This document shows positions 1 through 44,175 of a stretch of DNA of 44,175 bases, piece by piece. How positions within the stretch are numbered: the first letter of the stretch is position 1; each line of letters starts with the position of its first letter. Made by a program: the position numbers and the translations under genes. The notes beneath the pieces are model-generated. The model did no database searches, was not told the DNA's origin, and saw nothing but the letters and a program-made list of their open reading frames with translations. Source of the DNA: Catajapyx aquilonaris (taxonomy: Eukaryota); assembly GCA_000934665.2 (NCBI GenBank), contig JYFJ02003265.1:1-44175 (forward strand), in the 5' to 3' direction.

Positions 1-21
1 AGTTTTTCAAAATTTGCCTAC

Positions 22-294
22 CTGCAGTTTTGGAACAGCACACGGCTTCAATAGCAGCCTCTTCTGATCTTGTCTGCGTGGAAAAAATGACTGCCTCTCA
101 AAGTGATCTTGACACACTCGATGGCTTGTCAGGGGTGTATACTCTGGCGGCAAATTTAGGGCTGCTCGCCACTGCTGCATTAATTCTGGCTTTTGCAAAG
201 GAAATGTAAAATTAATTGTTTCAGACCGGCCACCACAAATTACGCAAAACCGTGATGTGTTAGCACCGATACGAGAAACGCCTGGCTTGGCCAT
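22..294 (-). CDS. THAP zinc-finger domain exon (partial gene, probably continues left of the window)
   Basis: Translation ...RFCVICGGRSETINFTFPLQKPELMQQWRAALNLPPEYTPLTSHRVCQDHFERQSFFPRRQDQKRLLLKPCAVPKLQ has the C2CH THAP signature (CxxC...FP...W...CxxHF...AVP). A CAG|GTAGGC donor follows at 22/21. The start (ATG 294, or an upstream spliced exon) is uncertain. Confidence 0.8.
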
Positions 295-853
295 CTTGCT
301 GGTCACAGGTCCAGACTGATATGCCAGGCTGGTAACCAAGCTGGCACCATCACACGTGTCTTTCATTCTTTTGTTCAAATCGCGTCGCCTCTACAGCGGA
401 CTCATCATCTGACTGGAATCCTGGAGATAGTCTGGCACTGACATCGTGAATGTCACACTTCGGTGTGGAGAAGGCATCACTTAGCCTGGATGGGGGGAAA
501 TAGCGGGCTACACGAAGCACCCATAATTTGTCCCGTACACGTGTCTATTTCTGCCCTTATCTGATGCGTCACCACCTGCTCTGGGAGCGGTTTTCAAACA
601 ACATGCTTCCAGCTTTCGCCCTGGGGTTACCGTTCGGAGGAGAGAAAAATGGAAATCTGTTTCTGGGACGATTTTTAGAGACCAACTTGTCTCAATAGTG
701 GATTGTCCCTTTAAGGGTGAAGTAAGGGTGGGCCGCCTATAATGCACTTCTGGCATTATTCCACTGTTCACACTGTTTACTCCTTTTGCTGCATGATGGC
801 ATCTCCATGGAAATCTAAAAAGTGAGTGATGGTGAATGAGAAGTTGATTATAG

Positions 854-1206
854 AGATGCGTTTACATGTGAGCAATTTGACAAGCGAAGCGGAACGAGGT
901 AACCAATATTGTTTGAGGTGAAAGTAACAATTGATTTCTGCCTCAAACAATACTTGGGTTACTCAACGATGTTACCACTCGGTGATCAAATCGTTCACAT
1001 GCAAACGCACCTTAAAGCCGCACTTACATGTTCGAGCGATTTGACAAGCGATAGCATCGCTGAGTAACCCAAGTAACCAATATTGTTTGAGGTGAAAGTA
1101 ACAATCGATTTTCGTCTCAAACAATACTGGTTACTCGGGTTACTCAGCTATGTTATCACTTGGCGAAGATTTTGCTCGTCAAATCGCTCACATGTAAACG
1201 CGGCTT
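854..1206. mobile_element. Two tandem copies of a short palindromic MITE (PIF/Harbinger-like)
   Basis: Copy 1 (854-1012) runs AGATGCGTTTACATG...CATGCAAACGCACCT. Copy 2 (1015-1206) runs AAGCCGCACTTACATG...CATGTAAACGCGGCTT. Both share the core GTAACCAATATTGTTTGAGGTGAAAGTAACAAT..TCAAACAATACT and have T-W/G-A-like flanks. The superfamily is inferred. Confidence 0.65.
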
Positions 1207-1671
1207 TGAAGAAGGGTGGGCTATTCCAGAAAAAATCCATAATGGGTATAAGGAAACCGGAAGTACCAAAAAAAAGCTAAGATGGCTTGCAGATGTCAAA
1301 TTTTGCAAGCATTTTTGAATGAAGGGGTTCATTAAACCATGTCACATTAAAGTGCAATTATTATTAATTTTAGAACATTTGACTGAAGCCTAACAGACTA
1401 CGGCACTACGCCATCACATTTTCATTGATTAACTAGTATAAGTTCACCCGGCATTGCCAGGGATTGTATATTTTAGGCTCAAACCCCGAAAACGCTCACT
1501 GAGTGAAAAATCCAACCACACCTGGTCGTTTTGGTTTGGTTTGGTTTATTTGGAAGAAGTCAAAGCAACTATGGCTATCTGGCTGTAAGAAGAAGCAAAG
1601 GTGGGACAGATGGAGAGAGAAACGAAGAGGAAAAAGAAGAGAGGAAAGACTGGCATCTCTCTTAGTCTGTC

Positions 1672-1732
1672 TCCTATCCCAAAGACCTGTCCGGCTTGGG
1701 TGGTCCAAGCCGGACAGGTCTTTGGGATAGGA
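1672..1732. repeat. Perfect 28-bp inverted repeat with 5-nt loop
   Basis: TCCTATCCCAAAGACCTGTCCGGCTTGG (1672-1699), loop GTGGT, exact reverse complement at 1705-1732. Confidence 0.9.
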
Positions 1733-1786
1733 CTCAAGCCTCAGCCACAGCTGTTAATGTTCTGCTCATTCCTGCTTAATAATATA

Positions 1787-2272
1787 CCTATGGATATGGA
1801 GATGATGGGCAACGTATGGGAGCCCTTTGTATTGATGTGGCTGCGGGACTTTTGGCTGACTGCGCCAGGACTGTCCTTTGTTGTGGCCCTGCCGGGCACG
1901 GTCCGTCTCATTGCTTGATAATTTCAGTTAGTTGCGAGTGCAGCAAGCTGAGCACTTATTGTGTGTTGTGTATCTGCCCAACAATACTGGTTGTCTTGTG
2001 CTTCCGCATGCCTACAAATGCTATTGTGGCTTTGCTAAGCACATTCCAGCGATTGGCCAAGCCACAATAACGTTCGTTGGTGGACAATATTGTTGGGCAA
2101 ATACACAACCCACAATAAGTGCTCACAACTAACTAAAATCATGGGGCAATGCGACAGCTGTGCCTGGCAGGGCCACAACACAGGACAGTCCTGGTTCAGT
2201 CAGCCCAAAGCCCCACAGCCACACCAACACAAAGCGCTCCATCAATCTCTCCATCGCCTCCATATCCATAGG
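1787..2272. mobile_element. Fully palindromic MITE with TA target-site duplication
   Basis: TA|CCTATGGATATGGAG...CTCCATATCCATAGG|TA. The arms stay complementary almost to the centre (e.g. GCACTTATTGTG..TTGTGTAT..GCCCAACAATA / TATTGTTGGGC..ATACACAA..CACAATAAGTGC). Confidence 0.8.
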
Positions 2273-2471
2273 TAAAGCAGTAACGACCAGAAGTAGCTGC
2301 ACTTGGCTGTTTTAAAACGTCAAACAGATTTTTTTCGCTCAGTGGTGGTTTTCGACGTTTGAGCCTAACATATACACCCAAACATTTTGTTCATTAACAC
2401 TTGCTTGGGGTGGGCCAAATTTTTTTTTTTTTTCATTGTAGGTCTTGCAATCACCTAATGATCATACTAAC

Positions 2472-2690
2472 CACGGCCACAACCACGCCATCTGAATTTC
2501 GGATAGTTTGCTTTTTTTCAATGTCCTCCTCTCGAAAGTGCATTTCGCACAGACGGTGGCTTGCCTCCAACTGTGTTCCGGGTGGCAGCACATCCTGCCA
2601 CAGGCGACGTCTGTCAGGATCGGTAGGCACCCGAAATAAGGAGCAGCTGGCAGGCTTATTTCTTCTGCACAGTACGCAATAGCCTGGCAT
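2472..2690 (-). CDS. First coding exon of a THAP-domain gene (N-terminal THAP, AVP box not located)
   Basis: MPGYCVLCRRNKPASCSLFRVPTDPDRRRLWQDVLPPGTQLEASHRLCEMHFREEDI... has CxxC, F-x-x-P, W and CxxHF of THAP. It ends at a GTG|GTTAGT donor (2472/2471). The downstream exon could not be identified. Confidence 0.75.
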
Positions 2691-2699
2691 GGTCCTTAC

Positions 2700-3600
2700 T
2701 CTGCTGAGCACGTTGGCATCCGGTTCTGTTTCTAATTAATCAAGCATCACGCTCACAGACGAGTCACTTGTGGACGGACTTTACCAGACTTGAAGGATTC
2801 CGGTCGGTCTTCAACCGGACTCCACCTGGACTTGAGTCGGACTTTTGGCGAACTTTGTCCGGATTCCAGTCTCGGTGTACGAAGGACTTGGAAAGTGACG
2901 AACCCCGTTGCTCACGGACCTCCTCCCACTACGACGAGCGCCATGACATCTTTCCTACTGCGATCGCAATGCCATTTGGCCGCAACGACGGCCGGACGCC
3001 GGAGAGGACACCACCACGTACCGTCCTGTGCTGTTCCAACAAAATAATGCTGTTGTTCGTACTTCGTAGAGGATGGCAACGTGGTGCTCGTCGATCCGTC
3101 GAGATGGCGCTTCCTCCGCCGGCAGCCGACCGCAGCTCCCTCTACCGGCCGTGGCCCTGTTGGAAGGAGGAACCGCTGCAGCACTTGCTCTGCTGCTGCC
3201 GTCTTCTCTCTCTCTCCCTCTCTCTCGACCGCGGCTGGCTCCGTGCAACGTCCGGCCAGCAGCTCTCCCCCGGCTCGCACCCCACCCTTCGCCTATATAC
3301 AGAGAGAGACAGTGACACGAGAGGCAGGACAGAAGAACGTGTCGTAATCTTCCGGAACGCATCCCGCTCTTCTGCCAGGTGCGTGAGCCGAGTGCATGTT
3401 GCGCAGTTACTGCGACGTCGTTCGACAGGCAGGACGTGTGCTGCCCATACGACACTCACCGTCAGTCATGGGGGTGACTCGTCTTAGGGCATGTGCCCGT
3501 CTCAGGGTGTGTGAGACGGGGATTCTCGCAGCGGGAGGGGGGAGGGGCGCTTAATTAGGGGATCCATCATGTCCTTGGCATGCACTGAGTTCCACACACT
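2700..3600. promoter_or_regulatory. GC/CpG-rich divergent promoter and 5'UTR region between the THAP gene (-) and NRBP (+)
   Basis: Sharply raised GC and CpG between two divergently oriented genes, with CT/GA tracts at about 3204-3226 and 3301-3309. A candidate 5'UTR donor ACT|GTGAGT at 3600/3601 pairs with acceptor TTTTCAG at 5793. Confidence 0.55.
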
Positions 3601-4242
3601 GTGAGTAGGTTAGAAGTTGGTGGGATTGGGATGATGCAGATGAGCTGTCACGGCAGCTGCTCGGCATGAACTAGAGGTCAGGCCCTAAGCCTAATTTGTA
3701 AACCAGTGAGAGGCCTGCCAGAAACAAAGATGACAGAGCTAAATTAACAGCTGTTGAGTGATTTGGCTGGTGTGAAGAAAATAAATTCAAATGGTGTTGA
3801 AGGCATGGAGGAATAAGTGGTTGAAGGATGTTACTTTTTGAGAGAATAGGAATACAAGCCAACCACACTTGTATGGGAGGGAAATCATTTTCTGGAACCA
3901 GCACATGGAGCCACCTGGCAGCTAACAGGAACCAGCAGGTACTGACCAGAAGCTGCTCAGATATTATCAAATTGACTATTATTCTTACCAACCAGTGTAA
4001 ATTGGCAGATACTGACCCGTGCAATTTTCCCAATTGCACTGTTCACTAAACCAGCCACAAGTACCATTTCCAGTTTAACTTTACCAACTGAGCCACCCGA
4101 CCTTGACTAAGTTTTTCTTGACTAAGTAGTAGTTTTAGTCATTGTGGTGAGCAGTAAGCATCATGCAAGTGTTGTTATTTGTAAAGCATAATACCTATGC
4201 TGTATGGCCTCGAAACAGGTTCTTAAATCCGCCTACAATGGG

Positions 4243-4590
4243 AAGGCGTGGTGGCCGAGCCGGCTCGGCTTGCTGAGCGGAAGATTCTGGGTTCGATCCC
4301 CGCCTGGGATTTCCATTTCGCCTGTATCAAGAGGGTCTCTTGGAGGTGTCTGGCAATCTAACCTCCTGGGGGACTGTACATGACCTGTTTACCAACATTG
4401 CACTTGCACCCTTGTCCCCTCCCCAAAAATCCCTATCCCTACCCTATGTCCTTGATTCTTTTGGACCAGAGACTGATGATAAAATTGTATACAGAAAACT
4501 GATGGTGGTGTGTGCCACCCCCAACAAGGGCATTGTTCTCTATTGTGGGTTAATAAGTAATAAATAATGATTGTAATAATAATGATAATA
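4243..4590 (+). mobile_element. tRNA-derived SINE (family A)
   Basis: A-box-like TGGCCGAGCCGG and B-box GGTTCGATCCC in the head; (TAA)n-type tail at about 4551-4590. Confidence 0.65.
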
Positions 4591-5431
4591 CCATATTACC
4601 TCTTATATTACGGCACGCAGGTATAAAACGAGGTCGACCAGCATGCCGGTATAACCAGGGGGTGGCCGGCATGCGGCAATAATCGAAGTAGATTTCTGTA
4701 AATTTGATCCTTGCCAAATTTTGTGGAATGCTTCTGGTACCATACTAAAATAATTTTACAATGAAAATGGGCGAGTGTACAGGCTGTGAGAATACAATTA
4801 TGTCAGTTCTGTTGCACGGTGCATTTAAAAAATTTAGAGTGTATGACCAATCCCATCGTCAGCCTGCTTTGACAGGGGAACCCCCTGCTCTAACATACTG
4901 TTTAAATAGATTATTTATTAGAGAAACCTAATTGCATTATTGCCAACCGAAGCAGTTTGGAGGAGGGGATATGGTGTCTGACTGCTAATTGGGAGGTCCT
5001 GGGATCATATCCCGGGGCCGGCAACTCTGACCGTGGTTTTCTGTGGTTTCCCACGGTCCTTCCAGGAAAATTCTGGAGTTGCTTCCGTAATTAATAGGCC
5101 ACAACCGCTTCCTTCCATCCCTATCCTATCCCAAAGAGCACAGTAAAATGAAAAGCAAATAGTTCCAGGCAAAACACACTTCCCCCCCTAAAGAGCCGAT
5201 GGCTGATAACTGGGTATGATTTATGGAATTATTGCATTATTAGAGATTATTGCGAAACACTGCAATTGAAAACAATATATGGTACGGGTACCCTATTTGG
5301 AAAATGTGCCTTTTCGATAGCCCTTACATGAATTTCGATTTTCAGGCAAATGTCAAGTTCAGAAAGGATTATGTAACTTATGTGAAAACCTCGCCTTATA
5401 CCGGCATTCCGCAATATGAGAGGTAATAAGG
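4591..5431. mobile_element. Non-autonomous Tc1/pogo-like TIR element (TA TSD) inserted in the SINE tail
   Basis: TA|CCATATTACCTCTTATATTACGGCACGCAGGTATAAAACGAGGT ... ACCTCGCCTTATACCGGCATTCCGCAATATGAGAGGTAATAAGG|TA. The TAA-rich SINE tail resumes after 5433. Confidence 0.7.
4942..5230 (+). mobile_element. tRNA-derived SINE (family B), degenerate copy
   Basis: Colinear with the reverse complement of 13615-13900; flanked by the direct repeat ATTGCATTATT (4931-4941 / 5231-5241). Confidence 0.8.
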
Positions 5432-5858
5432 TAATGATAATAATCAAGTAAAAAATCCACCTACAATAGAACTTTTGGATTTTTAGACCCCAAAGATGGG
5501 CTTGTTTACCCATAATAGCTTACATGCCACATTTGCTTTTTTCCTTGTAAAACATCAGATATTATGTGTGCTTTGGTCAGTTGTAGTTAATAATTACCAG
5601 GATGATACAGTACTACAGTATACTGATTTCTCAAGGGCATTTCTTAGTATTTTTATCAGTATTCTCTTAAACAGTTGAGGTTCAAAGTTACAATGTGATG
5701 AGGATATTGGCATGAATGTGGATGTTTGTAAAAACTTAATTCTTAATCATTACTTGTGGTGAATCAAAAGGCTAATCTAATTAACCTTTTCAGGCAGATA
5801 ATTCTCAGCGTCAGAGAGCAAAAGTCGTTAATTTTACCAGGAGAAGGACTTTGTGGTC

Positions 5859-8800
5859 ATGATGGCTGGAAGCAAGTCAAGTAATGACCCAGAGCCGAAG
5901 TCTCCTAGGGAGGGTGGAGAGGATTCAGAGGACGAGAGTGAGATTCTTGAAGAGAGTCCATGTGGAAGGTGGCTCAAACGAAGAGAGGAGGTCAGTTTGA
6001 GTGACCATGTGTAACTTTCATTGATATTCAGAATATTTGTAAGTTGTTGCTTTTCCATCCTGCTGATAATATAGAACATTGTGCTGCTCTTTTGTGCAGT
6101 TTCATGGATGAATATTGATGTGATAAATATCACACTGCAATCGGCTTAGCATACTTTTCAAAACAATGAAGCTCTGACATGTGACAAGGTAGAATTTTTA
6201 AAGAAAAGCACACCTATAAATATTCACATGATGTTTTTTAGTGTTGCGAATGTCATGCATTGAGAGATTTCATACCATTAACGTCAAGATCTAGTTTACG
6301 ATGCAGTACAGGGTGTCCATGATAAACCTCCCTAGTTTCAAAGAGTGGTAAAAAATACAAATGCTAATGTATTTAAGATTTTGGTTGTTTAAATGGTCTG
6401 GTGACTCAACAAGTTTCATTCTGAATTTTTGGAATGGCCTGTGATGCAGTGGTGCTCCTGTGGGGGATGCTGTAGGAAGATGCAAACATATCATCTACGT
6501 AGGGAGAAATGCAAGTTGTGTGGTGGTTAGCCGTGCTTAAGTTGATCACAGATGTGATGGACATGCTGGACATTTTGCCTTTCCACAACTCCAAGACAGT
6601 CTATGCAACTAAAGTGGACCGCCCAAATAATGACGTGTCCTCCATCACCCCTGACATGCTGGAGAGAACCTCGGGGGAGGGAGATTTTTAGCTTAAAATG
6701 AGGAAAGACTAGCCCTTACTGGCGTGCGGGACGCGGCAGAGGGAGTGGTGGCTGGGGGCAGCTTGGCTATGTCGCAAAGGCAGATTGATTTTTTGGATTT
6801 TGGAAGTGGTATGATGTACCAACATAACCTAACCTAACCTTACCTTCCTTCCTTGCGGATACGGATCTATCTTAGCGACACAGCCCGCTGCCCCCACCGA
6901 CTACTACCCTCCCGCACGCCAGTAAGAGCAAGTACAGCCTAAAATTATGCTTGCTACTAAAGGAGCACACGTGAAAGGCTACTGATTTTTTTTTACAGAA
7001 ACTTGATGAGTGTCCCTTCTCATTTGTACCATTTCGACACCATATTCCAGTTACTTGCTTAATAGTAGCAAGTTGAAATTAGGGAGGTTCATTGTGGACA
7101 CGATGTATTAGGTGTTTGCTTGAAAACAAATATTGAAAGGATGATAATATTTGAAGGTGACAATTCATAAAGTATAAAATGATCTACATGAAAAAAGTTA
7201 TGGGTTGCTTTTGCATATTATGTGTGGCCATGTTATGAAAGCTAGAATGTTAATTTTTACCCATAGATGGTTTAAAAGCATCAAAGCTGTTGCTCTGACG
7301 AGTGAGTGTGCTAATTATTACTAGCTATGTTTTGGATGCCATGAGAATTCATGTTACATTTCATGACACATGTATAAGTATAACTAAAACTATTCTTTTG
7401 AAGTGCAGTTAAACCTGTTCATCAAGGTCTTTTTATATTGCAGTAACTTAAGCATTGCAGAATTTTGTTTGGTCCCAGGATTTTGTGCATTTTTATTGAG
7501 TATAACAAGAAACTTGTTCAGTAAGTGTTGAATTTTGTGGGATGCAAAGAGCCCTCAGTAGACGGATTTCACCATGATAATTAGCCTAAAAATGGAGATG
7601 AAAAAATTAGTGGCTCATTTCAGGTCTGGAGGTTGCTAGTATGTCTAGATGTTATATGGTATATTACAAGCAGCATTTGTTCCACTGTGAGGCTTTAACA
7701 TTTGTTTCCATTGTTGAGACCAGGTTGAGCAAAGGGACGTACCAGGAATTGACTGTGCATACTTGGCTATGGACACAGAGGAAGGAGTGGAGGTGGTGTG
7801 GAATGAGGTCCAGTTCTCTGAGCGCAAGAACTTCCGAGACCAGGAGGAGAAGATACGCATGGTGTTTGACAACTTAACTCAGTTGGAGCACCCCAACATT
7901 GTCAAGTTTCACCGATACTGGATGGACTCCAGTACCAGCTCAGAGCGCCATCGGGTCATCTTCATTACTGAATACATGTCCTCAGGCTCTTTGAAACAGT
8001 TTCTGAAGCGAACCAAGCGCAATGTGAAGCGGCTGCCTCTTCAGGCCTGGAAGAGATGGTGCACTCAGATCCTGTCTGCCCTCAGCTACTTGCATTCCTG
8101 TTCCCCACCCATCATCCATGGAAATCTTACTTGTGACACTATTTTCATCCAGCACAATGGGCTGATCAAGATTGGTTCAGGTAAGGATTATTGCCGGGTA
8201 GTGTGGCTGGATAGATTCATTCTGTAAGGCTGTAAAGTGAATATTTATTATAGTTATCATCAAGGGTGATGTTCCAGTGATAGTATTGTTATCCTTAGCA
8301 AAAAAAAAACCTGCCACTGCAATGTGTGATGAAATTGCATTTTGTTCATCCAGGTTCCATAGACCCATGCCAACTGAAGGGGTCTAATGGAGCTGGACAA
8401 ACAACTGAACCATTCTACATATATTGCAGTTGCAGCCTTTTTGCTAAGATGGAGAGAGGCCTTGTCTCAACTTGCCATAGGCATAGATGGATCACCTTCG
8501 GAGCTCTTGGTAGCCTCACCTTCTGGTATCTAAACAGGCTATTTTCAAAATGTAACAATTTGAAACTGAAAGTCGCTAATATGATTTTTGCTGGGAGTCA
8601 TTAAGGGGTTGGATTTGATTATGAGATCCAAAGTTAGTAAATTACTCTGAATGGTTTAATAGATGAAGTATTCGGCACCAGTGTTAGTAGCTATGCATGA
8701 ATAGAACAAAGTTTGCCTACAGTATTATACAGTATGTTGAACATGTTCAAGTTGAGGTAAATAAGGATTGTAAATGGAATTGCAGTTTGTAGTGTACATT

Positions 8801-11800
8801 CTTGTAGGCAGAATATTAACTTGTCATATTGTGACTGACAGTAAACTAATGAAACTGAATCCTTTACAGTCGCTCCTGATGCAATTCATCATCATGTGAA
8901 GTCATGCCGTGACAACATGAAAAACATGCATTTTGTTGCTCCAGAATATGGAAGTAAGTATCTTTTAGTAATTTCAGGTGGCTTTGCTTGAGTTGTGTAA
9001 CACTCATTGCCATAAAGAGTTTGCACTACTTTCTAAGTAAAGAATCTGTGTGTGTCAAATTCCAGCAAGGTAAGCCTAACAGCATGTGTTGTGATTTGTT
9101 TTGGACTGTTATTGGCCAAGCATGGGCAAACAATACATAGGCAGATGAGAGGCATGAAGTGGGAGTTTTTCAGTGTTGTGGGTGAAGTGAAAGCAGTAAT
9201 TGCGTCCATTGTTGGTTTTTCCTTGTTGTTTTTTCTCTCTTGCTCCATCCTCATCCATCTCTCAGGAAGTTTGGCAACTCGACAGTCATGTCCTTGGTGC
9301 GCAGAGCCATCTGACAAATCCTCCTGTGCACATCACTCCAGCGAGGAGACTGGCTCGCCAGGAGACACCAAACGTAATTCAATGCAACACATGCACACGT
9401 TGTTGTTATACTATGGAAAAAAAGAAACTAGGTGCTTTCACAGAATAATTGTAGTAGCAGCTCTACTGAATATCCTTCCACTTTTCCGTTCTTTTCCCAT
9501 CCTTTTGCAACAATACAAGTATTTGTGCACTTTCTTTAATATGGTATGGGTTCTTCATGTGATTACTACTTATACAATTGTTCTGTGCCCTGCTCTACAC
9601 TGCACTATCTGGCAGATAACAACGGTCTCTTTTAACAATGTAATGCATGACATTTAACATAGGGCCAATTACCTTGAAGGCATCAAATCTAGATATTTGT
9701 GGTGTGTGTTCACTTCACAGCTGCCGCGATGGAAGAATGAATACTTGCATACATTATAAAAACTCAAAGAATATGTGGATTGTCTGTGTAAGATACTCAC
9801 ATATGTTATACAGTATAATGTTATAATTGAACCATGGAATTGGTAAACAGGTCAAGTTGACTAGAATATGACTTGGCACTTATGCACTTGTTGCTCTGAG
9901 CCTCGCTGTACGCCAAATGGAGTATCACAGGTGCACCAAGCTCGGGTGGTAGGTGCTCCTGGCGAATCCATGACAATACAAGGCATCATGAATCCGATAG
10001 TAGTAACCAGTGACGAATGGAAGCGGTGTCGTTGATCCCCCACCCTCTGGGCACCCCCGTAGACTTGACCTGTTTTCCGATTCTAATGCGGGTTCGAGGC
10101 CACGTTGACCCCTCTGCAGGTCAGAGTGATTGTTGCACCTGGACCAAACTAATATGGTATTTTTCCTGTGGCTAATGTATACCTATCCGCGGTGTCACGA
10201 TATCGATAGCACAAACGAGTCAAATGCGGCTCTGGTTTTTCTTACCCCCATCTGGTTTTTTATTTCCTGTGCGAGTTCAAGGGCAGACCCCTCTGCAGGT
10301 CACAGTGATTGTCACACCTGACTTAAACCAAAATGGCCTTTTTCCTAGCAGTGAATTCGAACGTATCCCCGGTGTCATGAAACCGATAGCACAGACAAGT
10401 CAGATGTGGCACTGGTTTATTTGATCCCCCTCCTGGGTTTTGATGTCGCCTATAGTGCAGTAGATTATACTTGGTGTAGGTATGTGTACAGTGTTGGACA
10501 TTAATCAAGTCATACTGCTAACGACATTTTCCGGTGCGGCAGAAGAATGAATCTTCCTTGCACGGCTTGCACTATCCATATCTTCGATTCATTCTTATGC
10601 TGCATAGGAAAATGTCGCTAGCAGTATAGTATGACTCGATTAATGTCCAACACTGTACACATACCTAATGTGCGGAAAATGAGAGAACAATCTGACGTCA
10701 TCACAGTTTCCATGGAAATATTCTCGCAGAACAATATGAGTAAACAGCGTCAACAAAAAGCAACAATGGAAGAAATCATGACGTCAGATCGTTCTCTCAT
10801 TTTCCTTACATTACACCAAGTATAATCCATAGGCGCCATCAAAACACAGGAGGGGGATCAGATAAACCAGTTCCGCATTTGACTCGTCTGTGCTGTTGGT
10901 TTCATGACACCAGGTATACATTCGAATTCGCCACTAGAAAATTGCCATTTTGGTTTGGTTCAGGTGCGACAATCACTGTGACCTGCAGAGGGGTCAACGC
11001 GGCCTCGAACTCGCACAGGAATCGGAAATAAAAAACCGGACGGGGGTAAGAAAACCAGTGCCGCATTTTACACGTTTGTGCTATAGGTAGGCATTCGCCA
11101 CAGGAAAAATACCACATTAGTTTGGTCCAGGTGCGACAATCACTCTGACCTGCAGAGGTGTCAACGTGGCCTCGAACTCGCATTGGAATCGGAAAACAGG
11201 TCAAGTCTACGGGGGTTCCCAGAGGGTGGGGGGTCAAAGGCACCGCTTCCATTCGTCACTCGTTACTACTATCGGATTCGTGAAGCCTTGCATAGTCATG
11301 GATTCGCCAGCCGCGCCTACCACCCGAGCTTGGTGCACCTGCGATACTCCATTTGGGAGGTACAGCGAGGCTCAGGGCAACAAGTGCATAAGTACCAAGT
11401 CATTTTCTAGTCGACTTAACCTGTTTTCTGATTCCCTTGTGCAATTGTTTTATTGTAAGAATATGGTATGTAAATCAAGACATTTTCAAACATGGTTTGC
11501 GAGGGTAATTATCTAACACCCGTCAGTATTATATTCTTATGAAAATCTCGGAATGGCCAGTTAAAAAGCTTTGTGTCTATAAAGTTTGAGACCATTTTCA
11601 TCTGCTTTATATGTCATTTTTCATTTATGACATGCTGCCCTAAGTGTGAGGAATAACAAGCTCCTTGAGGAATGTATTGAATGCATCTGTAAGTTGAGAG
11701 AAATCATTATAGAGTAGAATGCCACATGACATGGCCATTGGGAGGGCAATCCATGTGCATAAGAATATTTGATGGAAGACCCATTGTCATCATGGTCACT

Positions 11801-14800
11801 ACATCTTGAAGGAGATACAGTTACATTCCTCCTATATACTTGCACATCCTTCAAAATGCTTGACACTTGTAACAAATAACAGTTGTGGTACAACCAAACA
11901 CCCCCCCCTCCCCCGCCTTTTTTTTTTTTGCCTCTCTCGTTAGGTAGTTCTTGAAATACTAACTGGTTTGGGCAGCTTTTTTCTACAATAACATGGCTTA
12001 CATTTGACATTCTCCTTCATGTACTTTCCGCCTGTCTAGTGTCACTCGTGAGCCCAGCAGTGGATGTGTATTCCTTTGGCATGTGCGCTCTTGAGATGGC
12101 AGCTCTGGAAATTCAAGGCAACGGGGACTCAGGGAACCAGGTGACTGAGGAGAATGTGCAGAGAACCATTGATTCCCTGGAGGACCCCCAGCTCAAGGAC
12201 TTCATTCGCAAGTGCCTGAATCTGAACCCCTCCAAGAGGCCCACTGCAAGGGAGCTGCTTTTCCATCCAGTGCTCTTTGAAGTGCACTCGTTGAAGCTCT
12301 TGTCTGCACATGCACTTGTTAATTGCGCAGGTGGTTATCCTATAGTTATTTTCTTGACACTTATTGCTAGATGTAGGGAATGTGGGATTGTAGTGCAAGG
12401 TGGAAGCATTTAGGAATATGACTCATTGTAATTGAAGGGCACAGGAAGATGAACCTGAGAAAATTACATTTAATCTACCCTGACAATACTGGGCTGACTG
12501 CAGTATGCTTTTATGGCCAGGCACAAGCAGGGGAATTGAAAAGGAACTTGTTTCCCAACCAGAGGCACCGACCACCTGGCATCTTATTTCTCAAGCTAGA
12601 AACATACGGGATGCCTCAATGCTCAGTCAGGACCCAGGCAGCATGTTACTCCCAAACTGGTCCCCAATTGCCCTGATTGTGCCCGGCCTAAGTGAACCTC
12701 AGTCAGAATGGCCACAGTAGCAACAGCATTTTGAAACTTATTTATAGGGCTTTGTAAGAAATAAGTGTAGGGTGTTTTTACCATGAATGATGCAGGCAGT
12801 GTTTGTGAACCACCACAAGAACGTTGTGACACAGGTCCATTTTGATGCCTTCGTAACAGCACAAGTCAGAACCTCAAACAAAAAATTTCTCAAATGTTTT
12901 CAAAGTTAATTCTTGTGGCTAGGATGTTTTTTCCTCTCCTAATTGATGTGATACCCTAATAACGTATTATATTGTAAAAAAAATAATCAACGTTTATTGA
13001 TCCTTACAAATGCAATTAAATAATGCTGTCAGTACAATGCTAAGATTGCGCCTGCTCAGCTGGGAAGCTCCCCTTTGTCTTGGTGCATTCTGAATGCCTG
13101 CAGGCTGGTAATTACTTGTTAGTGCTACTTCACATGCTCATGACCCAGCTGTCTCTCAAGTTGATGCAGTATGAGGTGGCCATTGTGTTGCTCACATACA
13201 CGATGGTCCAAGGGAGGATGGACGATCGCTTACAAAAAAAATCCGTAACCATAAAGCAATGATTGGTTACTCAGAGCAGTACAAAGTAACTGCATACCAT
13301 CCCCTCCTAGAGAGAAAAAAAAACAGTTGCTGACTGCTATTTCTGCCATCATACAAATAGGGTTAGGTGATGGGGGTTGGCGGAGGGATCGCACTGTCAA
13401 GAGGGGAAGTCTGCTTGAGGACAAGAGCCTAAACAAATATCTGATTTTCCATCCTACTTGAAAGCCAGTCATAATCTCTACAGTGTACAGGGACCCCTTT
13501 TTTTTTGCAATTAGTTCCAGCTACGATTCATGTAATATTATGCACTGTCACGGGAACAGACAAAATGAGTTTGAGGTTTTTACATACTGGAATTTGACTA
13601 TGAGAAAAGGATAATAATAATAATAATTCATACCCCGTTATCAGCCATCGGCTCTTTAGGGGGGAAAGTTTGTTTTGCCTGCTTTATTTTTGCTTTCATT
13701 TTACTGTGCTCTTTGGGATAGGATAGGGACGGGAGGAGGCGGCTGTGGCCTATTAATTACGGAAGCAACTCCGGAATTTTTCTGGAAGGACCGTGGGAAA
13801 CCACAGAAAACCACGGTCAGAGTTGCCGGCCCCGGGATTCGAACCCAGGACCTCCCGATTAGCAGTCGGACGCTTTATCCACTATGCCAACCTGCTTCGG
13901 TATGAGAAAAGGATAAATAATGCTGTATTTTTCTCCACTCAGCCAATATATCCGAGACCATTACTGATGAGGTCCTTCATCGTCACTATGGACCAGAGGT
14001 TGTGGTAGCTGACATCCGCCACCCACAGCACCCAGATATCCCTGCAGTGGAATACCGCATGTCAAATGTTCCAGTCACAGAGAAGCTAGAAAAGTTTGTG
14101 GAAGATGTCAAGTTTGGAATATATCCCCTGACTGCATATGCCTTGTTGCCCCGACACCGACCTTCAACTGGGCCAGGATCTAGAAAGCCCAGGGCAACCT
14201 CTCCTGAGACGTCAGGAGGTGAGGCAGTTGAATCATCGACAGGTCCCCAGGTCAGTGAGGAGGAGGATGATGTGGAGGCCAGAAGGATTGTGAATATGAT
14301 GTGCAATGTAAAGCCAAAGGATGGAGCAGGGAATGGTGGGGGAAATGGGGGAGGAAATGGGTTGGGGGCACTTCTTATGACAATATTACTGAGGATGGAT
14401 GACAAGATGAATCGCCAGTTGTCATGCGAAGTCCATGAGAACGACACTAGCATTGGCTTGGCAGATGAGCTTGTCAAGTTTGGATTCATCAATGAGGTAA
14501 GGATCTTCAAAGAGCTGTACGGTACGATGAATTGATGTCATGAGCAAATAGTTTTGGGAACATCTTTCAACTGGACGTGTAACTATTAAATTCCAGTACT
14601 GCACTGGTGCCATTTTCATACTTTCACACAAGTAGTTGTGTCATGATGTTTTATGACACATGCTGCCAGTTGTGGTCCATCTTTTTAACACACTAAACAA
14701 TAAAATTGATTTTTTTTGCATGGTGCACGTAGGATCGAACTCTCAGAATAATTGTTGACGATAGTACTGCATTATATTATTGTGACAATTTTAAGTAATT

Positions 14801-15053
14801 TAATCTTGCAGAGTGGTAAACAAAAAACTACATATATTTTTCCTTGGGTATATATTTGCATAAGAAAATGTTACATTTACAATAATTGATGGAGGAGAAA
14901 TATTTTGACAACTCTTATTCCTGGTTCCATCAGGAAGACCGAGAGAAGATTGCAAACCTCATAGAAGAGACCCTGCGAAATCGTTTCACACCGCCAGCAA
15001 ATCAGCACCCTCAGTTTCCTCAACAGCCCTCGTTAACACAGGTTGCAACATAG
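5859..15053 (+). CDS. Madm: Nuclear receptor-binding protein (NRBP1/Madm) pseudokinase, 545 aa; exons 5859-5990, 7724-8180, 8870-8953, 12040-12330, 13943-14496, 14934-15053
   Basis: Family motifs EDESEILEESPCGRWLKRREEV, AYLAMDTEEGVEVVWNEV, HGNLTCDTIFIQHNGLIKIGSVAPD, AVDVYSFGMCALEMAALEI and LRMDDKMNRQLSC. All introns are GT-AG with compatible phases (0,1,1,1,0); total 1638 nt. Confidence 0.96.
6309..6690. mobile_element. Decayed Tc1/mariner-like fragment
   Basis: TA|CAGGGTGTCC terminus typical of Tc1/mariner-superfamily elements, plus a VYATKV...SITPDML peptide resembling a transposase C-terminus. No matching second TIR was found. Confidence 0.35.
6708..6934. mobile_element. Palindromic MITE with internal (CCTAA)n tract
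   Basis: CTTACTGGCGTGCGGGA ... TCCCGCACGCCAGTAAG inverted ends, inner GGGGGCAGC / GCTGCCCCC, and AACCTAACCTAACCTTACC at about 6827-6845. Confidence 0.7.
9845..11426. mobile_element. Foldback-like element with about 600-bp inverted arms in NRBP intron 3
   Basis: AAACAGGTCAAGTTGACTAGAATATGACTTGG... pairs with ...CCAAGTCATTTTCTAGTCGACTTAACCTGTTT, and complementarity continues to about 10480 / 10810. The arms contain about 180-bp direct subrepeats (GACCCCTCTGCAGGTCA.AGTGATTGT at about 10107 and 10287). Confidence 0.85.
10489..10655. mobile_element. Tc1/mariner-type MITE (CAGTGTTGGACAT TIR, TA TSD)
   Basis: TA|CAGTGTTGGACATTAATC...GATTAATGTCCAACACTG|TA; a second family member lies at 38854-39025. 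Confidence 0.85.
13615..13900 (-). mobile_element. tRNA-derived SINE (family B), well-preserved copy
   Basis: Minus-strand head has A box TGGCATAGTGG, an anticodon-like arm GACTGCTAATC and B box GGTTCGAATCC, with a (TTA)n tail. Exact 16-bp TSD TATGAGAAAAGGATAA at 13599-13614 and 13901-13916. Confidence 0.9.
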
Positions 15054-15287
15054 ATCAGCTGGACGACCTTCAGGAATTATATCCCCCTCCCACATTTAAA
15101 GACTGATTTATTAAAAGGAAGAAGCGAAAGAGGACTAGCTAATGTGTATATATATGCCGGGGCCTTTTTTTCATCTTGATTTTGTTGTCTACCCCTATAT
15201 TGCTAAAGAATGTGCCACATTTCATCTTGCAACATGGACTGTATAAAAAAAATTCGCTATGTACATAATAAAAAGGGGAAACAAAGC

Positions 15288-18200
15288 TTAAGTTTCATTG
15301 GATATCATGTTGGCTACATGCTTGTGGACATTAATCATGTTTTCTCTGATCATGCTGACGTTACGATCACTGCCTCGCACTCGCTCCAGCAAGAGTCTGC
15401 TCCGATGAGCAAACAATCTCCTGGCAGCCTCAATGTGATCAGTTATCAAGACCTCCACTTTTGTTCTGGCGGAAATAACTTCTTTCCAATCTCCAAGGTT
15501 ACGCTGCGTTACATAGAAGGGCAGCTCATTCAGTGGATACTTTTGCTTCCGGTTGTAGTAGTCCTCGTACAGCAAACCATACTTCTGGGCCAGTTGGTGG
15601 TTCACCACTAGCAGCTCCTCCACCATGGTCTGCAGCTTACCAGTGACTATACGACGCTTGGTTGAATATGAATCAAATTTGTTGGTTGTAGTTATCAATT
15701 CTGAGAAGCCAACCTTGAACAGGTTTGAGGCGTACTCCAGCAAACCTTCGAGGCTGGAGCACTCCACGGTTGCTGCTTCTACATGCGCCCTGTGAGGTAG
15801 AATACATTAGTCTTGCAACAATTGTCTAAATGAATCGATGAATAACATGCTGGCCCACTAAATCGCAAGCACCATTTTGTTCGTGTTACAAAAACACAAT
15901 AATAATGAGTGATAGTAGAGACCATAAATAGCATGAATTCTAAGGTGAATTTTTGCTAAGGCCATATTAATTTGATTTGCTACAGCCAATTTTTTTAAAA
16001 ATCTCCGTGCTGGGCCATCTTTGGCCCTTTTGGGGGACCTTTTTACGAAATGCCCTGGTCAAAGGGCAGGGTGACTGGGAGGGGATGTGCAAACAGCAAA
16101 CTGCAATGTCATATCATTGCTTGGTCGTTTTGTGAAGTCCCCCGGGTGGATTAGCCTGTCGGAGATTCCACCCGAGACAAAGCCAGAGACTGCCCAACTC
16201 TGCATGAGATGAAGGGAGGAACCCCAGATGAGATTTGATCCTGGGACCTTAACATCCGTGGGCGCATACATTACCACAGCGCCACTTCGTCTCCCCATGC
16301 TACGGCCAATTTAATTACATGGTGTTCAAAAGTTTTCACATAGTGTAAATGATCAGGCCACAAAGCCCTATGGCAGAGCTATTCAACTGGCGGACCCCAG
16401 TCCAAATCCAGACCGCGACGCAATTTGGTCCGGACGCGACAACATACAGGACAGTTTGAAATAGCATGATAAATTGAATAGCTGATTTTCTAAAGGGCGT
16501 AAGTCCATTTTCGTCGGTTTTGATGCGGATTTGTATAGATAAATAGCTCCCCTATGAACTGACATTATAGAGGGCTGATTGTAGTGAAGTGAAGACCACA
16601 CTGCCAACAGAAATCAACTTTCACAAGGCGTACACAGAGGAGGTCCCCATCAACGACAAAAAAATTGCGGACATTAAGAAAGTCCTCAAAGTACATCCCG
16701 GAAGAGCACCGCCCCTTCTACGACAAGATCGTGTCGTGGAAGACCACTGTAGCGGACTCTGATGACTGAAAACCAGATACTTTTCAGTACATTAAAGGAT
16801 GTTGTCAAGTTACAACAGGTTTTAACATTACAGTAATGCGTTGATTTTCTACTTTCAACTTTGAAGAGGTCATACATGTAGAACTATGCATACCTAACAT
16901 GTGCTACTGTACGTATTTAGTAGTAATTAACTGTTAGTAACTTCAGCTAAATTGCTTCCCAACGCAAATCTTTAGCTTTGATGGAATTTTGTTTTTTTAA
17001 ATGCAAAACATGTACACAGTGACTTACGCCCTTTAGAAAATCAGCTATTCAATTACTAATTCATGATTTTTGGAAAAAGTGCTACCAATTTCATCAAATA
17101 CACACCCATTCAAATCTCCCACATCTCACCTAAGCTCGTGTGACCTTGAACCCCCCAAAAAGTTTAGCCTGCGGTGGGCTCGTTCCCCACCCTTTACAGC
17201 TTGTTCCCCTTGTGCTTACGAAATGCCCCCCCCCCCCCCCTCCTCCGAAATTTTTTNCTTCTGCCTATGTGCCTGTACATGTCTTCATATGCCCTGTCTT
17301 GATTGGCCCTTCTATCCTTGCTGCACATGTTTATATTTTCGGATATGAACCCTGTGGTACGAACTAAATCTATATATTTTTACCCGGGGGGGTCCGGACC
17401 TTCAATGGCCCAGGAAAGGTAAATACTGGACCTTGTCAGAAACTAGTAGAATACCCCTGCCCTATGGCCTTAACTATCCAGCTAATTTAGCACAGGAAGT
17501 ACCCGTTTTACACCATTAACTGGTTCTGGAAAAACACGACGTAAAGTGTAATTGCACGAAACGAGACAAAATTATAATATAAGTAAATGAGATAGGTTCC
17601 AAAATTTCCAAACATTTTCCACAGGCAGTACTACAGTAATATTGCTAATATTGCTGTTTTTAATGCTGAATATTTGAAACTTTGATTAATGGGAGGTTCC
17701 AGGTTGAGGGCCATCGGGTTTTGATGGTTCATTTTCTTATTTTGACAAGAATTGGAGTACCCATAGCGTATTGTAACCAACAGTTAGAGTGCTTCGGAGA
17801 ATGCCGAGACCAACAATATGGTACTGTATGTATCGACAAGGTATCGATAGAACCTGCCACAAGGCACCATGAAAAACAAAAGAAGAGCATTTACGGCCGT
17901 GTGTTTGGTCTCAGAAGTGTTGCAGTGATGTGTTTATGTTTAGATTGTGTTGTTGTCTTCAAATTTTTCAAACAATTCAGATTTAAAAATTCCAAATGTA
18001 ATTTTAAAACCAGCATGTTAACGTGAAACGGCGTAAAACTGGTACTTCCTTTATAAGGTAACTACCATTGCAGAATATTTAAAATGTTAAGTAAACTGAA
18101 TTATCCCATGGTTTGCCACCTTTTTTAAGTGACAAAAAATAAGCAATTAATAATTCAATTAACTGAAGCTGCCAGTTTGTGTTAGTACACGAATTATCAT

Positions 18201-21200
18201 ATGTACTGCATCAATAACTCATTAATCTCAACATCCCTGAAATACTGAACATCTCATATCTCTTTGAACACTCTCTCTCTCTCTCTCTCTCTCTCTTCAC
18301 CCGCCCCATTCTCTTTCTTCTTTCTTTCACCCTCTAACTCTCACATTCCCCCAATAGAAATGTGCAGCTCTTAGATCCTAACCCTCTTGTAATTTGAGTA
18401 TAAAATATGACAGGGTCAAGCCCTGATGTTTTTTAACAGGTCAAAATATCTAAAACGACAGTTCATACTAAAGCCCTGAATAAAATCCCAATTGAATCAC
18501 TTTTTATAAGAAGGGAACAAGTCCAATTGAAAGTTGTTGGACTTGTTCCCTTCTTATAAAAAGTGATTCAATTGTCTTACTGCAATTCTTCCTTTGTATT
18601 TGTTGCCTCAGTTGTCTTTGCCTCTATGTCTTGTAAGGCATTTTCATATGATCCAATATCGAGAAGGCACAGTTCCAGTTCATCATTAATTTGTTGGATC
18701 TTTCCTTCCATACTCTGGTCTTTAGCCTGGCAGTAAAAGAGAGGTGAGATATTTAAGACGCCAACCCTTAGTGCACTCTCAAGGATGTAGCACAACTGGC
18801 ACCCCATGCAAGTTGCACACCATTTTCACCTGCTCCAGACTCCATGTGAAATGACAAGTTGCACTGTTTGGAGAGTGACTGCCCTCTAAGTAATCAGCAG
18901 TGCTATTTTGCCCTGCAATTTTGCATAGAAATGTGCAATAGGAGCAAAAAGGCATACTTGCACAGGCGCCTGTGTTATGGCCCTGAATCTAGTAAGGTAA
19001 CTTCCAATGTAGCATCTATTTTATAGGTTACATTAATGGAATGGTAAGATTTGGGTTACATCACAGGTGTACATAAAGATTACACTGACAAAATTCCATA
19101 ATGGAATTGGAGCTACAGCATGACTGCAACCTGCTACCATGCACCATGAAAATATAATTATGATGCAGAAACTCACTGTAAACAGTATTCCACACTCTTT
19201 ACTCAGTTATATAGGTTACCTGACTAAAATGTTTAATAGTACAGTTCTGACATCTATCTATCACCATAGAGTGTGTTCCAAGTATTTAGATTATTTAGTT
19301 ATCGCAAATTTTGCCCCAAGTTGTTGTTTTCATGTAGATTTTTGCACCCCATTCAAGATACCCAATCATGTGGCAGGTGCTGTATTTGACTGCACCTGGG
19401 AATAATGTGCACCTAATAGGGGAGCAAAAAGCGACACAAAAACAATTTCATACAAATAACTAAAAGGACCGGTATACTTGGAACACACTGTATTTCTTGT
19501 TAGTTTATATGTTTTAAGGTTACATTTTTTTCAACAATAACACCATCAGCCTCACTGCTTCTGCAAGGCAGTGATCGTGAGTAAAAATGAGTCACAGAAT
19601 GAGTCACAGTTTCACCCCTTGAGTAAGTAAACAGCATTACTTGCTAGTCACAGACTACTACCAGGCCTGCAGGAAAATGTAGTTGACATTTTTCATATTT
19701 CATTTCATTTCTCATTTAGGATAAGTTGGCTGTGCTCTAACAGTTTGAGAAACGTTGGCCTAAGAGATGACATGTAGGCTAAACTTGCTTTGTGATTTTA
19801 GTGGGTGGATTAGCCTAATACCAACATTGTCACTCAGAATTTTTTGCATTTTCTTTCTATGAACCTATCAATTAACTGAGTCAAGCAACCAGGAGCATCA
19901 CCTTGGCTGCCTTTGTAGCTGCCCTGAGTTCTGCCCTTCTCACTTCAGCCTGGTTCTCTGCAGCTGCCTCCCCTATCACAAGGCCTGAGCTGAAAGCCCG
20001 AGCTTCTAGTGTCCTGCTCCTTATTTCAAACAGGTCTTTCTGTAGCTGTTCCATTCGTCCATCTTTTATTGCTATGTTTCCTTCTTCCTGTTCCATTGCG
20101 AGTTTGGCCAGCTCAACTTCCTTTTGCTGCCGCTCCACAAACCGCTCCAGGGCTTCCTTCAGCTCAATCATCTGCTCCTGAGCACTCTCAATCATCTCCT
20201 CCTCCTCTGACAGGCGAGATTCAAGGTGGCTGAATGTGGCATCAACCTGCAACTTGTCCTCACGGATGTTCGTCACAGCCTGAGTCAAGTCATTCTCCAT
20301 GTCATTGTACATACTCTGAATTTCTTCCATATCTTTCTCCACTAAGGCCAGCCTCTCTGTAATCTTTTGCAGTTTTGCCATCAGTAATCCTATTGTCTTG
20401 GACATTTTCATGGTTATCCTGCAAAGTAAGAATGAATCACTCATCTCAATCTCTACATGAGAACCTTATTTTCAGTAAATTGAGTCTTTGTTCTTAAGTT
20501 GCCATTTTGCACTAGACATTAGTCACATTACACATGTTTGTGTCATAATTGCATAGTGCCTTTATTCTGACTGATTAAATTATAGTTACTAGCATAAGTC
20601 TTATTTTGCCAGATATTGTCCATCCTGATTACTGAAACAAATTGTGATACCTCTATCCTGCTTGAATTCTCTAACACTGAAAGAAATATTTGTGTCTTCC
20701 ATTAAATTGGCTCATACAGTGTGGTGAGAAAGTGAAGACTACATCTTGAGCATTTATATTCCTACAAAACATAAGTTTTTCTGCATGTCTCAATTTTCAG
20801 GAACAGTGTGCAATTTGAGGGGCATTTTTACTACACCCTTGCTAGCAAGGGGGGTAGTGACATGGAGGCAGTAAAACCGGAGAATCACTGATGTACAGTA
20901 CAGTATTTAGCAAAGATAAGACTTGGTCAGAAACTCCAATGAATTTAATGTGAATCTGGCTGTTCTGCTTCTACACAAATATACAGTCATGGACATCATA
21001 ATCTTGGCGCTTACATTGCTGTACAATAATAGCTTACTTTTTTCTCTGAGACCAGTACAGTACAATACATACAAGTTACAAACTAAACTTGTATTCGTGT
21101 GCTGCACAATTTAACAAGGTTTCTCTACATATCACACTCACGTCTTTATATTTTTCCTCATGGACTGCTGTTCGTCAACATAGTCTTCAGTTTCGTGCTC

Positions 21201-24200
21201 TATGTCATGAATACTTTTTTTGGAGACGCCTATCTTTCTCTTCAGCATCACATTCACTGACACCTTGCAGACCTTTTGAGCTGCAAGCTCTTTTTCATAC
21301 TTCTCCGCACTGCTCTGAACAAACTTGATCCGATTGTCCTGGTCAACGAGTTTTTTCTTCCAATTACCAAGCTCTTCCATCACAGCGTTCTTCTTTTCAA
21401 GCAATGCTTCCATTACACTGTTCTCTTCCTCAATTTCACGAGACACTGTTACCACAATCTTTTCACAGTCACTGATCTTCTGTGGATACTCATCAAGTCG
21501 CCTTTGAAGCTAAAGAGAATATTCATCTGCTTTACTGTGTGGCGTATGCTCAATAATGGTTCACTGATGCACATTTAAATATGGTAACTACTACTGCATT
21601 CCAAAAGTATAAGTAGCTACTGTTTGGCTGTACAGTACAAGTTTTTAAAATCATTTCCATTAATGATCAATACAGCCACATGATGGCACATGTTTTTAGC
21701 TACCCCTGCATAGAAATACAATGCCAGTGTAATCATTTTTGAATTTTGGGGCCACATTCCACAATCTTATGTAATGTACTTTCACAGCCAATCTTTACCT
21801 ATTGGCTACTCCTTACGTTTCTCAGTCTACCAAAATTTTCTGGGGGCTGAGATACAAGTGAAGGTGACCATGGCCTGACAGCTAAAAGATGCCTCACTTG
21901 AACTGTTTGAGACTTTAATTACATCATGTGAGATATTTAGTTTATAAAAATGTATTAATAATTGGCTTCAGCATCATTTTTACTAATAGTGACATACGTA
22001 TTTTTGCCGACCCTACAGAGTTTCGAGTCTGTTTCACTTAGTGTTAGTTCCCCATATCATATGCTAAATTAGAGATAATGAATGTGATTACTAGGGCCAC
22101 TTGCCCTGGGTCAGGGTTTTCATGGCTTTCTTGGGTTTATTCCTGCATGAGAAACTTTTCAAAAGTATGTCAAGTTATTTCATTTCTCCAATTCATGCTC
22201 ATCTGCATAGAGTTCAAATTATGTGAATAAGAAATAATGACAAAATGTGGCTTTTAAAAACTCACCTCTATCATACAACAAAAGTTAACTTGTAACTTCT
22301 CAAAATTAACATTGACAAGCAAACAAAATCCCATGAACAGTTTGCAAAACATGGCCAGATTATATGACAGTAGGTCTATGCAAAAGTTTTGCAGTTTGTT
22401 GGAAAAACAGAAAATCTGGAAAACATATATTATTTTGTCAAAATATTGATCATCACTTTCAATAACCCTTAGCCAACGTTGGGTCAGAAGATGAATGCCC
22501 CGGTGGTAAAAGTTTCTGAGCTTTGCCTCAAAGAAGTCAACCACCCATTGCTCAATGGTGGTGAGGCTGGCAAAATTCTTGCCAAACAAGCCATATTGCA
22601 TAGAATGGAACAGGTGGAAATCCCAAGGGGAAATGTCTGGCGAGTATGTTGGGTGCCATAGCACCTCCCATCCCAGCTCCAACAACATCTTTTGTATCAC
22701 CCTCCCTCTGGTTTTTAAAAAATATGAGAAAACAGTGTCGAAATTGGTCTTGTTGGGGTGTCACATCTCAAAATGAGGGCAAAACAGGGACTAACAGAGC
22801 AAAACTTTAAAAACAATCCCAATGGAAGCCTTGACTTTGTTGACTCACATGGCTACCACAAAACAAATTCGGTTGTCAAATTGTTTAAGTTATTGACCAC
22901 CAAAGTCAACAGCACAAACGTTTGCATAGACCTAATAAATTACAAGTTACCTTTCATACGTTAATAAGTTGTCTCGACCTTCCCTCCACTTGTAGACAAA
23001 TGAAGAAATTTTTTTATCATGAGTTCACTACTTTGCACTGAATACATTCTAATATACTATGAGTTTCTTCATGTTCGTTTCTGCCTACCTTATGAACTCG
23101 GTCAGCTTCTTGTTTATATTTCATTTCTAAACGTCCAATTTCATCTCGTACAGTTACTTTGAGGTCAGCCAGCTTATCCTTGTGGACTTTAATCATGATA
23201 TCAAGGTGGCCCACATCCTCTTTGTGTTGCATAATTAATTTGTTCATCAGGGTTACCTGAGACCGCGAAGCGCCCAGCCTTGCCTCAGCTTCCTTTATGT
23301 TGTCTTGTAAAGGATCACTGTGGTTATTGGTGAACAGCAATAGAAAGTGGATTAAAATAAGGAACATTTAGTTAAGAAGGTAGCAGGTTAGTTGTGCTAA
23401 TTCAAATTCAAGCTAATTCAAGCTTGCATACATGCAGCAGAAATGTATGAAATTTAATGGCATTCATTGATATACTGTATACTGATCCTTTCTCTTCTCA
23501 GTTGTTTCATGAAAGATTTTCTGTTGAAGTCTGGCTTGACTTTAAAACCTTTTATTACTGATATATGGGAATTTTAATAGATCATACTGATTGACCCTTT
23601 CGTTTTACTCTTCTTGGGAATATGTAATAATTGGCATCAAAATATTTATTTTGCATTTTCTGCACAACTCAGCTATAAGTATATGTAGGATATACTTTCA
23701 CACTCACACACATCCATGAAATAGCAAGAAATGGCAATTTAATGATTACATGTTCACTCTATGCCATTAATTTTTTAAACCAAGCCACATCATGACAACT
23801 TTCAGGCTGCTGGCCCATTATGCACTGCCACAGGGAAGGAATGCAATATGTCACCAATACTTCCACTTCAGGCAATCCAATGTTCGATTCTGAGAGTGGA
23901 GGGACACAGTGAGATCAGCAGTTGCAGATGCTAGGGTGGGCAGCTTGGAGCAGACTGCAGGGCAGGAATCAGCAATTAGGAAGTTAATATCACCGCATGC
24001 TTCTAGCCTCAGTCATGGCAGGTAAATGTGGGACGTGCTGCAGAATTTTCCCACTCACATAATCTCCCTCCCAGGTGACATGTCATAATGGCACAGCATT
24101 ATAGAGCATGCCTGTGCGAAGAATCAAATGTCCTGCTGGACCAATGAATTGATTCACCAACTCACATGCAGTGCAGAATATTTAGGGTGGCAGTGAAACC

Positions 24201-25236
24201 AAATGGCACCTCATCATTGCAAAATGAATTTGACTCTGATGCCCATGGAAGGATAAAGGATATTTCTTGTCATATGCTACTTTACACTCCTAAATGCACA
24301 GATATTACTACCATGTTTCCTTTGTTGTGATATGAGAGATGTGTAATGATTATGTCATCAGTCACCTCAATCATAAAATGTAGGGAATCTCATTATTCCC
24401 TTTTGCCATATAATCTCTCATTGCAAATGTATGATGTCAATGATAACAGATCACCTGAATCAGAACAATGAATTTACAGCAGGACATATTCTTCCCCAAT
24501 CCCGTCACCACAATCAAACGTTCAGCTTTTGCTTTGCTCTGTATGAATACTTCATCACCTGAGCATCTTTTCTTAAACACACCCCATCACCTGTCACTCA
24601 AGACTGCTGACCTGTTGCTTTTTGTATGTTCTCCCTTCCTAACACTAGCAGTACATTTGCCTTACTGGAGTTCCAACAGCCGATCTGATTCTTTCTGAAT
24701 GGAGATGAGCAATTTGTTTTTCTCCTTCATCTGCAACTGCAGGATCTTCAGCTGTTCATGGCACTTCTTCACCAAGGTCTCTACTTCCTTCATCTTCATA
24801 TCTTCCAGAGTCTTCTTTGGAGCATGTCCTAATATTTCTATATACTCCATATCTGTCATCCTCTTCTCCACATCATCTGCTGTACTCAACATTAATGTCT
24901 TCTTGTGCAACTCATTCACAACATCGTCCTGCCTAGACGCTATATCTTTCTCAAAATCATGCATCTCACGAATAGCGGCTGCCAATGCACCCAAAATTTT
25001 CTGGCTCCTTTCTAATATAAATATACATTTGAATTAAGACTTTATTTGCATTTTTTGAACGTCATTCAAAGTCAAATACCTTGCTTGCTAAACACAATGT
25101 CTTTTACATGTCTTCCAAGTGGTATTGTGGGCACTGTCACTTCAATTTGGTTGAGAACCATGTAAATAGCATGGAATTCTTGATCGATATTTTCAATCAT
25201 TAAGCAATCGTCAAACCTGCCCATTGTCTGGTCCAT
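15288..25236 (-). CDS. Long coiled-coil protein, 754 aa (possibly CCDC175/CCDC178-like); exons 25236-25080, 25011-24666, 23317-23089, 21509-21142, 20418-19902, 18726-18581, 15789-15288
   Basis: Six E/K/Q/L-rich heptad ORFs of the ORF track plus the 25236-25080 exon join through GT-AG introns with compatible phases (1,2,0,2,0,2) into 2265 nt ending TAA at 15288. The family suggestion is weak (size and C-terminal pattern only). Confidence 0.85.
15993..16297 (-). mobile_element. Degenerate tRNA-derived SINE
   Basis: Minus-strand head with A-box-like TGGCGCTGTGGT and a degenerate B box GGATCAAATCT, with an A-rich tail. 15-bp TSD TGCTAC(A/G)GCCAATTT at 15978-15992 and 16298-16312. Confidence 0.7.
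16476..17050 (+). mobile_element. Internally deleted Sola1-like DNA transposon
   Basis: Perfect 30-bp TIR GAATAGCTGATTTTCTAAAGGGCGTAAGTC with AATT TSD. A frameshifted transposase-like C-terminus at about 16611-16769 reads KAYTEEVPINDKKIADIKKVLK/YIPEEHRPFYDKIVSWKT. Confidence 0.8.
17493..18050. mobile_element. Degenerate non-autonomous TIR element
   Basis: AGGAAGTACCCGTTTTACACC ... GGCGTAAAACTGGTACTTCCT inverted ends. Confidence 0.5.
18271..18296. repeat. (CT)n microsatellite
   Basis: Uninterrupted CT dinucleotide run. Confidence 0.9.
18489..18574. repeat. Perfect 38-bp inverted repeat with 10-nt loop (minimal Sola-like MITE?)
   Basis: CAATTGAATCACTTTTTATAAGAAGGGAACAAGTCCAA (18489-18526) and its exact reverse complement (18537-18574). 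The AATT|GAAT... ends resemble the Sola element at 16476. Confidence 0.9.
19269..19490. mobile_element. Tc1/mariner-type MITE
   Basis: TA|GAGTGTGTTCCAAGTAT ... ATACTTGGAACACACTG|TA. Confidence 0.65.
22373..22932 (-). mobile_element. Internally deleted mariner transposon with transposase C-terminal remnant
   Basis: Peptide LGWEVLWHPTYSPDISPWDFHLFHSMQ...FYHRGIHLLTQRWLRVIESDDQYFD is the mariner YSPDLAP region. TIRs TA|GGTCTATGCAAA ... TTTGCATAGACC|TA. Confidence 0.9.
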
Positions 25237-25239
25237 TTT

Positions 25240-25923
25240 TTACTGGTCCTTCAGCAGGGAAAGGCTTCGCTCTTTTGCAAGCTTCAGCAATTCCTGAGAA
25301 AGCAGGATGAGAAAGAACATGAGTTGTCACTGTTGTTGATTTACAAAAATAGTGATGTAACCTGGAAGCATCAATTCGACCTTTTCATTGTTTTTGTGCA
25401 GTGTTGCAGATTAGGCAGATTTTGAGAAATATGAAACAGCTGGGGCTCGGATTATTTGCTTCCTTTGGTGTAAATAGTGCAAGGTAATTAACGGGGTTAA
25501 CAGTTGCGTAGTACGAATAGCAAGGATGACAGTAGGGATAGCATGAGATATGTGGAATGTCAGTGCAGCTGGCATATAGTTGTGTACTATACTCATAAAG
25601 TGAAAGGGAAATTTGAAAAAGTCAGCATGAAATACACAACTTCAATTAATACGTACCGCTCTGGTCTTCTCAATGTTCTGCGGGTTAAAGGTAACCCTGG
25701 ATGTCACTGCCTTTCTTGCAGTTTCTCGGATGAGTTTGCGCACATACAGCATGTAGGCAAACCGTATCTGAAATGTTTCAAGAAGTACCCATTATGCCTA
25801 TCTTAGACATTCCTCCCGCTCTTTAGCACTTACCAGGTCAATGCTTGCAGTAGCTGCCTTGGCCTTGGTGCCATGGCTCTTGAGATAGTCCTTGACCTGC
25901 GCCGAACCCACACCTTTCGTCAT
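25240..25923 (-). CDS. Small basic histone-fold protein, CENP-W-like, 84 aa; exons 25923-25834, 25767-25657, 25293-25240
   Basis: Spliced product: MTKGVGSAQVKDYLKSHGTKAKAATASIDL/IRFAYMLYVRKLIRETARKAVTSRVTFNPQNIEKTRA/ELLKLAKERSLSLLKDQ*. Junctions are GTAAGT...TTTCAG and GTACGT...TCTCAG, both phase 0; start context GCCAAGATGA. Helix pattern and size match CENP-W as recalled (human DLLVHLNCLLFVHRLAEES vs IDLIRFAYMLYVRKLIRET). Confidence 0.7.
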
Positions 25924-26099
25924 CTTGGCAGGTCCCGACCAAATAACTGGCTCCAACACTCTCCTGGAAATAAATTACTATATATTCTCACCATGCCACC
26001 GTCTGGATACCAGTGGTTCTCCAACTTTTCCATTATCCAATTATCATTATCAGCTCTTGTCATTATCCCGTATGGTCGTATAGGCTACCACCATACTGC

Positions 26100-26637
26100 A
26101 GAAACGTGTGTAATAAAGAACCAAGTTTCTAACCAGCTTGCGGCCCATTCAGCCCACCTTTAAGGACCCCTGCGACAGGCGAAAAGCGGAAAAGAACGAA
26201 CCTTTTCCACCGAAGGAGTGTTGTTCACGTCCCAACAGTGCTTGGCGGGAAAAGTCAAGATGGCTGCTTAGTGCTTAGTGTCCATTGGTCACCTTGCTTT
26301 TCACAGTTTCAAATAATTATGTAATACATCCAGCCGTGCATCAAGTACACCAGATCGGTTTACTCAAACTCGGCAATTGATCCAGCCGGTCCACGCATAT
26401 TTTTGCATTAAAATCTGATGTTGACCAGTTTTGCCACTTTGCTAAACAATAGAGCGTGTTCCGCCATCTTTGTGCTCCTTGCGACGGGATTGGCTGGGTG
26501 TTCCAAGATGGCGTCCAGAAGTGTGAACAAAGTGAGCATCGCAGTCCGCCGCCAGCTGTCCCTTTCCGCTGACGAGCTATTCTCCCCTGACGTCGTCGTC
26601 GTCGGTCGAGGGGCGTCGGAGGCAGCCAGACGGAACG
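26100..26637. promoter_or_regulatory. Bidirectional promoter between the CENP-W-like/coiled-coil unit (-) and RCN2-like gene (+)
   Basis: Divergent start codons about 715 bp apart (25923, 26638). E2F-type TTGGCGGGAAA at 26242-26252; YY1/Pho-type AAGATGGC or GCCATCTT at 26257, 26463 and 26505; CCAAT (minus) at 26284-26288. Confidence 0.6.
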
Positions 26638-29600
26638 ATGGGTCCCTTGCAGCTGGTGGCGATGGTGGCCTTGGCCTTGCCTTGCCTGACCGCCTCCGTC
26701 CCAGCCACGGCCGCCGGCAGCCCTCCACCGCAGCACTCGCACGCAGCGGGGGCGGCCCCAGGGAAGGAGAGGGAGCTGGACGGGGCCTACAGCCCGAGGG
26801 ACCACTCGCACTACCATGGCGACGAGCACCACACGGAATTCGACCACGAAGCAATACTTGGTACGCTCGTTATAATGTAGCACTTGCAGGAGAGGTCGTT
26901 GTCATCGCAAGCAAATCAACTCACGCAAAGATAACAGATCCATCCTTGGAAAAGTACCGATGGACAAGCTTTAAATTGTTACAGAAGTAATTATGAACTA
27001 TGACTGACCACTGCACAGAAAGTCGTCATTGATCTGGCAAAAGGACAAAATTCAGCATTTTTACAATTTTACAGGAGAGCCGAAAGAAACCTGCAAACCT
27101 CTACACGAACACGCAGGATGGCGTTTTGATTTTCCGTTCTAACTCTGACGCCACTTGTCCCATATGTTCACCGTATTGCCAGAATGTGACCCAACACTGG
27201 ATGGTGCTGGCAGAGGCCATAGTCCGATTTTAGCAAAAATGTCGAATTCGTTTCTTTGTCAGATTAAAGATCAAGCCCATATCTTTGGTCCACATGTTAG
27301 AAAAAACAGTAGTTCTCCCATCAGAAGTGTAAGCAAAAGTTGCAGTGCATCACTCTACTCCCAATTATCTATGTTGTGGATTATCCGTGCGTTGCCAAAA
27401 AATAAAGTGAGAAAAAGTCCGAAAGAATGTCACTATGTCTCGCAAACAAGGAAATATAACAGAATATTTTTCTATAGGCAGCAGACCCCTGAGAATGCAT
27501 GTCTGGCACCTCCCACTGTTCAAATTTCCACACATGCTCCAAGAAGGGAGTGAGAGTACTAAGTGAAGCAGACATTATTTTATTAAAATCATTCCACTGG
27601 CAAAGGAAATGTTATTCAGGGGCTTGCATGTTTCAAATGTAAATTGATATTGAGATATGGTGTACTTCTGTATGTAATTGTTTTATAAAGTAGCAACATT
27701 CTTTCTAAAACATCACTTATGCCACCTGGCAACCTCGGGTCCTTTGTAGAAATGTGAAAAGTGGGAGGTGCCAGACGTACATTCTCGGGCTTCCGACAAA
27801 CTGAAAATCTATGATTAGTTTTATTGTTTTCATTAAACCTTATTTAAAGCAGCATACACATTTAAAACTTTTGAATAGTTTATTTTTATAGTATCTAGGA
27901 CCATATTCAGATGATCCGTGTTTTCTAATATTGTGGAGACACCCATGCATTCACTGGCATGGATGATCGGGATTACAGTGGAATATTGTACCAATGCTAT
28001 CTTACTCGTATAATTTAGTTAAACAATACTTCTCTATTGCCATGCTCAAACAGTGCACGTGTGAATTATTGTTTTAAAAAGAGACACAAGTGTATGCTTG
28101 GTGTGTTCTGCAGGGAGTACAAAGGAGGCAGAAGAATTTGATCATCTGCCACCTGAGGAAGCCAAGAAGCGCCTCAGGATACTTCTTGGTAAAATGGACC
28201 TCAATCATGATCAGCAGATTGATCGTAATGAACTGCATGCATGGATATTACGCTCCTTCCAGTAAGCATAGTCACGATAACATGTAACAATTTTAGAGAA
28301 CGAAACTCTGTAATTTTTAAAACATTTTTGCCTCACCAGCATGTTATCGCAAGAAGAAAGTAAGGAAAAATTAGAGGAAGCTGATACTAATGAAGATGGA
28401 AAGGTCACGTGGGAAGAATATGTGGCGGAAACATTTGGCGATGACTCTGATGAGGACAATGAGATTGGTGACTCTGAAGAAGAGAAGAAAGTGCGTACTA
28501 TTGGTCATAAAGAGGTCAAAATCACTTTCTTGTTCCCAAAATTTCAGCTGATGGAGAATGATAAGGCCCTCTTCACTGCTGCTGATGCGAATAAAGATGG
28601 CACCTTAGACAAGGATGAGTTTCGGTCATTTTCTCATCCAGAGGAGAGTCCAGACATGCTCCCTGTTATCCTCAAGCAAACACTGGAAGACAAGGATGCC
28701 AATGGCGATGGATTTATTGACTTCAAGGAATATGTCGGGGAGAGAGGTTCGTGTAATTTGAGTTGAAATTAATTCCAGGACTACAAAAGAAATGGGTGCA
28801 TTTTTGCTTCAAGAAGAAATTAATTTTTCTTCAGTCTGTAGTGGGCAGAAATTTTCTCTTCTTTATGAAGGGTGGGAGAGAGGATTGGAATGTGCCCTTC
28901 ACAATAGTGAGAAGACACATATTTTTTGAAGGGTCAACCAAAAGCTACTTGAAGGTGGAATTACCGATAGCACTGTTAACATTTTCCTTTTCATGGTATG
29001 TTGTCTATGCAACAGATTATATTAGTCCTGGAATGATTTTGGAATGGTATCACAGCTTCATACTGTTGCTAAATGCATAAAACATAGTCTATGCAAGAAT
29101 GAATGCTTTTAAGAATAGGAGAAAAAGGTATCCGAAAATAAATCATACTGGTTGGTTTCCTGCTTCCAGACATGACAGACTGAAAATTTAATATTACACA
29201 TAGGCTTTACTAGCATGTGGGCAGTGGTGAACTGCCCTTCCACAAACTGAATATGTACAAATGATCTGGTTCTCAAGAGTAACAGTGAATATGGCCAGGC
29301 ACTTGCCCTGATGCACATCTCTGAATGTAAGGCCACAGTATGGAGGTTGCAAACGACTACCTGGCTTCTGACCAGTAAAACTGGAGAAGAGGCCGGTGTA
29401 CCACCACTGAGGAACACAATAAGTTAGTGTTTACAAATTTCCACTGTTGTGAAGTGTTACCCAACATTGGATGCAAAGCAGCTTTTTAGCAGATTATAGC
29501 TGGGGAGATGTTTCTTATGACAGGAAACTGAAGCTGCCTAGGAAAGATAGAAGAAGCAGCATATATCTTGCTCTGTCGCCTACCCCACGAAGATCATCCT

Positions 29601-32183
29601 GGATTGGGAGTGAAAGTTACTGTCAGCATAGATCTCAGGGTCATTGTAACACACAAGCCCCATCCCCGCAACATAGACATACCACGGTGGGGTTGTATGG
29701 GTGCTCATGTAATGGAAAGAGCCCTGAGCAGCCATTACATGTCATCAGAGGAAGCACATGAAACACTGCCAGAGGTGGCATCGGAATTTTCAGGATCATT
29801 CCAAAATCACTTTCATAAAGTGGGAGTCAGCACTATGATTTTGGCTGCATGTTAAAATCACTTTAGGATGATGATGTTGAGGTATATTGATTATATTAAT
29901 ATCTAATGGACCCGTTATTAATTATTCCTAGAAATGTACTGCCTCGTAATGGTACTGAATATTGTGTGCATAATTAGATTTAGTGCACTTCACCAGTTGT
30001 GAATGGTACATTAATTTGTAAATGTTATTTTCTTCTTGAAGCAGTGAAATTTTTATTAGGTTTTATTGTATGAGTGGTTGGGGTTTTATTTTGTGGGATT
30101 TAAAGACACATCATAAAAGAAATGAAGTTCCATCTCATAGGCCTGGAAGAACACGAGGCCTCAAAATATGACAGGAATTTCTTTGAGCGAGTCTTAGACA
30201 AAGATGGGGATGGGAAACTTGACCAAGCAGAGTTAATAGCCTGGACCAAATTCAAAACCGAGTCTGACGACAAGTAAGGCAGTCACTTAATTTGCACATT
30301 TAATATTTAAAATGAATTCCATGCAGGGTCTGTGGAGAGAACATAATTGCTGTTGTGCTTCCATTGCTCTAGAAACAAATTTTTCTGTTAAAAATTTTTA
30401 TGATGAAAGGAAGAGCTGAAATAAATACTGTAATTAGGATAATCTTTTGGATAACCTTGACAATGTCTGCAGCAGTTGCCTTGAAGACCCTGCATGTGTT
30501 CAAGTTGGGAGTTTGCTAGTCATCTGATTAATGCCTGTGAATCTTAGGAGGACACTGGCAAATAATCTGTCCTCCAAATCCAAGTAATTTAACTGCACTT
30601 ATGCACGTCTTTTGTGGAGGTGGGGACTACGTGCATTCTTGGTTTTCCCTTCCTATTCTTGAAATGAATAGTTAACGTGAACCTATTTAGATGTAACACC
30701 TCATTAGTAATTATAATACCAAATGTTACAGAATTCACTTGTCTGTACTAGCACTTCTGAGTCAAGATGGTACTCCTGTACCTGCTCAGAAAGGAAACCA
30801 AAGGCTCATTTCTTCCACTTTGCAGTCACTGATCCAACATGACGTGTGAGTTGTGACGTTGCACAATATTTCTACTGATGCAGATTTATGCTGAATTCTG
30901 TTAAATACGGAGTGGCTCCAGAGGGTTACTGCAATGTACACAATTTTAACATGAAATGTAATCAATTTATTATTATCTAGAGTGATATACACTGCCTTAG
31001 CTTACACCTCCAACAATAATAAATAGTGAAAGAGATGCATTACTTGCTCCAGTTGTTCATTCATATTGTCACTGTTAGATCTCAGTGTGAGTGTGAGGGA
31101 CTGGAATGTGTACGTGTGACTGGAGCAAGTAATCCATAGCCTTTTCCTATGCTCAATAGTTGGAGATATAAACATGAAGAATTTTACAGCATCAATTAGT
31201 TGTGCTTGGTGGAGGTGGTATGCAGGATAAGGAGCAATACTGAGCCCAATATATCGAATCCCAGCTTGCATGACAGTAATGGTCAGATTAGGTAGTTTGC
31301 GTTATCCTCTGGAGTGCTTAGTGTGAAAATTTTGCTATTGCAGTGTCTTTCACAGTTAACTAGGACCTATTTTTGACATGGCCTGTGATGCAGGTAAAAA
31401 CCGTGAAAATAAGGGTTACAGAGTGTTGCAATAGTGTCACAGATAAGATAAGTAGTTAAATTATTATTATTGAAATTGGAAAATGTGCTGAGATTTTTTG
31501 TCTTGATTAGACAGTATAATTATGCCATCCTGTGATGGTAAATGACTCTCATAACAATTAATTGCTATGACTGAGCATGAGCAAAAGTAATCCAGGTGCC
31601 AACTGATATCATGTTGCTAATGAGGTGTTCATTATGACTGCCCATACCTTGGTCATTTCTTTGAATCTTTCCCACAGCCAAAGAACACGACAAAGAGTGG
31701 CTACTAGTAGAGAAGGACAAGTTTGATCATGAGCACGATAAGGATAGAGATGGGAGACTAGATCCTCACGAAGTCCTCTCCTGGGTAGTGCCAAGTAATA
31801 CGTATGTTTTCTCATGCCCACATATGCAGTTTTCCTTCTTAAGTAGATGAATGCTAAGCACACCTGGTTTGCTGCATGTCTCTTGAAAATCCTTAGCGGC
31901 AACTACCCATCTATAGTTAATGCAGCATGTGTAGCAGTGCTGGATTTGAAAGACAGCTCAGTGCGGTTGGTATATAATAGGTGAATTGTTTATTGCCTGC
32001 TCTTATTTCAGTGAGATAGCAGAAGATGAAGTGGACCACTTATTTGCATCTGCAGATGATAATCATGACGATTATCTTGGCTTTAATGAGATCTTAGACC
32101 ATCACGATGTCTTCGTTGGAAGCGAAGCTACAGATTTTGGTGATCACTTGCACAATATACACGTCTTTCAGGACGAGCTCTAA
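26638..32183 (+). CDS. RCN2: Reticulocalbin-2-like CREC-family EF-hand ER protein, 338 aa; exons 26638-26860, 28114-28261, 28340-28490, 28548-28746, 31678-31801 (or alternative 30141-30273), 32012-32183
   Basis: Signal peptide; [29 protein letters not shown]; six EF-hand loops ([72 protein letters not shown]); [11 protein letters not shown] and a C-terminal QDEL retention signal. Intron phases are compatible. Confidence 0.93.
27488..27789. mobile_element. Degenerate palindromic MITE
   Basis: CCTGAGAATGCATGTCTGGCACCTCCCACTGTTCAAATTTC pairs with GAAATGTGAAAAGTGGGAGGTGCCAGACGTACATTCTCGGG. Confidence 0.6.
30141..30273 (+). CDS. RCN2: Alternative (mutually exclusive) EF-hand-5 exon of the RCN2-like gene
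   Basis: CTCATAG| ... |GTAAGG; encodes [44 protein letters not shown]. Phase 1 in and phase 2 out, identical to exon 31678-31801. Confidence 0.75.
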
Positions 32184-35100
32184 TAAGACAAGCAAATAAT
32201 GCCAGTGTGTCACACAGAAGGAAATCTTGCGTTTAAGTTATAGCACTAGTTAGACTAGCATCTACTAGTGATTTGGAAGTTGTTGTCCTTCCAATATGTA
32301 GATACGTCACAAGAACAAAACAATGGTTGTAAAATGAAAGGTTAATGTAGCTTTTCATTCCCCTTTATTTGTGCCAAAACTGTGTTTTAGGGAGTGCTCT
32401 TTGAAGAAGGAAGAGATGGGATTTGTTTTATAATCTAACTTGATCTTCTATCTTGTGTTTTATGTTTGTCACTGTGTGAATTCCACTGCTTTTTGTCACA
32501 GAGGGTAATTCAGTATTAAATAAAGAGATATCTGAATGTGCCAAACTAATATTTCTCTCCTGCATTTGTAGAAGAAAATGCAGAATGTTACTTGGTCCGG
32601 TGAGTGATCTGGACTGGGGTTGGGGCTATAGAATCACCCTCGAGTAGTCCTGTCCTTGTAGATGCTGCAGGCAATACATACTGACAACAATATCGCACGT
32701 TTACATAGTATTGCTCATTGATTTGTGACCTTGGGTCCTCATGTACACTGAAATTAACACACCAAGCAATGGTGCTGATGATTATTTCCCAGATGAGACC
32801 TTCAAACCGCACAATGGCCAACATACTGACAGATGGACAGCAACTAGCTATATCTCGGCTATGGAATAAGATAAGGAATTTTCATTTCTGCCCATTACGA
32901 GGATGCCCTGGTGAGAGAAAAATAATCAAGAGACTTTCGAAGTGACTGCAAAGAACTGAGGGGATAGGTGCATAAATATTAACACAATTTTCAATTGTAC
33001 ATGTTTATCCTTCTTAAAACAGTAGTTATGTACACAGAAGAACATTGGAAATAAAAACCACCATCACCGCACGAGAAAAAGTGTGAGGAAGTGCGACTTG
33101 ACACCTAATTTTTTTTTTGTATTTTTTCTAGTCCTTTTTTGTCTCTTTTTCTCCATGGGATTGGCAACAACTATTGCATATACTGTAATATGCAGCCGTA
33201 TAAAAAACTCTTTAAATAAATATCACCGCATCACTTATACACATTCAGGGAGTTCGGGAGCATGTATTATGCATGTTTGTGTACTTGTGTGTGTGTGAAT
33301 GGATGATTTTAAAGGTTAAAATGTGTGTCAATGAAAAATGTAATTATGCTTGCATTATTTCCTTCAAGTATTAGTCTTTTTCTCTCAACTTTTTTTTTTT
33401 GTTTGCTGTTTTCTCTCCTTTACTTCTCTAAGGCTTAGAACAGAAACTAAGGTTGGAAACTATGGTGTTTTTTTTGTTTTTTTGTTGGAAGAGCTGAGCC
33501 CACGCTACCTTGTGGATATTGACTGTTCCGATAACAAATATTCACATGCATCAATGTGACTGTATAAGTGAACAAACAACCAAGACGACACCTTTTTTTT
33601 TTTGAGCTCATTTCAAAAACCTTGTCCCATCTCCCTAAATATCCACAATGTGCCTGACTTTGCCAGCCAAGATCGAGTTGTCTTGCAATTGCAATAACAA
33701 CTAAGGAAAGAATTCAGAAGAATTTTTACACTGGGACTCTTAAAAAAACAATAATTACATAGAATCATACATGGTGTACACAACATTACATATTGCCACA
33801 TTCAGAAATACATAACTGTTGTGTACCATGAAGCAATGTACAGTTGTACATTAAATTTTTGTAGAACTTCAGATTACAAACTAAACAAAGCTGCATTGTA
33901 ACCAAAGGTTGAGGTAGTTAGGATCATTTCAATCCTAAGCAGTCTATATCCGCACTGGGGCAAAACAGAAACAAAGCACAGGCCTGACTTACAGTTGCTT
34001 TTAGTGCAACACACCGGTGTTTATATTGTACTTCATTGGAAAAAGCAGGGCGATTCGTGACATGTTGCTACCTCATTATTTTGTTAGCTCCCAACCATAT
34101 TATGCTGTGTTCACGATCTTTCAAGTGGCCATTGGACACAATACATGGGTGAAAGACATTCCTGAAAAATGGATTGTTGCTAGGCCAGCCCTGAGACATT
34201 TTCACGAGGTTGTGTTGCAGAGAGAGGGGGGCCAAGAAGAATGAGTACCGCAAGGTAGGGTTTATCTGGGCCCATTGCTACACATGGATTGTGTTGTGCA
34301 CTTTCAGTGAACCTTGGCAAGTTGAGGGATTGGAGCACCCATTGTCGTTTTGCATATTTGCCATGCTGTAGGTACAAATAAGGGCGCTTGTTTAGGTCTG
34401 CTTGTCCCACTGAAGGTATCACTTCAACCCACAAAGTTTGTTCTTGTTATTTTTTGGTTAATGGTATCAAACCATTATTAACAGGGACAAACCTAGGGTT
34501 TCGACTATATTTTCAGTGGTGCAACAGTATCATGGGAAACTCCTCGCCATGAGTTACACTGGCACCCACACATTTCAGGTGTCTCCCAGAGAAAATGCAT
34601 TCCAACCACAACTGAGGCTAGATCTGAGGCCTTTCACTTGAAACAATGCAGGTATCAGCAGGGAGTTCCTACATTCCCATTATGACAAATTTTGGTTTCT
34701 TTAATTGGCATGCGGGGTAAAATGTAAAACAATACTCTCACTGCACCCTTCCTGTCACCCAACGTCTTAGACAATCATTTTCATAAGGAGTAACACATCA
34801 TAAACAATTTCACAGAGCATGAATGCAAACCACTAATAACTTATTTCCCGTATTCACATGCATCACGTAACTACTTTTGAACTTCTCTTTCTCCCCCTTG
34901 CTCTTCGCATGCCTGCTTGCTAATCACTGCCCTGTATAAATAATTACCAATTGGCATGATGTCACTGAGCCCACCTATTAAGGAAGAAAATGTACATCAG
35001 GAAAGGTGCAAATGTCTGGCATATATTCAATTCAGAAAATCCCTGAACCTCATTGTACTGTGACAAACATACTGCAGCCCTTAATCTACAAAAAATAATA

Positions 35101-35978
35101 ATTCAAAATTAACAATTCTACACTAGAAGCAAATATCACTTGGTCAAGTACAATACGTTTCACAAGAAAACTGAAGTGCATTATGACTTGCTCTTTTTGC
35201 AGGAAAAGGGGGACCACGCAATTTTAAAAATATGGGACGTTAAACCTCCCGAACATAAATATTTGACAACAAAAACATGTTAACTAATGCAGGTCCATCT
35301 CCAGATCCTAATATAAGATGCAAAATTGCACAATACGCAGATATCACAGAAATTGTGAAATGCCACTCGTGCTAAGAATATTATCATACAAGATAGTACA
35401 TTATAACCAGCAAAGGCATTGGCCAATATTGGCCTGTACAGTGTACTTAAAATTAACAAACTGCCAATACTATAACACCAACAACACAAATGATGCATTT
35501 TCATCACGCCAACAACAGTCCATTCTACCAAACCACATATGTGATCCTTTCATCTACCATGCACAGTGGTATCCCACAATCATTGGTGATAATCGTTATG
35601 TATTTTGCTTCAACACAGCCAATATCTAGTTCCTCAGATCTTTGTACGCAATTCCTTTGGGATGCCTCCTTTGCTTCATGACTCTTGTCAAGTACAAAGT
35701 GGGTTCTGAATTAAGTTCATGGCAGGTTCAACTCCTCCCTCCCAACCTGAATAGGGCCAATAAAAGATTAAAGCAATAACTGCACAAAATTCCTTCTTAA
35801 AACAGGGTCAAGATTATCATATGCCATCAAAGCTTACCACTTGGAGCCCGTCCCAAATCATCCTACCTCACGGTATGGTGCAAAACATGGGGAGAGGCCA
35901 TATGTTGTCAACCCCAACATATGTGTGAGAGAGTGTGTATGTGTAGATAGTGTGTGTGAGAGTGTGTTGGATATTATG

Positions 35979-38900
35979 TCAGCGTATAAGGCAAGTGACG
36001 CACAGCTTGGAGGGGCCAATGCAGTCATCATGGCAAAAAGCCCCGCACTTCCTGCACATGATCATTGCGTTCAGGTTGCAGGCACAGTTGCTCTGGCTCT
36101 CACTTGTTGGGGCAGCTATTACTGCTGGTCCAACAGGAGGGGGCATCCCTGTGGTGGTGACAGGTTCCATCTTCACCTCCACCACACCGTTTACCCCATT
36201 GTCCATCACTGCCACCACTGTCCTTCTCTTGTCCATGCTATTGTTGTTTAACAACACTTGGGAGGGTGAATGTGATGGAGAAGGGGCAGGGGACGTGATG
36301 CACGGGGAGAGGGACGTGGGGATTAGATGCACTCCGCTAATTTCCACACTAGCAGGCCTGGGGCCAGGCATGAAGTCTGTCCGGGAAGGTGGGCGAGCTG
36401 GAGGGGCACTCGATGCCCTTCGCTGCTGCTGGTGTTGCTGTTGTAATTGCTGTTGTTGTTGCTGCTGAAGCTGCAATTGCTGCTGGTGTTGCTGCTGCAA
36501 CTGCTGTTGTTGTTGCTGCTGAAGTTGCTGCTGTTGCAATTGCTGCTGTTGCTGTTGAAGTTGCTGCTGCTGCTGCTGTAAGTGTTGCTGCTGTTGTTGT
36601 AGTTGCTGCTGTTGCTGCTGTTGCTGTTGCAATTGCTGTTGTTGCTGAAGTTGTTGATGTTGCTGCTGCTGGCCTGACATGGTCACTGTTGCCAAGGCAT
36701 CTGCAGCCACTTGGTGTGGCATTAGGAGTGGCGATGTAACTTTTGCAGGTCCAATCACTCCTCCAGCAGTTCCACCTGCTACACTTGTCTGCACCAGAAT
36801 GTATTGGCTCACATGGTTTGGAGACGGAACCATGGTACCATCCGGAACCTTTGCAAGAGACAAGGGCAGGCATTAAGTGATTACACATTGATCAGAGCTA
36901 ATCACAAGACATGAAGAGCACAGTGGTCATGTTTTCTAATTTATTTACTCTACCACTGGTGTGCTTCCATAACCTCAGTGGTCCTTAAATTTCCATACCA
37001 AGTGACAGGAACAATAAACTTGTTGCCATTCACCATTCCCCCCTGACAATCAAGTGTGGTAGATGACATATTAGTTCAAAGAAGGGAATGTCCATGAGAT
37101 TGTCGCCCTGACTTTCTTTAACCCTTTGTCCCCCACGCGATGTTGCACTGTTCCCGAGGGGGTTTAAAAAGAGCGCCCTCAGTGAAAATCACTGGATCTG
37201 GCACCATTGGTTTCGCTCTCGACTCATGCACAAGAGGGGGCTGGACATTGCGAGACATACCAATCTACGCTGCATATCGAGAGACAAAAGGTGGCTCAGG
37301 TGTCAAGCAGGCACCGCCAAGAGCTCGGAGCACTCCGCCCGGCCAATAAGGCGCGAGGATGCATTTTATGACCAAAATGGCTCTGGGGGAGATTGTCTAC
37401 CCTTCACAGACCGTTTGGATTTTCCCCCCGCTCAGTGTGACATTTCAGCAATCCAGCGGGATTTAAATGGAAAAGTGACCCCTCTCTAATATACGAAAAC
37501 ACGACTTATTTAGAAAGAGTCATGTCTCGTTGTTAATAAAATGTGGGTTAAGTTCATTTTAAGAGTCCCACATCACCTAAAAAATGGACCTATCCATACC
37601 CCCACCGGACCACATTACGAGATACTTCCACGCAAGTGATTATCATTCATTTACTTTGCCGGACGAGTGTGCTGCATGCGCACATTGCATCTTGGTTAGA
37701 ATTTTGTTTTCTGCAACTTCAGACCTGGCAAGGTAAGTTTACTGGCATTTACTCTCTAAAAGCAGCATTGTATAATTATATCAAATTTTCAAAACATTGC
37801 CTCAGGAATCTCTCGTAAGTGTTGCGCCACGCTGCATTATTTGACACTTACTATATTTTACCGCATTTTACCCACATCATACCACATGTACACAAAAGTA
37901 GGACGTATGGGCTATTCAAAAATGTAATAAAATTTTGCGGAAGTTTGCGCAACTGCATAAAAGTTACTCGTTTTCAGAATGTGCCCCCGCATTCACATAT
38001 GTTTTTTTTTTGACATAATATTTGTGTGTAGCATTAATGACAGTCAGAAGCAAGAGTCATAATCATATTGTACCTCATCAGTTTTGTAATTATGTGAAAT
38101 TATCTCTATCTCTATAAATAAGGAAGTTTGTCTGTTTATTTGTCAATTTGGATGTTTGTCCCTTATAGAAATCCGGGGGAAGGCCCCTACACCGCCTTAA
38201 ATTAGCATATCGGGAGTTACATTTTTCAAGGAATTTAATGCCGCATGTTTCAGCTTCCGAAAATGAACCTAACACCCATAACACGCATATTCCCAATTAA
38301 CCAATTATCAATTACCTATTTAACAATATTCATAGATTTCCATGGTAATGCCCTCATTACATTGTAGGCCTACCACCATAACAATGACCATAACATACCC
38401 GGGCAACGCCGGGTAACCTGCTAGTGGTTAATAAAATTGCACGATTATGTAGGCTCATTATTTTATATGTGATTACTATAAATGCCTATAAAGGCATTAC
38501 AAACCGTTTCTATTGTGCAGTATTATTCATAAAAACCCATTTAAAAATATTCCCGCACATAGTTTTTCACACCGGAATAAAATCCCGCTGGATTGCCAAA
38601 ATGTCACACTGTGCCCCGGCGAAAAGTACGTCGCAGAATTTCAGGACTTTTAAAATGGTTTTCAGCTGCACGTCCACGTACCGTGAAATATGCGGCAGGG
38701 AGCTACGTGTATTTAAATTCGCGCAGTAAGTGTTTGTTTCTGGTTGTTTTAAATGAATGAAACCTTTGGACTATGACGTCGTGCTATTAAAAATATCACG
38801 CGAGTGGCGTAAATATTCATGAACATATCTGAAGGCTATAGTGAAAGCTATTTCAGTGTTGGACATAAATTGAGGCATACTGCTAGCGACATTTTCTGAA

Positions 38901-41900
38901 GCGGCAGAGGAAGGAATCTTGCTCACCCGGCTTGCAGATCTTTATCTTCGATTCCTTCTTCTGCCGATTTGGAAAATGTCACTAGCCATCAGTGCCTCGA
39001 ATGCCTCGATTAATGTCCAACACTGTACCAGTGAACTTTAAAAAATTACTAGGAAAACCCTCGCTCTGCTCGCATTTTCCTAGGGCACAGGCCTAGAAAA
39101 CCACTCACTTTGCTCGCTCTTTTCTAGGCCTGCGGTCTGAGGTACCTATTCGGCGCACCATATCGCTGGGCCCGCAGGGGGAGGGTATAATGTTAGCCCT
39201 CCAGCAGTCTTCGAACAGCCCAATTAGTGAGAAGTGAGAACATGTCTGTCCTGTGTCTGTCATTCCATAAAGGGAACTGACATAAGTGAACAACTTCACA
39301 GTAGTGCCAACTGGGCAACAATACAGAGAACTAATGGACAGTTTCCCCGGCAACCCAACAGAGGAGTTGTTTACACCCCATGGCGCATGATTAGAACACG
39401 GGCCAGTGGGGAGGTGGCGGTAACAATATGCGGCGGACCAATCAGAGGGCTCGGTCAAACACCGCAATAATTTTAATATGATAGATTTTGTTTGGTTGTA
39501 TAATTATACAACCAAATCGGGCCGCGGGAGACAAAGGGTTAAAGTGTAATATTGCAGGTTAGGAACATCCTACAGACTGTCCTATACTTACTCAATAACA
39601 CAAGCACAAAAGTAGCATTTAAAAAATTACAACGTCTCAAAAAAATCAGGTCAAAAATCCAACAGTGCAACACTTATTTACGAGATTCAAAATACTTTTC
39701 AGATGTTAATCAAGCTACGTCCAGTCATGAAATCGTTGATTAATTAATAATGCCACCTAAAAAGGCCTAATTTATGGCAATGTTCACAACTGTTGCTTTT
39801 GAGCTTTTGGAAGCACACCATGAAGTGCAATTGAGTCATCTTTTTCCCATGCACCTAACATATGCAATGTTTCATTTAAATGCAGGGGGTTTCCTGTAAC
39901 TCTGTAAAGACTTGCAGGGGTAATAGAGGGGACCAAGACAAGTATTTTTGACACAAGAACCTGTGTCTGGGAACGCCATCTAGAGGGGGTTCATAGACAA
40001 GGAACGGGTGCGCTCCAACGCTTCACACAGGAGTTGCTACCATGGTTGCTAGGCAAGCTGACTGTTCTGTTGATAGATGGCAAGCAGTTGTTGCCAGGTT
40101 ATGGTGTATCGCGTCGTTGTAAGCAAATAACAACGGGGTACGCCATAACCTGGCAACAACAGAACCGCTGTTTACTCTCCAAGCGTCTCCCAGGAGGCGG
40201 ACTTTAGTTGCTGGACGGGTCTGCTGTTGCCAGGTTATGGCACATAGTGTTTACTATCCGAGCGTCATCTATCAACAAAACAGTCTGCTCGCCTAGCCCC
40301 TCTTGCGTGACGCGTTCCTGGTCTATGAACCCCCTCTAGATGGCGTTTCCGGACATGGGTTCCTATGTCAAAAATACTTGTCTTGGTCCCCTCTATTACC
40401 CCTGCAAGTCTTTACCGAGTTACAGGAAACACCCTGTATAATGAAATAGAATTCAAGTTACTGAAATATGAACTAAAATGTTCCTATTTTGGAATTCAAT
40501 GTATAAATAGCTTTACTTTATAAGCATTTTGTAACACTTGAAATATAAATGAAGCAAGGAAGAGTCACTTACTTGATAAAAAAGCAAGGTGCATTGGGTA
40601 AAAAAATATGTATCACTATGTGTATCACTATACTAAGGACCTTAACAATATAAATTAGTTCTACCACTACATATTTAATTATGTGATGTCACACAACAAT
40701 TTTAAAAATACCAAAACATTACCATTACATTCAGATACCACAAAACTGGGTTAATTCTTGTAAGCAAGTTATTGACATTCGAGGGTGCACGATCCTGCAA
40801 AAACCTCATAAATTTCAGAGCAATCCTGTACAACCTATTAGGAAATATGTGTCAGTATCTTGCACTAATCTACAACAAATAAATATATTTTTTTCCGGTT
40901 CTCTCATGAAAATTTAACATGAAGTTACAAAGCAAGTAATTTCATCTGATATCAGATGAAGTAAAATATTTTTGTCAGTATATATCAAGACATGAACACT
41001 CAGGATGCAGAGGGGGTCGTGCCACTAGCAATAGTGCATAGATGCATATGAGGTAGCAAACCAAGGTAGAGCACATGGACCAAGACAGGTAATACGCTTT
41101 AAAAGCAATGTGTAAACTCTCAACTATGTCAAGCCATTGCACAAAATTCCGTAGAGCCTACCTACCCTGATAGGTCAAAGGTCATGATTTTGCCTACTTT
41201 TTCTGCCCAAAACTTCAGAATTGTCCAATTGTAGTTGCACAAATGAAGATGCTAGTTAGTGAACCTCATATTACAGCTGCAAAAGGTTCTTCCGCCTCTT
41301 GCCAATTATATGGGCATAAAACCAGGGGGCTCTTATGGTAACAGTTCCGGTTGGCAGGATGTCCGAGTTTATGGATTTGCGAAAGCAGGCAGAGGTTTAA
41401 AGCAACATGCTTCCTTCACAAAATCTGCCTGATTTCACACTACTTGGAGCACACAAATAACATTCATTAAGAAAACAATGATTGCCAATTAAATACTAAG
41501 AAGCAGTAAGTCGCTACAACTTTCCCCTACCTAGCCAAATACATAACAAATTATTCAAACAATAAATAAATAACTAAAACAATCACCATTATAAGCAATA
41601 AATTTTCTAGAACCTGGTAAGTGCAGTCTGGAGATAGAACAAGTAATCAAGCCATTCCCAAGCAAGTTAAATGCTAAAATGCAGTATTTCCAAACAAGGC
41701 AAAACAGGGAAGGTGCACAAACTAATTACACTATTACACGAGGTGTTTCCTTCATGCTCACCTGCAGCAGCAAGGCATTCCCAATCCCAGGGGAAGGCCT
41801 GACAAGGTTCACCATGGCTGGGTTCAAATTGCGATGTTGTGGCAGGGGCTGGGCCAGAGTTAAGGACTGGGGAATGGCCATGGGCTGTTGAAGAACTTGT

Positions 41901-42714
41901 GGCAATACCTGGGTTAGGGGCTGGGGCATGGACTGCTGAAGTACTTGCGGTAGGACGTGGGTTATGGGCTGTGTCAGGACGGAGAGAGGCTGCGTTATTG
42001 ACATGGGCTGGGGCAGGGCCTGCGGTAGTGCCTGTGGCAAGGCCTGAGAAAGGGCTTGGGATATTTGCTGTGGAATTTGTTGGGTCATATGTTGGGTCAT
42101 TTGTTGTGTCATTTGTTGTGTCATTTGTTGTGTCATTTGTTGTGTCATTTGTTGTGTCATTTGTTGGGTCATTTGTTGTGTCATTTGTTGTGTCATTTGT
42201 TGTGTCATTTGTTGTGTCATTGCTTGGGTCATTTGCTGGGGCAAGGGTGGACCCATGGGTGGGGGCATGGACTGGGACAAAGACTGGGGCACAGCCTGGG
42301 GTAGACACTGAGGCAGAGATTGTGGCACAGCCTGGGACAGGCACTGGGGCAGGGATTGGGGCACATTCTGGGGTATACACTGCGGCAATGATGGGGGCAA
42401 AGGCTGGGGTGGCAGGGGTGGACCCAGAGGCTGGACTAAGGGTGGGGCCCGATGGGGTACTCCAAATGTTGCTGGGTTCCTCCTTGGTTGTGCTTGCTGC
42501 ACTTGAAATCGCATGCCCCTCTGATGGTAGTGCTGCTGCGGTTGATTTGGAAACAGATGAGGGTTTGGATGCTGTGGATGCTGTTGCATTTGCAATTGTG
42601 GATGCACATGTCGGTTGCTTTGTGGCTGCTGGGTGTGGAACCTGGCTCCACTTACAACTTTGCGTGGATCATATTGCTGCAGGTCTGGCCTGCAAGCTGC
42701 TGTTACAGGTGTCG

Positions 42715-42788
<74 letters not shown>

Positions 42789-43075
42789 GCCTGCTGAAGT
42801 TGCTGTGCCTGCTGCAGTTGCTGTGGCTGTGGGGGTCTTGGTGCTGCCTTCCTAGGTGGAGGTGGTGGTGCAGTGGCTGAAGTGGTAGTACCTGCTATAA
42901 GAGCTGGTGGGGGCTTCAGCTGGAACTTGAGTTGCTCCCGATTAGGGCTGCTCTGAATTACTGCTTGGCAGATCTGGTAGGAGCGCTCCAAGTTCACTGC
43001 TCCAGGTGGAGGTTTTGACGTAGTTTGGCGGGCACCCCCACTAGCAACGCCAGCTCCACCACTTCCAGATCGACT
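35979..43075 (-). CDS. Asx: Additional sex combs (Asx/ASXL), 3' part; exons 43075-41762 and 36848-35979, probable small exon about 43201-43140; 5' part outside the window
   Basis: C-terminal atypical PHD finger [35 protein letters not shown] and the arthropod Asx motif [36 protein letters not shown] donor at 41762 and TTGCAAAG| acceptor at 36848, both phase 0. Confidence 0.95.
36423..36671 (-). repeat. Interrupted CAG/CAA polyglutamine tract in the last Asx exon
   Basis: About 80 codons, mostly Q, interrupted by L and H. Confidence 0.9.
38103..38424 (+). mobile_element. Non-autonomous Helitron
   Basis: A|TCTCTATC 5' end, 3' hairpin ACCCGGGCAACGCCGGGT followed by CTAG|T; inserted in an AT dinucleotide with no TSD. 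Confidence 0.75.
38854..39025. mobile_element. Tc1/mariner-type MITE, same family as 10489-10655
   Basis: CAGTGTTGGACATAAAT...GATTAATGTCCAACACTG|TA with colinear internal sequence. Confidence 0.85.
39049..39485 (-). mobile_element. Non-autonomous Helitron (minus orientation)
   Basis: Minus strand begins A|TCTATCATATTAAAA and ends with the hairpin CTAGGAAAATGCGAGCAGAGCGAGGGTTTTCCTAG|T, preceded by a similar duplicated hairpin. Confidence 0.7.
39883..40436. mobile_element. Fully palindromic Tc1/mariner-type MITE
   Basis: CAGGGGGTTTCCTGTAACTCTGTAAAGACTTGCAGGGGTAATAGAGGGGACCAAGACAAGTATTTT ... AAAATACTTGTCTTGGTCCCCTCTATTACCCCTGCAAGTCTTTACCGAGTTACAGGAAACACCCTG|TA. Confidence 0.85.
42077..42232 (-). 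repeat. Coding 12-bp minisatellite, 13 units, encoding (MTQQ)n in Asx
   Basis: Plus-strand unit TTGTTGTGTCAT; translates as MTQA(MTQQ)10MTQHMTQQ. Confidence 0.95.
42716..42787 (-). repeat. Near-pure CAG polyglutamine tract in Asx
   Basis: (CTG)n run on the plus strand with three TTG codons, in frame with the Asx exon. Confidence 0.9.
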
Positions 43076-44175
43076 CTATACAAGCAAGAAAAAATAAGGA
43101 GTCAAAAATAAATCCAACAACCAAGTCAATCTCTCTTACTTCGTCATGCTGAGATCCCAAACTCATACTCTCTTCTACTTGGCATCCCCGCAGTATGTCA
43201 GCTTTACGCTGGCAAACATGTACAAACACATATATAAACATTGTGGGGGATGAGGCAGGGAAGGAGTAGAGCTAAGAATGCAAGCAACATTAGGTTGTAA
43301 GTACGAGTAATTGATCACTTGAAATTTGCATGTCCCACACCGAATTTTGTCATGAAGAGACAGGAGAAACAACACAGTAAATATGCACAAAAGTGATGTC
43401 GTAAGAGAAGTGTCTCTTGCTCATGTCCTTATGAATATAACAACAGGAGAAGGGAGAACCACTAACTGATTTGGTCCAAGCAACAGCATGCCAATGTCTT
43501 CTCTTGTGCTACTGTATGATAAAGCCCCGTCACATAGTTCTAATAGTAATTCCTATCAGTGGGTTAAATCACAGAATGACATTCAGTTCCAGATGAAGTT
43601 CTCCATGAATAATGAGAGACTGGTACTCCCAGTGTCAATTATCAATTATATATCAATATCAATTAATAAATACATAAAATTGGTTTTCTTTGGTGCCTCA
43701 AGCAATTTTCATATTATTCTAAAGCTTTATTTATGGACAAATATATAATTCCCATTACATACTCTCATTTGTTAATATCCCGATGCTCACGAGAATGCTC
43801 ATCACATAACTGTCCATGACATTTAGAGAGCCAACCAGGCGCGTCAGAAGTGAGCATTGGGACCTTTATAAAAGGGGTGGGAGAAAGGGCAAGGAATAAG
43901 TGGCTGCTGATGAGTGAGGATGTGCCTTTTTGGACTGACCCAAATGAGATATAACTAGAGACACTGGAATTTGTTGGAATGAAAATTGAAAATTGATGGA
44001 ATGAAATGGTAAAATTGCTGGAATGAATCAAGAAATTGTTGGTATACAAGGAAGTTGATTTCCACACTGAAAAAAAAACAGACGGTCTCATTGTTTGCTT
44101 TCATGTGCAAACGATGACAGAATTTCCAAGTTGGTAAGTGACAAATTCGTGCGTTTATCAGAGAGCACCATGGGA

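Follow-up and report, generated by a model that had tools for sequence, protein, structure and literature searches.

Two open reading frames on the minus strand of the window (the whole stretch of 44,175 nt analysed here) meet inside one exon. ORF1, with 84 codons in three exons, ends at TAA 25242-25240; the triplet AAA follows, and the ATG at 25236-25234 opens ORF2, which lies in the same frame and would encode a coiled-coil protein of 754 aa. Both ORFs look coding by codon usage. The locus resembles the dicistronic gene pairs of Drosophila, and we regard it as a candidate for one more instance of a layout that insect two-gene messages have already shown. Our preferred reading, which we put forward tentatively, is a single transcription unit in which polyadenylation within a 68-nt intron would give a short mRNA and splicing of that intron would give a dicistronic one. 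Direct reading of the minus strand confirmed the geometry proposed in the initial annotation, namely a stop and an ATG 3 nt apart in one frame and one exon, in-phase splicing and a second ORF of 754 aa. No description of the present arrangement was found in the literature searched. The features are listed below (a slash marks the splice junction).

25979..25984, minus strand: TATATA, a TATA-like hexamer 61 nt ahead of the ORF1 ATG
25834..25923, minus strand: ORF1 exon 1, 90 nt, 30 codons, donor CTG/GTAAGT
25657..25767, minus strand: ORF1 exon 2, 111 nt, 37 codons, acceptor CATTTCAG/, donor GCG/GTACGT
25294..25656, minus strand: intron 2, 363 nt, candidate site of an internal promoter
25080..25293, minus strand: shared exon, 214 nt, acceptor CTGCTTTCTCAG/, donor AAG/GTATTT
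25240..25242, minus strand: ORF1 stop TAA, next base A
25234..25236, minus strand: ORF2 start ATG, context AAAATGG, 3 nt past the ORF1 TAA
25012..25079, minus strand: 68-nt intron separating the shared exon from coiled-coil ORF exon 2
25041..25046, minus strand: candidate poly(A) signal AATAAA of the small gene, in the 68-nt intron, 194 nt past the ORF1 TAA
24666..25011, minus strand: coiled-coil ORF exon 2, in-phase junction, coding-like codon usage
23089..23317, minus strand: coiled-coil ORF exon 3, donor AAG/GTAGGC
21142..21509, minus strand: coiled-coil ORF exon 4, in-phase junction
19902..20418, minus strand: coiled-coil ORF exon 5, in-phase junction
18581..18726, minus strand: coiled-coil ORF exon 6, in-phase junction
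15288..15789, minus strand: last coding exon of the coiled-coil ORF, stop TAA 15290-15288
15107..15112, minus strand: likely poly(A) signal AATAAA of the long transcript, 176 nt past the coiled-coil stop

Within the shared exon (25293-25080), ORF1 completes its last 17 codons and stops, and ORF2 runs through its first 52 codons plus one further base before the donor. The acceptor of this exon is strong and pyrimidine-rich, from which we expect the exon to be joined to the exons upstream, and its donor at 25080 is rather weak. The first ATG of ORF1, at 25923, stands in the context CCAAGATGA with A at -3, and a 66-nt intron precedes ORF1 exon 2. The predicted product of ORF1 has 84 residues and a pI of 10.4 (18 K+R vs 7 D+E). 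ORF2 was assembled by manual curation of the exon chain; its seven exons all join in phase over 2265 nt, with a single terminal stop. A mariner fragment is also present at the locus, outside the curated exon model. The two ORFs do not overlap, lie on the same strand and fit one processed transcript with all splice phases matching.

Coding potential was scored with a codon-usage model trained on the other genes of the window, and 600 stop-free 52-codon intron windows served as the null. The proposed frame was the best-scoring of the three in each of the three ORF1 exons, and the 84 codons together reached 0.17 bits per codon, a value that 1 null window in the 600 attained. For the 52 codons that begin ORF2 the score was +0.07, vs about -0.6 when read in either of the other frames (7% of the null windows attain +0.07), and all six later coiled-coil exons have the same pattern of frame scores. 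Hydrophobic residues occupied at least 75% of the a/d positions in 65% of the 28-residue windows of ORF2, vs 23% +/- 5% in 50 shuffles, and proline made up 0.9% of the protein.

Homology searches with ORF2 gave no relatives. For the last exon, none of 833 candidates among longer proteins had E <= 0.001, an exhaustive phmmer search of 1.84 billion representatives returned 0 matches, and the structural model (pLDDT 48) was too poor for a fold search. The Atlas search for the coiled-coil protein produced no usable match, and Pfam found nothing in the seven exon translations beyond sub-threshold coiled-coil noise. Among metagenome loci, 115 pattern matches to coiled-coil exon 2 and 330 to the 52 ORF2 codons of the shared exon were obtained, with 0 confirmed in either case.

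The minus strand between 26000 and 24600 contains a single AATAAA or ATTAAA, at 25046-25041; in the 68-nt intron it stands 34 nt from the donor and 29 nt from the acceptor, and a T/GT-rich stretch follows it. About 0.04 canonical hexamers are expected by chance per 68 nt (a rate taken from the 5 found in 8047 nt of intron sequence). The 194 nt that separate the hexamer at 25046-25041 from the ORF1 stop are comparable with the 176 nt between stop and AATAAA at the coiled-coil gene's own end. Given this candidate signal, the small gene could make an mRNA of its own, and a two-protein mRNA is not a necessary consequence of the layout. The initial annotation had seen no room between the ORFs for a 3'UTR or a poly(A) signal; this was wrong, since a 3'UTR can overlap ORF2 and the hexamer is available. 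Judged from the sequence, an internal 5' splice site with a poly(A) hexamer in the intron behind it corresponds to a composite terminal exon.

According to the preferred reading, a single promoter just upstream of 25923 would drive both ORFs. The TATATA hexamer at 25979..25984 is the sole TATA or Inr consensus match on the minus strand in 26400-25237, and the sole CpG-rich stretch (o/e about 0.9 at 26400-27100) lies upstream of exon 1. Past the shared exon the pre-mRNA would have two mutually exclusive fates. Use of the AATAAA at 25046 would produce the short mRNA for the 84-aa basic protein, with a 3'UTR of roughly 200 nt that happens to include the ORF2 start. Splicing of the weak donor at 25080 to 25011 would produce the long dicistronic mRNA with the 754-aa ORF, on which ribosomes would reach ORF2 mainly by terminating at the UAA and restarting 3 nt on, at an AUG in optimal context, while leaky scanning would make a minor contribution. 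Leaky scanning should be poor because four AUGs precede the ORF2 start in the spliced leader, the first of them with A at -3. If the long mRNA exists and feeds both proteins, it would be a clean natural animal case of restart after a long ORF, and it would hint at a joint function of a small basic and a coiled-coil protein.

A scan of the spliced mRNA over the 150 nt that lead up to the ORF1 stop found no UGGGA (TGGGA), the motif complementary to 18S rRNA that belongs to the viral restart element TURBS. The 130 nt up to the ORF2 ATG fold at -33.3 kcal/mol vs -26.8 +/- 3.6 for shuffles (z -1.8), which is marginally more stable. Excerpts of a review (PMC10275272) state that the known viral examples need a special RNA element for restart after a long ORF, call the rules unknown for cellular mRNAs, and place the stop and restart codons of TURBS systems within about 20 nt of each other. 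The 3-nt spacer of the present locus lies within that distance. As in calicivirus and influenza B, the stop of a long first ORF is found within 20 nt of the next start; the locus differs from these viruses in having neither a UGGGA-type motif over the last 150 nt ahead of the stop nor a clearly stable structure, and its ORFs are in frame with a 3-nt gap, whereas the viral ORFs usually are out of frame or overlap.

The same features can be read as two overlapping genes with separate mRNAs, a possibility that we consider real although doubtful. The small gene would end at the intronic poly(A) signal, for which the hexamer at 25046 offers an independent 3' end, and a monocistronic coiled-coil mRNA would start within intron 2 or the 54 nt that open the shared exon. 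The last intronic ATG lies at about 25318 and none occurs in the 54 nt before the stop, so that transcription starting anywhere from about 25316 to 25240 would yield a leader free of upstream AUGs and ending at an AUG in optimal context. Ordinary scanning would then sidestep the restart after 84 codons that is discussed in the review excerpts (PMC10275272), and monocistronic isoforms are also made at most fly dicistronic loci (PMC4528330, in part). However, intron 2 is just 363 nt long, a start farther upstream in it would bring in upstream AUGs, and neither a TATA, Inr, DRE or motif-1 match nor CpG enrichment (o/e 0.4-0.6) was seen in intron 2 with the exon-3 leader (25656-25237). The absence of motifs is weak evidence, since many promoters have no consensus motifs. 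If the coiled-coil gene does have its own start site, the locus would be a case of tight gene overlap, prone to being merged wrongly or lost in annotation. It is unlikely that ORF1 is no protein gene at all and that exons 1-3 form the 5' leader of the coiled-coil mRNA, with ORF1 a chance frame or a purely regulatory uORF. The end of ORF1 matches a repressive layout known from uORFs that stop 3 nt ahead of the main AUG; the splice sites of ORF1 were picked by a reader seeking an open frame, and exon-wise and read-through queries gave it no homologue, family or fold match. Against this, in all three exons it is the proposed frame that codon usage favours, with a score that a single null window reaches, the splice sites are good (donors GTAAGT and GTACGT, and the acceptors as well), and the poly(A) hexamer sits at a typical 3'UTR distance. 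The lack of homologues is expected: for the conserved NRBP neighbour itself, no database match exceeds 90% for one exon or 80% over the full length.

Operon-type processing is very unlikely. It would have a spliced leader trans-spliced to the AG at 25244-25243, before TAAAAAATG, to give a capped monocistronic coiled-coil mRNA. This AG directly precedes the stop, and a pyrimidine run, CCTTTCCCTGCT, is found 10-21 nt upstream; some crustacean lineages trans-splice, and the NRBP tree places the host closest to hexapods, outside the sampled insect orders. A cut at this AG would nevertheless strip the stop codon from the upstream message, no poly(A) hexamer occurs upstream of the AG, and a search of the 44-kb window with Rfam at the gathering score matched a tRNA as its sole hit and no spliced-leader RNA family. 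We give even less credence to one fused gene, a histone-fold-like domain followed by a coiled coil, in which the TAA would be a nonsense allele or base error, would be read through, or would be skipped by splicing. The two ORFs do share a frame (a 1 in 3 chance), and a cryptic acceptor CAG/ACA, with an exon start at 25227, keeps the frame with exon 2, but its upstream tract is purine-rich. The stop is UAA followed by A, a strong terminator context, while a leaky stop is typically UGA followed by C; for the readthrough fusion suggested by the initial annotation, the shared frame speaks in favour and the stop context against. An AUG in optimal context directly after the stop and a poly(A) hexamer that suits a stand-alone small gene also speak against fusion. 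As for the assembly error or nonsense allele that the initial annotation had left open, an error in the length of the A-run could remove neither the TAA nor the ATG, which makes a simple assembly slip unlikely; the nonsense allele shares the small chance given to fusion.

The initial annotation called the small protein CENP-W-like and placed its stop after a third histone-fold helix. CENP-W, the histone-fold partner of CENP-T, is a small (about 80-90 aa) basic protein, and the ORF1 product shares its size (84 aa) and its basic charge (pI 10.4); the layout of three coding exons and the helix-loop-helix pattern presumably also resemble vertebrate CENP-W. The product differs in having no Pfam, PDB or fold match, a weak negative because the queries were exon-wise or intron-read-through versions. 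With hmmscan against Pfam, neither exon 2 alone (E up to 1) nor the 281-residue read-through of ORF1 exons and introns (X at stops, E up to 10) matched CENP-W or another histone-fold family. Exon 2 and the read-through gave 0 matches to PDB sequences by phmmer at E up to 10. In a search space of 5.8 billion proteins, the near-length search with exon 1, intron 1 and exon 2 (X at stops) yielded 1 candidate and none that scored, and the Atlas search with exon 2 returned no match. Exon 1, intron 1 and exon 2 together (89 aa) were modelled from the single sequence with AlphaFold2 (pLDDT 72). The model has a long helix across the part from exon 2, then a break and a short helix; it contains 22 intron-coded residues and excludes exon 3, and Foldseek found 0 matches for it in the PDB. 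These exon-wise and read-through searches therefore lent no support to the histone fold on which the third-helix argument depended. Arthropod CENP-W is so far reported from horseshoe crab, shrimp and millipede and from no insect, and it co-occurs in a genome with a canonical CENP-T partner, according to excerpts of a survey (PMC12678787). Among the listed literature matches to 'CENP-W' and 'bicistronic', titles and abstract openings contain no account of a natural CENP-W gene structure. We consider it quite unlikely that a kinetochore-type histone-fold ORF of 84 codons is followed by a TURBS-free restart 3 nt on that yields the 754-aa protein as a coiled-coil partner in a fixed ratio. Should the host be a hexapod and this novel restart and CENP-W reading be true, the protein would be the first of CENP-W type in hexapods, where the survey excerpts identify none (PMC12678787).

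Among known systems, the preferred reading of one transcription unit is closest to the Drosophila pairs. Of 159 annotated dicistronic pairs, only 45 have no monocistronic alternatives for both genes, as given in excerpts of the source (PMC4528330), a figure that weighs against the preferred reading. As at the present locus, both ORFs of such pairs lie on the same strand and in one exon, and the loci often have monocistronic isoforms; the fly pairs are backed by cDNAs spanning both ORFs and by reporter tests, whereas the arrangement described here is known from sequence alone. In the sloth1/sloth2 pair, as described in part of its report (PMC9681215), a first ORF of 79 aa is separated by a 5-nt spacer from a second ORF with an optimal start context. 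The present locus is alike in its small first ORF (84 aa, vs 79 aa in sloth1), its short gap between stop and start (3 nt vs 5 nt) and its A-rich optimal second start. At the present locus, however, the first AUG carries A at -3 and is followed by three others, whereas the weak start context of sloth1 permits leaky scanning; the second ORF described here is also long (754 aa) and extends over seven exons.

The switch between secreted and membrane immunoglobulin mu is a choice between splicing and polyadenylation at a composite terminal exon. Both loci have a 5' splice site followed closely by an intronic poly(A) hexamer, so that splicing and cleavage are mutually exclusive. In immunoglobulin mu the choice alters the C-terminus of one protein, whereas at the candidate site described here it would decide whether the second ORF is present in the message.

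The two-ORF layout proposed in the initial annotation was found exactly as claimed, in its exons, TAA, AAA and ATG at 25236, on minus-strand reading, while the interpretation attached to it was only partly supported: the argument for a forced two-protein mRNA did not hold, and a CENP-W identity gained no support. The features concerned are as follows.

Features of the two-ORF locus
25923-25834, minus strand, small-ORF exon 1, donor GTAAGT
25767-25657, minus strand, small-ORF exon 2, donor GTACGT
25293-25080, minus strand, exon shared by the small-ORF end and the coiled-coil-ORF start, acceptor CTGCTTTCTCAG/, donor AAG/GTATTT
25046-25041, minus strand, AATAAA inside the following 68-nt intron
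25011-24666, 23317-23089, 21509-21142, 20418-19902, 18726-18581 and 15789-15288, minus strand, further coiled-coil-ORF exons, curated by hand

The small ORF comprises 84 codons and ends with TAA at 25242-25240, followed by AAA and then by the ATG at 25236 (context AAAATGG). From this ATG to the donor, the shared exon holds 52 codons with one base left over. The boundaries of all coiled-coil exons were hand-curated; all of them join in phase, giving a product of 754 aa with one stop, which is terminal. Both small-gene introns (66 and 363 nt) are multiples of three, so that the 844-nt stretch 25923-25080 is open in one frame but for six stops, five intronic and the TAA; this single-frame reading is probably a coincidence.

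A codon model trained on other genes in the window served to score coding potential relative to intron background. The proposed frame was the best of three in all three small-ORF exons, and the 84 codons scored 0.17 bits per codon, a value attained by 1 of 600 stop-free 52-codon intron windows; when the training set included the coiled-coil exons the score was 0.32, attained by none of 600. The 52 codons from 25236 scored between +0.07 and +0.14, whereas the two alternative frames gave about -0.6, a pattern repeated in the six later exons. Both ORFs are probably coding, the small one with high confidence and the coiled-coil one with higher confidence still. The label of the latter is fair because its product abounds in E, L and K, with 0.9% proline, and hydrophobic residues occupy at least 75% of the heptad a/d positions in 65% of its 28-residue windows (23% +/- 5% in shuffles).

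Neither ORF had a Pfam match as exon translations, nor did the small-gene read-through, with X at intronic stops, give anything relevant. No matches were obtained in PDB sequences, in the Atlas and two metagenome scans, in an exhaustive phmmer search that compared the last coiled-coil exon with 1.84 billion representatives (0 matches), or for either ORF in a word-indexed search of 5.8 billion proteins. Animal proteins are present in the same database: one exon of the window's NRBP-type pseudokinase gene (nuclear receptor-binding protein) matched 1661 proteins, the best only about 90% identical, and the full-length protein reached 80%. Since these identities indicate that the database contains neither the species nor any close relative, and fast-evolving proteins would be missed, the blank is weak evidence. 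It is improbable that the upstream ORF is not a gene.

The CENP-W-like identity first assigned to the small ORF drew support from no test (Pfam, PDB, protein search, Atlas or fold). The protein resembles CENP-W in size and charge (84 aa, pI 10.4), and its helix-loop-helix layout is compatible with that of vertebrate CENP-W. When exon 1, intron 1 and exon 2 were modelled by AlphaFold from the single sequence, a long helix was followed, after a break, by a short one; the model includes intron-coded residues and does not count as evidence for a histone fold. CENP-W proteins of arthropods diverge strongly, and the iterated searches described in one source found them only in a horseshoe crab, a shrimp and a millipede, and in no insect (PMC12678787). 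In the NRBP tree the window's gene adjoins springtails and does not fall within any sampled insect order (SH-aLRT 92), so that a CENP-W identity is possible but unproven.

A short intron of 68 nt (25079-25012) comes after the shared exon and contains the sole AATAAA/ATTAAA on the minus strand in 26000-24600, with a T/GT-rich stretch behind it. The expected number in 68 nt is 0.04, from a density of 5 in 8047 nt of introns. The hexamer lies 194 nt from the small-ORF TAA, compared with 176 nt from the coiled-coil stop to its own AATAAA. The small gene can thus end by itself and have a normal mRNA, with a 3'UTR that extends over the second-ORF start, and the layout does not force a two-protein mRNA, as had been argued from a lack of room for a poly(A) signal. 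Cleavage 10-30 nt past the hexamer would take place within the final 20 intron nucleotides, making use of the cleavage site and of the 3' splice site mutually exclusive. Tentatively, we favour a shared transcription unit with a choice between splicing and polyadenylation, whose long form is dicistronic.

Two features lie upstream of exon 1: the single TATA-like match (25984-25979, minus strand, 61 nt 5' of the first ATG), and the sole stretch rich in CpG, at 26400-27100, which has an o/e of about 0.9 and covers the first exon of a divergently transcribed EF-hand gene. Intron 2 (25294-25656) and the exon-3 leader are CpG-poor and lack TATA, Inr, DRE or motif-1 matches. Together with the very good shared-exon acceptor, this slightly favours one promoter common to both ORFs. 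A separate promoter for the coiled-coil gene, with a start site in the region from about 25316 to 25240, would produce a leader without upstream AUGs, and therefore stays a strong rival, held with only somewhat less confidence. Trans-splicing, for which the AG before the TAA is conceivable as spliced-leader acceptor, is quite improbable; at gathering score, Rfam found no spliced-leader RNA family over the window, its sole match being a tRNA. Least credible among these is a fusion by nonsense mutation or readthrough. A cryptic in-frame acceptor at 25227 could bypass the TAA; it has no pyrimidine tract. Readthrough is unlikely because the stop is UAA followed by A, a context unfavourable to it. 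The remaining probability goes to a wrong model.

For the dicistronic form we prefer, leaky scanning is unlikely as the main route to the second ORF, because four AUGs precede 25236 in the spliced leader, the first with A at -3. Restart after termination would fit the 3-nt spacing. UGGGA, the motif of the 18S rRNA-pairing restart element, is absent from the 150 nt before the small-ORF stop, the fold is only marginally stabler than shuffles (z -1.8), and no such element was evident from scan and fold. Viral restart after long ORFs is reported to require a structured element pairing with 18S rRNA; for cellular mRNAs the rules are given there as unknown (PMC10275272).

The stop-few-nt-ATG layout is of a kind already known, and the locus is a candidate dicistronic pair of that type. 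FlyBase annotations, as summarized in one report, include 159 dicistronic pairs, only 45 of them without a monocistronic alternative for both genes (PMC4528330). The first ORF of sloth1/sloth2, 79 aa long, is separated by 5 nt from a second ORF with an optimal start, which is translated by leaky scanning (PMC9681215). Unlike these pairs, the present locus has a long second ORF in seven exons, a fairly strong first AUG and, in the short intron that follows, a poly(A) hexamer that would make the second cistron optional.

The EF-hand gene (about 26635-32183, plus strand) is transcribed away from the small ORF, the two start codons being about 710 nt apart, and its first exon lies within the window's only CpG-rich, GC-rich stretch, suggesting a bidirectional promoter. 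Its product looks like a secreted protein of CREC/reticulocalbin type with C-terminal QDEL; Pfam gives EF-hand only. Within 25000-27300, gene bodies are poor in CpG (o/e 0.4-0.5), and the ratio is near 0.9 at 26400-27100, a pattern suggestive of genomic DNA methylation that spares promoter islands. The NRBP-type gene (5862-15029, plus strand), whose best database matches are all hexapods, runs towards the coiled-coil gene, about 260 nt separating the two gene ends; one of its introns holds a tRNA-Ser(GCT) gene or tRNA-derived repeat (13824-13895, minus strand; Rfam 42.6 bits; ARAGORN). Introns of the coiled-coil gene contain a (CT)13 microsatellite (18271-18296) and a 168-codon open frame (22257-22760, minus strand) that by eye resembles the C-terminal portion of a mariner-type transposase and had no Pfam match. 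A single N lies near 17220, placed by X in ORF translations at about 17130-17380. Two minus-strand ORFs at 10-390 and 2454-2735 carry THAP zinc-finger domains (E 1e-9 and 5e-8) and are possibly a THAP gene or domesticated transposase. Large polyglutamine-rich exons at 35982-36872 and 41726-43075 (minus strand) belong to an Asx/ASXL-type gene with a C-terminal PHD_3 domain (E 6e-22) and, in its upstream exon, a long tandem amino-acid repeat of MTQQ/TNDT type.

Follow-up and report, generated by a model that had tools for sequence, protein, structure and literature searches.

The locus described here lies on the minus strand of the window, by which we mean the whole 44,175-nucleotide stretch of DNA that was analysed. 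Three short exons join into a small open reading frame (ORF) of 84 codons, and its stop codon stands 3 nt before the start codon of a larger gene for a coiled-coil protein. The two ORFs lie in one frame and meet within one exon at the junction TAA-AAA-ATG, which an earlier note on this DNA did not mention. The parts of the locus are given below in the direction of transcription. Slashes mark exon-intron boundaries, codon log-odds are in bits, and the splice scores, also in bits, come from a position weight matrix of general consensus frequencies and are usable as a ranking only.

25834..25923, minus strand: coding exon 1, 30 codons from ATG to CTG; donor CTG/GTAAGT, 10.6 bits; in-frame codon log-odds +10.9
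25768..25833, minus strand: intron 1, a GT-AG intron of 66 nt in phase 0; polypyrimidine tract poor, acceptor TTTCAG weak, 1.65 bits
25657..25767, minus strand: coding exon 2, 37 codons; donor GCG/GTACGT, 7.1 bits; log-odds +4.6
25294..25656, minus strand: intron 2, 363 nt, phase 0, GT-AG; strong acceptor TCCTGCTTTCTCAG/G, 11.9 bits; in-frame log-odds -36.7
25240..25293, minus strand: coding part of exon 3, 17 codons plus the stop TAA (25242-25240), with CTTTCTCAG preceding; log-odds +11.7
25080..25239, minus strand: rest of the shared exon, with AAA, then ATG at 25236-25234 (AAAATGG); donor CAAG/GTATTT after 25080, phase 1
25041..25046, minus strand: AATAAA in the intron just 3' of the 25080 donor, which may act as the poly(A) signal of a short mRNA with the small ORF only
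15291..25011, minus strand: further exons of the coiled-coil gene, at 25011-24665, ~23304-23062, 21509-21141, 20465-19884, ~18729-18580 and 15806-15291

The coiled-coil gene as a whole occupies 15291-25236 (minus strand), has at least seven exons with long ORFs of positive coding log-odds, and encodes about 780 residues. The exon that it shares with the small ORF extends from the acceptor at 25293 to the donor at 25080 and contains both the stop of the one and the ATG of the other. Beyond the stop, the remainder of this exon (25080..25239) scored +4.4 in frame versus -32 and -34, and past the 25080 donor the coiled-coil frame goes on into 25011-24665. The exons of the coiled-coil gene matched no Pfam family above the cut-off. 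No PDB relative was found for the exon ORF 24665-25033, and the 172-aa last exon showed no homologues and a single chance match in the PDB. An ORF at 22254-22760 (minus strand), inside an intron of the gene, is by its look presumably the remnant of a mariner-type transposase. The assembly has a single N in the window, at 17257.

Several other genes were recognized in the window. Divergent from the small ORF is an EF-hand gene at 26638-28766 (plus strand, start codon at 26638), of the reticulocalbin type, with a signal-peptide-like start and multiple EF-hand matches in Pfam; its first exon is CpG-rich, with an observed/expected (o/e) CpG ratio of 0.94. A kinase-fold gene at 7718-14535 (plus strand) matched the Pfam families Pkinase and PK_Tyr_Ser-Thr and has unusually long uninterrupted exons (ORFs of 169, 152 and 204 aa); we take it to be NRBP-like, that is, a pseudokinase. 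WNK kinases were the best PDB match of the kinase exon, and its Atlas clusters contained generic kinases only. Inside this gene, on the opposite strand, lies a tRNA gene (13824-13895; Rfam, 42.6 bits). At 35979-36872 and 41726-43075 (minus strand) lie the C-terminal PHD_3 domain of an Asx/ASXL-type protein (Pfam E = 5.9e-22), with long poly-glutamine runs ahead of it, and a further poly-Q ORF with a repeated MTQQ unit, which probably forms an exon farther 5' in that gene. Two ORFs near the window's start, 7-390 and 2451-2735 (both minus strand), carry a pattern that we assume to be that of THAP-like zinc fingers.

The small ORF had been described in the earlier note as a hidden three-exon micro-gene for an 84-aa basic protein, with both introns in phase 0. 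The model proved exact on the minus strand, and splice signals, a frame-specific coding signal and its rank versus rival models back it. The joined exons give 84 codons, the introns fall in phase 0 after residue 30 and residue 67, and the peptide computed from the joined coordinates has a pI of 10.4, with 18 K+R versus 7 D+E. The intron lengths are each a multiple of three. Read in the frame of the ORF, intron 1 has a log-odds of -9.5 and two in-frame stops. The small ORF starts at the first ATG of the modelled mRNA, in the context GCCAAGATGA. The note had also held that an ORF list overlooks these exons, being shorter than 40 codons each. The stop-to-stop ORFs around them measure 58, 49 and 28 aa, so that a list with a 60-aa floor skips all three.

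The strength of the model was compared with chance. On both strands of the window, 84 three-exon ORF models of at least 80 aa passed the same minimum splice thresholds, and the splice sites alone are therefore insufficient to exceed chance. The acceptor at 25293 was the strongest signal of the locus and stood above the 99th percentile of AG sites, which indicates that the exon with the coiled-coil start has upstream exons.

Codon log-odds were trained on 1191 codons from long ORFs of the same window, either Pfam-supported or coiled-coil, against ~70,000 non-coding triplets. The spliced small ORF scored +27.2 bits in frame versus -34.9 and -28.4 in the other frames; all three exons were positive and both introns negative in the same frame. 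Real exons of the window scored 22.9 ± 15.5 bits per 84 codons (48 windows, leave-one-exon-out). A score of +27.2 or higher was found in none of 1280 stop-free non-coding windows of 84 codons and in none of 5000 random draws. When training was restricted to the kinase and EF-hand genes, the score of the small ORF fell from 27.2 to +19.7. Part of the codon score reflects an amino-acid composition rich in K, A, L and E, which is common to the coiled-coil training exons.

With looser thresholds, 5736 three-exon models were obtained, 1298 of which avoid all known coding stretches; the mean log-odds of these 1298 was -14.1 ± 10.2. Among them the small ORF ranked fourth by coding score and first by summed splice score (31.3), and it was the sole model to reach both values. 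The frame-specific log-odds, together with this rank versus competing models, suggest that the three exons are probably coding. The three models with higher coding scores are variants of one locus, 5304-6503 (plus strand), with log-odds of 29-31 bits. They may belong to the 5' end of the NRBP-like pseudokinase gene as exons so far overlooked; the kinase exon of that gene begins at 7718.

Putative promoter elements of the small ORF were read from the sequence upstream of exon 1:

25945..25950, minus strand: initiator-like CCAGTT with its A at 25948; transcription from here would give a 5' UTR of ~25 nt, free of upstream ATGs
25978..25984, minus strand: TATATAG, a possible TATA box by its consensus, ~30-36 nt 5' of CCAGTT
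26245..26252, minus strand: TTTCCCGC, matching the E2F-type consensus, in the CpG-rich stretch shared with the EF-hand gene

The region 5' of the small ORF is CpG-rich (CpG o/e 0.74-0.94) and is shared with the divergent EF-hand gene; the ratio is 0.47 for the window overall and 0.2-0.35 in gene bodies. Together with the 66-nt intron 1 and the uninterrupted 169-aa kinase exon, this mosaic loss of CpG would be more in keeping with an invertebrate, perhaps an arthropod, than with a vertebrate. CCAAT is present at 26284-26288. The E2F-type motif was rejected as evidence: it has two matches in the window versus 2.96 expected by chance, which is not significant.

Relatives of the small protein were sought with its longest internal piece, exon 2. 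HMMER with the 37-aa exon 2 peptide gave 0 matches at E <= 0.001 among 1.84 billion representatives, a scan in which a query of this length needs ~70% identity for detection. A word-indexed search at near and longer lengths with the 49-aa ORF that encloses exon 2 from stop to stop gave no match. That these searches of two very large protein collections turned up no protein with exon 2 is consistent with an unannotated gene. The sole metagenome match to the exon 2 peptide, at 989-1063 of locus L001, was dismissed as due to chance, as its 26 residues lie inside an unrelated 163-aa ORF; the contig is prokaryotic or phage-like, with long uninterrupted ORFs.

The position of the stop raises the question of how the second ORF would be translated. 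Four ATGs lie ahead of that of the coiled-coil ORF in the modelled mRNA, and leaky scanning therefore cannot account for its translation. Two arrangements can be proposed. According to the first, one dicistronic mRNA would carry both ORFs, and ribosomes would end at the TAA and initiate again at the ATG 3 nt downstream; reinitiation after an ORF of 84 codons is usually inefficient in eukaryotes. According to the second, a short mRNA would end at the AATAAA (25046-25041), and a long mRNA would use the 25080 donor to join the coiled-coil exons. The dicistronic mRNA and the short mRNA ending at AATAAA appear equally possible.

We consider the small ORF to be a real coding unit, the first cistron of a locus with two ORFs, which would encode a basic, probably all-helical microprotein of 84 residues; our rough probability for this reading is 0.6. 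The sequence shows the ORF, its splice sites, a coding signal specific to one frame and the stop-start arrangement, and from these we infer that the exons are spliced in this way in vivo and that both ORFs share a transcript. Against it stand the weak acceptor 1 (1.65 bits on a scale suited to ranking), the 84 models that pass the same splice minima, and the failure to find a relative in the protein collections and the metagenome scan. The same exons could instead form the 5' untranslated part of the coiled-coil gene, with a frame that arose by chance or serves as a purely regulatory uORF without a functional product. A stop 3 nt before the main start in one exon is a typical position for a regulatory uORF, the frame has no known homologue, and many three-exon ORFs arise by chance. 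However, the +27 bits in frame lie at the level of real exons, no non-coding stop-free window reaches them, and the signal goes off exactly in both introns, so we regard a non-functional frame as improbable. It has also to be considered that the coiled-coil protein begins with these 84 residues as its N-terminal domain and that the TAA reflects a nonsense allele, an error of sequencing or translational read-through, given that the two ORFs are in one frame with only TAA-AAA between them. A shared frame, however, is expected by chance in 1/3 of cases, of all stop contexts TAA with a following A leaks least, and the ATG right after it lies in AAAATGG, a strong start context. A single interrupted protein thus seems very improbable.

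The earlier note had further proposed, from an alignment by eye, that the product resembles the kinetochore protein CENP-W, and that its introns would fall at positions equivalent to those of human CENPW. Its size and charge are CENP-W-like (84 aa and pI 10.4; CENP-W is basic, with a range of about 75-100 aa), but the computational tests gave the identity with CENP-W, or with the histone fold in general, no support. In Pfam, exons 1 and 2 taken separately matched neither CENP-W (PF15510) nor any histone-fold family at E <= 10, with the qualification that these queries measure no more than 30 and 37 aa and that matches above E ~0.1 are mostly filtered. The sole Pfam signal on any piece was that of exon 1 residues 9-23 to Ish1 (PF10281, HeH-type), with E = 0.063 and 14.1 bits versus a cut-off of 26.6. 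A phmmer search of exon 2 against all PDB sequences (E <= 10) returned no CENP-W or histone chain, and that of exon 1 returned a single chance match, to a HisF chain; the queries of 37 and 30 aa have low power. The ESM Atlas yielded no usable match to exon 2. AlphaFold2 predicted for exon 2 alone two helices, 2-27 and 29-36, with a break at N28-P29 and a mean pLDDT of 68, values that are uncertain for so short a piece.

The joined peptide was compared with a profile of 96 distinct archaeal histones, extracted from genes fetched by a short degenerate motif. It scored 0.8 bits against the hidden Markov model, a profile without a CENP-W positive control, and 1505 of 5000 shuffled sequences matched or beat this score. 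In hhalign, likewise run without a positive control, the peptide had P = 0.39 and exon 2 alone P = 0.33; the aligned part was just the stretch beginning SRVTFNPQNI, which was placed on the loop 2 / helix 3 motif. Ungapped threading on the archaeal-histone profile gave the end-to-end register as the best of 55 (-3.2 bits, the next being -14.3); it was the single result that leaned slightly towards the fold, but the value was reached by 7% of 5000 shuffles (p ~0.07). In this register G18 coincides with the glycine conserved after helix 1, and R54 and T56 with the two invariant residues of loop 2, R and T. A 70-histone profile searched against the PDB found eukaryotic H4 at ~40 bits, and the best 60 of its 686 matches were all archaeal histones, H4 or similar. 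With H4 at ~40 bits versus 0.8 bits for the peptide, the latter is far from canonical histones.

The literature on arthropod kinetochores bears on the same question. In the part of PMC12678787 on which we draw, no insect homologue of CENP-W is recorded as identified to date, and CENP-T of all insect orders examined there is predicted to be a monomeric histone fold with an extension of its own in the CENP-W position. The same part gives experimental evidence of monomeric CENP-T in Lepidoptera, and the portion of PMC13281801 used here gives the same picture of CENP-T and CENP-W for Bombyx. CENP-W is reported in Limulus, Penaeus and a millipede, with the accession numbers of arthropod CENP-W proteins in supplement file 4 (PMC12678787, same part). 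As described there, the searches were made with DELTA-BLAST and HMMER on annotated proteins. A gene of three micro-exons could escape such searches.

Two views of the protein's fold were weighed. One is that it is a histone-fold CENP-W orthologue, which would pair with CENP-T at the inner kinetochore. The 84-aa length without long tails, the high pI, the placing of G18 and R54/T56 in the best threading register, the hhalign pairing with the loop 2 / helix 3 motif, and the gap left by searches of annotated proteomes (PMC12678787, in the part cited) all agree with it. Set against these are the Pfam and PDB searches, in which histone families and chains were lacking, scores on the archaeal-histone profile that shuffled sequences often equal, the threading value and the ESM Atlas result. 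The prior is also low if the host is an insect, given the statements on insect CENP-W and monomeric CENP-T in the cited parts of PMC12678787 and PMC13281801. Size, charge and helix layout of the small ORF are compatible with CENP-W, which among histone folds fits best by size and charge, but this is a minority reading: we judge the orthology unlikely, and less likely still if the host is an insect. The more specific proposal that an insect or close relative has a CENP-W missed by annotation-based searches owing to exons of 30, 37 and 17 codons, encoded as an upstream cistron with a fast-evolving coiled-coil protein, is a long shot. The other view is that a real protein is encoded that has no histone fold, either a DNA-binding module of the SAP/HeH (helix-extended-helix) kind with a long helix after it or a helical microprotein restricted to its lineage. 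The sole Pfam signal, to Ish1 on exon 1, is in line with the former, the protein is basic and helical, and the lack of detectable relatives is as for a young or fast-evolving small protein. The Ish1 match is, however, sub-threshold and covers 15 residues, and there is no other pointer to a specific alternative fold. We hold this view tentatively, as a reasonable possibility that falls short of an even chance.

If the small ORF is translated, the locus would provide an example of a coding gene that is invisible to ORF-length filters. The stop-start junction with the coiled-coil gene would make a clean animal test case of translation restart versus alternative polyadenylation. Should the host be an insect and the fold pair with CENP-T, the loss of CENP-W in insects, as reported in the cited part of PMC12678787, would be reopened. 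If the reading as a CENP-W cistron were true, a centromere histone-fold protein would be translationally tied to a second protein.

Compared with known systems, the small ORF shares with CENP-W (PF15510) a length of ~80-90 residues, a strongly basic character, three predicted helices and an R-x-T-hydrophobic loop before the last helix, and the helices assigned by eye in the earlier note are compatible with its sequence. It differs from CENP-W in having no sequence or profile match, as judged from single exons in Pfam and the PDB and from the archaeal-histone profile, and the family is given as absent in insects in the part of PMC12678787 used here. On the archaeal and eukaryotic core histone fold (PF00808 / PF00125), the best of the 55 gap-free registers would put residues of the peptide in line with the conserved glycine and the R and T positions of loop 2, whereas the threading score of -3.2 bits (equalled by 7% of shuffles) and the HMM score of 0.8 bits, as for shuffles, set the two apart. 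The HeH/SAP-type motif of Ish1 (PF10281) resembles exon 1 at residues 9-23, which match its first helix and turn; the second helix is uncovered, and the 14.1 bits lie below the 26.6-bit cut-off. As a locus, the arrangement can be set beside dicistronic arthropod small-ORF loci and uORF-encoded proteins, in which, as here, two ORFs lie on the same strand with no promoter room between them. The stop and start 3 nt apart in one exon fit this comparison as well. For the present locus, known from its sequence, a separate short mRNA ending at the AATAAA (25046-25041) is equally possible.

What the first reader, a model, noticed from the sequence alone, without database searches (positions are those of the whole stretch)
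30141..31801. Tandem-duplicated, mutually exclusive EF-hand-5 exons in the reticulocalbin-2-like gene
Seen: exons 30141-30273 (133 nt) and 31678-31801 (124 nt) both enter in phase 1 and exit in phase 2, and both have good splice sites. Both encode an intact EF-hand loop followed by the conserved Trp ([16 protein letters not shown] vs [16 protein letters not shown]). Using both or neither shifts the frame, so only one can be included. The upstream copy is highly diverged outside the Ca2+-ligand positions yet stop-free, suggesting selection for a second isoform (341 vs 338 aa) with different partner or Ca2+ properties.
Basis: partly seen in the sequence, partly recalled or inferred. Interest (0 to 1): 0.72.

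Follow-up and report, generated by a model that had tools for sequence, protein, structure and literature searches.

The report
Alternative EF-hand-5 exons in reticulocalbin-2-like gene
An arthropod-type ER calcium-binding protein gene carries two tandem copies of the exon for its fifth calcium-binding site; a close relative splices in one or the other, and shrimp, crab, lobster and water-flea gene models already show the same arrangement.

Summary
Exons 30141-30273 (133 nt) and 31678-31801 (124 nt) lie side by side in a six-EF-hand, QDEL-ended reticulocalbin-2-like gene on the + strand. Both have AG/GT borders, enter in phase 1 and leave in phase 2. Each encodes a complete EF-hand loop. Using one gives 341 or 338 aa; using both or neither gives an early stop.

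The one public run that held part of exon A (X1, Logan contigs, a diverged relative) contains spliced contigs of this gene. One contig joins exon 4 > exon A > last exon, another joins exon 4 > exon B > last exon, exactly at the predicted sites. There exon A differs at 5 of 135 bases and exon B at 1 of 126, against 65 of 491 in exons 2-4. A dead pseudo-exon is therefore very unlikely.

The arrangement is not new in kind. RefSeq isoform pairs of three Daphnia species, Artemia, Homarus, Palaemon, two Penaeus species and Eriocheir differ only in this same EF-hand-5 segment. Vertebrate calumenin has mutually exclusive EF-hand-1 exons (PMC4494069).

Exon A matches none of the crustacean alternative exon types specifically. 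Its use in the window's own species and its tissue pattern remain untested. Interest is modest.

The parts
26638..26860 (+). Coding part of exon 1: ATG, hydrophobic N-terminus (presumed signal peptide), His-rich stretch; ends in phase 1
   Evidence: Sequence; tblastn to butterfly and tick reticulocalbin-2; partly covered by the X1 spliced contig
28114..28261 (+). Exon 2 (EF-hand 1)
   Evidence: joined to exons 1, 3 and 4 in the 801-nt contig of X1
28340..28490 (+). Exon 3 (EF-hand 2 and acidic linker)
   Evidence: X1 contig
28548..28746 (+). Exon 4 (EF-hands 3 and 4); ends in phase 1; donor GAG|gttcgt shared by both alternative exons
   Evidence: Pfam EF-hand_5 E 7.7e-13 and EF-hand_7 E 9e-10; X1 joints
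30141..30273 (+). Exon A: upstream, diverged alternative EF-hand-5 exon (133 nt, phase 1 in, phase 2 out)
   Evidence: Translation; EF-hand_1 21.7 bits, E 1.3e-4; X1 contig of 193 nt joins 28746>30141 and 30273>32012, with 5 differences in 135 nt
31678..31801 (+). Exon B: canonical EF-hand-5 exon (124 nt, same phases)
   Evidence: Translation; 87.0 bits against a profile of 72 canonical arthropod EF-hand-5 segments; X1 contig of 184 nt joins 28746>31678 and 31801>32012, with 1 difference in 126 nt
32012..32183 (+). Coding part of the last exon (EF-hand 6, ...QDEL, stop TAA)
28805..28828 (+). Left arm of an intronic inverted repeat, 59 nt downstream of the exon 4 donor (candidate only)
   Evidence: pair I1: 24 nt, 88% complementary, 15 nt perfect; duplex -23.4 kcal/mol; 2 of 300 dinucleotide shuffles reach 15 nt
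30020..30043 (+). Right arm of the same inverted repeat, about 100 nt upstream of the exon A acceptor (candidate only)

Best explanation
The window holds a reticulocalbin-2-like (CREC family) gene: presumed signal peptide, six EF-hands, C-terminal QDEL. The exon for EF-hand 5 has been duplicated in tandem, and the two copies are spliced in a mutually exclusive way. Exon 4 (ending in phase 1) joins either exon A or exon B, and either one joins the last exon (starting in phase 2). This gives 341-aa and 338-aa proteins that differ only in EF-hand 5 and the linker to EF-hand 6.

The frame enforces exclusivity at the product level. Both exons together give a premature stop inside exon B, upstream of the last junction, so nonsense-mediated decay is expected (inferred). 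Neither exon gives a stop three codons into the last exon.

Shown: the anatomy, the homology of the two exons, and both single-inclusion junction pairs in spliced contigs of a related organism. Also shown: both exons are conserved at the nucleotide level well above the constitutive exons.

Inferred: the window's own species splices the same way. Both isoforms bind Ca2+, because both loops keep D1, D3, D5, G6, a hydrophobic residue at 8, and E12. The isoforms differ in the surfaces of the flanking helices and in the EF5-EF6 linker (B has ...W-V-V-P-S-N; A has a longer, charged [10 protein letters not shown]). That would mean different partner binding or EF5/EF6 pairing in the ER lumen rather than presence or absence of Ca2+ binding. 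Exon A, with its weak polypyrimidine tract, is probably the regulated choice.
For: Anatomy and frame.

Homology of A and B: 10 of 22 identical, E 1e-6; both align to residues about 234-274 of butterfly reticulocalbin-2; exon A scores 29.1 bits and exon B 87.0 bits against a profile of 72 canonical EF-hand-5 segments.

Not chance: (8 of 8 EF-loop pattern matches in the whole window, six frames, lie in this gene's exons).

Splicing. Run X1 has an 801-nt contig joining exons 1-4 without introns. A 193-nt contig holds 28 nt of the exon 4 end, then exon A, then 30 nt of the last exon. A 184-nt contig holds the same flanks around exon B. All four joints are GT..AG at the predicted bases. The contig depths are 9.05 and 10.6, though the tool warns that contig depth cannot rank parts of a gene. 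Both short contigs stop after 28-30 shared flank bases. As I recall, Logan's contigs are built from 31-base words (no call showed this); if so, that is what a splice bubble within one gene gives.

Constraint. Differences between the window and X1 are 5 of 135 in A, 1 of 126 in B, 65 of 491 in exons 2-4 (Fisher p 0.001 and 3e-6) and 15 of 192 in the last exon. Of the 32 listed differences in exons 2-4, 27 fall on third codon positions. The relative is therefore well diverged at silent sites, yet A and B are nearly unchanged.

Precedent at the same exon slot. Of 12 same-species RefSeq isoform pairs compared, 10 differ only in the EF-hand-5 segment: 3 Daphnia species, Artemia, Homarus, Palaemon, 2 Penaeus species, and 2 pairs in Eriocheir.
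Against: There is no read or contig from the window's own species. The sequencing-run search listed a single run, X1, of unrecorded library kind. It was found by 2 of 9 sampled words. That it derives from RNA is inferred only from its intron-less contigs.

The joints were seen at min_likeness 85, with 28-30 nt on the shorter side. The tool itself flags that range as error-prone in mixed samples.

Contigs show presence only. They cannot exclude both-in or both-out transcripts, nor give isoform ratios.

The positions of the 5 differences in exon A were not among the rows shown, so I cannot say whether they are synonymous.

No protein in the two large libraries carries an exon-A-like segment. In one search, 2 word candidates were found and none scored. 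In some searches, 0 of the 150 best hits end in an ER-retention motif. Both searches are weak for a 43-aa EF-hand query, and clustering may hide isoforms.

No functional difference between the isoforms has been tested.
Confidence: 0.85

Rival explanations
1. Exon A is a decaying, unused duplicate (pseudo-exon) that merely happens to be still open and flanked by AG/GT.
For: Its acceptor has the weakest polypyrimidine tract of the gene (9 of 20). The open frame around it is only 57 codons. No library protein contains it. No RNA holder was listed for the window's species.
Against: A spliced contig of a related organism includes it, with exact junctions on both sides. It differs at only 5 of 135 bases from that organism, while exons 2-4 differ at 65 of 491, mostly at third codon positions. 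A neutral intronic sequence should be at least as diverged as silent sites. All Ca2+-ligand positions of the loop are intact.
Confidence: 0.05
2. Exon A is included only as low-level splicing noise or as a decay-targeted or unproductive form, without a distinct protein function. The conservation reflects RNA-level elements, not an isoform.
For: Contigs cannot give isoform ratios (tool caveat). Suppressed silent-site change in both exons shows nucleotide-level constraint, which need not be protein-level.
Against: Inclusion of A alone keeps the frame through to QDEL, so it is not a poison exon. The EF-hand loop consensus is perfect and scores higher against Pfam EF-hand_1 than exon B does (21.7 against 16.8 bits). 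The contig with A has a depth (9.05) similar to the contig with B (10.6) (depth is a rough figure). Other crustaceans keep 2-3 alternative EF-hand-5 exons, all with loop-like motifs.
Confidence: 0.08
3. In the related organism the A-form and B-form come from two paralogous genes, each keeping one exon, as in teleost CALUA/CALUB. They would then not come from alternative splicing of one gene.
For: Splice-isoform separation after gene duplication is documented for calumenin in teleosts (PMC4494069, passages read). Contigs alone do not prove a single locus in X1's organism.
Against: In the window both exons sit in one gene between the same flanking exons. The two X1 contigs end after 28-30 nt of shared flank, as expected if the flanking exon sequence is identical in both forms (inference from how such contigs are built).
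Confidence: 0.02

Closest known systems
RefSeq isoform sets of 'reticulocalbin-2(-like)' in decapods (Eriocheir sinensis X1/X2/X3, Penaeus monodon, P. japonicus, Homarus americanus, Palaemon carinicauda) and branchiopods (Daphnia pulex, D. carinata, D. magna, Artemia franciscana)
   Same: Orthologous gene (58.9-63% protein identity to the four decapod, Daphnia and Macrobrachium models listed among the best 25; the other species were not listed). The same exon slot lies between ...E-Y/F-x-G-x-K/R and D/E-I-A-E. The isoforms are identical except for a 39-47-aa EF-hand-5 segment (10 of 12 pairs). The alternative segments keep EF-loop-like motifs.
   Different: Those are automated gene models, and I found no paper describing them. 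Decapods have three variants; the window has two (one search finds no third intact loop). Exon A does not match their alternative types: 5.7 and 7.4 bits against the two decapod alternative profiles and 20.5 against the branchiopod alternative profile, compared with 29.1 against the canonical profile. It may therefore be an independent duplication.
Calumenin (CALU) mutually exclusive homologous exons in jawed vertebrates
   Same: Same protein family (CREC). A tandem-duplicated exon encodes one whole EF-hand, and one of the two copies is used (PMC4494069, passages read).
   Different: In CALU the alternative exons encode the first EF-hand, not the fifth. The event dates to jawed vertebrates. 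It is an independent event in a different paralogue and phylum. A 2026 review of human RCN2 mentions an extra in-frame exon and ERC-55 variants, but no EF-hand-5 exon pair in the passages I searched (PMC13704534).
Alpha-actinin EF-hand mutually exclusive exons
   Same: Tandem duplicated exons that swap an EF-hand (cited in PMC9741552 and PMC9177970; passages read).
   Different: In actinin only one of the two variants keeps Ca2+ binding (PMC9741552 passage). Here both loops keep every ligand position. The protein family and cell compartment are unrelated.
Arthropod docking-site/selector RNA structures in mutually exclusive exon clusters (Dscam exon 6, 14-3-3 xi; recalled, no call)
   Same: One strong intronic inverted repeat could loop out most of the intron between exon 4 and exon A.
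   Different: No second selector complementary to the same site lies upstream of exon B: of 6 matches with up to 3 mismatches in the window, only the two arms themselves lie within the gene's spliced region, exon 1 to the last exon. Conservation could not be tested.

Membership tests
Mutually exclusive tandem-duplicated exons (tandem duplicated exon substitution) | Two or more neighbouring exons occupy the same slot between the same constitutive exons | tested here: met
   Exon A and exon B lie 1404 nt apart between exon 4 and the last exon.
Mutually exclusive tandem-duplicated exons (tandem duplicated exon substitution) | The exons are homologous to each other | tested here: met
   BLASTP 10 of 22 identical, E 1e-6. 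Both align to the same residues of butterfly RCN2. Both score against the canonical EF-hand-5 profile.
Mutually exclusive tandem-duplicated exons (tandem duplicated exon substitution) | Same splice phases and similar length; including both or neither breaks the frame | tested here: met
   133 and 124 nt, both 1 mod 3. With both, stop at codon 301; with neither, stop at codon 243.
Mutually exclusive tandem-duplicated exons (tandem duplicated exon substitution) | Mature transcripts carry one or the other | tested here: met
   In the related organism of run X1, one contig runs exon 4 > A > last exon and another runs exon 4 > B > last exon. This was not tested in the window's own species. Contigs cannot exclude both-in or both-out forms.
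CREC family (reticulocalbin/calumenin type ER-lumenal EF-hand proteins) | Sequence homology to family members over the full length | tested here: met
   56.8-65% identity over about 306-342 aligned aa among the 25 best hits, which include annotated reticulocalbin-2 of insects and crustaceans, E down to 6e-153. 149 hits with the last exon alone.
CREC family (reticulocalbin/calumenin type ER-lumenal EF-hand proteins) | Six EF-hand motifs | tested here: met
   Loop pattern at EF1, EF2, EF3, EF4, EF5 (A or B) and EF6. Pfam EF-hand families on exon 4 pass the curated cut-offs.
CREC family (reticulocalbin/calumenin type ER-lumenal EF-hand proteins) | N-terminal signal peptide and C-terminal ER-retention tetrapeptide | tested here: inconclusive
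   The C-terminus reads QDEL before the stop; Daphnia orthologues end the same way. The N-terminal hydrophobic stretch is seen, but no signal-peptide predictor was run.
EF-hand (Pfam PF00036 / PF13405 / PF13202) | Match to the family profile above the curated cut-off | tested here: inconclusive
   The exon A peptide alone scores 21.7 bits on EF-hand_1 (cut-off 25.4), E 1.3e-4. Exon B alone scores 16.8 bits. Each exon peptide is a single short hand, so sub-threshold scores are expected.
EF-hand (Pfam PF00036 / PF13405 / PF13202) | 12-residue loop with ligands at positions 1, 3, 5 and 12, Gly at 6, hydrophobic at 8 | tested here: met
   [12 protein letters not shown] (A) and [12 protein letters not shown] (B). 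The loop rule itself is recalled textbook knowledge.
Competing docking-site/selector RNA structure mechanism | One docking site complementary to a selector next to each alternative exon | tested here: not met
   One repeat pair (28805-28828 and 30020-30043) serves exon A only. No related sequence lies upstream of exon B.

The most novel reading that the evidence does not exclude
The EF-hand-5 slot of the pancrustacean reticulocalbin-2 gene is an old hotspot of tandem exon duplication that keeps turning over. Malacostraca carry three variants, Branchiopoda two, and this lineage carries its own variant, which matches none of the others. Both alternative exons here are nearly frozen at silent sites. 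That points to an RNA-level switch, perhaps involving the 15-bp intronic stem next to exon A. The switch would tune which clients or partners this ER Ca2+ buffer engages. This would make the CREC family a case of convergent EF-hand swapping in vertebrates (CALU, EF-hand 1) and arthropods (RCN2-like, EF-hand 5).
Probability: 0.3. Interest if true: 0.5.

Novelty: new member of a known kind. Interest (0 to 1): 0.33.

Why it matters
It adds a well-supported case to the small class of tandem-duplicated, mutually exclusive exons, in a family (CREC) where the only described case is vertebrate calumenin. Together with the crustacean RefSeq models it shows that one EF-hand of an ER-lumenal Ca2+-binding protein is repeatedly diversified by exon swapping while every Ca2+ ligand is kept. 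This suggests that surface or partner specificity, not Ca2+ binding itself, is what varies. For annotation, a gene model for this locus should carry two isoforms, of 341 and 338 aa. It does not open a new mechanism or settle an open question.

Tried and rejected
1. RNA holders. The look-up of sequencing runs with exon A (133 nt, 9 sampled words) listed no RNA holder. It listed one run of unrecorded kind, X1, with a share of 0.22. This blank says nothing about expression in the window's species.

2. Word-index protein search with exon A, longer proteins. 2 candidates were found and none scored. This is weak, because 90% clustering can hide isoforms.

3. Full HMMER search of 1.84 billion representatives with exon A. 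284 hits had E <= 1e-3. The 150 listed are generic multi-EF-hand proteins, and 0 of 150 end in an ER-retention-like motif. This is uninformative, because 50% clustering merges isoforms.

4. Exon 4 as query. Only 3 hits. The butterfly isoforms X1/X2 differ by 6 aa at the exon 3/4 junction, not in EF-hand 5. The tick cluster members listed (Haemaphysalis X1 and X2 among them) all carry the same canonical-type EF-hand-5 segment; X1 and X2 differ at one residue in the last exon.

5. Whole-genome search of the window's assembly: no genome is held.

6. Metagenome contigs. I repeated it with the 57-aa open frame around exon A. It returned 2 loci, both matching only residues 8-30 of the query, which are mostly intron-derived letters and exclude the EF loop. 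They are chance hits and were discarded.

7. Earlier notes of this scan: nothing by place, by words or by sequence.

8. Third alternative exon. No further intact EF-loop was found in the introns.

9. Competing-structure model. duplexfold of the putative docking region against the other introns gave long, loop-ridden structures of about -27 to -30 kcal/mol everywhere and did not discriminate. No second selector was found. The model is rejected as it stands.

10. Transposon origin of the inverted repeat. By eye, the 8 nt flanking the arms show no target-site duplication. This remains unresolved.

11. Literature. No paper combines CG9148 with 'mutually exclusive', or reticulocalbin with 'alternative splicing' and crustacean. 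Reticulocalbin with 'mutually exclusive' gave 19 papers, of which 15 were listed. I opened 2 of them and neither describes such an exon pair in a reticulocalbin gene; of the other 13 I saw only titles and abstract starts. Reticulocalbin with tandem and 'duplicated exon' gave 1 paper, which is about the splicing code of human EF-hand exons. Supplementary tables of the mutually-exclusive-exon catalogues were not opened.
Full report
**The gene.** On the + strand the window holds a gene whose coding exons I place as follows:
- exon 1: 26638-26860
- exon 2: 28114-28261
- exon 3: 28340-28490
- exon 4: 28548-28746
- either exon A (30141-30273) or exon B (31678-31801)
- last exon: 32012-32183

All borders are AG/GT. 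tblastn with a butterfly and a tick reticulocalbin-2 recovers exactly these blocks. The last exon alone finds 149 proteins, and those that carry a source name are mostly 'reticulocalbin-2' or 'Reticulocalbin-3' of insects and crustaceans. The spliced B-form, built from coordinates in a script, is 338 aa. It is 56.8-65% identical to the best 25 of these, with Orthoptera, termites, Daphnia and Macrobrachium about equally close. The protein ends in QDEL. A permissive EF-hand-loop pattern marks EF1-4, EF5 (twice) and EF6, and it matches nowhere else in the six frames of the 44-kb window (8 of 8 matches lie in this gene). This is therefore a CREC-family ER Ca2+-binding protein of a pancrustacean-like arthropod. 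I did not try to name the species.

**The observation.**
- Exon A is 133 nt and exon B is 124 nt. Both enter in phase 1 and leave in phase 2.
- The translations are open and hold complete loops, [12 protein letters not shown] and [12 protein letters not shown], each followed by the conserved Trp.
- With A the protein is 341 aa and with B it is 338 aa. With both exons the frame stops at codon 301, and with neither at codon 243.
- A and B are homologous: 10 of 22 identical, E 1e-6.
- Both align to the same residues of the butterfly protein, B at 54% and A at 37%.
- B is the canonical copy. It scores 87.0 bits against a profile of 72 distinct canonical EF-hand-5 segments, and A scores 29.1.
- Exon A has the weakest acceptor tract of the gene (9 of 20 pyrimidines) and one of the best donors (7 of 9).

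**Is exon A used?**
It listed one run, X1, of unrecorded kind, holding 2 of 9 sampled words.
- Laid on 26000-33500 at 85% likeness, X1 proved to hold intron-less contigs of this gene from a diverged relative.
- An 801-nt contig joins exons 1-4.
- A 193-nt contig (depth 9.05) carries 28 nt of the exon 4 end, then exon A, then 30 nt of the last exon.
- A 184-nt contig (depth 10.6) carries the same flanks around exon B.
- The four joints are 28746>30141, 30273>32012, 28746>31678 and 31801>32012, all GT..AG.
- Both short contigs end after 28-30 shared bases. As I recall, Logan's contigs are built from 31-base words (no call showed this); a bubble in such a graph looks like this when one gene yields two splice forms.

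The caveats are real. X1 is one run. Its RNA origin is inferred from the spliced contigs. The short sides of the joints are at the length the tool warns about. Contigs show presence, not ratios and not absence.

**Constraint.** Table 8 gives these differences between the window and X1:

| Exon | Differences | Aligned bases |
|---|---|---|
| Exon 2 | 20 | 141 |
| Exon 3 | 22 | 149 |
| Exon 4 | 23 | 201 |
| Last exon | 15 | 192 |
| Exon A | 5 | 135 |
| Exon B | 1 | 126 |

Of the 32 differences listed for exons 2-4, 27 fall on third codon positions. The two organisms are therefore well separated at silent sites. Against the 65 of 491 differences in exons 2-4, exon A is depleted (Fisher p 0.001) and so is exon B (p 3e-6). 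A neutral pseudo-exon would be at least as diverged as silent sites, and exon A is the reverse. Suppressed silent change in both alternative exons is what regulated alternative exons commonly show (general knowledge, not tested here). The rows shown did not include the five exon A differences, so a dN/dS value could not be computed.

**Comparison with what is known.**
- Among the 120 listed relatives, decapod and krill proteins carry three kinds of segment between ...QEYIGDK and DIAEDEV.... Branchiopods carry two kinds.
- I compared 12 same-species RefSeq isoform pairs. Ten differ only in this segment: Daphnia pulex, D. carinata, D. magna, Artemia franciscana, Homarus americanus, Palaemon carinicauda, Penaeus monodon, P. 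japonicus, and Eriocheir sinensis X1/X3 and X2/X3.
- The other two pairs differ elsewhere. The mayfly pair differs by one residue at the start of the same exon, and the beetle pair differs at the N-terminus.
- No insect among the listed proteins shows a non-canonical EF-hand 5. Clustering could hide such isoforms.
- Exon swapping at EF-hand 5 is therefore already present in public gene models of crustaceans.
- I found no paper on it.
- The described precedent in the family is calumenin. Its mutually exclusive homologous exons encode EF-hand 1 and date to jawed vertebrates (PMC4494069, passages).
- A review of human RCN2 mentions other variants only, in the passages I searched (PMC13704534).
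- Convergent tandem exon substitution in vertebrates, arthropods and nematodes is a known theme (PMC9741552, passages).

**Is exon A orthologous to the crustacean alternative exons?** Exon A scores 29.1 bits against the canonical profile. It scores 20.5 against the branchiopod alternative profile, and 7.4 and 5.7 against the two decapod alternative profiles. For scale, against the canonical profile the branchiopod alternative exons score 41-53 bits and the decapod ones 8-23. Exon A thus resembles the canonical exon more than any alternative type. This fits an independent duplication or heavy divergence. Forty-odd residues cannot decide between these.

**Mechanism.**
- Shown: the frame rule that makes only single inclusion productive.
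- Excluded: steric exclusion between A and B (the intron between them is 1404 nt) and U12-type incompatibility (all sites are ordinary GT-AG).
- Candidate element: an inverted repeat of 24 nt (15 nt perfect, -23.4 kcal/mol). It pairs a site 59 nt downstream of the exon 4 donor with a site about 100 nt upstream of the exon A acceptor. Only 2 of 300 shuffles give a perfect repeat that long. It could bring the weak exon A acceptor close to the donor.
- No matching selector precedes exon B, so the classical competing-structure model is not met. Conservation is untested.
- Protein level (inference only): both loops keep all ligand positions. The isoforms should therefore differ in helix surfaces and in the EF5-EF6 linker rather than in whether they bind Ca2+.

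**Verdict.** It is a new member of a known kind, mutually exclusive tandem-duplicated EF-hand exons, in a slot that crustacean gene models already show to be variable. Its use in the window's own species, its tissue pattern and its functional consequence remain open.

Noticed in passing
window 28491-28547: Intron 3 is only 57 nt, in frame and stop-free, so retention would insert 19 aa between EF-hand 2 and EF-hand 3. The X1 contig skips it. The butterfly Aricia agestis isoforms X1/X2 differ by a 6-aa insert at the same junction.
   Followed up: partly
window 28805-28828 and 30020-30043: An intronic inverted repeat (15 nt perfect, 24 nt at 88%, duplex -23.4 kcal/mol) brackets most of the intron upstream of exon A. 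Only 2 of 300 shuffles reach 15 nt. By eye there is no target-site duplication, and no partner lies near exon B.
   Followed up: partly
window 30141-30273 and 31678-31801 versus 28114-28746: Both alternative exons are far less diverged from the X1 relative (3.7% and 0.8%) than constitutive exons 2-4 (13.2%, mostly third positions). This implies constraint on silent sites in the alternative exons.
   Followed up: yes
window 22254-22760 (- strand): A 168-codon open frame looks like the C-terminal part of a mariner-type transposase. It lies inside an intron of the neighbouring minus-strand coiled-coil gene. I recognised it by eye and did not test it.
   Followed up: no
window 19881-25033 (- strand); 7718-14535 (+ strand); 35979-43075 (- strand); 7-390 (- strand): Neighbouring genes seen only as long open frames. 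One is a coiled-coil protein in several exons. One is a kinase-like protein resembling nuclear receptor-binding protein. One is a poly-Gln-rich protein ending in a Cys-rich, PHD-like motif. One is a THAP-like zinc-finger frame. All names are by eye, and none was searched.
   Followed up: no
proteins P0313 / P0171 (Neocloeon triangulifer isoforms X1/X2): The two mayfly isoforms differ by a single residue exactly at the start of the EF-hand-5 exon. This suggests alternative acceptors 3 nt apart rather than an exon swap.
   Followed up: no
protein P0163 (383 aa) and Daphnia magna models P0289 / P0287 (389 / 386 aa): P0163 strings the alternative EF-hand-5 segment, part of the last exon and the canonical EF-hand-5 segment in series. 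This is probably a mis-model of the same exon cluster. The D. magna models are about 60 aa longer than other Daphnia models, while their X1/X2 difference is still confined to EF-hand 5.
   Followed up: no
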